Shown here piece after piece: positions 1 to 64,000 of a stretch of DNA of 64,000 nucleotides. Positions within the stretch are counted from its first letter, which is position 1, and each line of letters starts with the position of its first letter. Source of the DNA: Candidatus Latescibacterota bacterium (GTDB lineage: Bacteria > Latescibacterota > UBA2968 > UBA8231); contig OZ242318.1 in assembly GCA_965208105.1 (NCBI GenBank), positions 3,392,001 to 3,456,000 on the forward strand. The letters are read 5' to 3'. The notes beneath the pieces are model-generated. The model was not told the DNA's origin. It was given only the letters and a program-made list of their open reading frames with translations, and did not search any database. Both the position numbers and the translations under genes were made by a program.

Positions 1-1285
1 TGGCGATTCCGGAAAGGGCGACGATATTTGCGTCCACCGCGAAGATTCTCATGGCGATGAAGCACATCAGCACCGCGAGGGGCAGGAGCCCCGAGATGAG
101 CGCGGCGCTGCGGAAATGGGCGACCATCACCAGAATGACCGCGATGGTGACCAGAATCTCCTCCTCCAGGGCCTTGTCGAGGGTGCCCAGGGTCTCTTCG
201 ATCAGCCCGGTGCGGTCATAGAACGGAACCACCGTCACCTGGCTGGTCCGCCCGTCGGAGAGGGTCTTGCGCGGCAGGCCCGGGGCTATCTCGGCGATCT
301 TGTCCTTCACGTTCCCGATTACCTCGAGCGGATTGGCGCCGTATCGCGCCACCACGACTCCACCCACGGCCTCGGCCCCTTCCTTGTCGAGAGCGCCGCG
401 CCGCAGGGCAGGACCCCTGGCCACGGTGGCGACGTTTTTCACGTAGACCGGCACATGGTCGCGGGCGGCGACCACCGCATTTTCGATATCCTTCTGGCTC
501 TTGACGAATCCGACGCCGCGGATGACGTACTCCACCCGGTTTATCTCGATGGTGCGGGCGCCCACGTCGCGGTTGGCCATGCGCACCGCATCGAAGACCT
601 GCTCGATGGACACGCCGAAGGCGCGCATGGCGTCCGGGTCCACGTCGATCTGGTACTCCTGCACGAAGCCGCCCACCGAGGCCACCTCGCTCACTCCCTG
701 GGCCCCCATCAGGGCGTAGCGCACCTGCCAGTCCTGGATGGAACGCAGCTCGTGCAGGTCCCAGCCCCCGGTGGGACGCCCGCTCCGGTCGCGGCCTTCG
801 AGAGTGTACCAGAAGATTTGCCCGAGGGCGGTGGCGTCGGGCCCCAGGGCCGGCTGCACCTCGGCGGGCAGGGTCCCGGGGGGCAGGCTGTTGAGCTTTT
901 CCAGCACCCGGGAGCGGGACCAGTAGAAGTCGACCTCCTCGTCGAAAATGATGTAGAGGTTCGAGAGGCCGAACATGGAGTAGCTGCGCACGGTCCTGAC
1001 CCCCGGGACGCCCAGCAGGGCAACCGTCAGGGGGTAGGTTATCTGGTCCTCCACGTCCTGGGGGGAGCGCCCCGTCCACGCGGTTGAGACGATCTGCTGG
1101 TTCTCGCCGATATCGGGGATGGCATCCACCGGAACCGGGTCGCGCGGGAACCCGGCGATGCGCCAATCGAAGGGCGCGACCATCGTCCCCCACAGGCCGA
1201 TGGCGGCGAGTATCAGAATCACGACCAGCTTGTTCTCGATGAAGAAACGCAGTGGCCGTTCCAGGAGAGAGGTCGAGTCGGTCAT
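1..1285 (-). CDS. cusA: CusA/CzcA family heavy-metal RND permease (5' part; runs off window)
   Basis: Hand-translated from ATG at 1285, which overlaps the upstream stop (ATGA): [20 protein letters not shown]...[35 protein letters not shown]...[17 protein letters not shown], typical CusA motifs. Missing from the ORF track because it is open at the edge. Confidence 0.93.
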
Positions 1286-2796
1286 GGCCGGTGCCCCTCC
1301 TGGTCATGGCCGGCAGAGGGGGCTCCCTCCTCAGGCTCCCGGTGTTCTCCGTGGTGGTGGTGGACCGGGGGAGGGCCGCCGCCCTCGGGGTTCATCATGC
1401 TGGGGCGCGCTAGAATCTGCAGGGCGCTGTCGATCTTGAAGTTGCCCTCGACCACGACCTCCTCGCCGGCGGCCAGCCCCTCGTGGATCACGTAGAAATC
1501 GCCCGCCCGAGGTCCCAGGACCACTTCGCGGCCCTCGTAGAGGCCCGACTTCCCGGCGACGGCTACGTACACCACCGCCCGCTCGCCGGTCTGCAGCACG
1601 GCCGAAGCGGGAACCACCAGCGGATCCTGGACCGCTGCCGGCTCCCCGGCCAGACCCAGGGCCTCGGCCGGCTCCAGGTCCATGCCGCACACGGGACAGG
1701 AGCCCGGCTCGTCCCGCACGATCTCCGGGTGCATCGGGCTGATCCACTTGCCGGCCAGTGAGGGAGCGGCGGCGCGGCCGTGGGCCGATACCTGGGCGTA
1801 GGCCACGGCGCGGGCGAACAACCCCGGTTTGAGCCGTGCCCGGGTGTTGTCCACGTCCACCCGCACGGTGACCGTGCGGGTGGGCTCGTCTAGGAACGGA
1901 GAGACGAAGGAGACCCGGCCGCTGAAAACCTCCCCGGGATGGGCGGGCGTGGTAAACCGCACTTCCTGGCCGTAGTGGATCCAGGGCAGGTCAGACTCGT
2001 AGGCGGCCAGCTCGAGCCAGACCCTGTCCAGGTCGGCAAGGGTATAGATGCGGGTCCCGGTCTGCACGTAGGCGCCCTCGTTGACGTGCTTGTCCACCAC
2101 CGTGCCGCCGACCGGTGAGTATATGGTCAGGTGGTCGGAGGGCTGCCGGCTCTGTTCGATGGCGGCGATCTGGCCGGGGGTCAGGCCCCACAGTTGCAGC
2201 CTGTCCCGGGCCGCGGCGGCCGTGGCCAGTCCTGCGGGCCCCAGTGCCTCGGCTCCCGCAAGTGCCTGGATCAACTCCTGCTGGGCGGCCAGCAGCTCGG
2301 GACTGTAGATATAGACCATGTGGTCGCCCGGCTCCACGGCCACCCCGGTGTAGTCGACGTAGAGCCGGTCGATGCGTCCGGGCACCCAGGCGGTGACGTA
2401 CTTGAGCCTGGTTTCGTCATAGGAGATCTTGCCCACCATGCGGGTCTCCACCTGCACCGGCCGGCGTTCCACCGGCGCCAGCCGCAAAGCGGCCAGGCGC
2501 CGCGCCGTCTCCGACAGCTCCAGCTGCCGCGGTCCGAGGTCGTCCCGGGCGCCGGGCATTGCCACCGGGATGAGGTCCATGGCGCAAATCGGGCATTGCC
2601 CCCGGTTGGGCAGGCGGATCTGCGGGTGCATGGAGCAGGTCCAGACCTGGGCGGTTTGCGCCGGGATTTCTTCGTCCGGAGGTGTCCCGCGGCTGCTCAG
2701 ACCCGAGCCCGCGATCAGCCCCGCGACCCCTGCACCCACCACGAGCGATATCCAGCTCATCGTCTTTCTATTCAAGCGGAATTTCATCGGAAGCAT
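1282..2796 (-). CDS. cusB: CusB-type RND periplasmic adaptor with two heavy-metal-binding motifs
   Basis: [17 protein letters not shown] and [17 protein letters not shown] motifs, [15 protein letters not shown] near the C-terminus; lies between TolC and CusA. Confidence 0.92.
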
Positions 2797-2799
2797 CCT

Positions 2800-4122
2800 T
2801 CATTTCGGATTGGGCGGGGCGAGCCGTCCGCCGGTGAGGAGGTCGATCTCGGCCCGGCGGCGGGCGTGGTCGGCCAGGGCCCGTTCTTGCGCCAGTTGGA
2901 ATTGAAGCCGCAGCCGTTGGGCGTCGATCAGGTCGAGGAAGGAGCCCGTGCCGGCGGCAAATGCCTGTCGAGTCACGTCGAGAGCCTGCTCGGCCCGGGG
3001 CAGCAAGCTGTCCCGGTAGAGGTCGATCTTGCGCCGGCTGTCGTGCCAATGGTAGAGGGCAAGCTGCAGACGAGCGCCCAACTGGTTTTCAATTTCCCTG
3101 CGCTCCAGCTCGGCGGCGTTCTGCCGCGCCCGCGCCTGCCGCACTCCGGCCCTGTACTGGCTCCGGTCCAGGGGCAGGTTCAGCGAGAGCATGGCAACCA
3201 GGGGGTCCCTGCCCTCGGCCGCGACGGGGTCGGCGGCCTCCCGCCCGCTGGTGGCGATATAGTCGAAGCTCAATGTCCAGGAGGGATATCCTTCCTTTTG
3301 GGCCCTTTCCACCGCGGCCCGGGAGCGCTCGATTTCAAAGTCGTGGGCGCGCAGGTCCGGATGGCCCTCCAGGACGAACTGGTCGGGCAGGGGCGGCACC
3401 GGAGGGAGTTCGACGACGAAGGAAACGGCGGCCCCCGCGGGCCGGTCGAGCGCCGCGTTCAAGCGTGTCCGTACCGGGGTCCTGCGGTCCCGGAGGCTTT
3501 GCAGTTCGTCCGCCAGCTTGCCGAGTTCCATCTGGATCTTGAGCACGTCGGCCTGCGATCCCCGGCCCGTGCGGTAGTTGGCCCGGGCAACCTTCTCCAG
3601 GGAGTTGAGCCATTGCAGGTTGCTTGTCTGGATTGCGATGGCGCGCTCCAGGTAGTAGAGCTCGTAGTAGGCGCTTTCGACCTGGAATACGAGATCGAGG
3701 CGGGCGGCTTCGTAGCGCTGCCGGGCGGCCTGGGCAGCCGCGGTTCTCATCTTCCCCTGCAGAGCCAGGCGGCCGAACCAGGGGAAGGTCTGGGCAAGGC
3801 CCAGTCGCCACTCCTGGGGTCCCACCCTGGTCTCCACGGGGCGGACAAAATAGCCGGCTGCCAATCGAGGGTCGGGCCGGGCCCTGGCCGGGGCGATGCC
3901 TTCGAGGTGGGCCTGCCATTTCTCGAAGGCCGCCCGGATGCCCGGATTGTTTGCCAGGGCGTAGGCGACGTATTCTTCCAGCCCCGGATCGCCCTCGAGA
4001 ACGAGGTCTTGCCCGGCCTCGGCCTGCCGGTCTCCCCGGGCAAGGAGCTGGAGAGGCGAACCCGTTGCGGCTGCCGTTAGAAAGAGCCAGACCGGCAACC
4101 ACGCGATACGAACGTACTGCAT
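2800..4122 (-). CDS. TolC/CusC family outer-membrane efflux protein
   Basis: Signal peptide, LAQTFPWFG and SLNLPL motifs; first gene of the RND operon; SD GGAGGAGG. Confidence 0.9.
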   Translation of the reverse strand: MQYVRIAWLPVWLFLTAAATGSPLQLLARGDRQAEAGQDLVLEGDPGLEEYVAYALANNPGIRAAFEKWQAHLEGIAPARARPDPRLAAGYFVRPVETRVGPQEWRLGLAQTFPWFGRLALQGKMRTAAAQAARQRYEAARLDLVFQVESAYYELYYLERAIAIQTSNLQWLNSLEKVARANYRTGRGSQADVLKIQMELGKLADELQSLRDRRTPVRTRLNAALDRPAGAAVSFVVELPPVPPLPDQFVLEGHPDLRAHDFEIERSRAAVERAQKEGYPSWTLSFDYIATSGREAADPVAAEGRDPLVAMLSLNLPLDRSQYRAGVRQARARQNAAELERREIENQLGARLQLALYHWHDSRRKIDLYRDSLLPRAEQALDVTRQAFAAGTGSFLDLIDAQRLRLQFQLAQERALADHARRRAEIDLLTGGRLAPPNPK

Positions 4123-4218
4123 TGAAGGCCTCCTCCCTGTAAGGATGGAAAGGTGTAGTACCAGGCAGGGGCATTGGCCCCGGAGGGCAGCCCCTGGAGT
4201 GAACAGGGAAAGAGGGGT

Positions 4219-4605
4219 TTAAATCAGGTAGGAATGGTGCAGCAGGTAGAGCGGCGGGGAACCGGCGCGGTCCGCACCGCCGGGCGGGATGGGAGCAGGC
4301 CGGTGAGGAGCGGATGCATGGGCTGGACGGAAGCCGGAGTCCCTGGCTCCCTGCTGCTTGACCGGTTGGTCGGAAGCGGCAAAGCCGAGGAGGGGCGCCT
4401 GGCCGGGAGCGGAGATGCACTCACTGGCCGCGCAGCAACATCCCTGCTGCTGCAGGGCGGAAGGCGCAGGTGGGGGGTCGGCCTGGTGGCAGGCCGGCTG
4501 CTCCGCAACCTCTAGCCGGCAGGGCGCACACGCCCATCCGAAGGCGCCCTGAGCCGCCAGATTGATCAGCAGGAAACAAAGTAGAAAGACGCGCAGTGCG
4601 CCCAT
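4219..4605 (-). CDS. Small exported Cys/His-rich protein, candidate metal-sensing leader peptide (CutF/CruR/DUF2946-like)
   Basis: ATG at 4605: hydrophobic signal MGALRVFLLCFLLINLAAQG, then CAPC, GCCCAASEC and a Pro-rich tail RAGSPPLYLLHHSYLI; directly upstream of TolC. Confidence 0.65.
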   Translation of the reverse strand: MGALRVFLLCFLLINLAAQGAFGWACAPCRLEVAEQPACHQADPPPAPSALQQQGCCCAASECISAPGQAPLLGFAASDQPVKQQGARDSGFRPAHASAPHRPAPIPPGGADRAGSPPLYLLHHSYLI

Positions 4606-4897
4606 GGCTGTAGCTTTCCTCCAGCGGCCGTCAACACTCGGTAGACTGCAGGTGAATATCACGGGTTCCCGGCAAAGTGTCAACCTGGCGGGGGAGGGCG
4701 GGTCCTTGCGCCGTGATTCATGGCGAGGTGAACGCATCGGGAAAAAACAGCAGGTTTGCCCGGGCCCAGGATTGACGGGCATGCCGGCGAGGTCCCAGCC
4801 CGACCGCCGAGAAACCCCCGCCCCTCTTGACGGAACTCCCATTCCGGGCAGGTCCGGGGCAGATTTCCACCGGCGCTGAAAAAGGCGGGGTCTCTAC

Positions 4898-4926
4898 TTG
4901 ACCGGCCACCGAAAGGGGCTTAATAA
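4898..4926 (+). promoter_or_regulatory. sigma70-type promoter for prs
   Basis: TTGACC-N17-TAATAA in an AT-richer patch. Confidence 0.55.
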
Positions 4927-5061
4927 TTTCTATTGCTCCACTCGGTTGCCGGGTCTCCTTCCAGGGGGTCTGACCCCCCGGGGAATGGGTCCATGGGAGG
5001 TCGGCAAGCGGACAGGCACAGGTGGTCAATGGCGCCCAGATTCGAGACGAAAGGACGGTCA

Positions 5062-6051
5062 ATGCGCGACATTGTGGTCTTCAGCGGCAACGCGCACCGG
5101 CAACTGGCGGAGGATATCTGCGGGCACCTGGGAGTCCCTCTCAGCCGCAGCACGATCAACCGTTTCAGCAACGACTGCATTCAGGTGCAGCTGGACGCCA
5201 ACTGCCGGGAGGCCGACGTCTTCCTGATTCAGCCCCTGGTTCCACCGGTTCACGACCACCTGATGGAGCTCCTGCAGATGCTGGACGCCGCCCGCGGCGC
5301 ATCGGCCGCCCGCACCACCGCGGTAATTCCCTACTACGGATACGCCCGCTCGGATAAGAAAGACGCGCCGAGGATTTCCATTGCGGCGCGGCTGGTGGCG
5401 GACCTGATCGACGCCGCCGGCGCCAACCGGGTGCTTACCATGACCCTGCACGCGCCACAGGTGCACGGGTTCTTCAACATTCCCGTCGACCACCTCAATG
5501 CCCTGCACGTGCTGGCAAGCCATTTTCAGGGCAAGGACCTTCAGGGGACAGTGGTCGTTTCACCCGATCTCGGGCGCGCCAAGGAGGCGGCGCATTTCGC
5601 CAGGCTGCTCAACGTTCCGGTAGCGGCCGGCAGCAAACGCCGCATCAGCGACAAGAAGGTCGTGATCGACGCAATAGTAGGTGATGTGGAGGGGAGGAGC
5701 GTGATCGTCCTCGACGACGAGATCGCTACGGGGGGGACACAGGTGGAGCTGATCGACCGTCTGCGCGAGCGCGGCGTCAGCCGCATAACCGTGTCCTGCA
5801 CCCACGGCCTGTTTACGGGGAATGCCATAGAGCGCTTCGGCTCCATCTCCGAAGTACGGGAGCTGCTGGCGACCGATACCGTTCCCCTGTCCCCGGATGC
5901 CCGCTGCCATCCCAAGCTCACCACCCTGTCGGTCTCGCCGCTCCTGGGCGAGGCGATTCGCAGGATTCACCACGGAGAATCGGTCAGCAGCCTCTTCACG
6001 GCGCCGGACTGGGTCGCCGGACGCGGGGTGGAGTCGGCGGAGCCGGGCTGA
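5062..6051 (+). CDS. prs: Ribose-phosphate pyrophosphokinase
   Basis: PYYGYARSDKK, VVSPDLG and DDEIATGGT (PRPP-binding) motifs; start set at MRDIVVFSG after AAAGGA. Confidence 0.95.
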   Translation: MRDIVVFSGNAHRQLAEDICGHLGVPLSRSTINRFSNDCIQVQLDANCREADVFLIQPLVPPVHDHLMELLQMLDAARGASAARTTAVIPYYGYARSDKKDAPRISIAARLVADLIDAAGANRVLTMTLHAPQVHGFFNIPVDHLNALHVLASHFQGKDLQGTVVVSPDLGRAKEAAHFARLLNVPVAAGSKRRISDKKVVIDAIVGDVEGRSVIVLDDEIATGGTQVELIDRLRERGVSRITVSCTHGLFTGNAIERFGSISEVRELLATDTVPLSPDARCHPKLTTLSVSPLLGEAIRRIHHGESVSSLFTAPDWVAGRGVESAEPG

Positions 6052-6067
6052 TCCCGGCCGGGCCGCG

Positions 6068-7159
6068 TCAGGCGGTGCCGCCGGGCTGGAATTGTCGGCT
6101 GCCGTTGTAGATCCCCTCCATGATTGCCTGGTCCGTCCACATCTCCCCGGTGGTGATCAATGGCTCGGCGCGGCCGATGACGCAGTCGACGAAGTGGAAT
6201 ATTTCGCGCTGCATGCGCACCCTGGTGTCGCGGAACGAGGCCGCGAGCCCCGGTGCCACCGCCTCGGTCTTGTCGACGAAATCGCCGTTCTCCCAGGTCA
6301 GCAGCCGCAACGGCGAGAGGCCGGCATAACCTCTGCTTCCCCAGACCTCCACGTTCATCTTGTTGATCTGGCCGGGGCTCATCCACATGCTCTCGCTCGC
6401 CAGGGAGACCCCCCCGGCAAAGCTGGCAAATCCCACTGCCATGATTTCGATGTCGCAGTCGCCGCGGATGTTCTCCAGGTTGGAGGGCAGGGATGGAAGC
6501 TCCGCAAAATGCGAGCTGGCGTGCCCAGTGGCGGAGAGAAGGGGAGGGTTGCCCAGAAACCAGACGGCCAGGTCGAGGGTGTGGATTCCGGTGCTGGCCA
6601 GGGAACCACCGCCGGCCATGGAGCGGACATAGTGGGGAGCATAGCTCGGGATGCCCGGTGAATGAGCTCTGGCACAGGCGAACAGGGGTTTGCCGATGCC
6701 GCCATCGCGGATGAATCGGTGCACCACCCCGGCGTCGTCGCGAAAGCGGTAGTTGTACCCCACCATGAGTAGCCGGTCCGCCTTCTCGGAGGCCTCGATC
6801 ATCGCTTCCGCCTCGGCCAGGGAGGGTGCCATGGGCTTGGCGGCCAGCACGTGGAGGCCGGCCTGGAGGGCGGCGATGGTGCTTTCGGGCCGCGCCTGGG
6901 CTAGGGTTCCCGCTATGGCCATGTCGAGGGATTCCGCGGCGATCATTTTCCTGTAGTCGCTGTAGATGGCGGGGCGCGGCTTCCTGTCGTGCGCGTCGTA
7001 GAATTCCGCGGCAAGTGCTTCGGCGCGCGTCGGGTCCACGTCGCACAGGGCGACCATTTCGGCGTCGGGGCAGGCGATGATGTTCGGCACCCAGGCATGG
7101 CGGGCCCAATGGCCGCAACCGATCTGTCCGACGCGCACAGGACCCTCTGCATGTTTCAT
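6068..7159 (-). CDS. Gfo/Idh/MocA family oxidoreductase
   Basis: IGCGHWA Rossmann motif, HVLAAKP (EKP variant), GGGSLASTGIHTLD. Confidence 0.88.
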   Translation of the reverse strand: MKHAEGPVRVGQIGCGHWARHAWVPNIIACPDAEMVALCDVDPTRAEALAAEFYDAHDRKPRPAIYSDYRKMIAAESLDMAIAGTLAQARPESTIAALQAGLHVLAAKPMAPSLAEAEAMIEASEKADRLLMVGYNYRFRDDAGVVHRFIRDGGIGKPLFACARAHSPGIPSYAPHYVRSMAGGGSLASTGIHTLDLAVWFLGNPPLLSATGHASSHFAELPSLPSNLENIRGDCDIEIMAVGFASFAGGVSLASESMWMSPGQINKMNVEVWGSRGYAGLSPLRLLTWENGDFVDKTEAVAPGLAASFRDTRVRMQREIFHFVDCVIGRAEPLITTGEMWTDQAIMEGIYNGSRQFQPGGTA

Positions 7160-7204
7160 GTTTTCCTCCGGTGGTTTGATTGAAGTCCACGCTCGCTGGC
7201 CGCT

Positions 7205-7780
7205 TCAGGGAGAGGACCGGTGCTCTTCCTCCCATTCCGCCTTCAGGACGGCGAGGACGAGGCTGTCGCTCCAGCCGTCCCTGCCCGGCTCGTATTCCCT
7301 GAGGATTCCCTCCTCCTGAAACCCTGCCTTCTTCGCCACTTTGACGGCGGCGAGGTTGTGGGGATGGCAGGCTGCCTGTATGCGGTGAAGCCGCATGGTG
7401 GCGAGGCCGTACTTCACAACCTCCCGCACCGCTTCGGTGGCCATTCCCCCGCCCTGGAATTCTCTCGAGAGCCAGTAGCCGATTTCGGCCCTGGATTTCC
7501 CCGCGAAGTCGAACAGAGAGCAGGAGCCGATTACCCTGTCTTCCTCCTTGGTGGCGAGGGCCCACCAGAGGATGCGCTTCTCCATGTATTGCGCGCGTAT
7601 GATCTCGATGTGCCTGCCGGCCTCCCCCAGGTTGCGGTGCTGTAGATTCCAGTGAGGCGAGGAGCGCAGGGTGGCGAAGTGATGGTAGAGATCGGCGCAG
7701 TCTCTCTGCTCTATGGCGCGCAGAACCAGGCGGCTGGTTTCGAGCCTGGGAAAACGGGAGAAGGCCCTGTCGAAGCTCAC
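7205..7780 (-). CDS. GNAT (RimJ/RimL-type) N-acetyltransferase
   Basis: LETSRLVLR, AEIGYWL, QGGGMATEA, GFQEEGILR. Confidence 0.9.
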   Translation of the reverse strand: MSFDRAFSRFPRLETSRLVLRAIEQRDCADLYHHFATLRSSPHWNLQHRNLGEAGRHIEIIRAQYMEKRILWWALATKEEDRVIGSCSLFDFAGKSRAEIGYWLSREFQGGGMATEAVREVVKYGLATMRLHRIQAACHPHNLAAVKVAKKAGFQEEGILREYEPGRDGWSDSLVLAVLKAEWEEEHRSSP

Positions 7781-7881
7781 GGGCCGACGGCCCCCTCCCG
7801 GACCTTGGGCGGCGGGGCAGAGCAGTCAGCACCCGCGGCGTGGCCGCGGGCGGGATGAAAGATCATCTGGAGGCCCCCCGA

Positions 7882-9138
7882 TCAGAAGGGCAGGAGGTCT
7901 CCGTTCCGGTCGAAGGCCATCTCTCCGGGAGGGTCGACCACGGTCAGATCAGGACGTTTCTCCACCTCCGCGGAATAGGCCTCGGAGGCCAGGATTTCGG
8001 CAACGTCGAGAGTGTTGTGGATCCGCACCACCCTGGTGTCCTCCGGCTCTACGAGGCCTACGGTCTGCAGGGCGAGTTCGATAACCCTGCGGTCGGTGTC
8101 GCAGTAGAGCGGGATGGCGCCCGAAGGGGGATGGCCGCCGGTGATGACGTTCACGTAGGTGGTTTCCCTGTCCATCTTGTCGACGACGCGCTTGTGGGTG
8201 AACTCCGCCGTGCCCAGGCCCGAGGCATTGCCATGGGTTTCCTCGGTGAGGTCGCGGACGAAGATGCGGGTAACCTTGGGGAGCTCCTTCTCGGCGGCGC
8301 AGTGGTCGAGGAACTTGCGTCCGATGACGTTGGTGTCCATGCCGGAGCCGCTGATGTTCTTGCCGATCTGGTCGACGATGAGAAGGTCGATGCGCTCGAA
8401 GGGCAGGGTCGGCATCCACCTCTTGGCCAGTATGAGGAGTTCCTTTTCGCGCTCGGCAAACTCCTCGGGCGCCACGCCTTTGACAAGGGCGGTCTTGTCG
8501 TAGGGGTTTTCCACGATGCCCAACCCCATGAGCACGCCGCACTTTTCGATCACCGTCCGACCCACGGCGCGGATGATGCGGTCGAAGCTGTAGTTGACTA
8601 TGGCGCGGTGGTAGAGGGAGGCGCCCCGGTGTTTGCCGAGGCCGATGAGCATCATCTTGTGGAGTCCGCTCTCGATCTCTCCGACGAAGCCCGTGTGCGG
8701 CTTGATGCGGCCGACAACCACTACGTGGTCCGCTTCCGATGCATGTTTGTCGAAGAATACGGGTACTCCCTCGTCGATGGCGCCTACCTGGACTGTCTCC
8801 ATGCTGGAGCGGATGGGGGCCCCGGTGTAGTCTTCGGTGACGCCGTAGCCTTCAATGATGGCGCGCTGGCCTTCGGCGCTGCCGCCCCCGTGGCTGCCCA
8901 TGGAGGGGACCAGGAATGGTTCGAGGCCCAGGGCCTTGAACTCTTCTACCAGGGTTTTGATGATCAGGGCGATATTGGCGACGCCCCTGCTGCCCACGGT
9001 AATGGCCGCGGTTTCCCCGGGCCTGACCTTGGAAGAGAGGTTGAGCGCGGCTACTTCCTGGCGGACGGCACCGGCTATGTCATCCAGTTGGGGAGCGTCG
9101 AAATGCTGGCGCACCCGCATCATTCGCGGATAGGACAT
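7882..9138 (-). CDS. Lactate racemase N-terminal-like (DUF2088/DUF362-type) protein
   Basis: TVGSRGVANI, PSMGSHGG, RIKPHT, KMMLIGLGK, GKNISGSGMDTNV. Confidence 0.75.
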   Translation of the reverse strand: MSYPRMMRVRQHFDAPQLDDIAGAVRQEVAALNLSSKVRPGETAAITVGSRGVANIALIIKTLVEEFKALGLEPFLVPSMGSHGGGSAEGQRAIIEGYGVTEDYTGAPIRSSMETVQVGAIDEGVPVFFDKHASEADHVVVVGRIKPHTGFVGEIESGLHKMMLIGLGKHRGASLYHRAIVNYSFDRIIRAVGRTVIEKCGVLMGLGIVENPYDKTALVKGVAPEEFAEREKELLILAKRWMPTLPFERIDLLIVDQIGKNISGSGMDTNVIGRKFLDHCAAEKELPKVTRIFVRDLTEETHGNASGLGTAEFTHKRVVDKMDRETTYVNVITGGHPPSGAIPLYCDTDRRVIELALQTVGLVEPEDTRVVRIHNTLDVAEILASEAYSAEVEKRPDLTVVDPPGEMAFDRNGDLLPF

Positions 9139-9302
9139 GAGGGTCTCCTGGGTAGTGGATGGCGAATAAATGTCAAAAAGTGCTTCATTGCGCTAGTCTG
9201 GCGATATGGCGGCCTCGGGCGAATCCCCTGCAGCGGGTTGCCCCGCCCGCCTTTTGCCACGGAAATATAGGAAAGATTCGAGATTTGTTACAGGAAGCAT
9301 GG

Positions 9303-10466
9303 TCAAATGGCCTTTTTGAAGATCCCTTCCAGGTCTTTCCGGGTGGTCTTGCGCGGGTTGACCTCCACGTTGCCGCTCTTCATGGCGTCGCGGGCCATGG
9401 CGCCGATGGATCCGGCCTTGACTCCCGCGGCGGCCAGCCTGGCAGGGATGCCGAAGTCCTGGTTGAGCTCCAGGATGGCGTCGATGGCCGCGTGCGCCGC
9501 TTCGTAGCTGCGCAGTTCGGCCGTGTCGACTCCGAGGGCGGCGGCGATATCGGCGAACTTTTCGAGGCGCGAGGAAAGGTTGTACTCGACGACGTAGGGC
9601 AGGAGGATGGCGTTGGCGAGGCCGTGGTGCACGCCGAAGTGGCCGCCCACCGGATGCGACATGGCGTGCACGTTGCCCAGGCGGGTCTGGGAGAAGGCCA
9701 GCCCGGCCATGGCGCTGGCGATGAGCATGTTCTGGGTCGCTTCGAGTTCGTGGTCGTTGGCGCATGCCCGGCGCAGGTTGGCGCCGATCAAGCGCATGGC
9801 CCCCAGGGCGGTGGCCTCGGTGATGGGAGTGGACAGGAGGTTGACGTAGGATTCAAGGGCGTGGGTCAGGGCGTCCATTCCGGTGGGCGCGCCCACCTCT
9901 GCGGGCAGGGCCAGGGCCAGCTCCGCGTCGAGAATGCCCACCGAGGGCGCGATCTTCCAGCTTATCACCGGGTCCTTGGTGCGGCTTCTGGCGTTGCTGA
10001 GGACGGCGAAGGGAGTGACTTCGCTGCCGGTGCCGTAGGTGGTGGGGGCACAGACGAGAAAAGGAAGGTCGCGCTCGATCTTGTCGTTGCCGTATTGGGC
10101 GCCGAGGTAGTCCTCGATGCGGCCGCCGTTGGTGGCCACAATGCCGATCATCTTGGCCACGTCCATGGAACTCCCGCCGCCGAGTCCGAGAAGGGCGGTG
10201 CACTTTTCCCTGGTGTAGAGACGATGGCCGGCGTTGACGCAGCGGGCCGGAGGATTGCCGAGGACTCCGGCGTAGACCGCGTGGTCGATTCCTGCCTTCT
10301 GCAGGATGGAGGCGACGTGGTCGACGATGCCCGCGCTGCTCAGGCCCTTGTCGGTGACCACCAGGACCTTGTGGCCGGACAGAAACCTGGGTAGACGGGA
10401 AGCGGAGCCGGGGCCGTATACCAGGTGCGTGGGGATGCGTTGGTGGAAGGTGGTTCGGGAGGCCAT
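9303..10466 (-). CDS. Iron-containing alcohol dehydrogenase
   Basis: GGGSSMD, PTTYGTGSE, DALTHALE, HAMSH and HHGLAN iron ligands. Confidence 0.93.
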   Translation of the reverse strand: MASRTTFHQRIPTHLVYGPGSASRLPRFLSGHKVLVVTDKGLSSAGIVDHVASILQKAGIDHAVYAGVLGNPPARCVNAGHRLYTREKCTALLGLGGGSSMDVAKMIGIVATNGGRIEDYLGAQYGNDKIERDLPFLVCAPTTYGTGSEVTPFAVLSNARSRTKDPVISWKIAPSVGILDAELALALPAEVGAPTGMDALTHALESYVNLLSTPITEATALGAMRLIGANLRRACANDHELEATQNMLIASAMAGLAFSQTRLGNVHAMSHPVGGHFGVHHGLANAILLPYVVEYNLSSRLEKFADIAAALGVDTAELRSYEAAHAAIDAILELNQDFGIPARLAAAGVKAGSIGAMARDAMKSGNVEVNPRKTTRKDLEGIFKKAI

Positions 10467-10580
10467 TGCCTGACGTCAGTTGAGTTGGTGTGAAGGGAGA
10501 AAGATATATCCATGCGGGTCGGAGGGTCAAGTTGAAATGGCCCCCAATGGATCATGGGGAGAAACGGGCCGGGGGAATGC

Positions 10581-11144
10581 TTACAGACCGAGGTGGGGCA
10601 ACAGTTCGGACAGCGAGTGAATGATGGGTCCGTCGACCGGTTCGAGGGGGTCGTGGGACAGGTGGATGTAGGCGACGCCGGCCTCCCGGCTCGCCATGCG
10701 GTCATAGAGGCTGTCTCCGATGAAGCAGGCTTCTGGCGGAGCCAATCCGAGCTTTTCGAGGGCAAGGAGAATCAGGTCGGGGGCGGGCTTGAGGAGGGCG
10801 TCCTCGCGGCTCAGGAGAAGGTCGAAGTGCAGATTGAACTTTTCGACTACCGCATTCATGGCGCGCCGGTTGTTGTTGGTGATCAAGGCCAGTTTCAGCG
10901 AGCGCGGCCGCAGGTTTTCGAAAAGCTCGGCGGCGCCGGGATTGAGGATGGCCTGGCGGGCGGCCTCTTGTTCGGCGGCTTCGAGGATTGCGTGGGCCCG
11001 CTCCCGCTCGTGCATTGGAAGGCTGTCTATGTAGCCGATGATTTGCGCGCCTTCGGGGATGTCGATGCGGTCGCGCAGATCTTTCCAGTCGATGTGAGGG
11101 CAGGTGATCGTGCCGTCCATGTCGAAGAAAAGCGCCTTGAACAT
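10581..11144 (-). CDS. HAD family hydrolase
   Basis: FDMDGT, ITNN, KPAPD, IGDSLYD; start set at MFKALFF. Confidence 0.9.
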   Translation of the reverse strand: MFKALFFDMDGTITCPHIDWKDLRDRIDIPEGAQIIGYIDSLPMHERERAHAILEAAEQEAARQAILNPGAAELFENLRPRSLKLALITNNNRRAMNAVVEKFNLHFDLLLSREDALLKPAPDLILLALEKLGLAPPEACFIGDSLYDRMASREAGVAYIHLSHDPLEPVDGPIIHSLSELLPHLGL

Positions 11145-11146
11145 GC

Positions 11147-12169
11147 CTAGTTCGGGAAGAGCCGGGTCATTTCGTCGGCGGCGAATTGCGGCAGGGGGAT
11201 CAGCCGGCCATCCCTGCGCAGTTGCAGGCCGAAGCGGGATTCGCGAACAGTGCCGATGCGGCAGGCGTGGATCCCCTCCTTTTCCAGGGCCGCGACAACT
11301 GGCGGGGCGCTGTCCTCGGGGCATCCGATCAGCAGGGCCCCCGAGGAAATGACGCCGAGAGGGTCCAGATCGAAGGCGCTGCAGAGGCGCGCGGACTCGG
11401 GGGAAATGCGGAGAGCGTGGGCATCGATCTCCAGGCCGACATCGGAGGCGGTTGCCAGTTCGGTCAGAGCGGTGGCTACGCCGCCTTCGGTGGGGTCGTG
11501 CATGGCGTGGACCTGGCCTGCCCGGCAGGCGATTGCAGCGTCGCGCACGACACTGATTCCCGGGTTTTCGAGGTAGCGCGAGCACAGGTCGAGAAAGCCG
11601 GCCGCATGCCCTTGCCGCAGTAGTTCAGCGCGTTTTTCCCGCGCTATGATGGCGGTGGCCTCTATGGCCAGGCCCTTTGTCAGGAGCAGGGCGTCACCGG
11701 GCCGCAGGCCGGAGGAGCGCACCAGGTTGCCGGGTTCGACCTCGCCGAGCATCTGGCCCACTACGATGGGGCGGTCGATGCCGGCGGTGATTTCGGTGTG
11801 TCCGCCGCAGACGGCAATGTCCAGCTGCCCGGCGGCGGCGTGGATGGAGCGGAAGATGGACTCGATCAGAGCGGGTGTGGCCTGCTCTTGCGGAAGCAGA
11901 ATGGTAGACAGGAAGAACCTTGGACGCCCGCCCATGGCCGCGATATCGTTTGCGTTTACGTTGACCGCGTACCAGCCGATGGCGTCGGAGGCGAAGGTAA
12001 TGGGGTCGGTCTTGGCCACCAGGTAGCGGTCCCCCAGGTCGATGACGGCGGCGTCCTCCCCCACCCCGGAAGGAACTACCAGGTCGGGGTGGAGGTGGGT
12101 GTAGCTGCGGATGAGGCGGGCGAGGACCTCGTGGGGGAGTTTGCCCGCGGGGTAGGTTTGGCCGGTCAT
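11147..12169 (-). CDS. AIR synthase/HypE-like family protein
   Basis: GEDAAV, KTDPIT, NANDIAAMG, GGHTE, MHDPTEGG. Confidence 0.88.
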   Translation of the reverse strand: MTGQTYPAGKLPHEVLARLIRSYTHLHPDLVVPSGVGEDAAVIDLGDRYLVAKTDPITFASDAIGWYAVNVNANDIAAMGGRPRFFLSTILLPQEQATPALIESIFRSIHAAAGQLDIAVCGGHTEITAGIDRPIVVGQMLGEVEPGNLVRSSGLRPGDALLLTKGLAIEATAIIAREKRAELLRQGHAAGFLDLCSRYLENPGISVVRDAAIACRAGQVHAMHDPTEGGVATALTELATASDVGLEIDAHALRISPESARLCSAFDLDPLGVISSGALLIGCPEDSAPPVVAALEKEGIHACRIGTVRESRFGLQLRRDGRLIPLPQFAADEMTRLFPN

Positions 12170-13710
12170 GGTCGCCGGCCGCGGTAGTGGTTGCAGATCG
12201 AGCGGACCAGGGCCGGGATGCTGCTCTCCTCAGGCTGGATGTGCGTTTCCAGACCCAGGTCGAGAATGGCCCTGGTGGTGGTTGGGCCGATCGAGGCAAT
12301 GGTGCTCTTTGCCAGGATGGCCTGGCTGCGCCCGGCACCCAGGACTTTGCGGAAATTGTGCACACTGGAAGGGCTGACAAAGACGATGAGATCGATATTT
12401 CCTTCGACCAGGGCCGCCGGCAATTCGACCTCGCCGGGGTCGGGGGGACGGTTCCGGTAGGCGGTGACGCGGCGGACGCGGGCACCGCGGCGCTCCAGTT
12501 CGGTGGCCAGGAGAGCGCGTCCTATGGAGGAGCCGGGCATGAGGACGTTGCATTCTTCAACCTGGACGGAGGCGAAAGCTTCGACCAGGCCATCCTGGGA
12601 GTGCCGGGTGGGGATGAGGTCGGGCTCGATGCCCTGATCGCGGAGATGAGCGGCGGTGGACAGCCCCACGGCGGCCACCGAGGCGGCGCCTAGGGCGCGG
12701 GAGTCCCGGTTCAGCCGGCGCAGGCGCCCGAAAAAGAAGTTGACGCTGTTGGGGCTGGTGAAGACGAGCCAGTGAAACCGCTGCAGTTCCGCTATGCACT
12801 TGTCCAGCTCGGCCCAATCCTCTGGAGGCTGAATGTCGAGGAGGGGCATCGCCGAGACCTCTGCGGCTTCGGCCTCGAGGAGAAGCTGGAGACTGCCGGC
12901 TTGCTCGCGGCTGCGGGTGATGAGGACGCGGCGCCCGAAGAGGGCCTTGTCCTCGAACCAGTTGAGATGGGAGCGCAGGCTCACGACATCGCCCACCACG
13001 ATGAGGGCGGGGGACTGAATGTTTTGCCGGTGTGCTTCCCCGGCGATGCGCTTCAGGGATGAAATCAGGGTGCGCTGGTGCGGCCAGGTGCCCCATTCGA
13101 TGGCAGCGGCCGGAGTGTCGGGAGAGCGGCCGTGTTGCAGCAGGGTCGCGCTGATCTCGTCGAGCTTGCGGGCACCCATGAAGATTACCAGAGTGCTGTC
13201 GAGTCGGGCGAGGAGAGGCCAGTCCGCGGTTGCTGCGGATTTGGCCGGGTCTTCGTGCCCGGTGACGAGAACGGCCGCGGCGGCCAGGCCTCGGTGGGTG
13301 AGCGGAATTCCGGCGTAGGCCAGGGCGCCCGCGGCGGCCGAGACTCCCGAGACGATCTCGAAGGGAATGCCCGCTTTTTTCAGGAGCAGGGCTTCCTCGC
13401 TGCCCCGCCCGAAGATGAGGGGGTCGCCACCCTTGAGGCGGACGACGCTCCGGCCCCCGCGGGCGTGCCGGATGAGCAGGCCGTTGATTTCCTCCTGGGT
13501 GTGGCTCTTTTGACCCCCGCGCTTTCCCACGTAGATCTTCTCGCAGCCGGGCCGGGCAAGGTCGAGGAGGCGTCGGTCCAGAATTTCGTCGTAGAGGACC
13601 ACGTCGGCTGCTTCGAGGCAGCGGGCTCCCTTCAGGGTGATGAGTCCGGGATCGCCGGGTCCCGCACCGACGATGTAGACGTGTCCCGGAGTCAGCTCCA
13701 GTGCGTTCAT
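12166..13710 (-). CDS. cobA: Fused uroporphyrinogen-III C-methyltransferase / uroporphyrinogen-III synthase (CobA-HemD)
   Basis: VGAGPGDPGLIT, RLKGGDP, then a HemD domain (VLITRS, FTSPNSV, SIGPTT); ATG at 13710 overlaps the hemC stop. Confidence 0.93.
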   Translation of the reverse strand: MNALELTPGHVYIVGAGPGDPGLITLKGARCLEAADVVLYDEILDRRLLDLARPGCEKIYVGKRGGQKSHTQEEINGLLIRHARGGRSVVRLKGGDPLIFGRGSEEALLLKKAGIPFEIVSGVSAAAGALAYAGIPLTHRGLAAAAVLVTGHEDPAKSAATADWPLLARLDSTLVIFMGARKLDEISATLLQHGRSPDTPAAAIEWGTWPHQRTLISSLKRIAGEAHRQNIQSPALIVVGDVVSLRSHLNWFEDKALFGRRVLITRSREQAGSLQLLLEAEAAEVSAMPLLDIQPPEDWAELDKCIAELQRFHWLVFTSPNSVNFFFGRLRRLNRDSRALGAASVAAVGLSTAAHLRDQGIEPDLIPTRHSQDGLVEAFASVQVEECNVLMPGSSIGRALLATELERRGARVRRVTAYRNRPPDPGEVELPAALVEGNIDLIVFVSPSSVHNFRKVLGAGRSQAILAKSTIASIGPTTTRAILDLGLETHIQPEESSIPALVRSICNHYRGRRP

Positions 13711-14633
13711 GGGAACCGGACCGCCGGATCCTGCAGGATGGCATCGGCGCCCAGGCCGCGGAGTTTGGAGGCCACCTCGGCGCCGAGACGGTGGGCCGCT
13801 TCCGGGCCGGTGCTCGAGGTTGCGCGCACGAGATCGGTGCCATCGGGCCGGGCCACGAGGCCTTCGAGAAGAATGGAATTTCCCGCCTGACGGGCCCAGG
13901 CTGCGATGGGCGCCCTGCAGCCTCCGCCCAGGTGCTTGAGGAGACTGCGCTCGGCCGCGACGGCGGCAAAGGTCGGAGGGTGATTCACCGATTCCACCCA
14001 GGACAGGAGTGGGTGGTCGCGCTTCATCTGCAGGCCGAGGGCCGCCTGGCCCGCTGCCGGAAGCATCTCCCGGGTTTCCAGGTAGGCGCTGATTTCGCTG
14101 TGCTGTTCGAGGCGATGAAGTCCGGCGGCGGCGAGGACGACCGCGTCGCACCCGCCCTCCCTGGTGTTGCGCATGCGGGTGTCGATATTGCCGCGTATGC
14201 AGGTGAAACGCAGGTCGGGGCGCAGGGAAAGAAGCTGGGCCTGACGGCGCAGGCTTCCAGTGCCGATGAGGGCGCCCTCGGGCAAGCCCGCCAGGTCACG
14301 GTCTTCCCGGCTGACCAGGACGTCGCGCACGTCTTCGCGCACCGGGGTGGCGACCAGGGTCAGATCGTCGTGGAACCGGGTTGGCAGGTCCTTGAGGCTG
14401 TGAACTGCGAGGTCGATGCGGGCGTCGAGGAGGGCGGTTTCGATTTCGCCTGTGAAGACTCCCCGGGCGCCGGTATCGCGCAAGGAGCCCTTGGTTGAAT
14501 CGCCCCGGGTCTTGATGACCTCAACCTCGATGCGAAGGGAGGAGAATTGCTGCCGGAGCAGGCGGCGGACAAAGTTGCTCTGGACCAGAGCGAGTTGACT
14601 GCCGCGGCTGCCGATGGTGAGAGTTGGGGCCAA
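13707..14633 (-). CDS. hemC: Hydroxymethylbilane synthase (porphobilinogen deaminase)
   Basis: IGSRGSQLA, AVHSLKD, GTGSLRR, RGNIDTR, GGGC; probable TTG start at 14633. Confidence 0.95.
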   Translation of the reverse strand: MAPTLTIGSRGSQLALVQSNFVRRLLRQQFSSLRIEVEVIKTRGDSTKGSLRDTGARGVFTGEIETALLDARIDLAVHSLKDLPTRFHDDLTLVATPVREDVRDVLVSREDRDLAGLPEGALIGTGSLRRQAQLLSLRPDLRFTCIRGNIDTRMRNTREGGCDAVVLAAAGLHRLEQHSEISAYLETREMLPAAGQAALGLQMKRDHPLLSWVESVNHPPTFAAVAAERSLLKHLGGGCRAPIAAWARQAGNSILLEGLVARPDGTDLVRATSSTGPEAAHRLGAEVASKLRGLGADAILQDPAVRFP

Positions 14634-14973
14634 GTCCAGGTCCTGTTGAGTCCTGTGGCGGATGAAAGACGGACCCGAAGGAAAGGCGTTTCGCGCCAAC
14701 GCATCTCCTGGCGCCGGGATCATTCGGCTGCAGTATTTTAAATCGAATCCCATCTGGCTGCAACCGGCTGCAACCAGGAGCGGTGAACCCCATTCCCCGG
14801 TCCCGGCTGCGCCGTGGATCCGTCCAGAGATCCTCGAGGTCCAGGAGTCGCCCCAGTGCCTGCTAGCGCAATCCCGCCTGAATTCGGCCGCCCCCTCCAG
14901 CCTTGCGTGCACAGGCGCGGGGGCCGAAGACACCGTCTCCAGCCCCCGCACGGATGCTCAGGAGTTTCCTGCG

Positions 14974-16446
<1,473 letters not shown>

Positions 16447-16495
16447 CTAAAGGCTCCTTGGTTGAAAATATGGAGTGGGTGAGGACAACCACAGG

Positions 16496-16527
16496 CGGCG
16501 CCGCAACTCAACCGAGTTGCGGCGCCG
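16496..16527. promoter_or_regulatory. Perfect 14-bp hairpin between the porin gene and glnA
   Basis: cggcgccgcaactc-aacc-gagttgcggcgccg; no U-tract on either side. Confidence 0.6.
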
Positions 16528-16608
16528 ACCTTGGTTTACAGAGGCCGCAGGGCAAGAAAGATTGCGGTGATCTCGACTGCGCTGGGGAAGTCTGAAGAAG
16601 CCTGGCTA

Positions 16609-17265
16609 CTAGAAACTCTTCCCGAATACGAGAAAGGTGGACTCGCGGTCCAGGTTGACTATATAGGAGGCCCAATAGTCGCCCTTGGCCATGGACACAC
16701 CCGCATTGGTCACCGGAATCGGCCCGTTTTCGGTTATGTAGTCGTCGGTGCCCCCACCGGCGAAAATGCTTACCCCGATACCCTCCATCTCGCCCAGATC
16801 GTATCCCAACTCGGCGTAGATGGAGCTCTGGCTCTCGCCTGCGTCATCCTCGGGCTCGAGCACGTTGACCGCCCCCGTCAGGCTGATGGGGCCCGAAGCG
16901 TAGGAGATCATGAGCTCGATGGTGTGAGCGCCGGTTGCGCTGTAGTCGAGGAACCCGTCGTCCTCGCCGAGGGCGGGGAAGAAGTAGTCGGTCGCGGTAA
17001 TGGCCAGTGGCCCGGCTGCATAGGTGATGTAGAGATCGTTCTCGTTGGCGCCGTTGGCGGTGATCCCCCAAGAGGACCAGGCGCCTATCTCTACCGATCC
17101 GGATCCATAGGAAAGATAGGGCTGGATGGACACGCCGTCGCCGAAATCCAGGCCGCGCCAGACGTAGCGGCTCACCAGGTCCGCCCCCATGCCTACACCG
17201 GCCTGGGCCGGAACGGCGCCGACAAGGGCCAGCAGGATTGCGTGGAAAATGAATTTCTTTGTCAA
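16609..17265 (-). CDS. Putative outer-membrane beta-barrel (TorF/TIGR02001-like porin)
   Basis: TTG start after GGAGGGG, signal peptide, DLVSRYVWRG motif, C-terminal Phe. Confidence 0.75.
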   Translation of the reverse strand: MTKKFIFHAILLALVGAVPAQAGVGMGADLVSRYVWRGLDFGDGVSIQPYLSYGSGSVEIGAWSSWGITANGANENDLYITYAAGPLAITATDYFFPALGEDDGFLDYSATGAHTIELMISYASGPISLTGAVNVLEPEDDAGESQSSIYAELGYDLGEMEGIGVSIFAGGGTDDYITENGPIPVTNAGVSMAKGDYWASYIVNLDRESTFLVFGKSF

Positions 17266-17342
17266 GATTCCCCTCCTTTGCTTGCCGGGCGGGAGAACAT
17301 GCCCGCCCGGCCGGGTGGTGACAGCAGTGAAATTACAGCCGT

Positions 17343-17681
17343 TCACAGCGCGCTTTCCCCGGTCTCTCCGGTGCGGATGCGCACGGCTTCCTCAACAGGG
17401 ACGACAAAGACCTTGCCGTCCCCCACTTTTCCGGTCTTGGCCGCCTCGACGATCGCGCTCACGGCCTGGTCGCGGTCGCCCGGCTTGACGGTGACTTCGA
17501 TCTTGATCTTGGGTACGAAGTCGACGCGGTACTCGGCACCCCGGTAGACTTCGCGGTGGCCGCGCTGGCGGCCAAAGCCGCGTACTTCGATGACGGACAT
17601 GCCGGCGATGCCCAGACCAGCCAGGGCGTCCTGCACCTGTTCGAGCGCGGCCGGGCGCAAAAAAGCTTCAATCTTGTACAT
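17343..17681 (-). CDS. glnK: P-II nitrogen regulator (GlnB/GlnK)
   Basis: GFGRQRG, YRGAEY T-loop (Tyr51), TGKVGDGKVF; directly after amtB. Confidence 0.93.
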   Translation of the reverse strand: MYKIEAFLRPAALEQVQDALAGLGIAGMSVIEVRGFGRQRGHREVYRGAEYRVDFVPKIKIEVTVKPGDRDQAVSAIVEAAKTGKVGDGKVFVVPVEEAVRIRTGETGESAL

Positions 17682-17699
17682 TGTTTTCCTCCTGCCGCA

Positions 17700-19025
17700 T
17701 CAATTGTGGATGGGGTGAAAGTCCGCATAGGAAGGCTGGCCGTGCTCGCCGGCGTCGAGGCCTTCCTCCTCTTCCTCCGCGCTGACGCGAATGCCCACAG
17801 CAGCTTTGATGAGCAGGATCAGGATGGCAGAGGCTGCGAAAGCGAAAAGGGAAATAGAGAGAGTTCCGACAATTTGCTTGAATAAGGTATGGTCTGCGTT
17901 GGTGCTGAACAGACCGACGGCAACCGTTCCCCAGACGCCGCAGATTCCGTGCACGGAGATGGCCCCGACCGGATCGTCGATTTTAATGCGGTCGATGCCC
18001 ACGATGGCGAAGACAACTATGATGCCGCTGATGAGACCGATGGCAATGGCGCCGATCCAGGTAACGCTATCGGCACCTGCGGTAATGCCCACAAGCCCCG
18101 CCAGCACGCCGTTCAGGGCCATGGTGATGTCGGGTTTTTTCAGGTAGGCCATCGAGGTGAACATGGCCGCAAGGCAGCCGGCCGCCGCCGCAAGGGAGGT
18201 GGTGGCGAAAACCAGGGATACGGCCGCGGGGTCCGCGCTGAGAACCGAGCCGCCGTTGAATCCGAACCATCCCAGCCAGAGCAGGAACACTCCGATTGTG
18301 GCAAGGGGCATACTGTGACCGAGAATGGGTCGGACCTGTCCATCCGCGGTGTACTTGCCGTTGCGGGGTCCCAGGAAGATAACGCAGGCCAGGGCGGAAA
18401 AACCGCCAAAAGCGTGGACGATGCTGGACCCGGCGAAATCGTAGAAACCGAGTTGGTCGAGCCAACCGCCTCCCCACTTCCAGGAGCCGGCGATCGGGTA
18501 GAAGAAGGCGACCAGCAAAGCGGCATAGACCATGAAACTGGTGAGTTTAACGCGCTCGGCTACCGCTCCCGAGACGATGGTGGCGGCGGTGGCCGCAAAC
18601 ATGGCCTGGAAAATAAAGTCAGACCAGTAGGTATAGTCGGCATAGGCGGAGGTGAGATTGGCGACCTGGTCGGTAAAACCGAGCGTTCCACCGATGGCGA
18701 TAAAGCCGTTGAAGTCGCCCGGGTACATGGTGTTGAATCCGGTCAGGGCGTAGGTGATCAGACCAACGGAGATGATGAACAGGTTTTTGAAGAGGATATT
18801 GACCGTATTCTTCTGCCGCGTAAGGCCCGATTCGAGGGTGGCGAAGCCGAGGTGCATGACAAATACCAAGGCTGCGGCAATCAATATCCAGAGGTTGTCT
18901 ACTATGAACTTGGGATAGACCAGTGGTGTGTTCTGGAACTCCTCCATTGACTTGATCTCGGCGCCCACTACCTGAGTGGCTCCTCCAAAGACCACAATCA
19001 ATGTCAATAACTTGAAAAACAACAT
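17700..19025 (-). CDS. amtB: Ammonium transporter
   Basis: FQAMFAAT, SGAVAER, DFAGS, WLGWFGFNGGS, DDPVGAISVHG. Confidence 0.97.
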   Translation of the reverse strand: MLFFKLLTLIVVFGGATQVVGAEIKSMEEFQNTPLVYPKFIVDNLWILIAAALVFVMHLGFATLESGLTRQKNTVNILFKNLFIISVGLITYALTGFNTMYPGDFNGFIAIGGTLGFTDQVANLTSAYADYTYWSDFIFQAMFAATAATIVSGAVAERVKLTSFMVYAALLVAFFYPIAGSWKWGGGWLDQLGFYDFAGSSIVHAFGGFSALACVIFLGPRNGKYTADGQVRPILGHSMPLATIGVFLLWLGWFGFNGGSVLSADPAAVSLVFATTSLAAAAGCLAAMFTSMAYLKKPDITMALNGVLAGLVGITAGADSVTWIGAIAIGLISGIIVVFAIVGIDRIKIDDPVGAISVHGICGVWGTVAVGLFSTNADHTLFKQIVGTLSISLFAFAASAILILLIKAAVGIRVSAEEEEEGLDAGEHGQPSYADFHPIHN

Positions 19026-19105
19026 CTTTGTCCCTCCCTTGGGTGATGGGTAATGGGGTCTGCTGCTTCAGGCCCGAGGTGAAAGGTGCGCGCTTGGGAT
19101 TTTTC

Positions 19106-19121
19106 AGCAAGGACTATGCCA
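19106..19121 (-). promoter_or_regulatory. sigma54 -24/-12 promoter of the amtB operon
   Basis: TGGCATAGTCCTTGCT (GG-N10-GC); IHF-like AATTAAAGGGTTA at 19163-19175. Confidence 0.8.
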
Positions 19122-19276
19122 GCGGCGGCACCAAAGCCAGGGAGGGGGGTTATGAGGCTGGTAATTAAAGGGTTATGCGAAATGCAACGGGCCATGGAGG
19201 AAGCTTATAAAGAGCGACAAAAATGGAAGTTATATCAAAAATATAACCAAATTTGTTGTTTTAACAATTTTGCAGT

Positions 19277-20824
<1,548 letters not shown>

Positions 20825-20895
20825 GAGATACCAGTTCGCTTTACGCGGTTCGCGGGGAATTCAACCGTTTCAGAACAGTCTCAGGAAAAAATCAG

Positions 20896-20910
20896 GCAAG
20901 TTTCATGCCA
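20896..20910 (-). promoter_or_regulatory. sigma54 -24/-12 promoter of the NifA-like gene
   Basis: TGGCATGAAACTTGC (GG-N10-GC). Confidence 0.78.
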
Positions 20911-21001
20911 AGAGCGGGAAGGGACTTGAGCTTTCTACCTGTAAAAAGTAGTGTGGGGGAGTCCAGAGAGTGATTCCCAGGGGGAAGAGCGATACAATAA
21001 T

Positions 21002-21015
21002 CTACAAATTTGTAG
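21002..21015. promoter_or_regulatory. Palindromic candidate enhancer site CTACAAATTTGTAG
   Basis: Perfect 14-bp palindrome ~100 bp upstream of the sigma54 promoter; 10/14 matches at 19245-19258 and 19262-19275. Confidence 0.55.
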
Positions 21016-21186
21016 TATAAAATGCAACAAGATTCATTATTGTGTGAAATCAGCTTGTCCAGAGTCTCCCCGGCAGGCGATGGTAAGATAGGTTAACAAC
21101 AAAATGGGACCTTTGGCCATTACTGGAAGAGTCATGGTCTTCAAATGGTAGTTGTTGCAGTATTGTCAAAGAATGGCTTGGGAGTC

Positions 21187-21603
21187 CTACCGGGTCTCAA
21201 TGCCTGCCCACTCCCCCTTATCGCTGGTAATATCCAGAATATTGCCGTCCGGGTCGAAAACCTTGAAGGCTCGAGAAGGCAAGTCGCTCGGGTCCATCTC
21301 CCGGCGCCCCTTGACGGTCTTTGCGGGAAATTTCGCACCCCACTCGTGCAGGCGTTGCCAAACTGCCGTGAGGTCTTCGACAAGGACCCCCAGATGAATG
21401 TACTCGTGTCCCTCTTCCAAAAGCGGGCGGTCCGCCTGGTCCCCATAGGCGAGCAGCGTGATGTTGTTGGTGCCGTCGCTCATGTCGAGGCCCAGGCGGT
21501 GCCTGCGGTATCCTATGAACTTCCAGCCGATTACCTCTTCATAGAATCGCCGCGATTTCTCCATGTCCTTGCACCAGAGAGCGACGTGGCGCAGCAGAGC
21601 CAT
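21187..21603 (-). CDS. VOC/glyoxalase family protein
   Basis: LRHVAL, FYEEVIG, HLGVLVEDL, DPDGNILDI; start after GGAGGAG. Confidence 0.88.
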   Translation of the reverse strand: MALLRHVALWCKDMEKSRRFYEEVIGWKFIGYRRHRLGLDMSDGTNNITLLAYGDQADRPLLEEGHEYIHLGVLVEDLTAVWQRLHEWGAKFPAKTVKGRREMDPSDLPSRAFKVFDPDGNILDITSDKGEWAGIETR

Positions 21604-21811
21604 TTTCTCCTCCAGGTTTTGTTTCAGGTCCGTTTCACCTCGTGCCGGGAATGATAGGATTCGGTGCAATGGCTGTCAACGCGATTGGTCCAGAAATGGC
21701 TTGAACTTTACGTGCCGAAGAGATATCTTGTCGCCCAAGTTGGAATTCCAACTGGGAACGCCGCCGCGGCCGCCGCAGGCGCGGTCACCGGCCAGCCGGA
21801 AGGAGATCAGG

Positions 21812-22585
21812 ATGGATCAGGACATCAGCAAAGTGCTCCAGGCCTGGAAGTACGATCCCACGGCGAACGTGCGCAAAATCTGGGGTGAAGACGGAGTCCA
21901 GAAGGTGCAGGTTCGGATCGACCAGGGCGCTTTCCAGGGCATACTGCAATTGAATCTCGACGGCCGGCCGGACGGCAAGAAACCCTATGGATTTGACTTC
22001 GCGCTGGACTATTTCCGCAGCGCCCTGGAGAAGTACCGCCGGATTCACAAAGGCGATGAAAAAGGATTCTCCCTGGACGGGGAGGCCTGCCGGGAGCTGT
22101 TCGACGAGGGGACGCGCGTGTACGGGCGTTACTCCTTCCTGCTGCAGCTCCAGGACTATGACCGGGTGATCCGTGACACCGAGCGCAACATGGCCCTCTT
22201 CCGCTTTGTCAATACTTATGGGGAAGAGGAAGAGGACAGAATGAATCTGGAGCGGTGGTGGCCCTATATTCTGCGCCTCAATGCCACCGCCCGAGCCATG
22301 CAGTCCAGCCAGAAAGGCTGCTACGATGATGCGCTCGAGATCGTCAGGGAAGCGCGAGACAAGATCGACAGGCTTCCGGAAATGGACGCCGAGGAATTCC
22401 ACGTCGAGCGCGCCCGCTCGGAGGAGAGCCTGGAGGAGTTGGAGCAGGAACTGCTTTCCAACAAGCCGCCGAGCCGCCGGGAACGATTGCAGAAGGATCT
22501 GCAGATTGCAATCGAGGAGGAAGATTTCGAAAGAGCGGCTGCCATTCGAGACGAGCTGCAAAGGCTGGAGAGGTCCGAGCCCTAG
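21812..22585 (+). CDS. Conserved protein with C-terminal UvrB/UvrC (UVR) motif
   Basis: GRPDGKKP motif; C-terminal AIEEEDFERAAAIRDEL; start after AAGGAG. Confidence 0.8.
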   Translation: MDQDISKVLQAWKYDPTANVRKIWGEDGVQKVQVRIDQGAFQGILQLNLDGRPDGKKPYGFDFALDYFRSALEKYRRIHKGDEKGFSLDGEACRELFDEGTRVYGRYSFLLQLQDYDRVIRDTERNMALFRFVNTYGEEEEDRMNLERWWPYILRLNATARAMQSSQKGCYDDALEIVREARDKIDRLPEMDAEEFHVERARSEESLEELEQELLSNKPPSRRERLQKDLQIAIEEEDFERAAAIRDELQRLERSEP

Positions 22586-22749
22586 GGTCCCGTCGCAGAA
22601 ATATGCCGCCATTCTTTCGCCGATCCATCCCGGCTCACGGCGTTGCCTTCACTCGCCGTACACCAATGGTACGACTCGCTCAGGCGCCTTGTGAGCCTGG
22701 CGCCTCGGCGGGCCAATTTCGTCAACCTGTCTCTGCGACGGGACACTGA
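22582..22749. mobile_element. MITE family A copy 1 (160-bp core plus CTAG/CTGA flanks)
   Basis: Near-identical to 42754-42921 and 45900-46067; terminal IR tcccgtcgcaga...tctgcgacggga. Confidence 0.8.
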
Positions 22750-22909
22750 CAGCCCGCTGAAAAAGTCCATCCGGGCTGCGGCCGGCCCTGGCGTTCGAAT
22801 ACGGCGTTGCGCCCCCTCTCCGAATCCGATCGAATCCCCTCGGTCGCACGCCTTGCCTCAGACCGCCGTGACTCGGCCTCGCCTGCAGAGCAACTATATC
22901 AACGGGCTG
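22750..22909. mobile_element. MITE family B (160 bp) abutting copy A1
   Basis: Terminal IR cagcccgctgaaaaagt / actatatcaacgggctg (14/17); flanked by CTGA and CTGG. Confidence 0.6.
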
Positions 22910-23072
22910 CTGGCCTGGAAAACGGAAGTACAGGCCTTGCCGCCTCGCCAACCGCTCTTCCAGTTTCCCGCGCAGCCTGGGTGGGAAATAGCCGGTCGAG
23001 GGACCCACTGCCTCCTGGTCCCGTAGAAGTGCTACTCTCCCCCCGGTATTGCTTTCAGCGGAAGATTCAGCC

Positions 23073-23945
23073 TCAGTAAGCCGGAGATTCCTCGACCAGG
23101 GACAGCAGCGCCTCGTAGCGGGCGGGGTGGCGTAGCTTGCTCAGGGCGCGCTCCTTGAGCTGGCGCACGCGCTCCCGGGTCAGGCTCATCATGCCGCCTA
23201 TCCGCTCCAGGGTGAGAGCTTCGTGGCCATCGAGCCCGAAGTAGAGACGGATGATGCGCAGCTCGCGCTCGTCCAGATTGACCAGCACACTCTCCAGCTG
23301 AGCCCGGGCCGAATCGCCGAGCACCTCTGTTTCCGGCGAAGCCTGATGAGGGTCGGACAGGATGTTGAGCAGGCTGCGCTCGTCGTCTTCGGTGAAGGCC
23401 TCGTCCAGCGAGCGCACCGTGCGCGCGCTCAGCAGGGTCTCCCGCACCTCCTCGGCCGACACGTCCAACTCCTGGGCGATCTCCTCCACGTCGGGCTCGC
23501 TTTCGCGTCCCTGGCCCAGCCGCCGCGCGGTTTTGGAGATGTCCTTGAGCAGGCTCACCTTGTTCATGGGCAGGCGCACGGTGCGGGCGTGCTCGGCGAT
23601 GCTCTGGAGGATGGATTGCTTGATCCACCATACGGCGTAGGAGATGAACTTGTAGCCCTTGGTGCCGTCGAAGCGCTCGGCGGCGGTGAGCAGGCCCACG
23701 TTGCCGGCGCTGATCAGGTCGGCCAGCGAGAGGCCGCGGTTCTGGTAGTTTTTGGCCACGTCGATGACGAATCGCAGGTTGGCCTGGACGAGTTCGTCGC
23801 GGGCGTCCCTGTGGCCCTCCTGGATGCGGGCGGAAAGTTCGACTTCGCGCTCGCGCGACAGCGGCCTCGAGTCGGCGATGTCGTCGAAGTAGAGACGCAA
23901 AGTGCTTTCCTCATCATTGAGGGCTTCCTGGATGACGTACCCCAT
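23073..23945 (-). CDS. Alternative sigma70 factor (RpoD/RpoS/RpoH-like, no region 1.1)
   Basis: ANLRFVI, DLISAGNVGL, KFISYAVWWIKQSI, LTRERVRQL. Confidence 0.93.
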   Translation of the reverse strand: MGYVIQEALNDEESTLRLYFDDIADSRPLSREREVELSARIQEGHRDARDELVQANLRFVIDVAKNYQNRGLSLADLISAGNVGLLTAAERFDGTKGYKFISYAVWWIKQSILQSIAEHARTVRLPMNKVSLLKDISKTARRLGQGRESEPDVEEIAQELDVSAEEVRETLLSARTVRSLDEAFTEDDERSLLNILSDPHQASPETEVLGDSARAQLESVLVNLDERELRIIRLYFGLDGHEALTLERIGGMMSLTRERVRQLKERALSKLRHPARYEALLSLVEESPAY

Positions 23946-24586
23946 TTCGTTTCCTGCTTTCGTTTGAATTTTTATCCGCTGCTGCTAACCGGCGAAGCCT
24001 GTATCAGCCTCGGGCAGGGGAAACCGGAAAAGCGCGCTGGAATCCCGCCTCGCCGCAAAGGTCAGCCGAAGCATCCGGAGCAGGGATTCGATTCCCCTGA
24101 ACATTCTCTCACAACTGCCGGAGGCAATCGACAGGAGTGAAGACAAAGTGCAAAAGTTGCATCAAGATCGGCAGCGCCGGAGGCTTGCCCGCTGGTGCCA
24201 GGCAGCATCCGATGATTGTACCGGGGCGATTGGAAATCCAATCCAGCCGGATCCGCTGGCCTGCCCCGGGCATTCATGCGGCATCAGGCTCAGGAGCGCC
24301 TTGAAACCAGGCGCCGCGGGAACCTGCTACCTCCAGCCGCCTGCTGCAGTAAAAATATTTTGACCATGATCCACTGGCGGATAAAAGTTCGAGAAAGTGC
24401 ATAAATTGCACAGGCTCCTCAACCTTACCCTGCAGCCCGGCGATCTCCATGGGCACTTCTGTCCGGGAACTGCCCGATCAATGGACCTCGATTTCAAAAG
24501 GCCCTTAGAACTCCTCGGGTTATCTTCTAGAACCTTTGACTTCACCCCGGGGTTCCGTGGCCTTCTGCGCCCTCTGCAAAGAATCC

Positions 24587-24602
24587 TGCAAATTCGGTGC
24601 CA
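24587..24602 (-). promoter_or_regulatory. sigma54 -24/-12 promoter
   Basis: TGGCACCGAATTTGCA; AT tract at 24611-24631 and TGCA-N5-TGCA at 24701-24713 upstream. Confidence 0.78.
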
Positions 24603-24791
24603 GAGACCGAATTATTTTTTTAACTTACTTTCTCGCCATAGGTTAGGAACTTGGCAAGCTGTCTCCGGGCGGGCATGGGCGACTCGAGAAAGGCAAATAA
24701 TGCAACATTTGCATGCCCCTCCCAAGTGGCGGAGCAAGCGCGGAAGGCGGATCCGGGTCCGGAGCCGGGGGGAAAGGCCGGTGGATTGGCC

Positions 24792-26150
24792 TCAGTGAAT
24801 CCCGTACTGCTTCAATTTGTACTGGAGGGAGCGCAGACTGATTCCGAGGATGGAAGCGGCGCGGCGCCGGTTGGAGGTGACCCGGTGCAGGGTCTGGCGG
24901 ATGAGTTCGGCCTCCGCTTCCCTGACCGAGGTCCCCAGTTTGAGGGTGAACTGGCCGAGAGCCTGGTCAGTTGCGGCAAGGATGCCGGGAAGGTGCTCGG
25001 GTCTGATGGTTTTGCTCGGGCAGGTGACCACCAGGCGCTGGATCAAGTTGCGGAGCTCACGCACGTTGCCCGGCCAGGAGTGGTGGAGAAAATGCGCCAT
25101 GCTCTCAGGAGCCACCTGCTTGAGGGCCTGGCCATGGGCTCGACATGACTCCTCGAGGAAGATCTCCACCAGCACGGGGATGTCTTCATGGCGCTTGCGC
25201 AGAGGGGGAATGTCGAGGGGCACCACGTTGAATCGGTAGTAGAGATCTTCGCGGAAGTTGCCCCGGTCCACGTCCGTTTCCAGGTCGCGGTTGGTCGCGG
25301 CGATAAAGCGGACATCGGCACGGTGGAGATGGGAGTCGCCGACGGGCTGATATTCGGAGTTCTCGAGGGCCCGCAACAACTCGACCTGGTTCTTCAGGGG
25401 CACCTCGCCGATTTCGTCGAGAAAGAGGGTGCCGCCTTCGGCCAGGGCGAATCTTCCGGGCTTGTCGGTGAGAGCTCCGGTGAAGGCGCCGCGGACATGC
25501 CCGAAGAGCTCGCTGGCGAAAAGCTCTTGGGGGAAGCCTCCGCAATTCACCGCCACGAAGGGGCCGTCCCGTCTCCTGCTGCGCTCGTGAATTGCGCGGG
25601 CGATCAAATCCTTGCCCACCCCGGTCTCGCCGCGCAGGAACACGGGGACGTCGGACATGGCCACCTGCTTGATGGTTGTCGCCGCAGCCTGCATTGCCGG
25701 GCTGTGCCGCACGATTTTGCGAAAACTGTCCCGGTTCTCCAGGCGGCTTTGCAGCTGGCGGTTGGCGGCGACCAACTCGAGGCGGCCCAGGGCGCGCTCG
25801 ACCAACAGGCCCAGGTGGGAGAGATCCAGGGGCTTGGCTATGAAGTCGTAGGCACCTTTCTTCATGGCCTCCACGGCGGTGGAGATATTGCCGTCCTTGG
25901 TCAGGACGATTATGTGAGTATCGGGATCGGAGTTGCGGATCTCTTCGAGCAGCTCCATGCCCCCGGGACCGGGAAGGCCGAGGTCCATGACCACCAGATC
26001 GTAGGATTTCTCCCGGATCATCCTGCGGGTTTGATGCCCGTCCGCGGCCATCTCCGCCTTGAGCTTGGTTTTGTGCAGGGCTTTCCTCAGTCCATTGCGG
26101 ATAAAGGCCTCGTCGTCGGCTATGAGAATTTGAACTTTGCGCTTTGTCAT
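24792..26150 (-). CDS. NtrC-family sigma54-dependent response regulator
   Basis: REC (ADDE, MDLGLP, FIAKP), GETGVGKD, SELFGHVRGAFTGA, HTH; no kinase gene nearby. Confidence 0.93.
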   Translation of the reverse strand: MTKRKVQILIADDEAFIRNGLRKALHKTKLKAEMAADGHQTRRMIREKSYDLVVMDLGLPGPGGMELLEEIRNSDPDTHIIVLTKDGNISTAVEAMKKGAYDFIAKPLDLSHLGLLVERALGRLELVAANRQLQSRLENRDSFRKIVRHSPAMQAAATTIKQVAMSDVPVFLRGETGVGKDLIARAIHERSRRRDGPFVAVNCGGFPQELFASELFGHVRGAFTGALTDKPGRFALAEGGTLFLDEIGEVPLKNQVELLRALENSEYQPVGDSHLHRADVRFIAATNRDLETDVDRGNFREDLYYRFNVVPLDIPPLRKRHEDIPVLVEIFLEESCRAHGQALKQVAPESMAHFLHHSWPGNVRELRNLIQRLVVTCPSKTIRPEHLPGILAATDQALGQFTLKLGTSVREAEAELIRQTLHRVTSNRRRAASILGISLRSLQYKLKQYGIH

Positions 26151-26176
26151 GCCTGGCAGATCTTTGAAGGATTCGT

Positions 26177-26908
26177 ATGAATGACGCAGATCGGATAGAG
26201 GAACGCAAGCGGCGGATCCGGGAGATGTTCAATGCCATTGCCGGCCGCTACGACTTGTTGAACCACCTGCTCAGCGGAGGCGTGGACATTTACTGGCGCC
26301 GCCGGGCATTGAACGAGGTGCGGCATCCCCGGCCGCGGCAGGTTCTGGATCTGGCGACCGGAACGGGTGATTTCGCTCTTGCGGCGAGCAGACTGCGTCC
26401 GCGCCGGGTTTTTGGAGTGGACGTTTCCATGAGCATGCTGCGGCTTGGCGCGGCAAAGGTCGGCAGGCGACCGCAGGCGGGGTCCGTATTCCTGCTGGCC
26501 GGGGACGCCGAAGAGCTGCCTTTCGCCGGGAACAGCTTCGACCTGGTAATGGGTGCATTCGGCGTTCGAAATTTCGGTCATATTCCCACTGGCATGAAGG
26601 AGGCCTGGAGGGTGCTCAGACCGGGAGGAGAGATCCTGGTCCTGGATTTTTCAGAGCCGGCACTTCCCCTGTTCAAACAGGCCTATCGCTTTTATTTCAA
26701 GCGGGTCCTGCCTCTTTTAGGGGGGCTCGTTTCAGGGAACCGCCGGGCCTATTCCTACTTGCCGCAATCGGTAGATACTTTTCCCCAGGGGTGGGCGTTC
26801 GAGAAACTGCTCGAAGGGGCCGGATTCGTCGAGACCAGGACGACGCCTTTGACCCTTGGAATCTCTGCCGTTTACCAGGGCAGGAAGCCCGGGAAGCCGG
26901 TTGACTAA
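26177..26908 (+). CDS. menG: Demethylmenaquinone methyltransferase (MenG/UbiE)
   Basis: YDLLNHLLS, LDLATGTGD, FGVRN, AYSYLPQS. Confidence 0.93.
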   Translation: MNDADRIEERKRRIREMFNAIAGRYDLLNHLLSGGVDIYWRRRALNEVRHPRPRQVLDLATGTGDFALAASRLRPRRVFGVDVSMSMLRLGAAKVGRRPQAGSVFLLAGDAEELPFAGNSFDLVMGAFGVRNFGHIPTGMKEAWRVLRPGGEILVLDFSEPALPLFKQAYRFYFKRVLPLLGGLVSGNRRAYSYLPQSVDTFPQGWAFEKLLEGAGFVETRTTPLTLGISAVYQGRKPGKPVD

Positions 26909-26965
26909 TGTGAGGCCGGTAGGTATTATGTGGTCGCGTTTCCAGGGGGAATACGGAGCCTATTC

Positions 26966-28093
26966 GTGCTATTCGAAGAACAGATCGACAGGGCTGGACT
27001 GGCCGAAGTGCACCGCACCATACGGGAGGGCGGACGTCTCAGCATGGATCAGGGGATGCAGCTCTACGCCTGCGACCAACTGCCGGTGCTGGGATACCTC
27101 GCCAATATGGTGCGCGAGCGGTTCAATGGAAATATGACCTACTACGTCCGCAACCAGCACATCAACTACACCAATATCTGCAACAAGCTTTGCAGGTTCT
27201 GTTCCTTCTACGTGAAGCCCAAGGATGAGCGCGGCTACGTTCTCTCCCCGGAACAGATTCAGGACCGTCTGGCCGAGTACTGCGACCTCCCCATAACCGA
27301 GATCCACATGGTGGGCGGCGTCAATCCCAGGCTGCCGTACGAGTATTACCTCGATGTCCTGCGCGCGATGAAGGAAGCCCGTCCCGATGCGCATCTGAAG
27401 GCGTTCACCATGATCGAGTTGGCCCAGATTCAGCGCATTGCCAAAAAACCCCTGGAAGAGGTGCTGGAGGACCTGAAGGAAGCCGGACTAGAAAGCCTCC
27501 CCGGCGGCGGAGCCGAGGTGTTCAGCGCGCGGGTGCAGGGCGATCTGTTCTGGACCAAGAGCGACTCGGAGGAATGGCTGCGAACCGCGGCGGCAGCCCA
27601 CCGGGCCAAGTTGCCCACCAATGCCACCATGCTGTACGGCCACATCGAGAACACCGAGGAAAAGGTCTATCACCTGGTCCGCCTGCGCGAGGTGCAGGAT
27701 GAGACTGGTGGATTTTTGGCCTACATCCCACTCTCCTTTCATCCGGAACGCACCGAGCTGGAGGATTTGCCCGGACCCACGGGCGCGCTCGACCTCAAGG
27801 AGATCGCCGTCGGGCGTCTGATGCTGGACAATTTTCCTCACGTCAAGACCTTCTGGATCATGAACACCATCGAGATCTCCCAGACGGCGCTCTGGTACGG
27901 GGCAGACGATATCGACGGCACGATCATGGACTACGAAATCACGCGGCGCAGCTACGAGGAGACCCGGCAGCGCCTGACTCAGGCGGAGCTGCTCGAGCGC
28001 ATCGTCGAAGCCGGACGGGTTCCGGTGGAACGGGACAGCCTGTACAATCTGGTTGCCGGCGGTCCCGGGTTGCCCCGGGCCGTTGCGGGCTGA
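26966..28093 (+). CDS. mqnE: Aminofutalosine synthase (radical SAM)
   Basis: CNKLCRFC, EIHMVGG, PGGGAE, LMLDNFPHVKTFW; GTG start after GGAG. Confidence 0.9.
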   Translation: MLFEEQIDRAGLAEVHRTIREGGRLSMDQGMQLYACDQLPVLGYLANMVRERFNGNMTYYVRNQHINYTNICNKLCRFCSFYVKPKDERGYVLSPEQIQDRLAEYCDLPITEIHMVGGVNPRLPYEYYLDVLRAMKEARPDAHLKAFTMIELAQIQRIAKKPLEEVLEDLKEAGLESLPGGGAEVFSARVQGDLFWTKSDSEEWLRTAAAAHRAKLPTNATMLYGHIENTEEKVYHLVRLREVQDETGGFLAYIPLSFHPERTELEDLPGPTGALDLKEIAVGRLMLDNFPHVKTFWIMNTIEISQTALWYGADDIDGTIMDYEITRRSYEETRQRLTQAELLERIVEAGRVPVERDSLYNLVAGGPGLPRAVAG

Positions 28094-28104
28094 AGAAGGA
28101 AGAA

Positions 28105-29247
28105 ATGATCGAGGATATTGCCGATAAGATTTACCGCGGAGAACGTCTCGAACTGGACGACGCGCGCCGCCTCTACCACCACCCCAATCTCGCCGAGCTG
28201 GGGATGATGGCCAGTTGGGTGCGCCGGAGCAGGCATCCGGAGCCATTGGTCACCTACAATGTGGGACGCAACATCAACTACACCAACGTATGCTGGGTCA
28301 GGTGCGACTTCTGCGCCTTTTACCGTCCCCCCGGGTCGGAGGAGGGATATGTGCTTTCCCATGAGGAAATCTTCGCCAAGATCGACGAACTCGTCCTGTT
28401 CGGAGGCGACGAGCCGAAGTCGTGCGAGATCCTCATGCAGGGGGGACTGAATCCGAAGCTGCGGCTGGAGTACTACGAGGAACTGCTGAAGGCCATCAGC
28501 ACGCGCTATCCCATGGTCCAGTTGCACTGCCTGTCGGCCACCGAGATCATCTACATCGCCCATATTTCGCGGCTTCCGCTGGAGGAGACCGTCCGGCGCC
28601 TGGCCGCGGCGGGCCTCGACTCCATCCCCGGAGCCGGGGCGGAGATCCTCGACGACGAGGTGCGGGATATCATCGGTTTCCGCAAGGACCGCAGCGACGA
28701 GTGGCTGCAAGTTCACCGCGTCGCCCACGGGCTGGGCATGCGCACCACCGCCACAATGATGTACGGGCATGTGGAGTCGGTTGACCAGCGTTTGGGACAC
28801 CTGCAGCGCCTGCGCGATCTCCAGGACGAAACCGGAGGTTTCCGCGCCTTCATCACCTGGAGTTTTCAACCCGACGAGACCGCCCTGGCCGCGGACAAAG
28901 ACCGCTGGAACGGCCTGAAAGCCACCGGCTACGACCACCTGCGGACGGTTGCCGTCAGCCGCCTCTTTCTCGACAATGTCGACAATATCCAGGCTTCCTG
29001 GGTCACCCAGGGCCCCAAGATCGCCCAGGTCAGTCTGCATTACGGGGTCAATGACTTCGGCAGCACCATGCTCGAAGAGAACGTGGTGAGCGCCGCCGGC
29101 ACAAGCCACACCAACGAGATGGATCTCGAAGCCATGGAGCGGCTCATCCGCGGCGCAGGTTACGAGCCTCGCCGCCGCAATACCCGCTATGAATTCGTCT
29201 CCACCTCTCCGCGCCCGGAGGCGCTGAGAAAGGCGGCCCTTGCGTGA
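28105..29247 (+). CDS. mqnC: Cyclic dehypoxanthine futalosine synthase (radical SAM)
   Basis: RNINYTNVCWVRCDFCAFYR, QASWVTQG, DFGSTMLEENVV. Confidence 0.92.
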   Translation: MIEDIADKIYRGERLELDDARRLYHHPNLAELGMMASWVRRSRHPEPLVTYNVGRNINYTNVCWVRCDFCAFYRPPGSEEGYVLSHEEIFAKIDELVLFGGDEPKSCEILMQGGLNPKLRLEYYEELLKAISTRYPMVQLHCLSATEIIYIAHISRLPLEETVRRLAAAGLDSIPGAGAEILDDEVRDIIGFRKDRSDEWLQVHRVAHGLGMRTTATMMYGHVESVDQRLGHLQRLRDLQDETGGFRAFITWSFQPDETALAADKDRWNGLKATGYDHLRTVAVSRLFLDNVDNIQASWVTQGPKIAQVSLHYGVNDFGSTMLEENVVSAAGTSHTNEMDLEAMERLIRGAGYEPRRRNTRYEFVSTSPRPEALRKAALA

Positions 29248-30047
29248 GCGTCCGCCTGCGGGCGGTGTCGTATTTGAACTCGCGTCCGCTGACTATTTCC
29301 CTCGAAAACAATCCGGCCTTCGAGTTGAGCTATTCCGTGCCCTCGGTTTGCGCCGCCGATCTTGAGGCCGGACGCGCCGACCTGGGACTGATCCCTTCCA
29401 TCGAATACGCGCGCAGCCGTGAGCCATATTACATTGTCCCGGATGTGGCAATAGTCAGCCGTGGCGAGGTACTGACGGTGCGGCTGTTCTGGCGAGGCGA
29501 TTTGCGCAGGGTGAAGCGCATCGCCCTGGATACGAGTTCGCGGACCGCGGCGGCCCTTCTGCACATACTCCTGCGCGAGAAGTTTCGCCTGGCGCCCGAG
29601 TTTGCGGAAGCAGGGCCTGCACTCGAGACCATGCTCGAGAGCGCAGACGCGGCGCTGCTCATCGGCGACCCCGTATTTCAGTTCATCGACACCGACCTGG
29701 ACTGCATGGACCTCGGGCAGGTCTGGACCGAATTTTCGGGGCTGCCTTTCGTATTCGCTTTTTGGGCAGGCCGGAGAGGGGTTGTGAATCCCGGGCAGGT
29801 CGTGGCATTGAAGGAAGCCAGACTCGCCGGGGAGGAGCAGGCAGCGGCGATCGCCCGCAAGTACAGCCGGGACTCCGCAAGATCTGCCGGGTTCTACGAG
29901 CGCTATCTCACCGGCAACATCTCCTTCGATTTCGGGGAAGCCGAAATCGAAGGGTTGTACGCGTTCTACCGCCTGGCACAGCGGCACGGCCTGATCGAGG
30001 CAGTGCCGGCACTCAGATTTTACGAGAGCGACGAGGTCCGTGCATAG
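29244..30047 (+). CDS. mqnA: Chorismate dehydratase
   Basis: VSYLNSRPL, SSRT, ALLIGD, LPFVFAFW. Confidence 0.9.
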   Translation: MSVRLRAVSYLNSRPLTISLENNPAFELSYSVPSVCAADLEAGRADLGLIPSIEYARSREPYYIVPDVAIVSRGEVLTVRLFWRGDLRRVKRIALDTSSRTAAALLHILLREKFRLAPEFAEAGPALETMLESADAALLIGDPVFQFIDTDLDCMDLGQVWTEFSGLPFVFAFWAGRRGVVNPGQVVALKEARLAGEEQAAAIARKYSRDSARSAGFYERYLTGNISFDFGEAEIEGLYAFYRLAQRHGLIEAVPALRFYESDEVRA

Positions 30048-30944
30048 ATGATGAACCCACTGAGCGCGATCGCCGTCTACGGGCGCATGATCAAGTTTTC
30101 GCACAGCATCTTTGCCTTGCCCTTCGCCCTCAGCGGTGCCGCCCTGGCTGCTGCCCAGGTCGGGATCCGGCTCGATCAGCTGGGTTGGATCATCGCGGCC
30201 ATGGTCGGTGCGCGCAGCGCGGCGATGGGATTCAACCGATTGGTAGACCGGGGTATCGACGCGGAAAATCCGCGCACCCGGAACAGGGAACTGCCCCGAG
30301 GGGTTGTTTCCCCTCCGGCCGTGGCGGTATTTGTCCTGCTTTCGGGGGGAGTCCTGATCTGGGCGGCCCGGGAGCTCAATCCCCTCTGCTTTTACCTGTC
30401 GCCTCTGGTCCTGGCGGTCCTCCTCCTGTATTCCTACACCAAGCGTTTCACCTGGGCTTCCCATCTGGTTCTGGGCTTGTGTCTGGGGGGGGCGCCCGTG
30501 GGCGCCTGGATTGCCGTTACGGGTGGCTTCGGGCTTGCTCCCTTCCTGCTCGGCCTGGCCGTACTTTCCTGGGTTGCCGGGTTCGACGTAATCTATGCCT
30601 GCATGGACCGCGACTTCGATCTGCGCTCTGGTCTGCACTCGATTCCGGTGCGGTTCGGCATTGCCCCCGCCCTGCGGATTGCGCGCTTTCTTCACGTCCT
30701 CGCCACCCTGTTTCTGGTGGCCGTGGGGCTGGTGGCACAGTTGCACGCGCTCTACTTTTTCGGCATCGCGGTCATCGCCGGACTTCTCGTGTATGAGCAT
30801 CGCCTGGTGAGCCCCCGGGACATGTCCCGGGTGGGAATGGCCTTTCTCACCATGAACAGCACAGTCAGTACCGTCTACCTTGCCTTCACCCTGGCGGACC
30901 TGGTGATACTGGGCGACCCATGGACTCTCTTACAACTCGATTGA
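30048..30944 (+). CDS. UbiA-like prenyltransferase (MqnP-type)
   Basis: [41 protein letters not shown]. Confidence 0.92.
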
Positions 30945-30975
30945 ACTGAAACAAATCCGAGGGAATGCCGGAGAA

Positions 30976-32991
30976 ATGAGCAAAGACAGCGATCGCCGGG
31001 GAGGGTTTGGCCCGATCCTCGACTCTGAAGACGAGTCCATCTTTTCGACTCGCACCAAAGCCCCGGGTCCCCAGGGGAAATTGCCGTTGCAGGCCGAAGA
31101 GGTCGTCAACTCGCCCAGCGGCCATATCTTTGCGTACAGCCAGAACGCCGGCATGGGCTGGAATCCTTCCGAGCTTGGCCGCAGGGAATTCCTGATCCTC
31201 AGTACCCTGGGCGGCCTGCGGGCAGCGGATGGCCGGCCTATCGCCCTGGGCTATCACACGGGCCACTGGGAGGTAGGCCTGCTCGTGGAAGCGGCAGCCG
31301 AGGAGATCCACCGCAGGGGCGGGATTCCCTATGCCGGGTATTGCTCCGATCCCTGCGACGGGCGCACCCAGGGGACGGCCGGCATGTTCGACAGCCTGCC
31401 CTACCGCAACGATGCGGCCACGGTACTGCGTCGCCTCGTCCGCTCCTTGCCGACTCGCAAGGGCGTCATGGGGGTGGGCACATGCGACAAGGGGCTTCCA
31501 GCCGTGATGATCGCCCTGGCCGGGATGCGTGAACTCCCCGTGATCGTGGTGCCCGGCGGAGTTACCCTCCCCCCGGAGCATGGAGAGGATGCGGGCAAGA
31601 TTCAATCCGTGGGCATGCGCCTTGCCCATGGGGAAATGACCCTGGATGAAGTAAACGACCTGGGCTGCCGGGCTTGCGCTACCGCCGGCGGGGGCTGCCA
31701 GTTCCTGGGAACGGCGGCCACTTCCCAGGTTGTGGCCGAGGCCCTGGGGTTGAGCCTTCCCCACTCCGCCCTGGCACCCTCCGGCCAGGCAGTCTGGCTC
31801 GATATGGCGGTTCGGTCCGGACGCGCGCTGATGGAATTGGAGGCTGCAGGCGTTGCTTCCAGCCAGATTTTGACCGATGCCGCGTTTCAAAATGCCATGG
31901 TGGTTCACGCCGCCTTTGGCGGCTCGACCAACCTGGTCCTTCACATTCCGGCGATTGCCCATGCCGCCGGCCGGAGGCGTCCGATGGTGGAGGACTGGGA
32001 CCGGATCAACCGGCAGGTCCCGCGGCTGGTGGACGTCCTGCCCAATGGGCCCCTGTTTCACCCGACTGTCCGGGTCTTTCTTGCCGGCGGGGTCCCCGAG
32101 GTCATGCTCCACCTGCGGCGCATGGGTCTTCTGCAAGAGGACGTGCTTACGGCGAGCGGCCGGACTCTGGGCGCGAACCTCGATTGGTGGGAGCAGTCCG
32201 AGCGGCGGCGGAAGTTCCAGCAAAGGTTGGAGGAACTGGACGGGGTGCCCTGCGAAGAGGTGATCATGGGGCTGGAGCGGGCCCGGCGCAGGGGATTGAC
32301 CAGCACCGTCTGCTTCCCCAGGGGCAACTTGGCTCCCGAGGGTTCGGTAATCAAGAGTACGGCCATCGATCCGACCGTGGTGGATGAGGACGGGATCTAT
32401 CGGCACAGGGGCCCGGCCAGGGTCTTCGCCACCGAACGGGAAGCCATGGCGGCGCTCAAGTCCCGCCAGATCAAAGCCGGAGACGTGATGGTGCTGCTCA
32501 GTTGCGGTCCCCTCGGCACTGGAATGGAGGAAATCGCACAGATCACCATTGCGCTCAAGTACGTGGACTATGGCAAACACGTTGCGGTGCTCACCGACGC
32601 GCGGTTCTCAGGGATTTCCACCGGCGCCTGCATCGGCCACATTGGACCTGAAGCACTGGCCGGAGGTCCCATAGGCAAGGTCGTCGACGGAGACCTCATC
32701 GAGATCGAAATCGACCGCGGCCGCTTGCGGGGCCGCATTGACCTTGTCGGGCATGGGGACGAAGTCTTCGGCCCGGCCAAAGGGGAACGCCTGCTCGCCC
32801 GGCGTCACCCGCGTTCCGACCTGGCGCCCGAAGAGCTGCTTCCGGACGACACCCGGCTCTGGGCGGCCCTGCAGAATGTCGGCGGCGGAACCTGGGGCGG
32901 GTGCGTTTATGATGTGGATGCGATCATCGAAACCCTGGAGGCCGGGCGCAAAGCCCTCGCCCCGCCGCAGGTCGACGGAGAGGCTTCATGA
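30976..32991 (+). CDS. YjhG/YagF family D-xylonate dehydratase (IlvD/Edd family)
   Basis: [46 protein letters not shown]. Confidence 0.9.
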
Positions 32992-33602
32992 GTGGCAGAC
33001 AGGTAATCGTCGGCGTGACCGGGGCGAGCGGCGCGCTCTACGCCGGCCGCCTTTTGCGAGCCCTTCTGGTTCTGGGACACACCGTCCACCTGGTGCTTTC
33101 CAGGTACGGGCGGTTTCTGCTGCACGAGGAACTGGAGTTCCGCCCCGACCAGGAGTCGGTACTGCAGTTTCTGGTGCGCCTCTACGGCCGGGAAGTTCAG
33201 CAGGGGGAGTTGCGGGAGTACGGCTTCAACGATCTCGCCTGTACTCTTGCCAGCGGCTCCGTTCCCGTCGACGGCATGGCGGTTGTCCCCTGTTCGGCCA
33301 AGACCCTGTCGGGAATTGCCCGCGGCGCCGCAGGCAACCTGATCGAGCGGGCAGCGGACGTCACCCTGAAGGAGCGCCGTCCCCTCGTTCTCGTTCCCCG
33401 AGAGACACCGCTCAACCTGATCCAGCTGCGCAATCTCGCAACGGTGGCAGAGGCCGGTGGAATCATTGTGCCCGCCATGCCGGCATTCTATCAGAAGCCT
33501 CGAACCTTCGATGATTTGGGAGATTTCATCGCCGGCCGCGTGTGCAACCTTCTAGGGATCGAGCATGACCTCTTCCCGAGTTGGCCAGGATCGAAGGGGT
33601 AG
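32988..33602 (+). CDS. ubiX: Flavin prenyltransferase
   Basis: [33 protein letters not shown]. Confidence 0.94.
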
Positions 33603-33699
33603 GCGGGAGGGTTTTCGGATTCCGATGGTCCGGGCGGACTCTTCCGAAACGCGCTTTCAGGGTGCCGTCGATTTTTGCTTTCGGTAGATGCCGGGAACG

Positions 33700-33800
33700 G
33701 GCGGGCAGCCCAGGTATGGAAGGGGGATCCGGGGGCTCCATCTGCGTGAGGAGTGGCAGACGGTTAAGGAGGGAGACCTTGCCCCCGGATCCCTTGCTCC
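33700..33800 (-). ncRNA. Putative sigma54-dependent sRNA (3' end uncertain)
   Basis: Predicted +1 at ~33800; 13-bp closing stem with two internal hairpins carrying CU-rich loops; no credible ORF. Confidence 0.55.
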
Positions 33801-33810
33801 CCGTTCCGGA

Positions 33811-33826
33811 TGCAAAGAGGGTGCCA
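33811..33826 (-). promoter_or_regulatory. sigma54 -24/-12 promoter between convergent genes
   Basis: TGGCACCCTCTTTGCA; IHF-like AAACAAGAAGTTA at 33857-33869; palindrome AACCATGT-N6-ACATGGTT at 33903-33924. Confidence 0.78.
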
Positions 33827-34193
33827 GAGTTGATCCCCGTTTCTGTCAAATTCCTTTAACTTCTTGTTTTTCAATCACCTAAAAAAATGAAACTCTTTGC
33901 AGAACCATGTGATACTACATGGTTTTTCGTGATAATGAAGGCATTATGTTGTGCAGGCGATGATCGGTCGCACAAAATGTGGACGTGGAGGCGAGGACCG
34001 GGAGGGAGAGCGCGGGGAAAGAGGAAAATCTGCACTTCAGAGCTGAAAATATTTCCCACCCCGGTTGGATTCAGGGCGAGTAAGGTGCCTGGGATCGAGG
34101 GCAGGGACAGGGGTGCCGGGGAATGGAATCCGATCTCACCTGCGTGCAGGGAAAAAATTTCTCATGCCAGGATGAGGACAGGTTTGCAGGGGT

Positions 34194-35654
34194 TCACATT
34201 TGCAGTTTGGCCAGCTGCGGGCGGAGTAGTTGGCGCGGCAGCATGGCCTTGAGGAGGGTAGGCCCTCCCAATTGCACCAGGCCGCGGCACAGGGTCCAGC
34301 AGCCGTGGCGGCAGAGGACCTCCCCTTTGAAAGGTGATCCCTGTTTCAGTTCCAGCGATTCACCCCGGAAGAGAGTTTGCACCTGCGGCCAGGTCAACTC
34401 CAAAGACGGCCCCTGCATTTCTCCTCCCCACATGGTGACGGCTTGTTGGCTCAGGTAGTAGTGGTCCTTGTGGCTGCGGGCGATCCGCATTCCGCCCCTG
34501 ACGTAGAATGGAAATTGGCGCTTGAAGGCAGCTGTTTCGCGGGGCTGAAGGCAAAGGTGGCGGCCGTCCATCGCGAGGAGTTGACCCGGCGGGCAGGGCG
34601 GCTCGAAATTCCAGTGAGCTCGCAAATGACGCCTGGCCCGATCCGCTTCGGGGTCGGACTCCGCGGCGGGAATCCACGAACCGTTGTCGGCGTCGCACCT
34701 GGTCCAGGCGGTCTCTCCCAGTTTTCGGATGCGGGCGACGAAGGCCCCCTCGGTGTCGTGCAGGTGAGGCCAGACCCGGGCGCAGCCGGCCAGGGTTGTC
34801 GGGTAGCGCATTGCAAATTCGGAGGGCAGCGGAACCAGGTCGATGCCCTCGACCTTCAGGACTTCGGTTATGTCCGGATTTTTTTTAATCAGCCCCAGAA
34901 GCACGTCCTCGTTTTCCTCCAGGGAAAGGGAGCAGGTTGAGTAAACCATCGTACCGCCTGGGCGCAGCATGTGGAAGGCCGCCCTCAGCAGCCCGGTTTG
35001 CTGCTGGGCCTGGCGCCGGGAGTCCGCAACCGACCAGTAGCGCAACATGCCGAGGTCCTTGCGCACGATGCCGTCGCCGCTGCAGGGAGCGTCGAGGAGG
35101 ATGCGATCGAAGAAATTGTGGAAATAGCGTGCCAACAGGGTGCCCGGGGCCTTGGTCACGATGGCGTTGGCCACCCCGCATCGCTCGAGATTTCCCACCA
35201 GCCCCGGGATGCGTTTGCCCTGGGGTTCGTTGGCAACCAGCAGTCCGCTGTTTTCCATGCCGGCGGCGATCTGGGTGGCCTTGCCTCCGGGTGAAGCGGC
35301 GAGGTCGAGAATGCGTTCGCCCGGACGGGGATCCAGGGCCGTTACCGCCAGGGTAGCGGCCTTGGCCTGGATGTAGAATCCCCCCAGGGCGTACTCGAGT
35401 GTGTGCCCGGGGGAGACGAGGGAGCCGGGCAGATCAAAGGCGTGCTCGCACCAGGGCGCCTGCCCGCCGTCCTCCAACAACCCAGGCAGCAGATTCGCGG
35501 CCGGGGGCATCAGTGGGTTGAGACGCAGGCTGGAAGGAGGTGGGGTCAGCGAGCAGCGGCGGAAGGCCTGGCGCTGAGCGCTGTCCGGAAGCAGTTGCTC
35601 GAGGTGGTGAAGGAGGTCCTGCAGCCGGGTCTGCTCCCCGTCCTCTTTGCGCAT
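34194..35654 (-). CDS. RsmB/RsmF (NOL1/NOP2) RNA m5C methyltransferase
   Basis: LDLAASPGGKA, LDAPCSGDG, YSTCS, ENEDV; start uncertain. Confidence 0.9.
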   Translation of the reverse strand: MRKEDGEQTRLQDLLHHLEQLLPDSAQRQAFRRCSLTPPPSSLRLNPLMPPAANLLPGLLEDGGQAPWCEHAFDLPGSLVSPGHTLEYALGGFYIQAKAATLAVTALDPRPGERILDLAASPGGKATQIAAGMENSGLLVANEPQGKRIPGLVGNLERCGVANAIVTKAPGTLLARYFHNFFDRILLDAPCSGDGIVRKDLGMLRYWSVADSRRQAQQQTGLLRAAFHMLRPGGTMVYSTCSLSLEENEDVLLGLIKKNPDITEVLKVEGIDLVPLPSEFAMRYPTTLAGCARVWPHLHDTEGAFVARIRKLGETAWTRCDADNGSWIPAAESDPEADRARRHLRAHWNFEPPCPPGQLLAMDGRHLCLQPRETAAFKRQFPFYVRGGMRIARSHKDHYYLSQQAVTMWGGEMQGPSLELTWPQVQTLFRGESLELKQGSPFKGEVLCRHGCWTLCRGLVQLGGPTLLKAMLPRQLLRPQLAKLQM

Positions 35655-35725
35655 CTCTCGGCGCGGTTCTTTATTCTCCACAATGATTTTTATCTTAGGC
35701 ACGCCCCTCGAGCAGGGCAAGAAGA

Positions 35726-36400
35726 ATGGGTTCCCAACATTCATTCATAATCAGTGATCTGCACCTCGGCTCGGAATTTTTCTGCAGGGAGAAGTTCCTG
35801 TCCTGGCTCGACGGTTTGGAGCCCGAGGCTCAGTTGATCCTCAACGGCGACATCATCGAGGATTCCGCCGCGGCTCTCTGTGCCGGGCATCGGGCCGTTC
35901 TCGAACGCCTGGTCCAGGAGTCACACCGCCGGCCTCTCGTGTGGATCTACGGCAACCACGACGCCGACGTGGTCCTGGAGGACTCAGGCCGGATCAAGTT
36001 CGCCCACCAGTGGGCGATCGGGCAACGGTTGCTGGTCATGCACGGAAATTCTCTGGACAAGATCATGCCCAGGCACAGGGTCTTTAAGAAGCTCTTCAGT
36101 TTCTTTCACCACGTGCTCATGTCCCTGGGATTTCAGAGAATGCACGTTGCCCAGTACGCCAAGAAGTGGGCTTTCCTCTACCAGTTTCTGAACAGGCACG
36201 TGGCGGAGGAGGCCCTCCGCGTAGCGCGGGAGAAGGGATTCGAGGCCGTGACCTGCGGGCACACCCATGCGGCCATGGAAATCAGGCAGGATGGACGCCG
36301 CTACCTCAACACGGGTGCCTGGACCGAGGAGCCTCTGCATTACGTCGCGGTCAATGCGCGGGAGATCGGATTGCACATCTATGACGGCAGGCTGGCGTGA
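35726..36400 (+). CDS. Metallophosphoesterase (LpxH-like)
   Basis: SDLHLG, NGDI, GNHD, HG, GHTH, NTGAW. Confidence 0.85.
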   Translation: MGSQHSFIISDLHLGSEFFCREKFLSWLDGLEPEAQLILNGDIIEDSAAALCAGHRAVLERLVQESHRRPLVWIYGNHDADVVLEDSGRIKFAHQWAIGQRLLVMHGNSLDKIMPRHRVFKKLFSFFHHVLMSLGFQRMHVAQYAKKWAFLYQFLNRHVAEEALRVAREKGFEAVTCGHTHAAMEIRQDGRRYLNTGAWTEEPLHYVAVNAREIGLHIYDGRLA

Positions 36401-38748
36401 ATTCGGTTGAAAGGCAGGACAGGCAGAGTTCACCCCTCCTTCCTCTTCGGTTCATTGAGCCCATTTTGAGCGCGGTCAAATTGATTCAGTCCGGTCCGCG
36501 GACGTGGATGCTCCTGGCCTGCCTGGCGCCGCCGGCGGAGGCGGTGGGCGAGAAATTGAGTTGGCCTCTTGGCATGGGAAGGGCACTGTCCTCTACCTTC
36601 GGCGAGTCGCGCTCCACCGCTTTTCATGCCGGCATCGACCTCAAAACCTGGGGCAAGACCGGGTACGAGGTGCGGGCCGTGGGCAGCGGCTACGTCTGGA
36701 GGCTGCGCACCTCGCCCTGGGGATACGGCCGGGCAGTGTATCAAAAATTGGGAGACGGCCGCATAGTGGTTTACGCCCACCTGGATGGTTTCGCACCCAG
36801 GCTCGACGGGCGCGTAAAGCGGGCACAGCGGGCCAGCGGGCGCTACAGCGTGGACCTCCGGCTCGGGGAAGGAGAAATCCCCATCCGCCGGGGCGAACTC
36901 ATCGCCTGGAGCGGAGCGAGCGGCGCCGGCCCACCGCATCTGCACCTGGAACTCCGCGATCCGAACAATGTCCCCTTCAATCCGCTTTTAGACGAATTCG
37001 AGGTGAAGGACACCATCGCGCCGACCATTCAGCGCCTCGGCCTGGTGCCGGTTGGAATGGAAAGCAAGGTGAACGGCGGCCATGAGCCCGTTTCCACCGC
37101 TGTGCGCTGGAACCCTTCCAGGGGGGACTATGAAGGCGCTGAAATCCTTGCGGCCAATGGACGGATTGGGGTGAACGTGCTGGTTTACGACCGCGCCGAT
37201 GCCGCTCCCAACAAGCTGGCCCCCTACCGTCAATCATTGAAGGTGGACGGCCGCCCCGTATTCACCGCGGCCTATGATCGGGTATCCTACAGTGAAACCC
37301 ACCAGATTTTTCTCGATCGCCTGCTCCTGGAGCTGCCGGGGGGGGAAGGACGATTTTTCAATCTGTTCCGGTTTCCCGGCAACCGCCTGAACTTCTACAG
37401 CCATGCTCCCGGAGAGGATGGGCTGCTGGGTTGTGGCATGGGCTCGGGAAGCGGATTTCTGCCAAAGGGGACTCACGAGCTGGTGATTGAATCGGAAGAT
37501 GCAGCAGGGAACAGGAGCCGGGCACGATTGAAGCTGCGGGTGAATGCGCCTCCCGCGGTTGTCAGCGCTCGATTGTTTGAATCTGCCGCGGGTCAATCCT
37601 TGCAGGCGGTGGTGGACGACGCGGACGACCTTCGACTTGAAGCGGATCTGTCCTGCTCCGAAGACGGCGAACGGTGGTCTGCAGTGGAGCGCCGGCGGCT
37701 GGCCCTCGGCAAAAGCGAATGGCTGCTGCCGTGCCAGGCGGGACTCTGGCGCCTGAGGGTGCGGGACGGTTCAGGTGCGGAGAGCATTGGAATCGGGGCT
37801 CTGCCACAAGCCGATGCCGGACCCCCACCCGCGATCGACCATTCCAGCCGGGCCTATCCGGATTTCGTCGAATTGAACATCGGCACTGACCAGGTCCTGG
37901 CCCGGGCTCCCCTCATAGAGGTGCGAGATGGCGGCCGGTCCTACCAATTGGTCCCGCGCCAGGTGGCCCCTCGCCGGTTCAGCGCCGAGGTGCCCCTGCA
38001 GCTTGGAGGTGCAGAGCTGATCACCCTCGCAGTGGCCGCCCGCGGCCGCAATGGCGACCTGGTCGGGGAAGAGCTGGTGCTGAATCAGCGCTACGTCCTG
38101 CCCGAAGGCAGGGGGAGGCTGGATTTCGACGGCGGCCGGGCAGTCCTCGTCTTTCCGGAGAACAGTGTCTACGAGCCGCTCTGCCCCCAGGCTTCCTACT
38201 TCCAGCCGCTGGACACGGGTCACCTGAAGAGCGCGGGAGTCGGCTACGAATTCGGGCCCCGCAGGACGGCTTTCAATCGCAGGATACTGGTCCAACTGCG
38301 CATCCCCGAGGGGATGCGGAATCCCCGGAAGCTGGGTATCTACCGCGACGGAGGCGGCGGGAGGTGGAGCTTCGTGGGCAACGAGATAGACCTGCAAAAG
38401 GGGGTAGTAGGGGCTTGGACCCGGAACCTGTCGCGCTACGCTCTGCTGGCGGATGAGGAACCGCCGGTGATAAAGCGCCTGGAACCGGCTTCGGGCTCGA
38501 CCATCGAGGCAGGAAAGCCCTTGTTGCGCGCCTGGATCGAGGACCGGGGCTCGGGAATCCGGCGAGAGGAGGACATCTCCATGGAGCTGGATGGCCGCCG
38601 GCTGATCAGCGAATACGATCCGGACGCTCGAACCGTGAAATACCAGGTCGAAGAGATCCTGGGGCCGGGGCCGCGCCGGCTGGTGGTGAAGGTGCGGGAC
38701 GCGAGCGGCAACCAGGCCTCGGCCCACGCGGAGTTTACGGTGAAATAG
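36397..38748 (+). CDS. M23 family metallopeptidase with long C-terminal beta-rich domains
   Basis: FHAGID, YAHL, PHLHLE, NPL; true start may be further downstream. Confidence 0.85.
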   Translation: MNSVERQDRQSSPLLPLRFIEPILSAVKLIQSGPRTWMLLACLAPPAEAVGEKLSWPLGMGRALSSTFGESRSTAFHAGIDLKTWGKTGYEVRAVGSGYVWRLRTSPWGYGRAVYQKLGDGRIVVYAHLDGFAPRLDGRVKRAQRASGRYSVDLRLGEGEIPIRRGELIAWSGASGAGPPHLHLELRDPNNVPFNPLLDEFEVKDTIAPTIQRLGLVPVGMESKVNGGHEPVSTAVRWNPSRGDYEGAEILAANGRIGVNVLVYDRADAAPNKLAPYRQSLKVDGRPVFTAAYDRVSYSETHQIFLDRLLLELPGGEGRFFNLFRFPGNRLNFYSHAPGEDGLLGCGMGSGSGFLPKGTHELVIESEDAAGNRSRARLKLRVNAPPAVVSARLFESAAGQSLQAVVDDADDLRLEADLSCSEDGERWSAVERRRLALGKSEWLLPCQAGLWRLRVRDGSGAESIGIGALPQADAGPPPAIDHSSRAYPDFVELNIGTDQVLARAPLIEVRDGGRSYQLVPRQVAPRRFSAEVPLQLGGAELITLAVAARGRNGDLVGEELVLNQRYVLPEGRGRLDFDGGRAVLVFPENSVYEPLCPQASYFQPLDTGHLKSAGVGYEFGPRRTAFNRRILVQLRIPEGMRNPRKLGIYRDGGGGRWSFVGNEIDLQKGVVGAWTRNLSRYALLADEEPPVIKRLEPASGSTIEAGKPLLRAWIEDRGSGIRREEDISMELDGRRLISEYDPDARTVKYQVEEILGPGPRRLVVKVRDASGNQASAHAEFTVK

Positions 38749-38839
38749 GGCCAGGCAGGGCAGCCGGCGTTCCGGCGCCCGCCCTGGGACGGCGAAGCTC
38801 CCGGTTGCCGGCCTTCGGCCCCGGCGCTGCGCGCCGATC

Positions 38840-39637
38840 TCATTTCTGCGCCAGAGAGTGCGCCAACTCCGAGGCAATGCGGAACAGAGTCTTGCTGGTG
38901 GGACAATCCGGGGAGAGATCGACGAGTGGGGTTCCGGCATCGGCACAGCTGCGCATTTGATTGTCCAGCGGCACCTTGCCGAGGAATGGCAGGTCGAATT
39001 GCCGCGCTACCTGCTCGCCGCCTCCGGAACCGAAGATGGGGGTGGGATGATCGCAGGAGGTGCACCTGAAATAGCTCATGTTCTCGATGAGGCCGAGTAC
39101 GGAGATCTCGCTTTGCCGGAACATCTCGACACCCCGCCGAACGTCCGCAAGGGCGATTTTCGAAGGGGTGGTGACGATGACGGCGCCATCGAGCGGAGCT
39201 GACTGGGTCAGGGTGATCTGCACGTCGCCCGTGCCGGGAGGCAGGTCGAGCACCAGCAGATCGATGTTGCCCCACTCCACGTTGAAAAGGAATTGATTCA
39301 TCATCTTGGTCAGCATGGGACCGCGCCAGATCACCGGCATGCCCGGGTCGATGAGCAGGCCCATGGAGATAACCTTCAGGCCATAAGCGGCCACCGGCAG
39401 GATGCGCCCTGATTCTCGATCGGCCGCGGGCTTGTCCGTCACTCCCAGCATTCCCGGAATATTCGGGCCGTATACGTCGGCGTCCACCAGTCCGATTCGG
39501 AGGCCCCTGCGGGCAAGGGCAACGGCCAGATTTGCACTTATGGTGGACTTGCCGACGCCGCCCTTGCCGCTGGAGATGGCCAGCATGCGCTCTACGCCCG
39601 GAAGGGACTGCCGATCGTGGGTCGGGGGGCTGCTCAC
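38840..39637 (-). CDS. Mrp/NBP35 (ApbC) Fe-S carrier ATPase
   Basis: SGKGGVGKST, DADVYGP, DLPPGTGD, ENMS, CTSC. Confidence 0.93.
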   Translation of the reverse strand: MSSPPTHDRQSLPGVERMLAISSGKGGVGKSTISANLAVALARRGLRIGLVDADVYGPNIPGMLGVTDKPAADRESGRILPVAAYGLKVISMGLLIDPGMPVIWRGPMLTKMMNQFLFNVEWGNIDLLVLDLPPGTGDVQITLTQSAPLDGAVIVTTPSKIALADVRRGVEMFRQSEISVLGLIENMSYFRCTSCDHPTPIFGSGGGEQVARQFDLPFLGKVPLDNQMRSCADAGTPLVDLSPDCPTSKTLFRIASELAHSLAQK

Positions 39638-39719
39638 GATTTACTTTCGGAAGGAGGAGATGTGAAAAGAAAGCAAGAATATCCGCGTTCCGGGCAACTC
39701 CGGCAAGGTCGATGAGCGG

Positions 39720-39748
39720 TTGACAAATTTTCGGGGAACTTCTATACT
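39720..39748 (+). promoter_or_regulatory. Near-consensus sigma70 promoter
   Basis: TTGACA-N17-TATACT. Confidence 0.7.
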
Positions 39749-40192
39749 AAGGCGATCCGCCGCTAGTCAATCAGCTCTAAGCATCGACATTTTCAAGATG
39801 TTAAGCAATATGCGGACCGGGATTTCGAGGGGGAATTTCCTCCCGGGGACCAGTTCGCGCCAGGGATTGTGGGGATTGACCAGGGATCTGTGATTCAAAC
39901 TCACTGCGGGCTCCACCGCCATTTCTCGAGACATGCCCGCCTCTGATGTCCAGCTACGTTTGAGAAGTCTTCTTCCCAAGGCTTTCGCTGCACAATGCCC
40001 GGATGCCGTCGAGACGCACCGTCGTTGCCGTCGGTTGCGGGAATCCGGCGGTTGCACCGGCATTGGAACCCCTGCCCATGTCGATTATCATCGCGCCCCG
40101 TGCATCCCCGGTGTCCTCGACAGGCTTCACGGACCTCGGTCAGCGGCAGCGCCAGGAGAGGTCTTGCAAGCTAGAATAGGCGGCCGAGCAGG

Positions 40193-41941
40193 ATGAAGAA
40201 TCCTTCCCGGGTCCTATGGCCGACTGCGTCATGGGCTCTGGTAGCAGCGGCGATGGGTTGCGGACCGGCGCAACTGCCGCAGCAGGTGGAATTCGGCGTG
40301 GAAGTGGTCCACAAGAAGGCGCCGGTAGTGGGCCAGAATCAGTTGTCTTTGCGCCTGTCCATCCCGGCCGGTCGTCCCCAGTCCCTGGTCGCCTCTCTGG
40401 AATTGGTCTCTCCCGAAGGAGAGCGCCTGGATTTCGAACGTGCAATCCATGCGAGGTCCAAAGATGAGGATCTGTTCGACCTTCCCTATGTAGTGCACAA
40501 GGAGGGGCTGTATCACGCTGTCCTCGAGATCCATGAACAGCAGGGCGGGGAGCTGGTCCACGCCAGGGAGGACCTGCACCTGAACGTGCGGCCCCGCTGG
40601 GAGTTCAGCAACGACCGGTCCTACTATACCAGCGAGGAGGTCATTCGCTTCAAGGCTAGGCTGAACCGGTCCGAAGAAACCCGCCTGGTCGTGGCGGTAG
40701 AGCTGCGGCAGGGAACAATTACCTGGGACAGAAGGGAACTGATTTTCCGCGGCCGCGAGGTCGAAGGTGAGATGGCCGCGACTTCGCTGGCACCGGGGGC
40801 CTACACCCTGTCGGCCCAACTCCAGGGCGAGAAGGGACTCGAAGATTCGATTCAGTGCGAATTCCACAAGCACCCCCCGGGCGAGCGCGAGGTAAAGATC
40901 GACCTGTTCAGTCAGATGCTTCTGGTCGACGGCAAGCCCTTCTTTCCCATCGGGCTTTACTGGCTGCGCACAGAAGTCTTGAACGAGGTGAGGCGCCTGA
41001 ACTTCAATTCCGGAGATTATTTCTACATGCTCGATGCCGGGGAAATCGCCGAGTTGATGGATGCAGCGGCCGCGGAGGATATGGGGATCCTGCTGGAGTT
41101 GACCAACTTCGTCGGACGGAAGCCTGAGCCCGACTACGGTGGTATCGAAGCGACGATCAAGCGGTATCGCCGGCATCCGGCCCTGCTGGCCTGGTATATC
41201 GTCGACGAGCCGCTGGAGAAGCGAGTCAAGCCGGGACCAGCCAATGTGGTTTACGAGCGAATCCGGGAACTGGATCCCTATCACCCGGTCTATCTGGTCA
41301 ACAACCGTCCCCATGCTTACGAGGACTTCATTGGTGCCAGCGACATTCTGGGGATTGACGTCTATCCCATCCCGAAATATCCGATCGCACGCGTGCGAAA
41401 CTTTATGGATAAGGCGCGTTGGGCATCGCGGGGAAGCAAGCCGGTGTGGCTGGTTGCCCAGGCATTCGGCGGAGTCGAGCACTGGCCGCGCGCTCCCTCG
41501 GCGGTCGAGTTGCGCAACATGGTCTACCAGGGTCTGGTGCAGGGAGCGCGCGGGCTGCTGTTTTACCGCTACTGCAGAGAGAATGAACGCCACATTCAGC
41601 CCCTGTCCCTGTGGGCCGAGGTGCGCACCCTGGCAACGGAGTTATCCGAGTTGTCACCCGTGCTGGTCGAACCCGACTGCAACGATTGTGTGCGCAGCCT
41701 CGAAAGGGACGAGGGTGTGGACATTATGCTGAAGAATCACCGGGGCGAATACTACTTGTTTGCGGTGAACTCCTCCCAGGCGTGGAAGCAGGTGCGCTGC
41801 CGTTTCTCCGGTCTGCGCTCCTTCAGCCAGGTGGAGGCGATGCATCACAGCCCTTCCAGCCGATGGCGGGGTGATGTCCTCGAGATTCAGCTGGCCCCTC
41901 TTGGCGTGGGCGTTTACAGGCTGGCGCCGGTCGGAGTCTAG
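40193..41941 (+). CDS. Putative lipoprotein with glycoside-hydrolase-like TIM-barrel domain
   Basis: Lipobox-like AAMGC, DGKPFFPIGLY, HPALLAWYIVDEP, DVYPIP, PVWLVAQAF. Confidence 0.7.
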   Translation: MKNPSRVLWPTASWALVAAAMGCGPAQLPQQVEFGVEVVHKKAPVVGQNQLSLRLSIPAGRPQSLVASLELVSPEGERLDFERAIHARSKDEDLFDLPYVVHKEGLYHAVLEIHEQQGGELVHAREDLHLNVRPRWEFSNDRSYYTSEEVIRFKARLNRSEETRLVVAVELRQGTITWDRRELIFRGREVEGEMAATSLAPGAYTLSAQLQGEKGLEDSIQCEFHKHPPGEREVKIDLFSQMLLVDGKPFFPIGLYWLRTEVLNEVRRLNFNSGDYFYMLDAGEIAELMDAAAAEDMGILLELTNFVGRKPEPDYGGIEATIKRYRRHPALLAWYIVDEPLEKRVKPGPANVVYERIRELDPYHPVYLVNNRPHAYEDFIGASDILGIDVYPIPKYPIARVRNFMDKARWASRGSKPVWLVAQAFGGVEHWPRAPSAVELRNMVYQGLVQGARGLLFYRYCRENERHIQPLSLWAEVRTLATELSELSPVLVEPDCNDCVRSLERDEGVDIMLKNHRGEYYLFAVNSSQAWKQVRCRFSGLRSFSQVEAMHHSPSSRWRGDVLEIQLAPLGVGVYRLAPVGV

Positions 41942-42058
41942 TGGTCCGCCGCAGAAATATGTCGCCATTTTCCGCCGATCCATCCCGGCTCACGGCGTTG
42001 CCTTCACTCGCCGTACACCACTGCTACGACTCGCCCGGGCGCCTTGTGAGCCGGGCGC
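41938..42058. mobile_element. MITE family A copy 2 (right end missing)
   Basis: Matches family A from CTAG through gccttgtgagccgggcgc, then diverges. Confidence 0.75.
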
Positions 42059-42155
42059 AGCCTCCGGGCTCCGGACGGGCATTCGGCAAGGTCATCCATT
42101 TTGCTCCGCAATTGACACAGCCTGGGAAGAACCGTTGAAAAGAAGGGGGTAATCC

Positions 42156-42647
42156 ATGGCCAAAAAAGTTGCGCTGAATAAACGGGAACGGGAGAAGGTC
42201 AAGAAGGGTCTGCTGCAACGCCATTCCAAACTTCTCAACGATCTGCGCGGCACCGAGCACGAGATCGACGAACTGCAGGAACCCAAGACCGACGTCCTGG
42301 ATCGGGCGGTGGAGGCCGGCGCAATGGAGTTGCTGGTCACCCTGGGCGATACCGAACGGCGCGAGCTGGAGGAGATTACGCTTGCACTGGAAAAACTCGA
42401 GACCGGAAGCTATGGCAAGTGCGAGGCCTGCCTGGAAACACCCCTTCACCTGTGCGCGTCCTGCCCCTTCATCGCCAAGCCTCGTCTCGAAGCTCTGCCC
42501 ACGGCGAGGCTGTGCGTGGCCTGCCAGGAGGCTGAGGAGAAGAATCAGATCCCCTCGTACACCCGCCTGCGGCCACGGCGCCCGATTTTTGGCGAGGAAA
42601 TGGATGAGTTCCGTCATCCGCTGATGGAATCGAGCGATGACAACTGA
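42156..42647 (+). CDS. TraR/DksA family zinc-finger protein
   Basis: Coiled coil with DVLDRA tip, YGKCEAC, RLEALPTARLCVACQE. Confidence 0.85.
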   Translation: MAKKVALNKREREKVKKGLLQRHSKLLNDLRGTEHEIDELQEPKTDVLDRAVEAGAMELLVTLGDTERRELEEITLALEKLETGSYGKCEACLETPLHLCASCPFIAKPRLEALPTARLCVACQEAEEKNQIPSYTRLRPRRPIFGEEMDEFRHPLMESSDDN

Positions 42648-42753
42648 GACCGCCTGGGGTCGATCAGGGCGGTTCTCCGCTGCCGGTCCTTTGGTTTCTC
42701 ATCACTTCAGGGAAGGGATCAGGGTGCCGGAACTTGAGCCCATGGGCATGGAT

Positions 42754-42921
42754 CTAGTTTCCCGTCGCAGAAATATGTCGCCATTTTTCCGCCGATCCAT
42801 CCCGGCTCACGGCGTTGCCTTCACTCGCCGTACACCACTGGTACGACTCGCTCAGGCGCCTTGTGAGCCGGGCGCCTCGGCGGCCCGATTGCGTCAACCT
42901 ATTTCTGCGACGGGAAACTAG
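42754..42921. mobile_element. MITE family A copy 3 (most intact)
   Basis: Perfect 22-bp IR ctagtttcccgtcgcagaaata / tatttctgcgacgggaaactag. Confidence 0.85.
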
Positions 42922-44438
42922 CGCAGATTCGATCTGCCGGGATTGCCCGTTTCTTCCATCCCCAACATCTGAGACAAATCAGCCATGGTCACCAGGCGCA
43001 ACTTCTGAAGGTGGAGCTGGTAGCTGACGAGGGCGTCCAGGGTACTCACCCGGGAACCGGTCAGGTTGGCCTGGGCGGTGAGCAGGTCCTGGCTTTGGAT
43101 CAGCCCTAGCTCGAACCGGCTCTGTTCCACCTGATAGGCGCGTTCCGCCACCGTGAGGGCAGCCTGCGTGAGGTCGATCTGGCGCTCGGCTTCCTTCAGG
43201 TTGAGCACGGCTTCTCTTATCTCCCGGATGACATTCTGGCGCACCTGGTCGCGCGCGAGCTGGCTTTGCCGGACTGCGACCCTGGCCTGGTGCAGCTTTC
43301 CCCGGAGCAGGCCGTTGTCGATCAGGGGCAGGTTCACCTCGATGCCCACGCTCCACAGATTGCGCTCGAGATCGGTGCTGATGGCCCCGATCTCCGGTCC
43401 GCGGCCGCTCATGCTCAGGTTGCCGACGAGCCTCGCCGTGGCACCGTTGAGCCGCTCGGCGCCGTGCAGGCCGAGTTTGCTGATTTCCGCCATGATCGCG
43501 GCCTGCTTCAGGTCGGTGCGCTGTTTGAGTCCGATCTCGAGGGCCCTTGCCTGGCTGATGGGGTATTTGCGGGAATCGACCTCGGTGACGACCTCCAACG
43601 GCTGGTGAAATTCCATCCCCAGGATTTGGCGCAGAACGTCGCGGCTGAGCTCTATCGCGGTCTGAGCCTGGGCAAGGCTCGCTTCGGCCTGGAGAGCGGC
43701 TACCTCCAGGCGAAGGGGCTGGACCTCGGCGACCAGGCCGATCTCGAATTTGCGGCGGGCAAGTTCCAGGGATGAGCGCGATTGATTGAGCTGCAGTTCC
43801 TCGATCTCGAGTTTTCGAATATTGCGGACCAGGTCATAGTAGGCCGCGGCGACCTGGTGTTCGAGAAGCATCTCGAGGCCCGCGAAATCGATCTCGGCCT
43901 GGTCGAGGTCGAGTCTTGCCCGCTCCAGGGCGATTTCTTCCTGGGGCCGAGTGAAGATCTCATGGATGAATCCGAAGTTCGCGGCGCCGAAGTACTCCAG
44001 AAAATCGGTGCGTACATTGGAGCTGAAGTCCTGGCGGAAGGCGCTGGAAGTGAAGGTGAGAAGTCCTATATGGGGCACGCGTTGAGAAACCCTGAGGTTG
44101 CCGGCGTAGGTGAAGTTGGTGGTTTCCTCCCTGAAACGGGTAAGCAGGGCAACACTTTCCTGGGTGTCGCGGGACTCGTTGAAGCTGGGCAGGCGGAAAT
44201 CGGCATCGGCCCGGATTTCAAAGGGAGCGAGGGCTTGCTGCAAGCGGGCCTGGGCGTCCCTCAGCTTCAGATGCGAATGGAGGTGCTGCAGGTTGTGCCT
44301 GAGGGCGAGATCGATGCACTCCTCCAGGGAGAGTGGCTCCTGGGCCGGGGAGGCAGGCACGCCGCACAGCAACAGCGACAGGCAGATGGCCCGGATGTTC
44401 AATCTCTTCGCACGCGCAACAAGCCGTATCTCGGCCAT
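42918..44438 (-). CDS. TolC family outer-membrane protein
   Basis: Signal peptide, LSLEECIDLAL, VNLPL, RFELG; no RND partners adjacent. Confidence 0.85.
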   Translation of the reverse strand: MAEIRLVARAKRLNIRAICLSLLLCGVPASPAQEPLSLEECIDLALRHNLQHLHSHLKLRDAQARLQQALAPFEIRADADFRLPSFNESRDTQESVALLTRFREETTNFTYAGNLRVSQRVPHIGLLTFTSSAFRQDFSSNVRTDFLEYFGAANFGFIHEIFTRPQEEIALERARLDLDQAEIDFAGLEMLLEHQVAAAYYDLVRNIRKLEIEELQLNQSRSSLELARRKFEIGLVAEVQPLRLEVAALQAEASLAQAQTAIELSRDVLRQILGMEFHQPLEVVTEVDSRKYPISQARALEIGLKQRTDLKQAAIMAEISKLGLHGAERLNGATARLVGNLSMSGRGPEIGAISTDLERNLWSVGIEVNLPLIDNGLLRGKLHQARVAVRQSQLARDQVRQNVIREIREAVLNLKEAERQIDLTQAALTVAERAYQVEQSRFELGLIQSQDLLTAQANLTGSRVSTLDALVSYQLHLQKLRLVTMADLSQMLGMEETGNPGRSNLR

Positions 44439-44595
44439 GGGTTGAAGTCCCGCGGGTTGAAATCGCGAATTTTACTTATTCTTGATCAGAATCTGATTTT
44501 AAGCGAGGAGGTGAACAATATCAAGTCGCGGCAACGGGAACGGGAAGCAGGGGCCCAAAGGGATGGCAGGCACATTATCACAGCGGAGCGATCCA

Positions 44596-45903
44596 ATGCA
44601 CGGTAGTCTTATCGAAAAAATCGAAGCGCGGGACGCCCAGGTGGCCATCATCGGGCTGGGGTACGTAGGCCTTCCGCTCGCCATCGAATTTGCGGGCTCA
44701 GGCCTGAAGACGGTGGGCATCGACGTGGATGGAGAAAGAGTAAACCAGGTGAATGGCGGCCGTTCCTACGTGATGGATGTGGGGGATGACGAACTGGGGC
44801 AGGTAGTGGACAGCGGGCACCTCAGGGCGACCACGGACTACAGTGCCCTGCAGACCGCGGACTGTGTCTGCATCTGCGTTCCCACTCCCCTGGGCAAGAC
44901 CAGGAACCCGGATATCTCCTGTATTGTCGCGGCCTGCGACGAGATCGTGCGCTACTTTCATCCGGGGATGCTCGTGGTCCTGGAGAGTACCACCTACCCG
45001 GGCACTACCGAAGAGCTGATCCTGCCGCGCCTGCACGCCAGGGACGGCAGGGTCGGAGAGGATTTTTTCGTTGCGTTTTCCGCTGAGCGCGTGGACCCCG
45101 GCAACAGGAGGTGGAAGACCCGGAACACTCCCAAGGTGGTGGGCGGCATGACTGCGCGCTGTGCGCAGGTTGCCGTGGCTCTTTACGGAAATGCCGTGGA
45201 TACCCTGGTGCCGGTATCGTCGCCCTCGGCAGCGGAGATGGTGAAGCTCCTGGAGAACACCTTCCGCGCGGTGAATATCGGCCTGATCAACGAAATCGCC
45301 CTGATCTGCGACCGCCTTCACCTGAACGTCTGGGAGATCATCGAGGCGGCGGCGACCAAGCCCTTCGGGTTCATGAAATTCATCCCCGGACCCGGTCTGG
45401 GGGGGCACTGCATTCCAATTGACCCTCTCTATCTTTCCTGGAAGATGCGCGGGATGGACTACGAGGCCCGTTTCATCGACCTGGCTGACAAGGTCAACTC
45501 CGAGATGCCCCACCACGTGGTCCACAAGGTCATGGATGCGCTCAACGAAGAGAGCAAGGCGGTCAGGGGCGTCAGGATTCTCATATTGGGAGTGGCGTAC
45601 AAGGCCAATATCGACGACGTGAGGGAGAGTCCGGCGATCCACATAATCGAATTGTTGCGCCAGAAGGGTGCGGATGTAGTTTATAACGATCCGCACGTTT
45701 CCACTTTGCACCTGGAATCGGGGGAGGCAATGAGTTCGGTGGAGTTGTGCGAGCAGGGATTGGCCCAGGCCGATTGCGTGGTCCTGGTGACCGATCACGC
45801 CGAATACGATGGATCCTGGATCGTGCGGAACGCCCGTCTGGTGGTTGACACCCGCAACGCCTTGGCCGGGCACACGGGGAGGGCCAGGGTGGTGGGCATC
45901 TAG
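44596..45903 (+). CDS. Nucleotide-sugar (UDP-GlcNAc-type) 6-dehydrogenase
   Basis: GLGYVGLP, CVPTP, ESTTYPG, KLLENTFR, GLGGHCIP, DVRESP. Confidence 0.93.
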   Translation: MHGSLIEKIEARDAQVAIIGLGYVGLPLAIEFAGSGLKTVGIDVDGERVNQVNGGRSYVMDVGDDELGQVVDSGHLRATTDYSALQTADCVCICVPTPLGKTRNPDISCIVAACDEIVRYFHPGMLVVLESTTYPGTTEELILPRLHARDGRVGEDFFVAFSAERVDPGNRRWKTRNTPKVVGGMTARCAQVAVALYGNAVDTLVPVSSPSAAEMVKLLENTFRAVNIGLINEIALICDRLHLNVWEIIEAAATKPFGFMKFIPGPGLGGHCIPIDPLYLSWKMRGMDYEARFIDLADKVNSEMPHHVVHKVMDALNEESKAVRGVRILILGVAYKANIDDVRESPAIHIIELLRQKGADVVYNDPHVSTLHLESGEAMSSVELCEQGLAQADCVVLVTDHAEYDGSWIVRNARLVVDTRNALAGHTGRARVVGI

Positions 45904-46067
45904 TATTGCGTCCGAGAAATATGCCGCCATTTTTCCGCCGATCCATCCCGGCTCAGGGCGTTGCCTTCACTCGCCGTACACCACTGGTACGACTCGCTCA
46001 GGCGCCTTGCGAGCCTGGCGCCCCGGCGGCCCAATTGCGTCAACCTGTCTCTGCGACGGGACACTGG
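45900..46067. mobile_element. MITE family A copy 4 (left IR degenerate)
   Basis: 168 bp from CTAG to CTGG, near-identical internally to copies 1 and 3. Confidence 0.8.
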
Positions 46068-46176
46068 GGCATCCTGGAGCCGATCAAGGTAGCCTTGCGT
46101 TCGAGGGTATCTGCCGGGCGGCCCCTTGCCGGCAGTCCCCTGAAAAAAAGGCCGAATGGAAGAACGTAGGAGCGCG

Positions 46177-47193
46177 GTGAATTCGGATCCGCTCACCATA
46201 GCCTGTGTTGGCGCCGGTTACTGGGGGAAGAACCTGGTCCGCGTCTTCAACGACCTGCCCCGGGTGCATCTGAAAATGGTCTGCGACCTGGACGAGGAAG
46301 CGCTCAACGCCGTCCGCAGGCAGTACCGCAGCGTGGAGGTCGCCTCGGACTACGGACGGGCGCTGCGCGACGAAGAAGTGGAGGCCATAGTGCTGGCAGT
46401 ACCGGCCGCCGGCCACTTCCAGGCCGGCAAGGATGCCCTCGAGGCCGGCAAGCACCTCTACGTGGAAAAACCCCTCGCATTGAGGGCGGCGGAGGCGGCG
46501 GAACTTGTGGAGCTGGCATCGAGGCGAGACCGGGTGCTGATGGTGGGGCATCTGCTGGTGTACCATCCGGCCGTGGAGATGCTGAAAGGGATGATAGATC
46601 ACGGGAAGTTGGGGGATATCTACTATTTGTACTCTCAACGGGTGAACCTGGGGATAGTGCGCAAGGACGAGAATGCTCTCTGGAGTCTTGCGCCGCACGA
46701 CGTCGCGGTGATGCTCCACTTGCTGGAACAGGAGCCGGATTCGGTGAGTGCGCGGGGAGAATGCTATCTGCAGCAGGGCATCGAGGACGTGGTCTTCGTC
46801 AATCTGCACTTCGGGAACGGGAAGATGGCGCAGATGCAACTGTCCTGGCTGGACCCCCACAAGATTCGCAAGCTGACCATCGTGGGCAGCAGGAAGATGG
46901 CCGTGTTCGACGACATGGAGAGCGCCGAGAAGGTGCGGATCTACGACAAGGCGGCCGAGCAGGGCAGCTACGAGACCTACGGCGAATCGATCACCCTTCG
47001 GTTTGGAGACGTGGTGATACCACACGTGAACATGGCGGAACCGTTGAAGCTCGAGTGCCGGCATTTCGTGGAGTGTGTCCGCGAGGGAAGGAGGCCGCGC
47101 AGCGACGGGCGGGACGGATTGCGGGTGGTGCGGGTCCTGGAGGCGGCGCAGCGCTCATTGCGGCAGAATGGGGCGCCGGTCGGCGTGGAGTAA
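46177..47193 (+). CDS. Gfo/Idh/MocA oxidoreductase (nucleotide-sugar-cluster type)
   Basis: VGAGYWGKN, EKPL, WSLAPHD, SWLDPHK; GTG start after AGGAG. Confidence 0.9.
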   Translation: MNSDPLTIACVGAGYWGKNLVRVFNDLPRVHLKMVCDLDEEALNAVRRQYRSVEVASDYGRALRDEEVEAIVLAVPAAGHFQAGKDALEAGKHLYVEKPLALRAAEAAELVELASRRDRVLMVGHLLVYHPAVEMLKGMIDHGKLGDIYYLYSQRVNLGIVRKDENALWSLAPHDVAVMLHLLEQEPDSVSARGECYLQQGIEDVVFVNLHFGNGKMAQMQLSWLDPHKIRKLTIVGSRKMAVFDDMESAEKVRIYDKAAEQGSYETYGESITLRFGDVVIPHVNMAEPLKLECRHFVECVREGRRPRSDGRDGLRVVRVLEAAQRSLRQNGAPVGVE

Positions 47194-47251
47194 AATGAAA
47201 CCTTAATGCCGCGGTAGGCCAAACCGCGGGCGAAAGGATAGTGCAGCGTCG

Positions 47252-48232
47252 ATGGCAACATATCTGGTCACGGGTTGCGCGGGATTCATCGGCTTCCGGG
47301 TCACCGAACTCTTGTTGCAGGAGGGCCACCAGGTGGTGGGTGTGGACAACCTCAATCACTCCTACGATTGCCGCCTGAAGCAATGGCGCCGCAGTCAGAT
47401 CGATGGACGCGACGGATTTTCCTTCCACCAGCTCGATATCACCGACCGCGGCAGCCTTTCCCGCATGTGGGAAGAAAAGGGCTCCCGCCCCTTCGACGCG
47501 GTGATCAACCTCGCCGGCCGCGCGGGTGTCCGGGACAGCGTGGAGAATCCCTGGGAATACCTCGAGACCAACGCCACCGGAGCCTTGAACCTGTTGGATT
47601 TGTGCCGCCGCCACGGGGTGGGAAAGTTCGTCCAGGCCTCTTCCTCCAATGTCTACGGGCAGGGTTCCCTGCCCTCCAGGGAGGATGCGGTCACGGACGG
47701 CTGCATCTCGCCTTACGCGGTTTCCAAGAAAGCCGCCGAGCTGCTGTGCCGCAGCTACCACAGCCTCTACGGCATCGACGTGACCGCATTGCGGTTTTTC
47801 ACCGTGTACGGCCCGGCCGGCCGGCCCGACATGATGCTGTTCCGTTGCGTGCAGAGGATCAGCGAGGACCGCCCGGTCCTGGTTTACGGCGACGGCAGCC
47901 AGTCCCGCGATTTCACCTACGTGGACGATGTTGCCCGCGGAGTGATTGGGGCGCTGAAGCCGCTGGGCTGCCAGATCGTGAATCTGGGTTCGGACAAGCC
48001 GGTGGTGCTGAACGAGGCCATCCGCATGATCGAGGAGCTGGTGGGGAAGAAGGCGCGGCGCGAGTCACGTCCCCCCCACCCGGCCGACGTCGAGGACTCC
48101 TGGGCGGATATCGGCAAGGCCAGGATGCTGCTGGGCTGGGAGCCCGGGTTGAGTCTTCACCAGGGCCTTGCCCGCATGGTGGAGTGGTACCGGCAGAACC
48201 GCTCCTGGGCCCGGGAAGTTATCACGGCCTAA
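47252..48232 (+). CDS. NAD-dependent epimerase (UDP-glucuronate 4-epimerase-like)
   Basis: TGCAGFIG, AGVRDS, YAVSK, RFFTVYGPAGRPDM, RDFTYVDD. Confidence 0.92.
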   Translation: MATYLVTGCAGFIGFRVTELLLQEGHQVVGVDNLNHSYDCRLKQWRRSQIDGRDGFSFHQLDITDRGSLSRMWEEKGSRPFDAVINLAGRAGVRDSVENPWEYLETNATGALNLLDLCRRHGVGKFVQASSSNVYGQGSLPSREDAVTDGCISPYAVSKKAAELLCRSYHSLYGIDVTALRFFTVYGPAGRPDMMLFRCVQRISEDRPVLVYGDGSQSRDFTYVDDVARGVIGALKPLGCQIVNLGSDKPVVLNEAIRMIEELVGKKARRESRPPHPADVEDSWADIGKARMLLGWEPGLSLHQGLARMVEWYRQNRSWAREVITA

Positions 48233-49235
48233 CCGTCGGACCTGCCGGGTCCGGCGTTCCTCTCCCCTCCACCGTCCGGTTTTCCACCTTTGGATAGAGA
48301 ATCGAGTAGTCCAGTCCCGGGTGACGTTCGCCGTAGCGCGACGGGATGTCCTGGGTCCAGTCGCTGGGTATGACGGGGCACAGGAAGAGGATGAGGAGAA
48401 GCAGGGCGCGCCGGGGCCGGAGCCTCGGGGCCGGGCTGCCGGGCGAGGCGCCGCAGGTGGCCACCCGGGCGCTGGGTTCGGCTCCCCGGCGGTAAAACCA
48501 GAACAGCATCCCCAGACCGGCCGCGGCCATGGCCAGGTTGATGATCTGGCCTACCCCCAGGCCCCAGGACTCCACCCGGTATTCCCTGAACACATCGACG
48601 ATCAGTCTCAGGAACGCGTACCAGAAGAGGAAGTGGGCGAAGACCACTCCCCGGGGCGGTTTTCGGCTGCGAATGAGTAGCAGGAAGGGGATGAGAAGCA
48701 GGTTCTTCAGGCCGTCGTAGAGGACGACGGGATGGCGGAATCCTTCGAGGTCGGGAAACTGCACCGCCCACCAGGCATCGGTCGGGCTGCCGGCAATCTG
48801 GCCGTCGATGAAGTTTCCGATGCGGCCGGTGGCCATCACCCACGCCCCCGGAATCACCAGCTCGTCGACGATGGAGAGAAACCCCTTCTGCCGTCGCCAG
48901 CAGAAGAACAGGGTGCCGAGTGTGCCTCCCAAAAGGAGGCCGTGGGTCGACATGCCGCCCAGCCAGACCGCGGGTATGTGGACGAGGTGCGCTCCGTAGT
49001 ATTCCCATTCGTAGAAGAACACCTCAACCAGCCTGCCCCCCAGCAGCACGCCCACCGAAAGGGCAAGGCTGACGTCGTAGACCTCCACCAGTGACAGGCC
49101 GAGCCGGTCGCGCATGCGGCGAAACCAGAAATGGATGCCGGATAATCCCAGGGTAAAGCTCAACCCGTACCACCAGAGGTAGACCCCCCCGATATCGCAG
49201 ATGACGGGATCGATGCGGTGAATGAATGGTCCCAA
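48222..49235 (-). CDS. lgt: Prolipoprotein diacylglyceryl transferase family protein
   Basis: WYGL, GGRL, GGMSTHG, GRIGNFIDG, RHPVVLY, FRE; divergent paralog possible. Confidence 0.8.
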   Translation of the reverse strand: MGPFIHRIDPVICDIGGVYLWWYGLSFTLGLSGIHFWFRRMRDRLGLSLVEVYDVSLALSVGVLLGGRLVEVFFYEWEYYGAHLVHIPAVWLGGMSTHGLLLGGTLGTLFFCWRRQKGFLSIVDELVIPGAWVMATGRIGNFIDGQIAGSPTDAWWAVQFPDLEGFRHPVVLYDGLKNLLLIPFLLLIRSRKPPRGVVFAHFLFWYAFLRLIVDVFREYRVESWGLGVGQIINLAMAAAGLGMLFWFYRRGAEPSARVATCGASPGSPAPRLRPRRALLLLILFLCPVIPSDWTQDIPSRYGERHPGLDYSILYPKVENRTVEGRGTPDPAGPTVRP

Positions 49236-49251
49236 GTTGCTGCTCGTCCAG

Positions 49252-49353
49252 TTAGTTGGCCTGACCGCCCGGGCCGTACACGGCGGAAACCCTCAACCCG
49301 GTCACGCCGATTCCGTAGAGGTTGTGGCAGCTGCGGCACAGCAGATCGGCTGC
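49252..49353 (-). pseudogene. Inverted, degenerate fragment of the neighbouring epimerase gene
   Basis: 82/99 nt identical (hand count) to 47732-47830; translates AADLLCRSCHNLYGIGVTGLRVSAVYGPGGQAN*. Confidence 0.8.
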
Positions 49354-49585
49354 CCGCGGGGATCTTCCGTTCCGACCTGTTGCGATTCACAGTCTATGGA
49401 CCCGGAACCGTCCTGGCAACGAACATCGGGGGACCCGCGCTTGCAGACCTTGGCGGCCATTCCCGGGGCTTGTTCCGGCTTGCGGGGGCAGATTGCAAAG
49501 CGTTATAATCTAATTCTCTGCCATCTCAAGCTGAATTGGGCAGGGGCAAATCTTCATCGACCGAAGCCGGGGGAAGGATCATCGA

Positions 49586-50641
49586 ATGATAAGCGCAGGC
49601 ATCTACGGCGCTTCAGGATACATGGGCGGGGAGGCTCTGCGAATCCTGTCCGAGCATCCGGAGGTCGAGGTGGTCTGGGCGACGAGCAGGAGCGGAAAAG
49701 AGGCGGAGTACTTCCACCGCAACCTGTACCGGTCCGGAATCAACCTGATCAAGCCTGAGCATGCCACCCCTTGCGATGCGGTATTCGTCGCTCTGCCCAC
49801 TGGAAACGCCATGAGCCTGGCTCAGGAAGTCCTGGATGGCGGTGGCAAACTGATAGACCTAGGATCGGACTTCCGCCTGAGAGACCGGGAAGCATGGGAG
49901 AGAGTCTACGGCAAGCCTCACCTGAATTGGGACCTGGCCGAGGAAGCGGTGTACGGAATTCCCGAGCTCCACAGGGAGGAAATCAGGTCGGCCAGAATCG
50001 TGGCGAATCCCGGCTGTTTCTCCTCGGCCGTGATCCTGGGCCTGGCACCACTTCTCGAGGCCGGGTGGATAGAGCCGGACTGCATAGCGGTGGACGGATT
50101 GTCGGGGACGGCCGGGGCGGGCGCCGAGCTGGATATCTCCATGCACCATCCCGAGATCGGCAACAACCTCGTGCCCTACAACGTGGTCGACCATCGCCAC
50201 ACCTACGAGATGGAACAGGAGCTGGGGCTCCTGTCGAGCGCCCGGGTGAGGATTCACTTCACTCCCATCTACGCGCCCATCACCAGGGGAATTCTGGCCA
50301 TCTGCCACTGCTTTCCGACGCGGGAGGCCGGGCGCCCGGAATTGCTGGAACTCTTTTCGGCGTTCTACGCGGATCAGCCATTCATCCAGGTCTTCGACAT
50401 GCCCGCGGATACTGATGCGGCCTGGCAGTTCCGTCCGTACCCCTGGGTCTCGTCCGTATCCGGGTCGAACTACTGTCAAATCGGGTTCGATGTGGACCGC
50501 CAGCGCAACCGCATCGTCCTTTTCAGCGTCCTCGACAGCGTCGGAAAGGGCGGTGCCCATGCCGGAGTCCAGAATCTGAACCTCATGTTCGGTCTCGATG
50601 AACGCCTCGGTCTGGAAAGGCGAGGCATGCACCCATACTGA
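49586..50641 (+). CDS. argC: N-acetyl-gamma-glutamyl-phosphate reductase (ArgC/LysY family)
   Basis: GASGYMGGE, DLGSDFRL, YGIPE, ANPGC, HRHTYE, QNLNLMFG. Confidence 0.85.
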   Translation: MISAGIYGASGYMGGEALRILSEHPEVEVVWATSRSGKEAEYFHRNLYRSGINLIKPEHATPCDAVFVALPTGNAMSLAQEVLDGGGKLIDLGSDFRLRDREAWERVYGKPHLNWDLAEEAVYGIPELHREEIRSARIVANPGCFSSAVILGLAPLLEAGWIEPDCIAVDGLSGTAGAGAELDISMHHPEIGNNLVPYNVVDHRHTYEMEQELGLLSSARVRIHFTPIYAPITRGILAICHCFPTREAGRPELLELFSAFYADQPFIQVFDMPADTDAAWQFRPYPWVSSVSGSNYCQIGFDVDRQRNRIVLFSVLDSVGKGGAHAGVQNLNLMFGLDERLGLERRGMHPY

Positions 50642-50724
50642 TTCGAAGGTCTGATCAGGGCCCCCTGGGCCGCGAAAATTCACGAGGGTGACAGGCCCAG
50701 GCCAATTCACAGCGCACGCGGAGC

Positions 50725-51600
50725 ATGACCAGCTTTCAGTACAAAAGGAGTATGAGGATCGCCACCGTCCTCTTCTTCATTTTCATGCCGGATCAGCGGG
50801 CATACGCAGAGGAGAGCCGCCGGGGCTACAACGTGGTGGACCGGCCCAGGCTGCTTCAGGCGATGCGGCGGTGCAGCGGCTATGACGTTACCGCGACCAC
50901 CAATGGGGCGCGGCTCCAGGTGGATGTGTTGCTCCACCTCGTGCGCCAGGAGATGGAGCGCGATCCACACCGACTCCCGCTGTTCATCGACCACGGGGAA
51001 TGGTTCCGGTCGTTTCTGGAGGTGACGGGGCTGACGGAGGAGACAGCGCCATTGTACGCCCTGGTGACCTACCGCTACGGGCAGAATCTGGAAGTGGACT
51101 ACCGGATGGAACAGGTCGTCAGGGAGGTGGTTAAAGGTCCGCAGCCGCAACTGGCGATGAATCTGAGGCTCAGTTGGGAGGACCGGCCGGGAGGACCTGA
51201 CCGGTATTCCTACCTGGATACGCTCTCGTCGCCGCATTTCAGGGTAACCCACAAGCGGGTGGTTACCTACCGCCTTCTGGATTTTGGCGATTGGGCCCTG
51301 TGGGACGAGATCGAAGGGGTTTCCGGGCGTCCGGAGTCGGGGGTCCTGGCCCTCCTGTTCCTGGTCATAGGCGAGAGCCGCATTACCCATTCTCGAATGG
51401 CGATTGCCGCTGACGGTTTTCAGGTGTGGAGGACGAAGGCCAAGAAGGCCTTCATGGAGGTGACGACCACGGTGTCCGTGCATCCGGACGGGAAGATGGT
51501 CAAGGACGTTCCGGACGGCCGGCCGGATCTTCTGGAGCTGGAGAAGATGCTCAAGCAGCCTCTGGAGGTCGACTACGTGGAGCTGCCCGAAACCAGGTGA
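50725..51600 (+). CDS. Hypothetical exported protein
   Basis: Long ORF with natural composition and a hydrophobic N-terminus; no family recognised. Confidence 0.65.
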   Translation: MTSFQYKRSMRIATVLFFIFMPDQRAYAEESRRGYNVVDRPRLLQAMRRCSGYDVTATTNGARLQVDVLLHLVRQEMERDPHRLPLFIDHGEWFRSFLEVTGLTEETAPLYALVTYRYGQNLEVDYRMEQVVREVVKGPQPQLAMNLRLSWEDRPGGPDRYSYLDTLSSPHFRVTHKRVVTYRLLDFGDWALWDEIEGVSGRPESGVLALLFLVIGESRITHSRMAIAADGFQVWRTKAKKAFMEVTTTVSVHPDGKMVKDVPDGRPDLLELEKMLKQPLEVDYVELPETR

Positions 51601-51677
51601 AAGGGCGGTGACCAAATTCAAACAACCATGGTAATTTCACAGGTCCGCTGCTTTCCTGCCGTCCGGATCGGGCAGTA

Positions 51678-52391
51678 GTGAAGCTGCTGCGGAAATGCGG
51701 CGCCGAGTTCATCGGCGCATTCGCCATTGTCTTCGCCGGCTGCGGCGCCGTCGCCATCGACCAGATCTCCGGGGGAACGGTAGGGCATGTGGGCGTGGCC
51801 TCCTCGTTCGGCCTGGTCATCATGGTGATGATCTACGCCACCGGCCACATCTCGGGGGCGCATTTCAACCCGGCGGTAACCATTGCCTTCGCGGTGACGC
51901 GCCATTTCCCGCGGCGCGAGATCGCACCCTATATCCTGGCCCAGTGTGCCGGGGCGGTGACCGCCAGCTTCGTGCACGTGGCCAGTCTGTCGTCCGTACT
52001 GGCGTCTGAACGGCCGGGACAGGTATTGAACCTCGGGGTCACCCAGCCGGCAGACGGCCTGTTCGCCACCGCCCTGGTGTGGGAGTTCATGCTGACCTTC
52101 CTTCTGATGCTGGTGATTACGAGCATGGCCACCGACTTCCGCGCCGTGGGGCCGGCGGCCGGCCTGGCCATCGGCGGCACCGTGGGGCTGGAGGCCATGT
52201 TCGCCGGGCCGTTGTGCGGCGCTTCCATGAATCCTGCCCGCAGTCTGGGGCCGGCCCTCGCCGCCGGCGAATGGACGTCCTTCGGTGCCTACGTCCTCGG
52301 CCCGGTGCTGGGAGCGATTGCCGGCGCCCTGTTCTACGAGTTCATCCGCAGCCAGGAGCCCACAGGCCGGGAAGTGAAGAGCTGCTGCTGA
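51678..52391 (+). CDS. MIP family aquaporin (NIP-like)
   Basis: HISGAHFNPAVT and SMNPARS; C-terminal KSCC. Confidence 0.93.
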   Translation: MKLLRKCGAEFIGAFAIVFAGCGAVAIDQISGGTVGHVGVASSFGLVIMVMIYATGHISGAHFNPAVTIAFAVTRHFPRREIAPYILAQCAGAVTASFVHVASLSSVLASERPGQVLNLGVTQPADGLFATALVWEFMLTFLLMLVITSMATDFRAVGPAAGLAIGGTVGLEAMFAGPLCGASMNPARSLGPALAAGEWTSFGAYVLGPVLGAIAGALFYEFIRSQEPTGREVKSCC

Positions 52392-52485
52392 GGTTTGCGG
52401 GTGCCGCGGGGTTTCTCCGGCGGCAACCCGGCCTCGGGTCCCACTGGCGGCTATCGGCAAATCACCGAAAATCCACAGCATGCCA

Positions 52486-52517
52486 CCGGCCCCCGCGGGA
52501 AGGTCCGCGGGGGCCGG
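52486..52517. terminator. GC-rich 13-bp hairpin between convergent aquaporin and tRNA genes
   Basis: ccggcccccgcgg-gaaggt-ccgcgggggccgg; no clear U-tract. Confidence 0.5.
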
Positions 52518-52556
52518 AGTCTAGCGGCTAACCACCTCGGCAGGCGGCTGCTGTGT

Positions 52557-52634
52557 TGGTGGGCGATGCCGGGCTCGAACCAGCGACCCCCTGCTTGTAA
52601 GGCAGGTGCTCTGACCAGACTGAGCTAATCGCCC
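52557..52634 (-). tRNA. tRNA-Val (TAC)
   Basis: GGGCGATTAGCTCAG...CCTGC-CT-TAC-AA-GCAGG...GGTTCGAG...ATCGCCCACCA; cloverleaf with encoded CCA. Confidence 0.97.
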
Positions 52635-52860
52635 AAAGAGGACTACTTCATTATTCGCACCCCGGCGAATCCGGCGCTGTGAAATTAGCCAGTAATCCGC
52701 CGATTATCAAGCCAGGTTGGGGCCATGGTTCTCTCCTGCGAGATCCACCTGAGGCGCGGGCAGCGCAGCGTTTTTTCTTCCTTCGGGCTTTTCGACGGCT
52801 CCGGCCGGCCGCGACACCTGAACCGAGAGTGTCACGGGGAGATAAAAACTTTTTGCCGCC

Positions 52861-53844
52861 TCAGCCCGAGACGGTCCTGATCAGGGCCTGCAGGTAGCCC
52901 ACGCTGTAGCAGTGGCTGTGGGGTCCCTCGCCGACGCCGCCGTCGCCCTCGAGTATGGGGCCGTGGGCAGGGAGCATGTAGCCCTTGAAATCGAGTTCCT
53001 TGAGGATGCGCATGACCTCGAGGAAGTCGCACTGGCCGTCTTCGAAGAAGCACTCGGTGAATCTTTCGGGCGTGCCGCGGACGGCCTGGAAGTGGATGTA
53101 GCATATCCGCCCGCGCTCGCCGAAATAGCGCAGGCCCTTTTCGAGTACTCCCGGCCCCATCAGGGCCCAGTTTCCCAGGCAGAATGTCAGCCCCCAGTTG
53201 GGACTGTCGGCGATCTCCATCGCCCGCCTGAAGGACTCGAAGCTCCGGAAGAGGCGGGGGATCCCCCCGAAGTGCGGTATGGGCGGGTCGTCCGGATGCA
53301 GGGAAAGGGTCACCCCGGCCTCCTCCGCCACCGGAATTATCGCCTTGATGAAGTACTCGTAGTTGCGCCACATTTCCTCTTCGCTGTACTCGCGGTCGCG
53401 AAATAAGGAGGCGTCGCGCACCAGGTCGAGATCGAAGGAGCGCACCAGGGCGCCCCCCCGGGTCCGCGTGGTGAGGGAGGTGCTGAAGACGGGGTTGGAG
53501 CCTGCGGCCTTCGGGGCAACCATCCAGTGATACCCGAAGTAGGGAATTCCGGCGCGGCCCAGATTGCGGATGGATGCGGCGATGGCGTCGATCTGCTGGT
53601 CGCGCCCGGGCAGGCCCAGGATGATGGGATCGTAGAAGCGCGTCCGGAAGCCGAGGTTCTCGGCCGCTACGAATTCGAGTCCGGCGTCCTCGCAGCGGCT
53701 GCGCAGGGCGACCAGATCGAGCAGGTTTATCGCCGATTCCCCCTCGCCGGGAGCGAGGGACCAGTATACCACCCCGGTTGCGCCGAGTTGCCTGACCAGT
53801 CTGAAGTGCTCCCGCTCCCTTACGTTCCAAAGGGCGATTCGCAT
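52861..53844 (-). CDS. uxuA: Mannonate dehydratase family protein
   Basis: IPVAEEAGV, LHPDDPP, GLTFCLG, FTECF. Confidence 0.85.
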   Translation of the reverse strand: MRIALWNVREREHFRLVRQLGATGVVYWSLAPGEGESAINLLDLVALRSRCEDAGLEFVAAENLGFRTRFYDPIILGLPGRDQQIDAIAASIRNLGRAGIPYFGYHWMVAPKAAGSNPVFSTSLTTRTRGGALVRSFDLDLVRDASLFRDREYSEEEMWRNYEYFIKAIIPVAEEAGVTLSLHPDDPPIPHFGGIPRLFRSFESFRRAMEIADSPNWGLTFCLGNWALMGPGVLEKGLRYFGERGRICYIHFQAVRGTPERFTECFFEDGQCDFLEVMRILKELDFKGYMLPAHGPILEGDGGVGEGPHSHCYSVGYLQALIRTVSG

Positions 53845-53876
53845 GAATGGGATTTCCTGAGGTTGAAACGGGTGCT

Positions 53877-54809
53877 TCAGCTCCGCACCCGGTCGATATG
53901 GGCCCGTACTCCCTCTTCCATCGAACGCAGGTCGAGGTTAAGCTCGTCGCGAATCCTGCTGTCGTCCATCCGGTATATGAAGGGCGACCGGGGCCGGTCC
54001 GCGCTGAAGGAAATGCGGGCATCGGGAACGATGCGTGACACGATTGCGGCCAGTTCGGAGGCCTGCACCGTGTGTCCGCCAGCGTTGTAGATGCGGTGAG
54101 CAAGGCTCGCCTTGGTGCAGAGGCGATAGATCTGCTCGGCCAGGTCTTCGACGTAGATGTAGCAATTGAAATCTTCCTCGGGAAAGGGCAAGGTCACGGG
54201 TTGCCCCCGGGCAGGCGAGGAAGCGAAATCGCTCGCCCAGACCGTAGTCCCGCGCTTGCGCCCGTGCCCGTAGACGATCGGAGCCCGGTGGGAGATGAAT
54301 ACCGTGCCGTGGCGCGCCTCGTATTTTGCGGCGAGGTGTTCGTTCAGGAGCTTGGTCAGGGAGTAGTTGAGCACGTGGTCCCGAGGCGGGCAGAAATCCT
54401 CCTCGGCCAGGGGACGGTCGCCGTAGTAGTCCTGGGTTTTTCCATATACCGACTCGGAACTTTGAAACAGGACGCGCTCGACCCCGATGGCGCCGGCCTG
54501 GGAGAAGACATGGGCGGTTCCCAGCCCGTTCACCCGCATGGCCTTCACGGGGTCCTCTTCCGCCTCGGCGCCCATGACGTAGGCAAGGTGTACGACCCGG
54601 TCGATGGGGGAATGGTCATGGAACAGGGATGCGACCTGCTCCTCGTCGCTCACGTCGCAGCGCGCCACGGTGACCTCGGGCGGGAAATTTGCGACGACCT
54701 CCTCGTCCGGTTCGAGATCGGCGCAGAGTACGCTCTGGCCGTGCTCCAGAAGGTTGCGAACGACGTACGAGCCGATGAAGCCGGTTCCACCGGTAATCAG
54801 GAAGTTCAC
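53877..54809 (-). CDS. NAD-dependent epimerase/dehydratase
   Basis: TGGTGFIG, VVHLA, YSLTK; GTG start at VNFLIT. Confidence 0.88.
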   Translation of the reverse strand: MNFLITGGTGFIGSYVVRNLLEHGQSVLCADLEPDEEVVANFPPEVTVARCDVSDEEQVASLFHDHSPIDRVVHLAYVMGAEAEEDPVKAMRVNGLGTAHVFSQAGAIGVERVLFQSSESVYGKTQDYYGDRPLAEEDFCPPRDHVLNYSLTKLLNEHLAAKYEARHGTVFISHRAPIVYGHGRKRGTTVWASDFASSPARGQPVTLPFPEEDFNCYIYVEDLAEQIYRLCTKASLAHRIYNAGGHTVQASELAAIVSRIVPDARISFSADRPRSPFIYRMDDSRIRDELNLDLRSMEEGVRAHIDRVRS

Positions 54810-54967
54810 TGAAGACCTGTCTTTTTTTGGTTGCGGCGAGAAGGCACCGCCGGGAGGATGGAAAAATTCAATAAACCGATGCTCAGACAGCAAGTCAAGG
54901 GGCCATGACCGCTGCGAAAGAGATATTGGACCCGTTCCGTGAAGGGTCGGGAATGGGCTTCGGCAGT

Positions 54968-55002
54968 AAAAAAACCGGGCGCACCCGCAGGCGCGCCCGG
55001 TT
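54968..55002 (-). terminator. Intrinsic terminator
   Basis: aaccgggcgcgcc-tgcg-ggtgcgcccggtt stem running into a U7 tract on the minus strand. Confidence 0.85.
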
Positions 55003-55070
55003 AGCAATCAGGACGGCGGCCCGTAAAGGCCGGACGTCCCACCCCAGGTGGCGATCACCTGGATGTTGCT

Positions 55071-55109
55071 TCAGGTGATCCACCTCCCTGTGGTTGATTG
55101 ACTACTCAA
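55071..55109 (-). CDS. 12-aa small ORF MSSQSTTGRWIT
   Basis: TTG 7 nt after GGAGG within an exceptionally long SD; TGA at 55073-55071. Confidence 0.5.
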   Translation of the reverse strand: MSSQSTTGRWIT

Positions 55110-55417
55110 TGGACCACCTCCTTTCTGTTGGGCAGGGGACGCGTGTTCAATCCGCTGCGCGTTGCGGTTGATTTACCTGCGGCCGTGGCCGCAGGGCGGT
55201 ACCATGTACCCGAAAATTTTAATGGAATATAGGTATTTCCCGGACCGGAATGCAATGGGTTTTTCATCTCCGGCCGCGAGAACTTCCTGTCGAATTTGAT
55301 CTCGAGGAGATTGACCCGAAATCGAGGCAGTGCAAACTTGATGGGTCCGGTCCCGGGATTTACCTTCACACCGATTCTGTTGCGGGAATCGTCACCAGGC
55401 ACTGAAAGGACCAGATC

Positions 55418-56779
55418 ATGTCCACTCCGGAGCGTCTTCTGGACGACGCGGGCATGCGCGACTTCATCGTCAAGGGCTATCACAGCTTCAAGCTCGACCT
55501 TCCCCCCGATTACCATGCATTCATCCACCGCCGCACGGAGGAGGTGTTCGCCGCGCAGGGGAATCCGGGAAACAACCTTCTTCCCCTGATCCCGGAACTC
55601 CAGCAGGTCCTCGATCATCCCCGGGTGCACGGAACCCTGGCCAGCATTCTGGGCCCGGAATACTCTACCCACCCGCACCGTCACTGCCATCTGAATTCTC
55701 CCGGAAGCGAGGGCCAGGTCCTCCACAAGGATGCCCGCTCCACCTGCCATCACCGCACCCGCGACGCCATGGTGATGTACTATCCCCAGGACGTCACCGC
55801 GGATATGGGGCCTACCAGCATCGTTTCGGAGAGCCAGTACCATCAGACCAGCCTCGATGGTCCGCTGGGACCCGAACGGCCCATGTGCGGAGAGGCCGGC
55901 ACGGTGACCATCCTCCACTATGATCTCTGGCACCGGGCCATGCCCAACCACAGCTCGAAGAAGCGGTTCATGATGAAATTCCTCTTCACCCGTCTCGAGG
56001 AGCCGAGTGCCCCGAGTTGGGACTCGGCAGCGGCAGAATGGCCCACCGGGGAAGATGGGCGCCAGGCCATGTGGGAGAGTATGTGGCGTTGGTACAGGGG
56101 AGGGCGGGACTGCCGCCCAATGGAGGCCGTGCCGCAGGAGGACATGCCGGTTCAGATGGGGTTGCTCCGGGACGAATCCGAAGCGGTGCGGCTGCAGGCC
56201 GCCTATGCCCTGGGCACCCTGGGCACTCCTGCAGTGCCGGGTTTGATCGCAGCCTTGCGGGCCGAGTCCGCAGAGCTGCGCCTGAGCGCCAGTCACGCCC
56301 TGTGTGCCATGGGGGAACCCGCGGTGGCTGACCTCATGGAAGCCTCGTCGGATTCCAGGGAAGAGGTCCGGGTGCAGGCGATCGACACCCTGGGCAACAT
56401 GGGCAGGACGGCGCGGGAAAGCGTCCATGTCCTTGCCCGGGCGTTGAACGATCCCTCGGTGGAGGTGCGCCGCCGGGCAGCCGGCGCCCTGGGAACGATG
56501 AACGGAGCGGCTGCTGCTGCGGTGTTGCCGGCGTTGATCGGCGCTCTGGCAGACGAGGACAGCGGGGTGCGCGGCAGCACTTCCCTGACCCTGGCGCGCA
56601 TGGGGCCGGCGGCGGGAGATGCACTCCCCGCGCTGAAAGCTGCGCTGAACGACCAGGATTGGTACGTGCGCGGCAATGCGGCCGAGACCCTGGCGCGCCT
56701 GGGAACGGCCGAAGCGCGCGAGGTTCTCCTCAAGTTCCTGCGCACCTCCAGGTGGTGCCCCCTGGACGCCCGAGGCTGA
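55418..56779 (+). CDS. Phytanoyl-CoA dioxygenase-family domain fused to HEAT repeats
   Basis: LHKD and LWHRA iron triad; repeated VRxxAAxALG HEAT units. Confidence 0.85.
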   Translation: MSTPERLLDDAGMRDFIVKGYHSFKLDLPPDYHAFIHRRTEEVFAAQGNPGNNLLPLIPELQQVLDHPRVHGTLASILGPEYSTHPHRHCHLNSPGSEGQVLHKDARSTCHHRTRDAMVMYYPQDVTADMGPTSIVSESQYHQTSLDGPLGPERPMCGEAGTVTILHYDLWHRAMPNHSSKKRFMMKFLFTRLEEPSAPSWDSAAAEWPTGEDGRQAMWESMWRWYRGGRDCRPMEAVPQEDMPVQMGLLRDESEAVRLQAAYALGTLGTPAVPGLIAALRAESAELRLSASHALCAMGEPAVADLMEASSDSREEVRVQAIDTLGNMGRTARESVHVLARALNDPSVEVRRRAAGALGTMNGAAAAAVLPALIGALADEDSGVRGSTSLTLARMGPAAGDALPALKAALNDQDWYVRGNAAETLARLGTAEAREVLLKFLRTSRWCPLDARG

Positions 56780-56902
56780 TCCGGATTACCCCGGGTTTTC
56801 GTCCCGCTGCCTCATGGTTCGCCGGTCGGCCTGTGGTTATATTATCCGATTCGCCGCTTCATCCACAGTATGTCTCCCCTGCCTTGAAAGATTCCCTCAT
56901 CC

Positions 56903-58116
56903 ATGCCGAACAATGAAAACCTTCTGCTCGTCGGTGGAGGCATCGTAGGCCTGGCGACCGCCTACAAGATGCTCCTGGCATACCCCGGTGTCGGGGTCTG
57001 TGTCCTGGAAAAGGAAGAGGGGGTGGGAATGCACCAGAGCAGCCACAACAGCGGGGTCCTTCACGCCGGGCTCTACTACAAACCCGGCTCCCTCAAGGCG
57101 CACCTGGCTGTGGCGGGCATAAAGGAAATGGTGCGGTTCTGCGCCCGGTTCGACATCGACCACGAAGTCTGCGGAAAACTCGTGGTCGCCACCAGTGGGC
57201 AGGAGAAAGGGCGCCTGGGGGAATTGCTCGAAAGGGGACGCCGGAACGGCCTGAAGGGCCTGCGGCTGCTGGGGCGCTCCGAGATGCTGGAGATCGAACC
57301 CCACGTCGGCGGCCTCGCCGCCTTGCATGTCCCCGAAGAGGGAATCGTAGATTATCCGGCCGTCTGCAAAACCCTGGCGGCACAGATCGAAAAGCTCGGA
57401 GGGCGCATAGTAACAGGGGCTCGCGTCATCGGGCTCCACGGAGAAGACTCCGAATGGACCGCCGCTACCACGGCCGGCGACTTCAGAGGCGGCTACCTCG
57501 TGAACTGCGCCGGCCTGTATTCGGACCGGGTCAGCCAGCTGGCGGGAGAGCGTCGCGATGTCCGCATTGTTCCCTTCCGTGGGGAATACTTCGAACTCAA
57601 GGCCGAGCGCCGGTATCTGGTGAAGAACCTGATCTATCCGGTGAACGACCCCAAGTATCCATTTCTGGGGGTGCACTGCACCCGTTTGATTCAGGGCGGC
57701 ATCGAAGTGGGTCCCAACGCGGTCCTTGCGTTTGCGCGGGAGGGATATTCGAAGGTGGACGTGAACGTCGCCGAACTGCTCGATGCTCTCACCTTTTCCG
57801 GATTCTGGAAGTTCATCCTCGCCCATCCAGGGATGTGTGCACGCGAGCTGGGCCTTTCCCTCAGCAAGAAGCGATTTTGCCGGGCGCTGCGGAAACTCGT
57901 TCCCGAACTTCAGCCTGAAGATCTCGAAGCGGGTCACTCCGGCGTTCGCGCCCAGGCCATGTCACCTGCCGGCCAGCTTCTGCAGGACTTCTCCATATGC
58001 GAGCGCTCCCGCGCCCTGCATCTGTTGAACGCCCCTTCCCCGCGGCCACGGCCGCCCTGGCCATCGGTCAGGAGGTGGCGGCGAGGGCGGGACGGCTCTT
58101 TCAGCTGAGGTCGTGA
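56903..58116 (+). CDS. lhgO: L-2-hydroxyglutarate oxidase; 1-nt frameshift near the 3' end
   Basis: GGGIVGLA, HQSSHNSGVLHAG, PFLGVH, GVRAQA, NAPSP; conserved AATAALAIG continues in another frame to TGA 58116. Confidence 0.88.
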
Positions 58117-59024
58117 TTGGAAGCTGCCCCGGGGTCGAGCAGATGGCGCAGTGCAGGCTCGAGATGGGCATGGCGGAATTCGAAGCCTGCATCGAGCAGG
58201 CGCGACGGCTGCACCCGCGCGCTGGCCAGCGCCACGGAGGCCATCTCGCCCAGAGCCAGACGGACCACCGCCCCGGGCAGCGGCAGCACGGTCGGGCGTC
58301 CCAGCACCCTTCCCAGGGTCCGGGTGAATTCCGCATTGGTCACGGGATGGGGCGACACCAGGTTGACCGCTCCCTCCAGGCTCCGGGCGACCAGGGCGTG
58401 GAGCAGGGCCCGAACCGCATCATCCAGGGCAATCCAGCTGATGAACTGCCTTCCGCTTCCGAGCCTGCCGCCAAGGCCCAACTTGAACGGCAGCAGCATC
58501 TTGGCAAGCGGACCCCCCTCCGGACCGAGGACCATGCCCGTGCGCACCTGCACCACGCGAATTCCCTTCTCCGCCGCCGCCCGCGAAGCTTCTTCCCACT
58601 GTCGGCAGAGCTGCGCCAAAAACCCAGTGCCAGGTTCGCTCGTCTCCCGCAGGACTTCGTCGCCGCGGTCCCCGTAGTATCCTATCGCAGAGGCGCAGAC
58701 CAGCACCCGGGGTGGATGGGACAGCCGTCCAAGGGCCGAACAGAGAACCTCGGTTCCCTTTACCCGGCTGTCCCGGATGCGTTCCTTCTGCCTGGCGGTC
58801 CAGCGGCGGGCGACCAGATTCTCCCCCGCAAGATGCACCACGGCATCGAGGTCCCCCAAACCGGATGGATCGATCTTCCCACCCTGGGGGTTCCAGCGGA
58901 CCTCTGCGGTACCCGGACGCGGTTCGGAGCGCACCAGGCGGACGATGTCATGTCCCTGGCTGCCGAGCAGCCTGACCAGGGCCGAGCCGATAAACCCTCG
59001 AGACCCAGTAACGAGAACCTTCAT
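58101..59024 (-). CDS. TIGR01777 family NAD-dependent oxidoreductase
   Basis: TGSRGFIG, HLAGEN, ASAIGYYG, CRQWE, LGSGRQ; start at MKVLVTG. Confidence 0.92.
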   Translation of the reverse strand: MKVLVTGSRGFIGSALVRLLGSQGHDIVRLVRSEPRPGTAEVRWNPQGGKIDPSGLGDLDAVVHLAGENLVARRWTARQKERIRDSRVKGTEVLCSALGRLSHPPRVLVCASAIGYYGDRGDEVLRETSEPGTGFLAQLCRQWEEASRAAAEKGIRVVQVRTGMVLGPEGGPLAKMLLPFKLGLGGRLGSGRQFISWIALDDAVRALLHALVARSLEGAVNLVSPHPVTNAEFTRTLGRVLGRPTVLPLPGAVVRLALGEMASVALASARVQPSRLLDAGFEFRHAHLEPALRHLLDPGAASNHDLS

Positions 59025-59203
59025 TGATCCGGAATGGGCTGTGAGCCGGAGATGCGGTTGTCTGCCCCTGGCCGGCATGGGCGGGCAACCGTGAGGGAGC
59101 ACAATAGACTAACCGCCCCTGCCGGCCAGGTCAAAACGACCTGTAGTCTGCGCCGTTGGATCAGGCGGAAATGCGATCCCTCCAGCTTTCCCCGGCGGGC
59201 GGC

Positions 59204-59251
59204 AACAAAATATTGCGGCGCACCCCTGAAGATGCGCCGCAATATTTTGTT
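59204..59251. terminator. 19-bp perfect inverted repeat downstream of csp (bidirectional terminator-like)
   Basis: aacaaaatattgcggcgca-N10-tgcgccgcaatattttgtt. Confidence 0.8.
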
Positions 59252-59269
59252 CGGTCTCTGTGGCCTGAG

Positions 59270-59482
59270 TCAGCTCAGGGGAACCACGTCTTGAGCCTGA
59301 GGACCTTTTTCTCCTTGCACCACCTCGAATTCCACCTGCTGTCCCTCTTCCAGCGTTCGAAACCCCTCGGCGCGAATGGAACTGTAGTGAACGAAGACAT
59401 CGTCCGCACCTTCGCGCGCGATAAAGCCGAATCCCTTGGCATTGTCGAACCACTTGACCGTGCCGCTTTCGCGCTCTGCCAT
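59270..59482 (-). CDS. Cold-shock protein
   Basis: GTVKWF, KGFGFI (RNP1), VFVH (RNP2), KGPQA. Confidence 0.97.
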
Positions 59483-59652
59483 ATGCGAATCACCTCCTTC
59501 TAACTTGGATTAAGTTGGTACAGAGCGTTCCAGACCGGCCTCAGGTAGAACGACTACTTGAATCAGAACAGAACGACTGCCAACAAAACGAAACGTGTCC
59601 GGGCGGTGGCGAGAGCCCCCAGCGCTGGTTGTCCTGCACCGCCAATCGTTAA

Positions 59653-59681
59653 TTTATACCAGAAACGTAAGATATATGTAA
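59653..59681 (-). promoter_or_regulatory. Candidate csp promoter giving a ~165-nt 5' UTR
   Basis: TTACAT-N17-TATAAA with TG extension, in an AT-rich tract. Confidence 0.5.
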
Positions 59682-59795
59682 TGATAAAAAAGCCAAAAGT
59701 CAAAGTTCTCTTGCATGGTCTCGGGCTTTTGCTTAGTGCTATTAGGACTGTCTTGCTGAAATAACTGAACTAACGTGCAGTAGAAAGGAAGAACA

Positions 59796-60557
59796 ATGGA
59801 CTGGAAAGAGGAGGCCGGGAGGCTCAAGCGGGAATTCGACCGCGATGGCTACGTCGTATTGCGCGGGTTTTTCAGCCCCGAAGAGGTAAGGGAAGCCAAC
59901 CACGAGGTTGAACGCTATATCGCCGAGGTTCTCCCCGGACAGCCGCAGGAGGCAGCATTTTACGAGGTAAAGAACGACCCCAGTACTATTATGCGGCTGC
60001 AGGGCATGGACGAGCACGCGGAATATTTCAGGAAGCTCAACTACGGCGAACGCTTCGTCGGGCTGGCCGAACTGCTGCTGGACGACGAAGTGGTGGTCAA
60101 GACGGTGCAGTGGTTTACCAAGCCTGCCCGGGTCGGCAAGGAAACTCCGCCGCACCAGGACGGGTTCTACTTCAAGCTGGAACCCAGCGAGGCCCTGACC
60201 CTGTGGCTGGCACTGGACGTCGTCAACGAGGAGAACGGCTGCGTGCGCTTTGTGCGCGGTTCCCACCGGCGCGGCATGCGGCCGCACCAGCTCTCCAATG
60301 TGCTGGGTTTTTCTCAGGGAATCGTGGACTACGGGGACGCCGACAACGCCGCCGAAGTGGCCATTCATGCAGACCCGGGAGATTTGAGCGTGCATCACTG
60401 CATGACCATCCACCGGGCCGATGCCAATCCCAGCGAGCGTCCGCGCCGCGCCCTCGGCTTCGTCTACTATGCCAAAAGGGCCGCCTCGGATCCCGAGCGC
60501 CGCGAAGCTTACCAGAAGGCCATTATGGAAAAGTGGTCCAATGAGGGAAAGATCTGA
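59796..60557 (+). CDS. Phytanoyl-CoA dioxygenase family protein
   Basis: TPPHQD, WLALD, ENGC, GSH, TIHRADAN. Confidence 0.92.
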   Translation: MDWKEEAGRLKREFDRDGYVVLRGFFSPEEVREANHEVERYIAEVLPGQPQEAAFYEVKNDPSTIMRLQGMDEHAEYFRKLNYGERFVGLAELLLDDEVVVKTVQWFTKPARVGKETPPHQDGFYFKLEPSEALTLWLALDVVNEENGCVRFVRGSHRRGMRPHQLSNVLGFSQGIVDYGDADNAAEVAIHADPGDLSVHHCMTIHRADANPSERPRRALGFVYYAKRAASDPERREAYQKAIMEKWSNEGKI

Positions 60558-60566
60558 GCCTGGACC

Positions 60567-61421
60567 TCACTCCGAGGCGCGGGGCAGCCCCAGCTCGGTC
60601 AAAAACGCCGCCACTCCCTCGCTGTATAGTTTCTCCGAGGTCTCAAACCCGATGGCGTGGTCGCCGCTGATCTCGAGGAATTCCTTGGGCTCGGCTGCAG
60701 CTTCGTAGAGCCTCCTGCCGTGTTCGAAGGAGATCAGCCTGTCCCCCCGGCTGTGCACCACCAGCAATGGACAGGATTTTCGAGAAACATACTCGAGGGT
60801 GTCGTAGTCATAGCGGGCAAGCAGCCGGATCGGGAACAGGGGGTAGAGTTCCTGGCCAAGTTCCGGAATGGAGGTGAAGGTTGCCTCCAGCAGGAGGCCG
60901 GCGGGTTGCCGCCGCGAGGCGAGCCAGGCCGCCATGGGACCCCCGAGCGAGCGCCCGCAGACGACGATCCGGCTGGCATCCAGCCCGCGCTCCCGCACCA
61001 GGTAGTTCCATGCCGCCTCCGTATCCAGGTAGGTCCCCCGCTCCCCGGGCGTCCCTCCGCTCATTCCGTAGCCGCGGTAGTCGAAGACCAGCACGTTGAG
61101 TCCGAGGTCGTTGAATACCTCCACGGGAGGAAGGTAGTAGGAAATGTTCCCTCCCTTGCCGTGGCAGAACAGAACCGTCCACTCCGCCTGCCCGGAGGGC
61201 ACCCACCACCCGGACAGTCTCGTCCCGTCCGCGCTTGCAAAGGAAACCTCCTCGAATTGAAGCCCCGAGGACGCCGGGGTGGCGATGATTTCCCGCCGGG
61301 GCGCGTAGATCAGATGGGATTGAAAGATATAGAGCAGGCCTCCCAGGACGACGTAACCGACCACGGCGATCACCGCGACCATCGCCACCGTGCGGCCGAT
61401 GTCAAAGCCAAAAGGACTCAT
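60567..61421 (-). CDS. Membrane-anchored alpha/beta hydrolase
   Basis: N-terminal TM, FDYRGYG, GRSLGG, D and H triad residues. Confidence 0.9.
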   Translation of the reverse strand: MSPFGFDIGRTVAMVAVIAVVGYVVLGGLLYIFQSHLIYAPRREIIATPASSGLQFEEVSFASADGTRLSGWWVPSGQAEWTVLFCHGKGGNISYYLPPVEVFNDLGLNVLVFDYRGYGMSGGTPGERGTYLDTEAAWNYLVRERGLDASRIVVCGRSLGGPMAAWLASRRQPAGLLLEATFTSIPELGQELYPLFPIRLLARYDYDTLEYVSRKSCPLLVVHSRGDRLISFEHGRRLYEAAAEPKEFLEISGDHAIGFETSEKLYSEGVAAFLTELGLPRASE

Positions 61422-61449
61422 ACCGGTCCCTCCATTCGTGGTTAGCCCA

Positions 61450-62157
61450 TTATTTCGAAATGACTCCGCGCGCCGAGAGAAACTGTTTCTCCAGGAACTC
61501 CGCCCCCCGGACGGTGTTTTTGTACCAATGAAGGCGCAGATCCAGCTTTTCTTCTTCCGTCAGCCTCCATGCCGCCCCTGACCTGCGGACCTTGCGCACG
61601 AGCTCTCGAAGCACGAGTGCAGCGCTCACCGAAACATTGAAGCTCTCCGTGAACCCGTACATGGGAATCGTCGCGGTCTCGTCAGCTTCTTCCAGTATGC
61701 TCCGGGTCAGGCCCGATTCCTCCGCGCCGAAAACCAGGGCGGTCCTGCATTCCACCTCCAGGTCCTCCAGGCTGCCGGCCGCCCCGTGCGGGGTTGTGGC
61801 AACCAGGCGATACCCGCGCGCCCGCAGCGCAGACATGCATGCCCGCGCGTTGTCCGCCCCGGGATCGCCGTAGCGCGTCAGCGTCAGCCACCTGGAAGCG
61901 CCCACGTCCACATCGGGATTGATCCTGCCGGTGTTTCCGCTCTCGATGATGTGGGCATCCTGGACCCCGAAGCACTCGCATGAGCGCAGTACCGCGCTGG
62001 TATTGTGGGGCTGGTAGACCTCCTCCAGGACCACGGTCAGATGGCGGGTCCTGTTCTGCAGAACCCGCTCTATCCGTTTCCTTCTCCTTGCCGTGACGAA
62101 AGCGGAGAAATATTCGGCCAACTCTATTTTCAGCGCCTGGTCCACCTCTTCATCCAT
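61450..62157 (-). CDS. TrmH family (SPOUT) RNA methyltransferase
   Basis: HNTSAVLRSC, VFGAEESG, IPMYGFTESFNVSV. Confidence 0.92.
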   Translation of the reverse strand: MDEEVDQALKIELAEYFSAFVTARRRKRIERVLQNRTRHLTVVLEEVYQPHNTSAVLRSCECFGVQDAHIIESGNTGRINPDVDVGASRWLTLTRYGDPGADNARACMSALRARGYRLVATTPHGAAGSLEDLEVECRTALVFGAEESGLTRSILEEADETATIPMYGFTESFNVSVSAALVLRELVRKVRRSGAAWRLTEEEKLDLRLHWYKNTVRGAEFLEKQFLSARGVISK

Positions 62158-62309
62158 ATTTATTACAGCAATCTGTCACCAGCAGCGGTAGGGCACCGTC
62201 CGGTTTCTCGAAGGGGTCTCCACTGCCCGGGACTGGCGGTCCGGGCGGTTCCGGGAGCATCGCCCCCTGAAACCATGCCGCGTCACGAGGTGGGACCTCT
62301 TTCCGGCAG

Positions 62310-63881
62310 TCAGCCCGCATGGCTTGTTTCCAGGGCCCGGTAGCGGGGAATCAACCTGGCGTAGACCGAAGAGGCTGCAGGATCCGGCTCGATCGTCGAG
62401 CCGCTGACGGGCTCGGTGAAAGGAGCTGTGGCCTCCTTCCAGTCCCCGCCCGGTCCTTCCGGATTCGGGTGGCTGCAGGAAGCGCGCAGAGCCGCGCCCA
62501 GGGCCGCCGAGTTGGTGGTCACGAAGCGGTGCACCGGACAGTTGTGCACGTTGGCGAAGACCTGGAGTATTTCGGGGTTGGCCGAGGCTCCGCCGGTTAC
62601 GTAGAGCGACTTGATCTCGATCCCCATCCACCTGGAATGTATCTGCGAGGACATGGCCTGGGCCTCGATGACCGCGCGCACGTTTGCCCCGGCGTCGCTG
62701 GCGTTCAGATTTTTGCGGACGACTCCGGGCAGGGGGACCTTGGGCGCGATCTCGGGAGCGAAATACGGCAGCATGAGCGCCCCTCCATTTCCGGGCGGGG
62801 TGGATCGCAGAGCCTGGCCGAAACCTTCCCAATCGAGGCCGTATTCCCGGCGCACGGCATCGCGCGCAAGGCTGCCGTTGAGAAAGCAGAGGAGGCCCAT
62901 GTAGTTGGTTCCGTCGGGAGACGCGAATACCGCTCCCTCTCCGTCGTCCGATGTGCGCGGTGCGTCCATGCAGGCAAAGAGGGTATCGGATGTCCCCAGG
63001 CTCAGGGCGACCCGGCCGGGTTCGACCAGGCCCATTCCGATCAGGCTGCAGGGGTTGTCCCCGGAGAACGGCAGGATCATGCACCCCGGGTCGAAGCCGT
63101 AGCGCTCGACGAAATAGGGGCTGAGGCGGCCGAGAACCCGGGTAGAGGGCACGATGGGCAACAGCTTGCGGTCCAGGTCGGGGGCAGTGGCGGCTAAAGC
63201 TTCCCGGCTCCACTTCCGGGTGCGGATATCCATCAGGTTCGTGCCGCTCCCGTCGCCGGGGTCCACCCCCACCAGGCGCCCGGCCAGAAGGCTGGCCATG
63301 TAGGAGCTCACCAGGCAGATGCAGGCGGTGTCTGCGTAGGCTTCCGGGTCGGTCTGGAAGAACTTGCGGATCTGGGGACCGCTGAAGCGCTCGAAGGCAG
63401 CGTTGCCGCTCAACTCGAGCAGGGCCCTGCCGCCTCCCAGGTTCGCCTCGATCTCCCGGCACTGGGGCGCGGTCGAAGTGTCCATCCAGACCGGCGCGGT
63501 CGGCCGCGAGAATATGCGCTCGACCTGGACCGCGAGGGGCAGGCTGGGGTCCAGGCCGGCCAATGCCCCGGCAGCCCCATGGTTGAGGTAGACGGTTCCG
63601 TGCTGCTGGCCGCTGCCCGCAATGGCCTCTATGGAGCCAAGGTCGCAGCCTCTATCGCCGAGGAGCTGGAAGAGCAGGTCCAGGGCCTCCGCCCACATCA
63701 GAGGGGAGCTGTGCACCACTCCCTCGCCCAGGTCCAGGATGCCGTTCTCGATGCCGTAGGAATCCTTGAAATGGGAGTCGAAATTGATCGATTCCTCGGC
63801 GCTGATCTCCTCCCTTCCGGCGTCGATGACGATCGCCGTCATGGATTGGGTGCTGGCGTCGATACCCAGGTACTTGCCCAT
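62310..63881 (-). CDS. Xylulokinase (FGGY family, XYLB/XKS1-type)
   Basis: GIDASTQS, GSGQQHG, ERFSGPQIRK, GDNP, SLGTSDT, NGSLAR, TGGASAN. Confidence 0.87.
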   Translation of the reverse strand: MGKYLGIDASTQSMTAIVIDAGREEISAEESINFDSHFKDSYGIENGILDLGEGVVHSSPLMWAEALDLLFQLLGDRGCDLGSIEAIAGSGQQHGTVYLNHGAAGALAGLDPSLPLAVQVERIFSRPTAPVWMDTSTAPQCREIEANLGGGRALLELSGNAAFERFSGPQIRKFFQTDPEAYADTACICLVSSYMASLLAGRLVGVDPGDGSGTNLMDIRTRKWSREALAATAPDLDRKLLPIVPSTRVLGRLSPYFVERYGFDPGCMILPFSGDNPCSLIGMGLVEPGRVALSLGTSDTLFACMDAPRTSDDGEGAVFASPDGTNYMGLLCFLNGSLARDAVRREYGLDWEGFGQALRSTPPGNGGALMLPYFAPEIAPKVPLPGVVRKNLNASDAGANVRAVIEAQAMSSQIHSRWMGIEIKSLYVTGGASANPEILQVFANVHNCPVHRFVTTNSAALGAALRASCSHPNPEGPGGDWKEATAPFTEPVSGSTIEPDPAASSVYARLIPRYRALETSHAG

Positions 63882-64000
63882 GGGATGTCTCTTCTTTAGG
63901 TTGTGAAATATCAGCGCGAAAGAATGCAGGGGATAACTAAAAGAAACGGCAATCTGCGTGCAAAACCAGGCGGCCGTTTCGGGGACGGGTCCAGGGTGGA

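Follow-up and report, generated by a model that had tools for sequence, protein, structure and literature searches.

A probable sigma-54-dependent structured RNA gene with C/U-rich, anti-Shine-Dalgarno-like loops in Candidatus Latescibacterota

The DNA analyzed here, referred to as the window, is a 64,000-nucleotide stretch of a Candidatus Latescibacterota contig. It contains, between ubiX and a gene for an RsmF-like methyltransferase of the NOL1/NOP2/Sun family, a 591-bp gap in which a predicted structured RNA and its putative promoter lie on the minus strand, facing ubiX and co-directional with the methyltransferase gene (Table 1). Across the promoter region, the GC content is 0.445, compared with about 0.63 in the surroundings, and no open reading frame (ORF) of at least 20 amino acids starts between the predicted transcription start and the end of ubiX in the window. 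The gene ubiX itself belongs to a run of menaquinone/prenyl-cofactor genes adjoining the RNA, which includes genes for UbiE, two radical-SAM proteins of the CofH/MqnC type, a VitK2_biosynth (MqnA-type) protein, UbiA, a dehydratase of the IlvD/Edd family and UbiX.

Table 1. Positions of the features discussed, in the window and in the related loci (L001 to L008)
Sequence	Feature	Position	Strand	Remarks
Window	ubiX (UbiX)	32988-33602	plus	convergent with the RNA
Window	Gap with RNA core and promoter	33603-34193	minus	591 bp; convergent ubiX on one side, co-directional RsmF-like gene on the other
Window	C-rich stretch, RNA core to ubiX end	33603-33723	minus	47% identity to L001
Window	Conserved RNA core, 70 nt	33724-33793	minus	fold, covariance-model match, covariation
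Window	P1, closing stem	33793-33781 with 33736-33724	minus	perfect, 13 bp
Window	P2, first inner hairpin	33780-33777, loop 33776-33770, 33769-33766	minus	AAGG, loop UCUCCCU, CCUU
Window	P3, second inner hairpin	33763-33756, loop 33755-33746, 33745-33738	minus	CCGUCUGC-CACUCCUCAC-GCAGAUGG
Window	Predicted 5' leader	33794-33800	minus	GGAGCAA; start placed by sigma-54 geometry
Window	Sigma-54 box TGGCACCCTCTTTGCA	33826-33811	minus	TGGCAC-N5-TTGCA (-24/-12), perfect match
Window	IHF-like site AAACAAGAAGTTA	33869-33857	minus	one mismatch to WATCAANNNNTTR; inside a 66% A+T spacer
Window	Activator-type dyad AACCATGT-N6-ACATGGTT	33924-33903	minus	conserved core AYGTRGTAYCAYRT at 33920-33907
Window	9-nt perfect inverted repeat TGCAAAGAG/CTCTTTGCA	33811-33819 and 33893-33901		links -12 box to dyad flank
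Window	Conserved DNA blocks upstream of the dyad	33943-34057	minus	aligned in all 8 sequences
Window	Block GGGAAATATTTTC	34057-34045	minus
Window	Block CAGATTTTCC	34032-34023	minus
Window	Block CCACATTTTGTG	33982-33971	minus
Window	Block CATAAT	33948-33943	minus
Window	RsmF-like NOL1/NOP2/Sun methyltransferase gene	34194-35744	minus	upstream of the RNA, co-directional
Window	Menaquinone/prenyl-cofactor gene run	26177-33602	plus	adjoins the RNA
Window	Sigma54_activat gene, response-regulator type	24792-26150
Window	Palindrome ATGCAAATGTTGCAT	24714-24700		upstream of the second perfect box
Window	Second perfect sigma-54 box TGGCACCGAATTTGCA	24602-24587	minus	just downstream of the response-regulator activator gene
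Window	RpoS/RpoD-like sigma-70-family gene	23073-23945	minus
Window	Nitrogen cluster	14974-20824	minus
Window	Sigma54_activat gene, GAF/NifA-like type	19277-20824	minus	in the nitrogen cluster
Window	Nitrogen cluster box TGGCATAGTCCTTGCT	19121-19106	minus	one mismatch
Window	P-II start	~17680	minus	in the nitrogen cluster
Window	Ribosome-binding site AAGGAGGGG	17278-17270	minus	5 nt ahead of a TTG start
L001	Match to model R1	11957-12039		95.5 bits
L002	Match to model R1	11894-11977		99.5 bits
L003	Match to model R1	11837-11899		28.4 bits
L005	Match to model R1	10051-10131		51.6 bits
L006	Match to model R1	13048-13133		53.4 bits
L007	Match to model R1	10080-10163		73.5 bits
L008	Match to model R1	2194-2277		91.8 bits
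L002	CUCCCC-loop hairpin (1)	11980-12011	RNA strand	then U-run
L003	Tandem CUCCCC-loop hairpins (3)	12108-12222	RNA strand	U-run after the last
L005	CUCCCC-loop hairpins (3)	10341-10454	RNA strand	U-run after the last
L008	Tandem CUCCCC-loop hairpins (5)	2680-2990	RNA strand	U-run after the last
L003	Small ORF	11919-12092	RNA strand
L005	Small ORF	10151-10324	RNA strand
L007	Small ORFs	10180-10386, 10438-10614	RNA strand
L008	Small ORFs	2300-2491, 2505-2711	RNA strand
L006	Inserted DNA, RsmF-like gene to RNA module	~11377-12760		coding-looking
L007	Inserted DNA, RsmF-like gene to RNA module	~8594-9790		coding-looking

The RNA core consists of a perfect closing stem (P1) that encloses two hairpins, P2 and P3. 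An earlier note on this DNA had described these elements, and folding confirms all of them. The minus strand folds with -51.2 kcal/mol (z = -4.2), a value equalled by none of 200 shuffled sequences, and the plus strand with -51.8 kcal/mol (z = -2.1; 6 of 200 shuffles as good). Given that the two strands have about the same energy, the fold energy alone cannot set the strand. Instead, the assignment to the minus strand is based on the promoter, on the scores of the covariance model described below (100.3 bits for the minus strand of the window vs 23.4 for the plus strand) and on the G-U pairs, for which the earlier note had argued from a single pair: summed over pairs in the 8-sequence alignment, 20 G-U cells would turn into A-C mismatches on the opposite strand. 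Transcription from sigma-54 promoters usually starts about 12 nt past the C of the -12 GC, which would place the start of the RNA near 33800. The leaders of the homologs in L002, L003, L005 and L008 are about 25 nt longer and carry UCCUCU-like motifs. Downstream of the core, where the stem is followed by CCUUCCAUA, no terminator-like site was found on the minus strand of the window. The GC skew of the plus strand is positive there (+0.155 to +0.222 in the 200-nt segments 33500-33699 and 33600-33799), so that the RNA strand is C-rich downstream of the core, and transcription may end within this stretch in a Rho-dependent manner.

The RsmF-like protein, used as a query against species-representative genomes, retrieved 8 loci (L001 to L008; protein identity 50-76%), labeled as 4 Candidatus Latescibacterota metagenome-assembled genomes, 2 Gemmatimonad genomes and 2 genomes of an “uncultured bacterium”. 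One of these, L004, is cut at the contig end inside the RsmF-like gene and was left out, so that the comparison covers 8 sequences, the window and 7 loci. A covariance model built from the window, L001, L002 and L008 (R1) matches a single RNA in the window and a single one per locus in the 7 loci, in the orientation of the RsmF-like gene throughout, with scores of 28-100 bits, and its reverse-strand matches do not exceed 23 bits. The gene order around the RNA is conserved (Mrp, M23 peptidase, phosphoesterase, RsmF-like gene, RNA, ubiX, ubiA, mqnA), with a convergent ubiX downstream of the RNA in every locus that has it; all 8 sequences thus represent one conserved gene neighborhood. The earlier note had left the conservation of promoter and structure to a search for homologs; both recur, the RNA in all 7 assessable loci and the -24/-12 boxes in all 8 sequences.

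In the 8-sequence alignment (A5), 95.9% of the 193 pair cells are standard pairs, compared with 35-52% after a shift of the 3' partners by 1-3 columns; these figures lean toward the structure, because the sequences are relatives and their alignment had been made to fit the model. Eight pairs have changed on both sides, a number reached by none of 500 shuffles in a control that is inflated by the relatedness of the sequences. RNAalifold independently recovers P1, with 5 of its 13 pairs covarying, and P3, whose 8 pairs are almost invariant (4 never change). By contrast, the 4 pairs of P2 are formed in 85% of the cells, are dropped by RNAalifold and are missing in L003, so that the three-way junction proposed in the earlier note is conserved only in part. 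CUCCUC in the loop of P3 is invariant in all 8 sequences, and a CUCCC-type stretch is present between P1 and P3 in 7 of the 8. The comparison between the window and L001 shows 66 identical positions among the 70 of the core, with intergenic flanks at 47-54% identity. The 4 differences retain pairing (G-C to A-U, G-C to G-U) and alter the only in-frame peptide, which starts with the ATG at 33741 (EPPDP in the window vs ESSDP in L001), indicating selection on an RNA rather than on a protein.

The location of a hairpin between convergent genes, where terminators are common, would be compatible with the absence of any RNA gene, the gap then holding a promoter remnant, a small coding frame, or an element that is a repeat or a terminator. 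We regard this explanation as highly improbable, given that promoter, dyad and structure are shared by species in which the RsmF-like proteins have 50-76% identity, and that the substitutions preserve base pairs, not codons. Furthermore, the element is present in a single copy per locus: a second model (R2), built from all 8 sequences and run unfiltered, detects the copy in the gap and no other in the 64 kb, and a search of a plasmid collection in distant mode gave no match. Thus, judged from sequence comparison, the gap very probably contains a real sigma-54-dependent structured RNA gene.

The sigma-54 promoter reported in the earlier note is complete, with a perfect box in the window, where TGGCACN5TTGCW occurs twice without mismatch (0.05 expected; 0 of 100 shuffles reach 2) and 4 times with one mismatch allowed (1.68 expected; 6 of 100 shuffles reach 4). 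TGG(C/T)AC-N5-TTGC is present, and GG-N10-GC kept, in 8 of 8 sequences. The IHF-like site and the palindrome that the same note had placed farther upstream are likewise there. Within the window alone, the match of the IHF-like site is not significant (91 of 500 shuffled spacers contain one as good), and the site gains weight only because its position is conserved: in 5 of the 8 sequences, the center of a same-strand match to the IHF consensus with at most one mismatch lies upstream of TGG at a distance of exactly 37 nt; the match in L003 is perfect, and L005 has a site with 2 mismatches at the same position. The A+T content of the spacer is 66-76% across the sequences. The core of the palindrome, an activator-type dyad, is conserved in the relatives, and L007 has a perfect ACGTG-N4-CACGT. 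In 6 of the 8 sequences, the dyad center is 87-89 nt ahead of TGG; L001, with 97 nt, and L007, with 77 nt, each deviate by one helical turn (about 10 bp). This placement fits a putative upstream activator site about 80-150 bp away on a fixed face of the helix, and the predicted control region is a classic layout of enhancer, bend and -24/-12 boxes. A perfect inverted repeat of 9 nt connects, in the window, the -12 box with the DNA flanking the dyad; the corresponding position of L001 does not show it.

Conservation extends farther upstream, to several DNA blocks with the motifs GGGAAtTTTTT, cAgATTTTTCC, CCACATCTTGTG and, 19-21 nt past TTGTG, (C/T)ATAnn across the 8 sequences. These blocks have no conserved RNA fold (-1.36 kcal/mol) and accompany the RNA module in L006 and L007, in which about 1.5 kb of other DNA parts the module from the RsmF-like gene. 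The insertions comprise about 1.2-1.4 kb of coding-looking DNA that is alike in the two loci. TTGTG and (C/T)ATAnn resemble a -35/-10 pair directed at the RNA.

Sigma-54 appears to be in use in this genome region, given that the window contains two Sigma54_activat genes, one of the response-regulator type and one of the GAF/NifA-like type, and two other near-consensus boxes outside coding sequence, both ahead of genes. Among the roughly 66 of 132 window ORFs of at least 150 amino acids that were scanned against Pfam, none was named sigma-54. In L001, L002, L003 and L005, the gene for the response-regulator activator is likewise found in synteny, at a distance of about 8 kb, and its product was considered as the regulator of the RNA; the promoter just past this gene, however, has a different palindrome, and the dyad of the RNA has no further occurrence in the window, so that it was not assigned to the RNA.

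The sequences differ most in what follows the RNA. In L006, UUUUUUG comes directly after the closing stem and is followed by the convergent ubiX; this homolog is a predicted stand-alone sRNA with a putative intrinsic terminator. Hairpins with CUCCCC loops lie on the same strand downstream of the RNA in 4 loci: 5 in tandem in L008, 3 in L003, 3 in L005 and 1 in L002, the last of each set being followed by a U-run. Their stems are 11-17 bp long in L003, L005 and L008; in L002, the one extra hairpin is the terminator hairpin, with the loop UCUCCCCU. No such hairpins were found elsewhere in these 4 loci. The RNA is further followed on the same strand by a small membrane-type ORF of 57-68 amino acids (ORF-A) in L003, L005, L007 and L008, and by a second small ORF, of 58-68 amino acids (ORF-B), with the motif LRWY..QL..LP...LPSKR.W, in L007 and L008. 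Neither matches a family in Pfam or NCBIfam. The window has neither the extra hairpins nor the small ORFs. Thus, the description of the transcript as gene-less in the earlier note holds for the window, L001, L002 and L006 and fails for the 4 loci with small ORFs.

Because small ORFs follow the RNA in 4 of the 7 relatives, it could be a leader there. The corresponding general explanation is that the RNA acts in cis, as the 5' leader or attenuator of an operon for small proteins, and was retained or left as a relic where the ORFs were lost, as in the window. The 42% identity of ORF-B between L007 and L008 fits this scenario, as does the arrangement in L007, where a U-rich tract past the closing stem precedes an ORF with a GAGGA site. 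Yet the window, L001, L002 and L006 are without an ORF and keep the RNA, with 94% identity and compensatory changes; transcription in L006 would terminate right after the stem, and the small ORFs match no family. We therefore consider a leader unlikely as the general explanation, and a cis leader or riboswitch was rejected for the window itself, where no ORF of at least 20 amino acids starts between 33800 and the end of ubiX.

Comparison with known RNAs yielded no homolog. In a gathering-threshold scan of the window with Rfam 15, tRNA was the only match, and the same scan of the 8 related loci gave nothing. A scan of 33550-34250 with E-values up to 10 returned 11 chance-level matches, the best with 20.7 bits against a threshold of 64. 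Below threshold, the tandem array of L008 matches ar7 with 32.2 bits (threshold 60) and ar14 with 24.5 and 19.8 bits (threshold 58.8). GlmY, CrcZ and NrsZ are sigma-54-dependent sRNAs, and the unpaired, C-rich motifs of RsaE/RoxS from Firmicutes would form pairs with ribosome-binding sites that are rich in G. RsaE/RoxS are not sigma-54-driven and have no match in sequence or structure here, and membership in Qrr, GlmY/GlmZ, CrcZ or other Rfam sRNA families was rejected for lack of a covariance-model match. In genetic layout, the RNA resembles the Qrr1-5/LuxO type, with a stand-alone sRNA gene, a -24/-12 promoter and an upstream activator site, a candidate one in the present case; it differs in structure and seed. 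Qrr is reported to require LuxO and sigma-54 (10.1101/2021.07.01.450815).

In its loops, the RNA resembles the ar14/cuckoo sRNAs of Alphaproteobacteria (NfeR1, CcsR1-4), which share unpaired C/U-rich anti-Shine-Dalgarno loops and a variable number of hairpin modules. These ar14/cuckoo sRNAs are reported to form 2-4 adjacent hairpins with CCUCCUCCC in each loop (PMC4615179), silence mRNAs at the ribosome-binding site through these loops (PMC10746234) and occur in tandem arrays beside small protein genes, within 5' or 3' UTRs (PMC8034643, PMC4615179, PMC10746234). There is, however, no homology between the two. The window RNA has no match to RF02344 at E-values up to 10; its motif is CUCCUC or CUCCC(C/U), and its loops, UCUCCCU and CACUCCUCAC, are not CCUCCUCCC. 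Whereas ar14 hairpins stand next to each other, those of the window RNA are enclosed by a 13-bp stem; its promoter is of the sigma-54 type rather than RpoHI/HII- or LsrB-dependent, the phylum is different, and the small ORFs of the relatives are not DUF1127. We conclude that this is a new RNA family, which would work like ar14 with a Qrr-type promoter logic and is not a member of ar14.

We propose that an enhancer-binding activator would occupy the conserved dyad, which lies about 88 bp ahead of the -24 box, and would be brought to the polymerase by an A+T-rich bend of the IHF type. The transcript, beginning near 33800, would fold into the long closing stem, which leaves UCUCCCU(CCUU) and the invariant CUCCUC loop as C/U-rich, unpaired stretches. 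These anti-Shine-Dalgarno-like stretches contain CUCC, complementary to the core GGAG of a ribosome-binding site, and could pair with GGAG-type sites of mRNAs and block their translation, as ar14/cuckoo sRNAs do. A trans-acting, base-pairing repressor is favored because the promoter, the scaffold stem and the unpaired CUCC(U/C)C are constant and because ar14/cuckoo sRNAs provide a precedent. From these comparisons, we put the chances of anti-Shine-Dalgarno pairing as the mechanism at about even, and the full explanation, a sigma-54-driven sRNA gene acting in this way, is just as evenly poised.

Duplex energies of the two loop stretches with the 42 translation-start regions of the window do not separate the real loops from controls: the mean is -11.17 kcal/mol, compared with -10.85 +/- 0.69 for shuffled loops and -10.69 inside genes, and 24 of the 42 starts reach -10 kcal/mol or lower, compared with 23.9 for shuffled loops. 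The strongest duplexes form at GGGAGG-type ribosome-binding sites, those of hemD, amt, a GNAT gene, a gene for outer-membrane efflux and the gene at 17264 for the exported protein with the TTG start. The porin ribosome-binding site AAGGAGGGG that the earlier note had offered as a local target does exist, and the match is as non-specific as was stated there, the sequence being one of 4 copies in the window. Shine-Dalgarno use in the host organism is uncertain; a crude count over a noisy set that includes shadow frames finds a core of at least 4 nt in 27 of 95 candidate frames, against a background of 17%.

The CUCC(U/C)C loops, tandem in some relatives, might alternatively titrate an RNA-binding protein. 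CsrB/RsmZ and CrcZ titrate proteins via other motifs, and CrcZ is a sigma-54-driven decoy. The stem of P3 barely varies, beyond what structure would require, so that a protein could read it, and the hairpin modules with the same loop motif vary in number from 1 to 5. It is this near-invariance of P3, in stem and loop alike, that gives a decoy some weight. The explanation comes without a candidate protein, however, and the motif is exactly complementary to GGAG; a decoy of the CsrB/RsmZ type with GGA repeats in its loops was rejected, the loops being C/U-rich and without GGA. Moreover, base pairing is the mode of action reported for known RNAs with loops of this kind (PMC10746234, PMC8034643). 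A protein-binding decoy therefore appears to us unlikely, if slightly less so than a cis-acting leader. More speculatively, the RNA and the tandem CUCC-loop hairpins might mimic the 3' end of 16S rRNA and, upon a sigma-54 signal, soak up mRNAs with strong Shine-Dalgarno sequences or a factor that reads the anti-Shine-Dalgarno sequence. We hold this to be a long shot, below the decoy and the leader; were it true, translation would shift between messages with and without Shine-Dalgarno sequences in a lineage, labeled Latescibacterota and Gemmatimonad, where their use looks mixed, and it would be no coincidence that the RNA keeps its place next to a gene for a 16S rRNA methyltransferase.

To our knowledge, Latescibacterota is a phylum known only from metagenomes. 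A full-text literature search found no description of a regulatory RNA in this phylum, and Latescibacter is mentioned in none of the papers that it listed. The RNA reported here is a candidate derived from sequence, unusually complete in that it combines a helically phased sigma-54 control region, a covarying structure and a fixed C/U-rich loop; it constitutes a solid new family, without a new principle. The covariance model is ready for surveying related genomes, and the candidate activator site offers an entry to the signal pathway. If the base-pairing repressor is real, the design known from Alphaproteobacteria, in which hairpin modules of variable number carry anti-Shine-Dalgarno loops and lie next to small ORFs, would have been invented independently a second time.

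Two further regions of the window carry sigma-54 signatures. The second perfect box lies just downstream of the response-regulator activator gene, about 640 nt upstream of the gene for an RpoS/RpoD-like sigma factor of the sigma-70 family, so that the region 23073-26150 looks like a cascade from sigma-54 to a sigma-70-family factor with a long leader. The nitrogen cluster comprises the genes for the GAF/NifA-like activator, amt, P-II, an exported protein with a TTG start and the ribosome-binding site AAGGAGGGG, and glnA, and its box, with one mismatch, stands ahead of amt, P-II and glnA.

What the first reader, a model, noticed from the sequence alone, without database searches (positions are those of the whole stretch)
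54968..55255. Stand-alone structured RNA with a 17-nt match to the 16S rRNA 3' tail, a 12-codon ORF and an internal 16S-tail mimic
Seen, minus strand: promoter TTGCAT-N18-TATATT (55255-55226); hairpins at 55176-55195 and 55147-55171; AGAAAGGAGGTGGTCCA (55126-55110); ORF TTG-AGT-AGT-CAA-TCA-ACC-ACA-GGG-AGG-TGG-ATC-ACC-TGA (55109-55071); another hairpin (55011-55039); intrinsic terminator (55002-54968). Established: bacterial 16S genes commonly end TGGATCACCTCCTT(TCT), so this 17-mer pairs fully with one G-U, far beyond a normal SD. Seen: the ORF itself contains UGGAUCACCU (55082-55073), identical to the 16S tail. It can pair with the long SD (10 bp) or with CAGGUGAUCGCCACCU downstream (14 bp, 2-nt bulge), and the two folds are mutually exclusive. 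The downstream epimerase has its own candidate promoter (TTGACT-N17-TTTATT). Inference: a 30S-binding, sequestering or 16S-maturation RNA, or a micropeptide mRNA with a conformational switch, rather than a simple leader. Related elements may already be noted in other lineages; I cannot verify novelty.
Basis: partly seen in the sequence, partly recalled or inferred. Interest (0 to 1): 0.82.

Follow-up and report, generated by a model that had tools for sequence, protein, structure and literature searches.

The report
Ribosome-bait RNA with twelve-codon ORF
A small, separately transcribed RNA carries the longest possible ribosome-binding site and a 12-codon reading frame whose translation, rather than its peptide, appears to be what is conserved; it belongs to a widespread RNA family whose function is still unknown.

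Summary
On the minus strand, 55255-54968 holds a promoter, a structured 5' part and a 17-nt complement of this genome's own 16S 3' tail (one G-U). This complement is the longest of 22,201 GGAGG sites in the genome. A 12-codon ORF, alternative SD/anti-SD hairpins and an intrinsic terminator follow.

It is a real, single-copy gene. A covariance model finds it in 58 of 63 genomes of the same family, with diverged forms in two sister families. Neighbouring genes differ between clades. Metatranscriptome contigs from two studies cover only this element.

All 63 distinct sequences keep the frame and a stop codon, and keep an inner GGAGG 9-10 nt before the stop. The peptide itself is not conserved. 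The helix that buries the ORF end shows compensatory changes.

It scores below threshold against two Rfam sRNA families of unknown function: CC2171 directly, and Ms_IGR-5 through a sister-family form. Both have the same build.

Best reading: a translation-operated RNA switch or ribosome sensor, not a leader and probably not a peptide gene. What it controls remains unknown.

The parts
55226..55255 (-). Promoter: TTGCAT (55255-55250), 18-nt spacer, TATATT (55231-55226)
   Evidence: Sequence. TTGC..-N17/18-TATATT recurs upstream of homologues. The consensus scan did not call it.
55127..55219 (-). Structured 5' part: hairpins 55195-55176 and 55171-55147, plus an ACGCG...CGCGU pairing around the conserved AACG.CGCGCAG.GG.TTG motif
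   Evidence: In the largest clade RNAalifold pairs a 5' segment RCCGCY with GGUGGU of the SD. This part is missing in sister family f2.
55110..55126 (-). SD1: AGAAAGGAGGTGGTCCA, complement of the whole single-stranded 16S 3' tail with one G-U
   Evidence: GAAAGGAGGTGGT is invariant in 63 of 63 distinct sequences.
55071..55109 (-). Mini-ORF: TTG AGT AGT CAA TCA ACC ACA GGG AGG TGG ATC ACC TGA (12 sense codons plus stop)
   Evidence: All 63 distinct family members keep an ORF of 9-13 codons. Starts are TTG 47, GTG 11, ATG 5; stops are TGA 57, TAA 4, TAG 2.
55083..55088 (-). Inner SD-like GGGAGG (SD2), ending 9 nt before the stop codon
   Evidence: The ..AGG-to-stop spacing is 9 nt in 52 and 10 nt in 11 of 63. 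It is kept at nucleotide level while the encoded residues change.
55072..55084 (-). Strand b: GGTGGATCACCTG (last four codons and part of the stop). It resembles the 16S tail and is complementary to both SD1 and strand c.
55047..55061 (-). Strand c: CAGGTGATCGCCACC, the partner of b in a 13-bp helix with a 2-nt bulge
   Evidence: Helix b:c is paired in 95.5% of cells, has 4 pairs with compensatory change, and 0 of 500 shuffles reach its score.
55044..55050 (-). Strand d: CACCTGG, an anti-SD-like strand. It pairs with CCAGGTG (55062-55056) in the alternative local hairpin, or with SD1.
   Evidence: c:d is paired in 99.5% of cells with no covariation possible. a:d is paired in 93.6%. The hairpin was also found on the + strand.
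55011..55039 (-). Variable 3' hairpin
   Evidence: It is absent in four clades, e.g. L009, L012, L013, L014.
54968..55002 (-). Intrinsic terminator: 13-bp stem followed by seven T
   Evidence: It is conserved in relatives.

Best explanation
This is an independent, single-copy, well-expressed small RNA gene that is a translation-operated switch. SD1 pairs with the entire free 16S tail and loads a ribosome onto a 12-codon ORF. The 3' half of that ORF (a second SD, the last four codons and the stop) is buried in a long hairpin with an anti-SD-like strand. Translating the ORF must open this hairpin. When the stop codon reaches the A site, the inner SD lies 6-7 nt from the P-site codon, which is the spacing used at initiation, so the terminating ribosome is likely held there. 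Meanwhile the freed 3' strand refolds into the CCAGGUG/CACCUGG hairpin or pairs with SD1. What is selected is the act of translation and the RNA rearrangement, not the peptide. The inferred, untested output is a read-out of translation capacity or free ribosomes. This would be delivered either by the exposed anti-SD/SD-like strands acting on other RNAs, or by the ribosomes the RNA holds. Shown: gene status, ORF maintenance, helix b:c, spacing, and family relations. Inferred: ribosome parking and the output.
For: Independent gene:
- Own conserved promoter and terminator.
- One hit per genome in 58 of 63 family genomes.
- No neighbour gene family is shared by more than 26 of 59 loci.
- RNA contigs of 4 runs from 2 studies cover only 54995-55192 and none of the flanks, apart from one contig in X20 that lies in the downstream gene.

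Translation:
- 63 of 63 distinct sequences keep an ORF whose length varies only by whole codons (9-13 codons).
- The adjacent loop varies from 6 to 20 nt in any phase.
- Stops are TGA, TAA or TAG and never TGG. G at the third stop position occurs only when the second is A.

The peptide is not the target of selection:
- Family f1 has MSSNCTAGRLIT-like peptides, f2 has MSEMTSGGGCR, f3 has MIATTRRWVV and Actinobacteria have ..RTREVAVR.
- The shared nucleotides AGGTGGCTGTC are read in different frames in f2 and in Actinobacteria.
- Close relatives differ by N/K and C/R changes.

Switch:
- Helix b:c shows covariation.
- In f3 the helix is fully recoded yet kept as 14-16 bp.
- The alternative pairings a:b, c:d and a:d are 93-99% compatible.
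- The invariant G of SD1, which makes a wobble with 16S, makes G-C or G-U pairs with the internal partners.
- The inner SD sits 9-10 nt before the stop in 63 of 63, and 9-11 nt before it in f2, f3, Ms_IGR-5 and two look-alikes (read).
Against: - There are no ribosome-profiling, toeprint or structure-probing data, so translation is inferred from conservation only.
- Start codons are mostly TTG or GTG (58 of 63), which could equally mean that efficient translation is not wanted.
- Fold A (SD open) is predicted to be more stable than fold B in 50 of 54 cores, by a mean of 5.4 kcal/mol, so a true two-state equilibrium is not general.
- Pairings that involve SD1 cannot show covariation because SD1 never varies.
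- With a ribosome modelled at the stop codon, SD1 accessibility did not change consistently across the 11 members tested.
- No target or output has been identified.
- The RNA contigs cannot give strand or exact ends, and DNA carry-over in the RNA libraries cannot be excluded.
Confidence: 0.55

Rival explanations
1. Micropeptide gene: the 12-residue peptide (MSSQSTTGRWIT here) is the functional product, and the long SD and hairpins only set its expression level.
For: The ORF, its frame and its stop are conserved in 63 of 63 sequences. The N-terminus is M-S-S in most f1 members. Ser at position 2 is encoded by both AGY and TCN codons. M-S also begins 19 of the 20 CC2171-type ORFs found in 21 loci examined.
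Against: The peptide is not conserved between f1, f2, f3 and Actinobacteria. The conserved nucleotides are read in different frames in different lineages. The inner GGAGG is kept while the residues it encodes change among GR, GG, RR, WR and AR. Close relatives show non-synonymous changes at codons 4-5. There are no conserved neighbours for modification or export.
Confidence: 0.15
2. Non-coding 30S binder: the RNA titrates or escorts small subunits through its full-length pairing with the 16S tail (a sponge, a hibernation aid, or a guard of the 3' end during maturation). The ORF would be incidental.
For: Thirteen nucleotides (GAAAGGAGGTGGT), complementary to nearly the whole free 16S tail, are invariant across the family, and 14 are kept in 59 of 63. 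That is far more than initiation needs, and it is the longest such site in the genome. Start codons are mostly weak. The RNA is abundant enough to assemble from metatranscriptomes when its neighbours do not. The same long SD is kept in CC2171 and Ms_IGR-5.
Against: The whole-codon length changes, the permitted-stop pattern and the fixed SD2-to-stop spacing have no explanation without translation. Complementarity does not extend past the mature 3' end into the spacer.
Confidence: 0.15
3. Cis-acting leader or attenuator of the downstream NAD-dependent epimerase gene, through regulated read-through of the terminator.
For: The downstream gene is in the same orientation 155 nt after the terminator. 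The layout of a short ORF plus alternative hairpins resembles attenuators.
Against: Downstream genes differ between clades, and in several the next gene looks convergent. The terminator stem takes no part in the alternative pairings. The epimerase has its own TTGACT-N17-TTTATT candidate promoter. RNA contigs stop at the terminator.
Confidence: 0.03

Closest known systems
Rfam RF02471 Ms_IGR-5 (actinobacterial sRNA first reported in Mycobacterium smegmatis; function not given in the papers I could read)
   Same: It is a stand-alone sRNA unit. It has a long SD, GGAAAGGAGGTGGTCC, with the same wobble G in 20 of the 23 ORFs parsed from 31 loci. It has a 12-13-codon ORF in 20 of those 23, starting TTG, ATG or GTG. 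It has an inner GAGGTGG 11 nt before the stop, and that stretch pairs with a downstream ..GACAGCCACC strand. The f2 sister-family form of the window's element scores 39.1 bits against it.
   Different: The window itself gives no RF02471 match at E up to 10. My f1 model scores only 11-20 bits on actinobacterial members. In Ms_IGR-5 the SD2:anti-SD helix is long-range and encloses extra hairpins, whereas here it is a local hairpin. The 5' UTR is short there and about 95 nt and structured here. The phylum differs.
Rfam RF01867 CC2171 (alphaproteobacterial sRNA; Northern-validated in Caulobacter and Methylorubrum, function unknown)
   Same: It has its own terminator. It has a 16-nt SD, GAAAGGAGGTGATCCA, immediately followed by a start codon. 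It has a small ORF beginning M-S. The ORF contains a CCUCC-type anti-SD or 16S-tail mimic. The window scores 37.4 bits over the full model, E = 3.3e-6.
   Different: The score is below the gathering score of 75, and it comes mostly from the SD and the terminator. The ORF is 21-32 codons, not 12. There is no inner GGAGG before the stop. SD1 has A rather than the wobble G in 18 of 20.
Leader-peptide attenuators and translation-attenuation leaders (trpL/thrL type, ermC type; recalled)
   Same: A short ORF whose translation chooses between mutually exclusive hairpins built from four repeated segments.
   Different: No conserved downstream gene is controlled. The terminator is not one of the competing structures. 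The element is a gene of its own.
rpsU SD-ASD autoregulation in Flavobacteriia (PMC7797042 passages, PMC13000453 abstract and outline)
   Same: An unusually strong, extended SD serves as a probe for ribosomes with an available anti-SD.
   Different: The product there is ribosomal protein bS21. This genome does use SDs: motifs are enriched at -13 to -9 of first ATGs, peaking at 8.8% against about 2% background. The same RNA build also occurs in Actinobacteria.
Internal SD elements of programmed frameshift sites (prfB, dnaX; recalled)
   Same: A GGAGG-type element inside an ORF at a fixed short distance from a stop codon, combined with RNA structure.
   Different: The spacing is 9-10 nt to the stop, not 3 nt to the P-site codon as at prfB. 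There is no slippery sequence and no conserved out-of-frame continuation (checked by reading the sequences).

Membership tests
Rfam RF01867 CC2171 | Covariance-model score at or above the gathering score (75 bits) | tested here: not met
   37.4 bits for the window and 25.8 bits for relative L033. No match in gathering mode.
Rfam RF01867 CC2171 | 16-nt complement of the 16S tail directly followed by a start codon and a small ORF | tested here: met
Rfam RF01867 CC2171 | ORF of about 21-32 codons starting M-S-H/S/N and containing a CCUCC anti-SD, with a closing stem before the terminator | tested here: not met
   The window ORF has 12 codons and carries an inner SD instead. The predicted closing stem is not kept in the nearest relative G001.
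Rfam RF02471 Ms_IGR-5 | Covariance-model score at or above the gathering score (45 bits) | tested here: not met
   No match for the window at E up to 10. The f2 sister form scores 39.1 bits. The f3 form gives no match at E up to 0.01.
Rfam RF02471 Ms_IGR-5 | Build seen in true members: GGAAAGGAGGTGGTCC, a 12-13-codon ORF, an inner GAGGTGG about 11 nt before the stop, that stretch paired to a downstream CCACC strand, and a stand-alone unit | tested here: met
   True members (23 of 31 loci parsed). The window.
Leader-peptide transcription attenuator | Terminator competes with an antiterminator, and a conserved operon lies downstream | tested here: not met
Type I toxin mRNA | Small hydrophobic membrane peptide and an antisense or overlapping antitoxin RNA | tested here: not met
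   The peptides are hydrophilic and Ser/Thr-rich. No antisense promoter was called.
Riboswitch or other curated cis-regulatory RNA | Match to a curated aptamer family | tested here: not met
   No Rfam match in gathering mode in the window's region or in 16 related loci.

The most novel reading that the evidence does not exclude
This is one branch of an ancient, cross-phylum class of 'ribosome-bait' RNAs, together with Ms_IGR-5 in Actinobacteria and, in a variant form, CC2171 in Alphaproteobacteria. The sole job of the class is to be engaged by ribosomes. It captures a 30S subunit through complete pairing with the anti-SD tail, runs it through about 12 codons and parks it at the stop codon on a second SD. 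It thereby meters or buffers free translation capacity, as a counterpart for the ribosome of what 6S RNA is for RNA polymerase.
Probability: 0.2. Interest if true: 0.9.

Novelty: new variant of a known kind. Interest (0 to 1): 0.66.

Why it matters
Two Rfam sRNA families that have been detected experimentally but never explained share a defining anatomy with this element. That anatomy is an SD complementary to the whole anti-SD tail, a tiny ORF kept in frame while its peptide drifts, a second SD at initiation-like spacing from the stop codon, and an anti-SD strand that buries the ORF end. I found no mention of this anatomy in the held library. The motif-string search and the family-name and accession searches gave nothing on it. 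The two original discovery papers were not seen: one look-up failed and the other was never looked up. If the reading is right, these are not base-pairing sRNAs in the usual sense but devices that report or buffer ribosome availability. That is directly testable in M. smegmatis, Streptomyces and Caulobacter. For this uncultured sponge-associated lineage it adds a nearly universal, highly expressed RNA gene to the core genome.

Tried and rejected
- **Attenuator of the epimerase gene.** Rejected because neighbours are not conserved and the terminator takes no part in the alternative folds.
- **ASD-sequestration scenario as in Bacteroidia.** Weakened because this genome shows SD enrichment upstream of first ATGs and the same RNA build occurs in Actinobacteria.
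- **Programmed frameshift or reinitiation after the stop.** No slippery site, no conserved overlapping start and no conserved out-of-frame ORF (read).
- **Closing stem between ORF codons 3-5 and the region before the terminator (MFE).** It is not kept in the nearest relative. In the largest clade only an invariant GUAC/GUAC pairing was predicted.
- **General bistability.** Not supported, since fold A wins in 50 of 54 cores.
- **Occlusion of SD1 by a ribosome at the stop codon.** Inconsistent among the 11 hand-picked members modelled.
- **A 5'-loop GUUG to hairpin-loop CAAC kissing contact.** Seen by eye in some clades only and not pursued.
- **Second long-SD mini-ORF of this genome (C1:3902188).** Not found in 40 family genomes, so it is not a second family.
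- **Gene context of four Ms_IGR-5 loci.** Looked variable, but the ORF calls in these high-GC genomes are noisy and were not scanned against Pfam.
- **Literature.** None returned a functional study of CC2171 or Ms_IGR-5, or the motif strings as an RNA feature. Hits to the A-variant string were 16S primers. The discovery papers (Landt 2008; Li 2013) are not held. Supplementary tables, such as the small-CDS lists of PMC4117421, could not be seen and may list the CC2171 ORF.
- **RNA contigs.** They cannot give strand or exact ends. Parts of the stretch without cover are not evidence of absence.

**Rows dropped or selected**
- One search used 63 distinct sequences. These came from 67 of the 102 pattern loci plus the genome-search loci, after removing identical copies. 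The other 35 pattern loci were chance hits or look-alikes.
- One search used 59 loci, before four were added.
- One search used 30 of 35 candidates. L053, L087, L099 and L117 were dropped for a different 3' architecture, and L071 because it holds an N. The ends of L033 and L068 were extended.
- parsed 23 of 31 loci.
- The tallies (43 of 141 genomes; 20 over the cut-off) include four unpublished genomes: G300 (over the cut-off) and G330, G402 and G283 (below it). Without them the tallies are 39 of 137 and 19 of 137.

Full report
**What is there**

Read on the minus strand, the window holds a promoter: TTGCAT at 55255-55250, an 18-nt spacer and TATATT at 55231-55226. Two hairpins follow at 55195-55176 and 55171-55147. 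Next comes AGAAAGGAGGTGGTCCA at 55126-55110. The ORF TTG AGT AGT CAA TCA ACC ACA GGG AGG TGG ATC ACC TGA lies at 55109-55071. The stretch CCAGGTGATCGCCACCTGG lies at 55062-55044, a further hairpin at 55039-55011, and an intrinsic terminator at 55002-54968. The terminator was also called by the scan.

The genome's one detected 16S gene ends GGCTGGATCACCTCCTTTCT. The 17-mer therefore pairs with the last 17 nt of 16S with a single G-U. Of 22,201 GGAGG sites in the 4.85-Mb genome this is the longest tail complement. It ties only with the antisense of the 16S gene, and the next longest is 15. The 266-nt RNA folds well below shuffled controls, at z = -5.4.

**It is a gene of its own**

A BLAST-type search of 41 related genomes (G000 included) found the element in 21. 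That is 18 of 24 genomes of the same GTDB family, here called f1.

A pattern scan of one genome per species returned 102 loci. Of these, 67 are clear members. All 67 come from metagenome-assembled genomes. Most are labelled Latescibacterota or Gemmatimonadota, and a few carry other or no phylum labels.

A covariance model of the core found exactly one copy in 58 of 63 f1 genomes, at 66.9-106.6 bits except two weaker hits (G014 38.6, G125 32.6 at a contig end). It found weaker matches in sister families: f3 in 2 of 2 genomes (35-44 bits) and f2 in 15 of 30 (about 28.5 bits). It found none in 55 genomes of eleven other families of the phylum. The five f1 genomes without a hit are 75-91% complete.

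Flanking genes are shared only within clades, and no neighbour family occurs at more than 26 of 59 loci. In this window the neighbours are a divergent PhyH-HEAT protein gene, and downstream an NAD-dependent epimerase gene and a UxuA-like gene. TTGC..-N17/18-TATATT recurs upstream in relatives.

The stretch is held by sponge, marine and coral-reef metagenomes. In four metatranscriptome runs from two studies, contigs of 151-214 nt cover only 54995-55192. Some of these contigs are versions from related species. The flanks are bare, except for one relative's contig in the epimerase gene. Contigs give neither strand nor exact ends.

**The ORF is maintained, the peptide is not**

All 63 distinct sequences keep an ORF.
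- Its length is 12 codons in 50, 9 in 5, 13 in 3, 10 in 3 and 11 in 2.
- Starts are TTG 47, GTG 11 and ATG 5.
- Stops are TGA 57, TAA 4 and TAG 2.

Length changes inside the ORF are whole codons. The loop just after the stop ranges from 6 to 20 nt in any phase. At the stop, G in the third position occurs only when the second position is A, so TGG never arises.

The inner GGAGG ends 9 nt (52 sequences) or 10 nt (11 sequences) before the stop. The residues it encodes change among GR, GG, RR, WR and AR, and its codon phase shifts. Close relatives differ by N/K and C/R at codons 4-5.

Sister families encode MSEMTSGGGCR (f2) and MIATTRRWVV (f3), with the same long SD and with GGAGG 10 and 9 nt before the stop.

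Codons 2-3 are AGT AGT in 44 of 63 sequences, although AGT makes up only 7.2% of Ser codons in this genome. I cannot tell whether this reflects slow decoding or a need for weak structure.

**The RNA switch**

On the 63-sequence core alignment I counted pairs for four candidate helices.

| Helix | Strands | Cells paired | Covariation |
|---|---|---|---|
| b:c | last codons plus stop, with CAGGTGRTC.. | 95.5% (89.2% in shuffles) | four pairs with compensatory change, 48 such cells, 0 of 500 shuffles as high |
| c:d | CCAGGTG with CACCTGG | 99.5% | cannot be tested |
| a:b | SD1 with strand b | 98.1% | cannot be tested |
| a:d | SD1 with strand d | 93.6% | cannot be tested |

Covariation cannot be tested for the last three because one side never varies.

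In f3 the b:c helix is entirely recoded (GAGGUGGGUCGUCUGA pairing with UCAGACGGCCCACCUC) but is kept.

SD1 always has G where a perfect complement of 16S would have A. This G pairs with U or C of strand b (36 and 18 sequences) and with C of strand d (50 of 54). In the largest clade it pairs with C of a 5' segment RCCGCY. This suggests that SD1 is constrained by internal partners as well as by the ribosome.

RNAalifold on 30 full-length RNAs of the largest clades predicted 80 pairs, 22 of them with compensatory change. It extended b:c into one long interrupted hairpin that also buries the inner SD, with CAGG pairing to the CCUG of strand d.

The fold with b:c and an open SD1 is predicted to be more stable than a:b plus c:d in 50 of 54 cores, by a mean of 5.4 kcal/mol. 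In the window the difference is 1.8 kcal/mol.

**Geometry**

With the stop codon in the A site, the inner SD ends 6-7 nt before the P-site codon. From recalled knowledge, that is within the optimal SD-to-start spacing. I infer that the terminating ribosome is held there with the hairpin open. No call tests this.

**Relation to known families**

No Rfam family matches in gathering mode, either in this region of the window or in 16 related loci.

In E-value mode the window scores 37.4 bits against RF01867 CC2171, whose gathering score is 75. The score comes mostly from the SD and the terminator. True and near CC2171 members were found in 19 of 121 alphaproteobacterial genomes, 6 of them over the cut-off. 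In 20 of the 21 loci examined they show caacnGAAAGGAGGTGATCC, a start codon and an ORF of 21-32 codons. That ORF begins M-S in 19 of the 20 and contains a CCUCC-type anti-SD.

The f2 form scores 39.1 bits against RF02471 Ms_IGR-5, whose gathering score is 45. True Ms_IGR-5 members were found in 43 of 141 actinobacterial genomes, or 39 of 137 without four unpublished genomes. Of the 31 loci examined, 23 could be parsed:
- The SD is GGAAAGGAGGTGGTCC, with the wobble G in 20 of 23.
- The ORF has 12-13 codons in 20 of 23.
- An inner GAGGTGG lies 11 nt before the stop.
- A downstream GACAGCCACC strand is complementary to that stretch.

The nucleotides AGGTGGCTGTC are shared by f2 and Actinobacteria but are read in different frames. 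My f1 model scores 11-20 bits at the same site in actinobacterial loci.

So the window's element is a diverged branch of a cross-phylum family. It fails both Rfam thresholds.

From the papers I saw:
- CC2171 was confirmed by Northern blot in Methylorubrum, with the responsible condition unknown (10.1101/2022.01.24.477521, passages).
- Ms_IGR-5 is listed as an expressed sRNA unit in Streptomyces (PMC8079986 and PMC8780764, passages).
- I found no functional study and no paper printing the motif.

**Verdict**

The element is a real, conserved and expressed RNA gene. It is most likely a translation-operated switch in which ribosome engagement, not the peptide, is the conserved function. Its output is unknown. 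The micropeptide and pure 30S-binder readings remain possible. The leader reading is very unlikely.

Noticed in passing
G000:C1:3902100-3902300 (+), outside the window: A second stand-alone mini-gene. A hairpin is followed by AGAAAGGAGGTGGT (a 14-nt tail complement), ATG, a 15-codon ORF MGRNRAVSDSIASVM and a terminator. It was not found in 40 genomes of the family.
   Followed up: partly
G000:C1:1237000-1237230 (-), outside the window: GAAAGGAGGTGGTCC (15 nt, the same string as SD1) lies in a 5' UTR downstream of a TTGACA-N17-TATTAT promoter. It sits about 95 nt upstream of a gene starting MRSFKLTFLAGAMAAMIAG, with no start codon at SD distance.
   Followed up: no
window about 59502 (-) and G000:C1:4462094 (+): Two look-alike genes with unusually long SDs (AAGGAGGTGATTC... 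and AGAGGGGAGGTGATC...), followed by ATG GCA GA(G/C) CGC GAA.
   Followed up: no
window about 15081 (-) and G000:C1:40392 (-): An identical coding stretch of at least 46 nt (...GAGGAGGTGATCCAGGCGTGGATCGACTACAAGCGCGAGG) occurs at two distant loci, suggesting a recent gene duplicate.
   Followed up: no
window 52560-52634 (-): A tRNA gene, the only Rfam match in the window in gathering mode.
   Followed up: no
L114:5300-5660 (+), MAG labelled Candidatus Eisenbacteria: A look-alike unit with a promoter-like TTGACT, a structured 5' part and AAAAGGAGGTGATCCA. It continues with TTG, a 14-codon Ser-rich ORF (MDSSRSSSVEVASS) with GGAGGTGG 11 nt before TAG, a CCUCC strand after the stop, and a terminator. 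It scores 16.8 bits with my model.
   Followed up: partly
L110:7270-7440 (-), MAG labelled Thermoleophilia: A look-alike with GAGAAAGGAGGTGGTCC, TTG, a 14-codon ORF, GGAGGTG 11 nt before TAG, and the CCAGGTG/CCTGG/CCACCTGG motifs. It scores 23.3 bits against RF02471 and 19.8 bits with my model.
   Followed up: partly
L126, L147-L164, L127 (alphaproteobacterial genomes): The Rfam 'sRNA' CC2171 and its sub-threshold relatives all carry a conserved small ORF behind a 16-nt SD. The ORF starts M-S in 19 of 20, and many share GGAGCAGCCTC near the ORF end. The family looks like a small mRNA or dual-function RNA.
   Followed up: partly
window 55071-55125, run X18 record 5: The same sponge metatranscriptome also holds the version of this RNA from another genus. 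The loose ends of the contig match the G021/L083-type sequence. Several species of the family therefore seem to express it in one community.
   Followed up: no
L140, L141, L146 (family f2), just downstream of the element: About 100-200 nt after the f2 element's terminator lies a second conserved promoter-like TTGACA-N17-TATACT. It is followed by AGGAGAGGAGGTGAG and a TTG start, giving another strong-SD unit next door.
   Followed up: no
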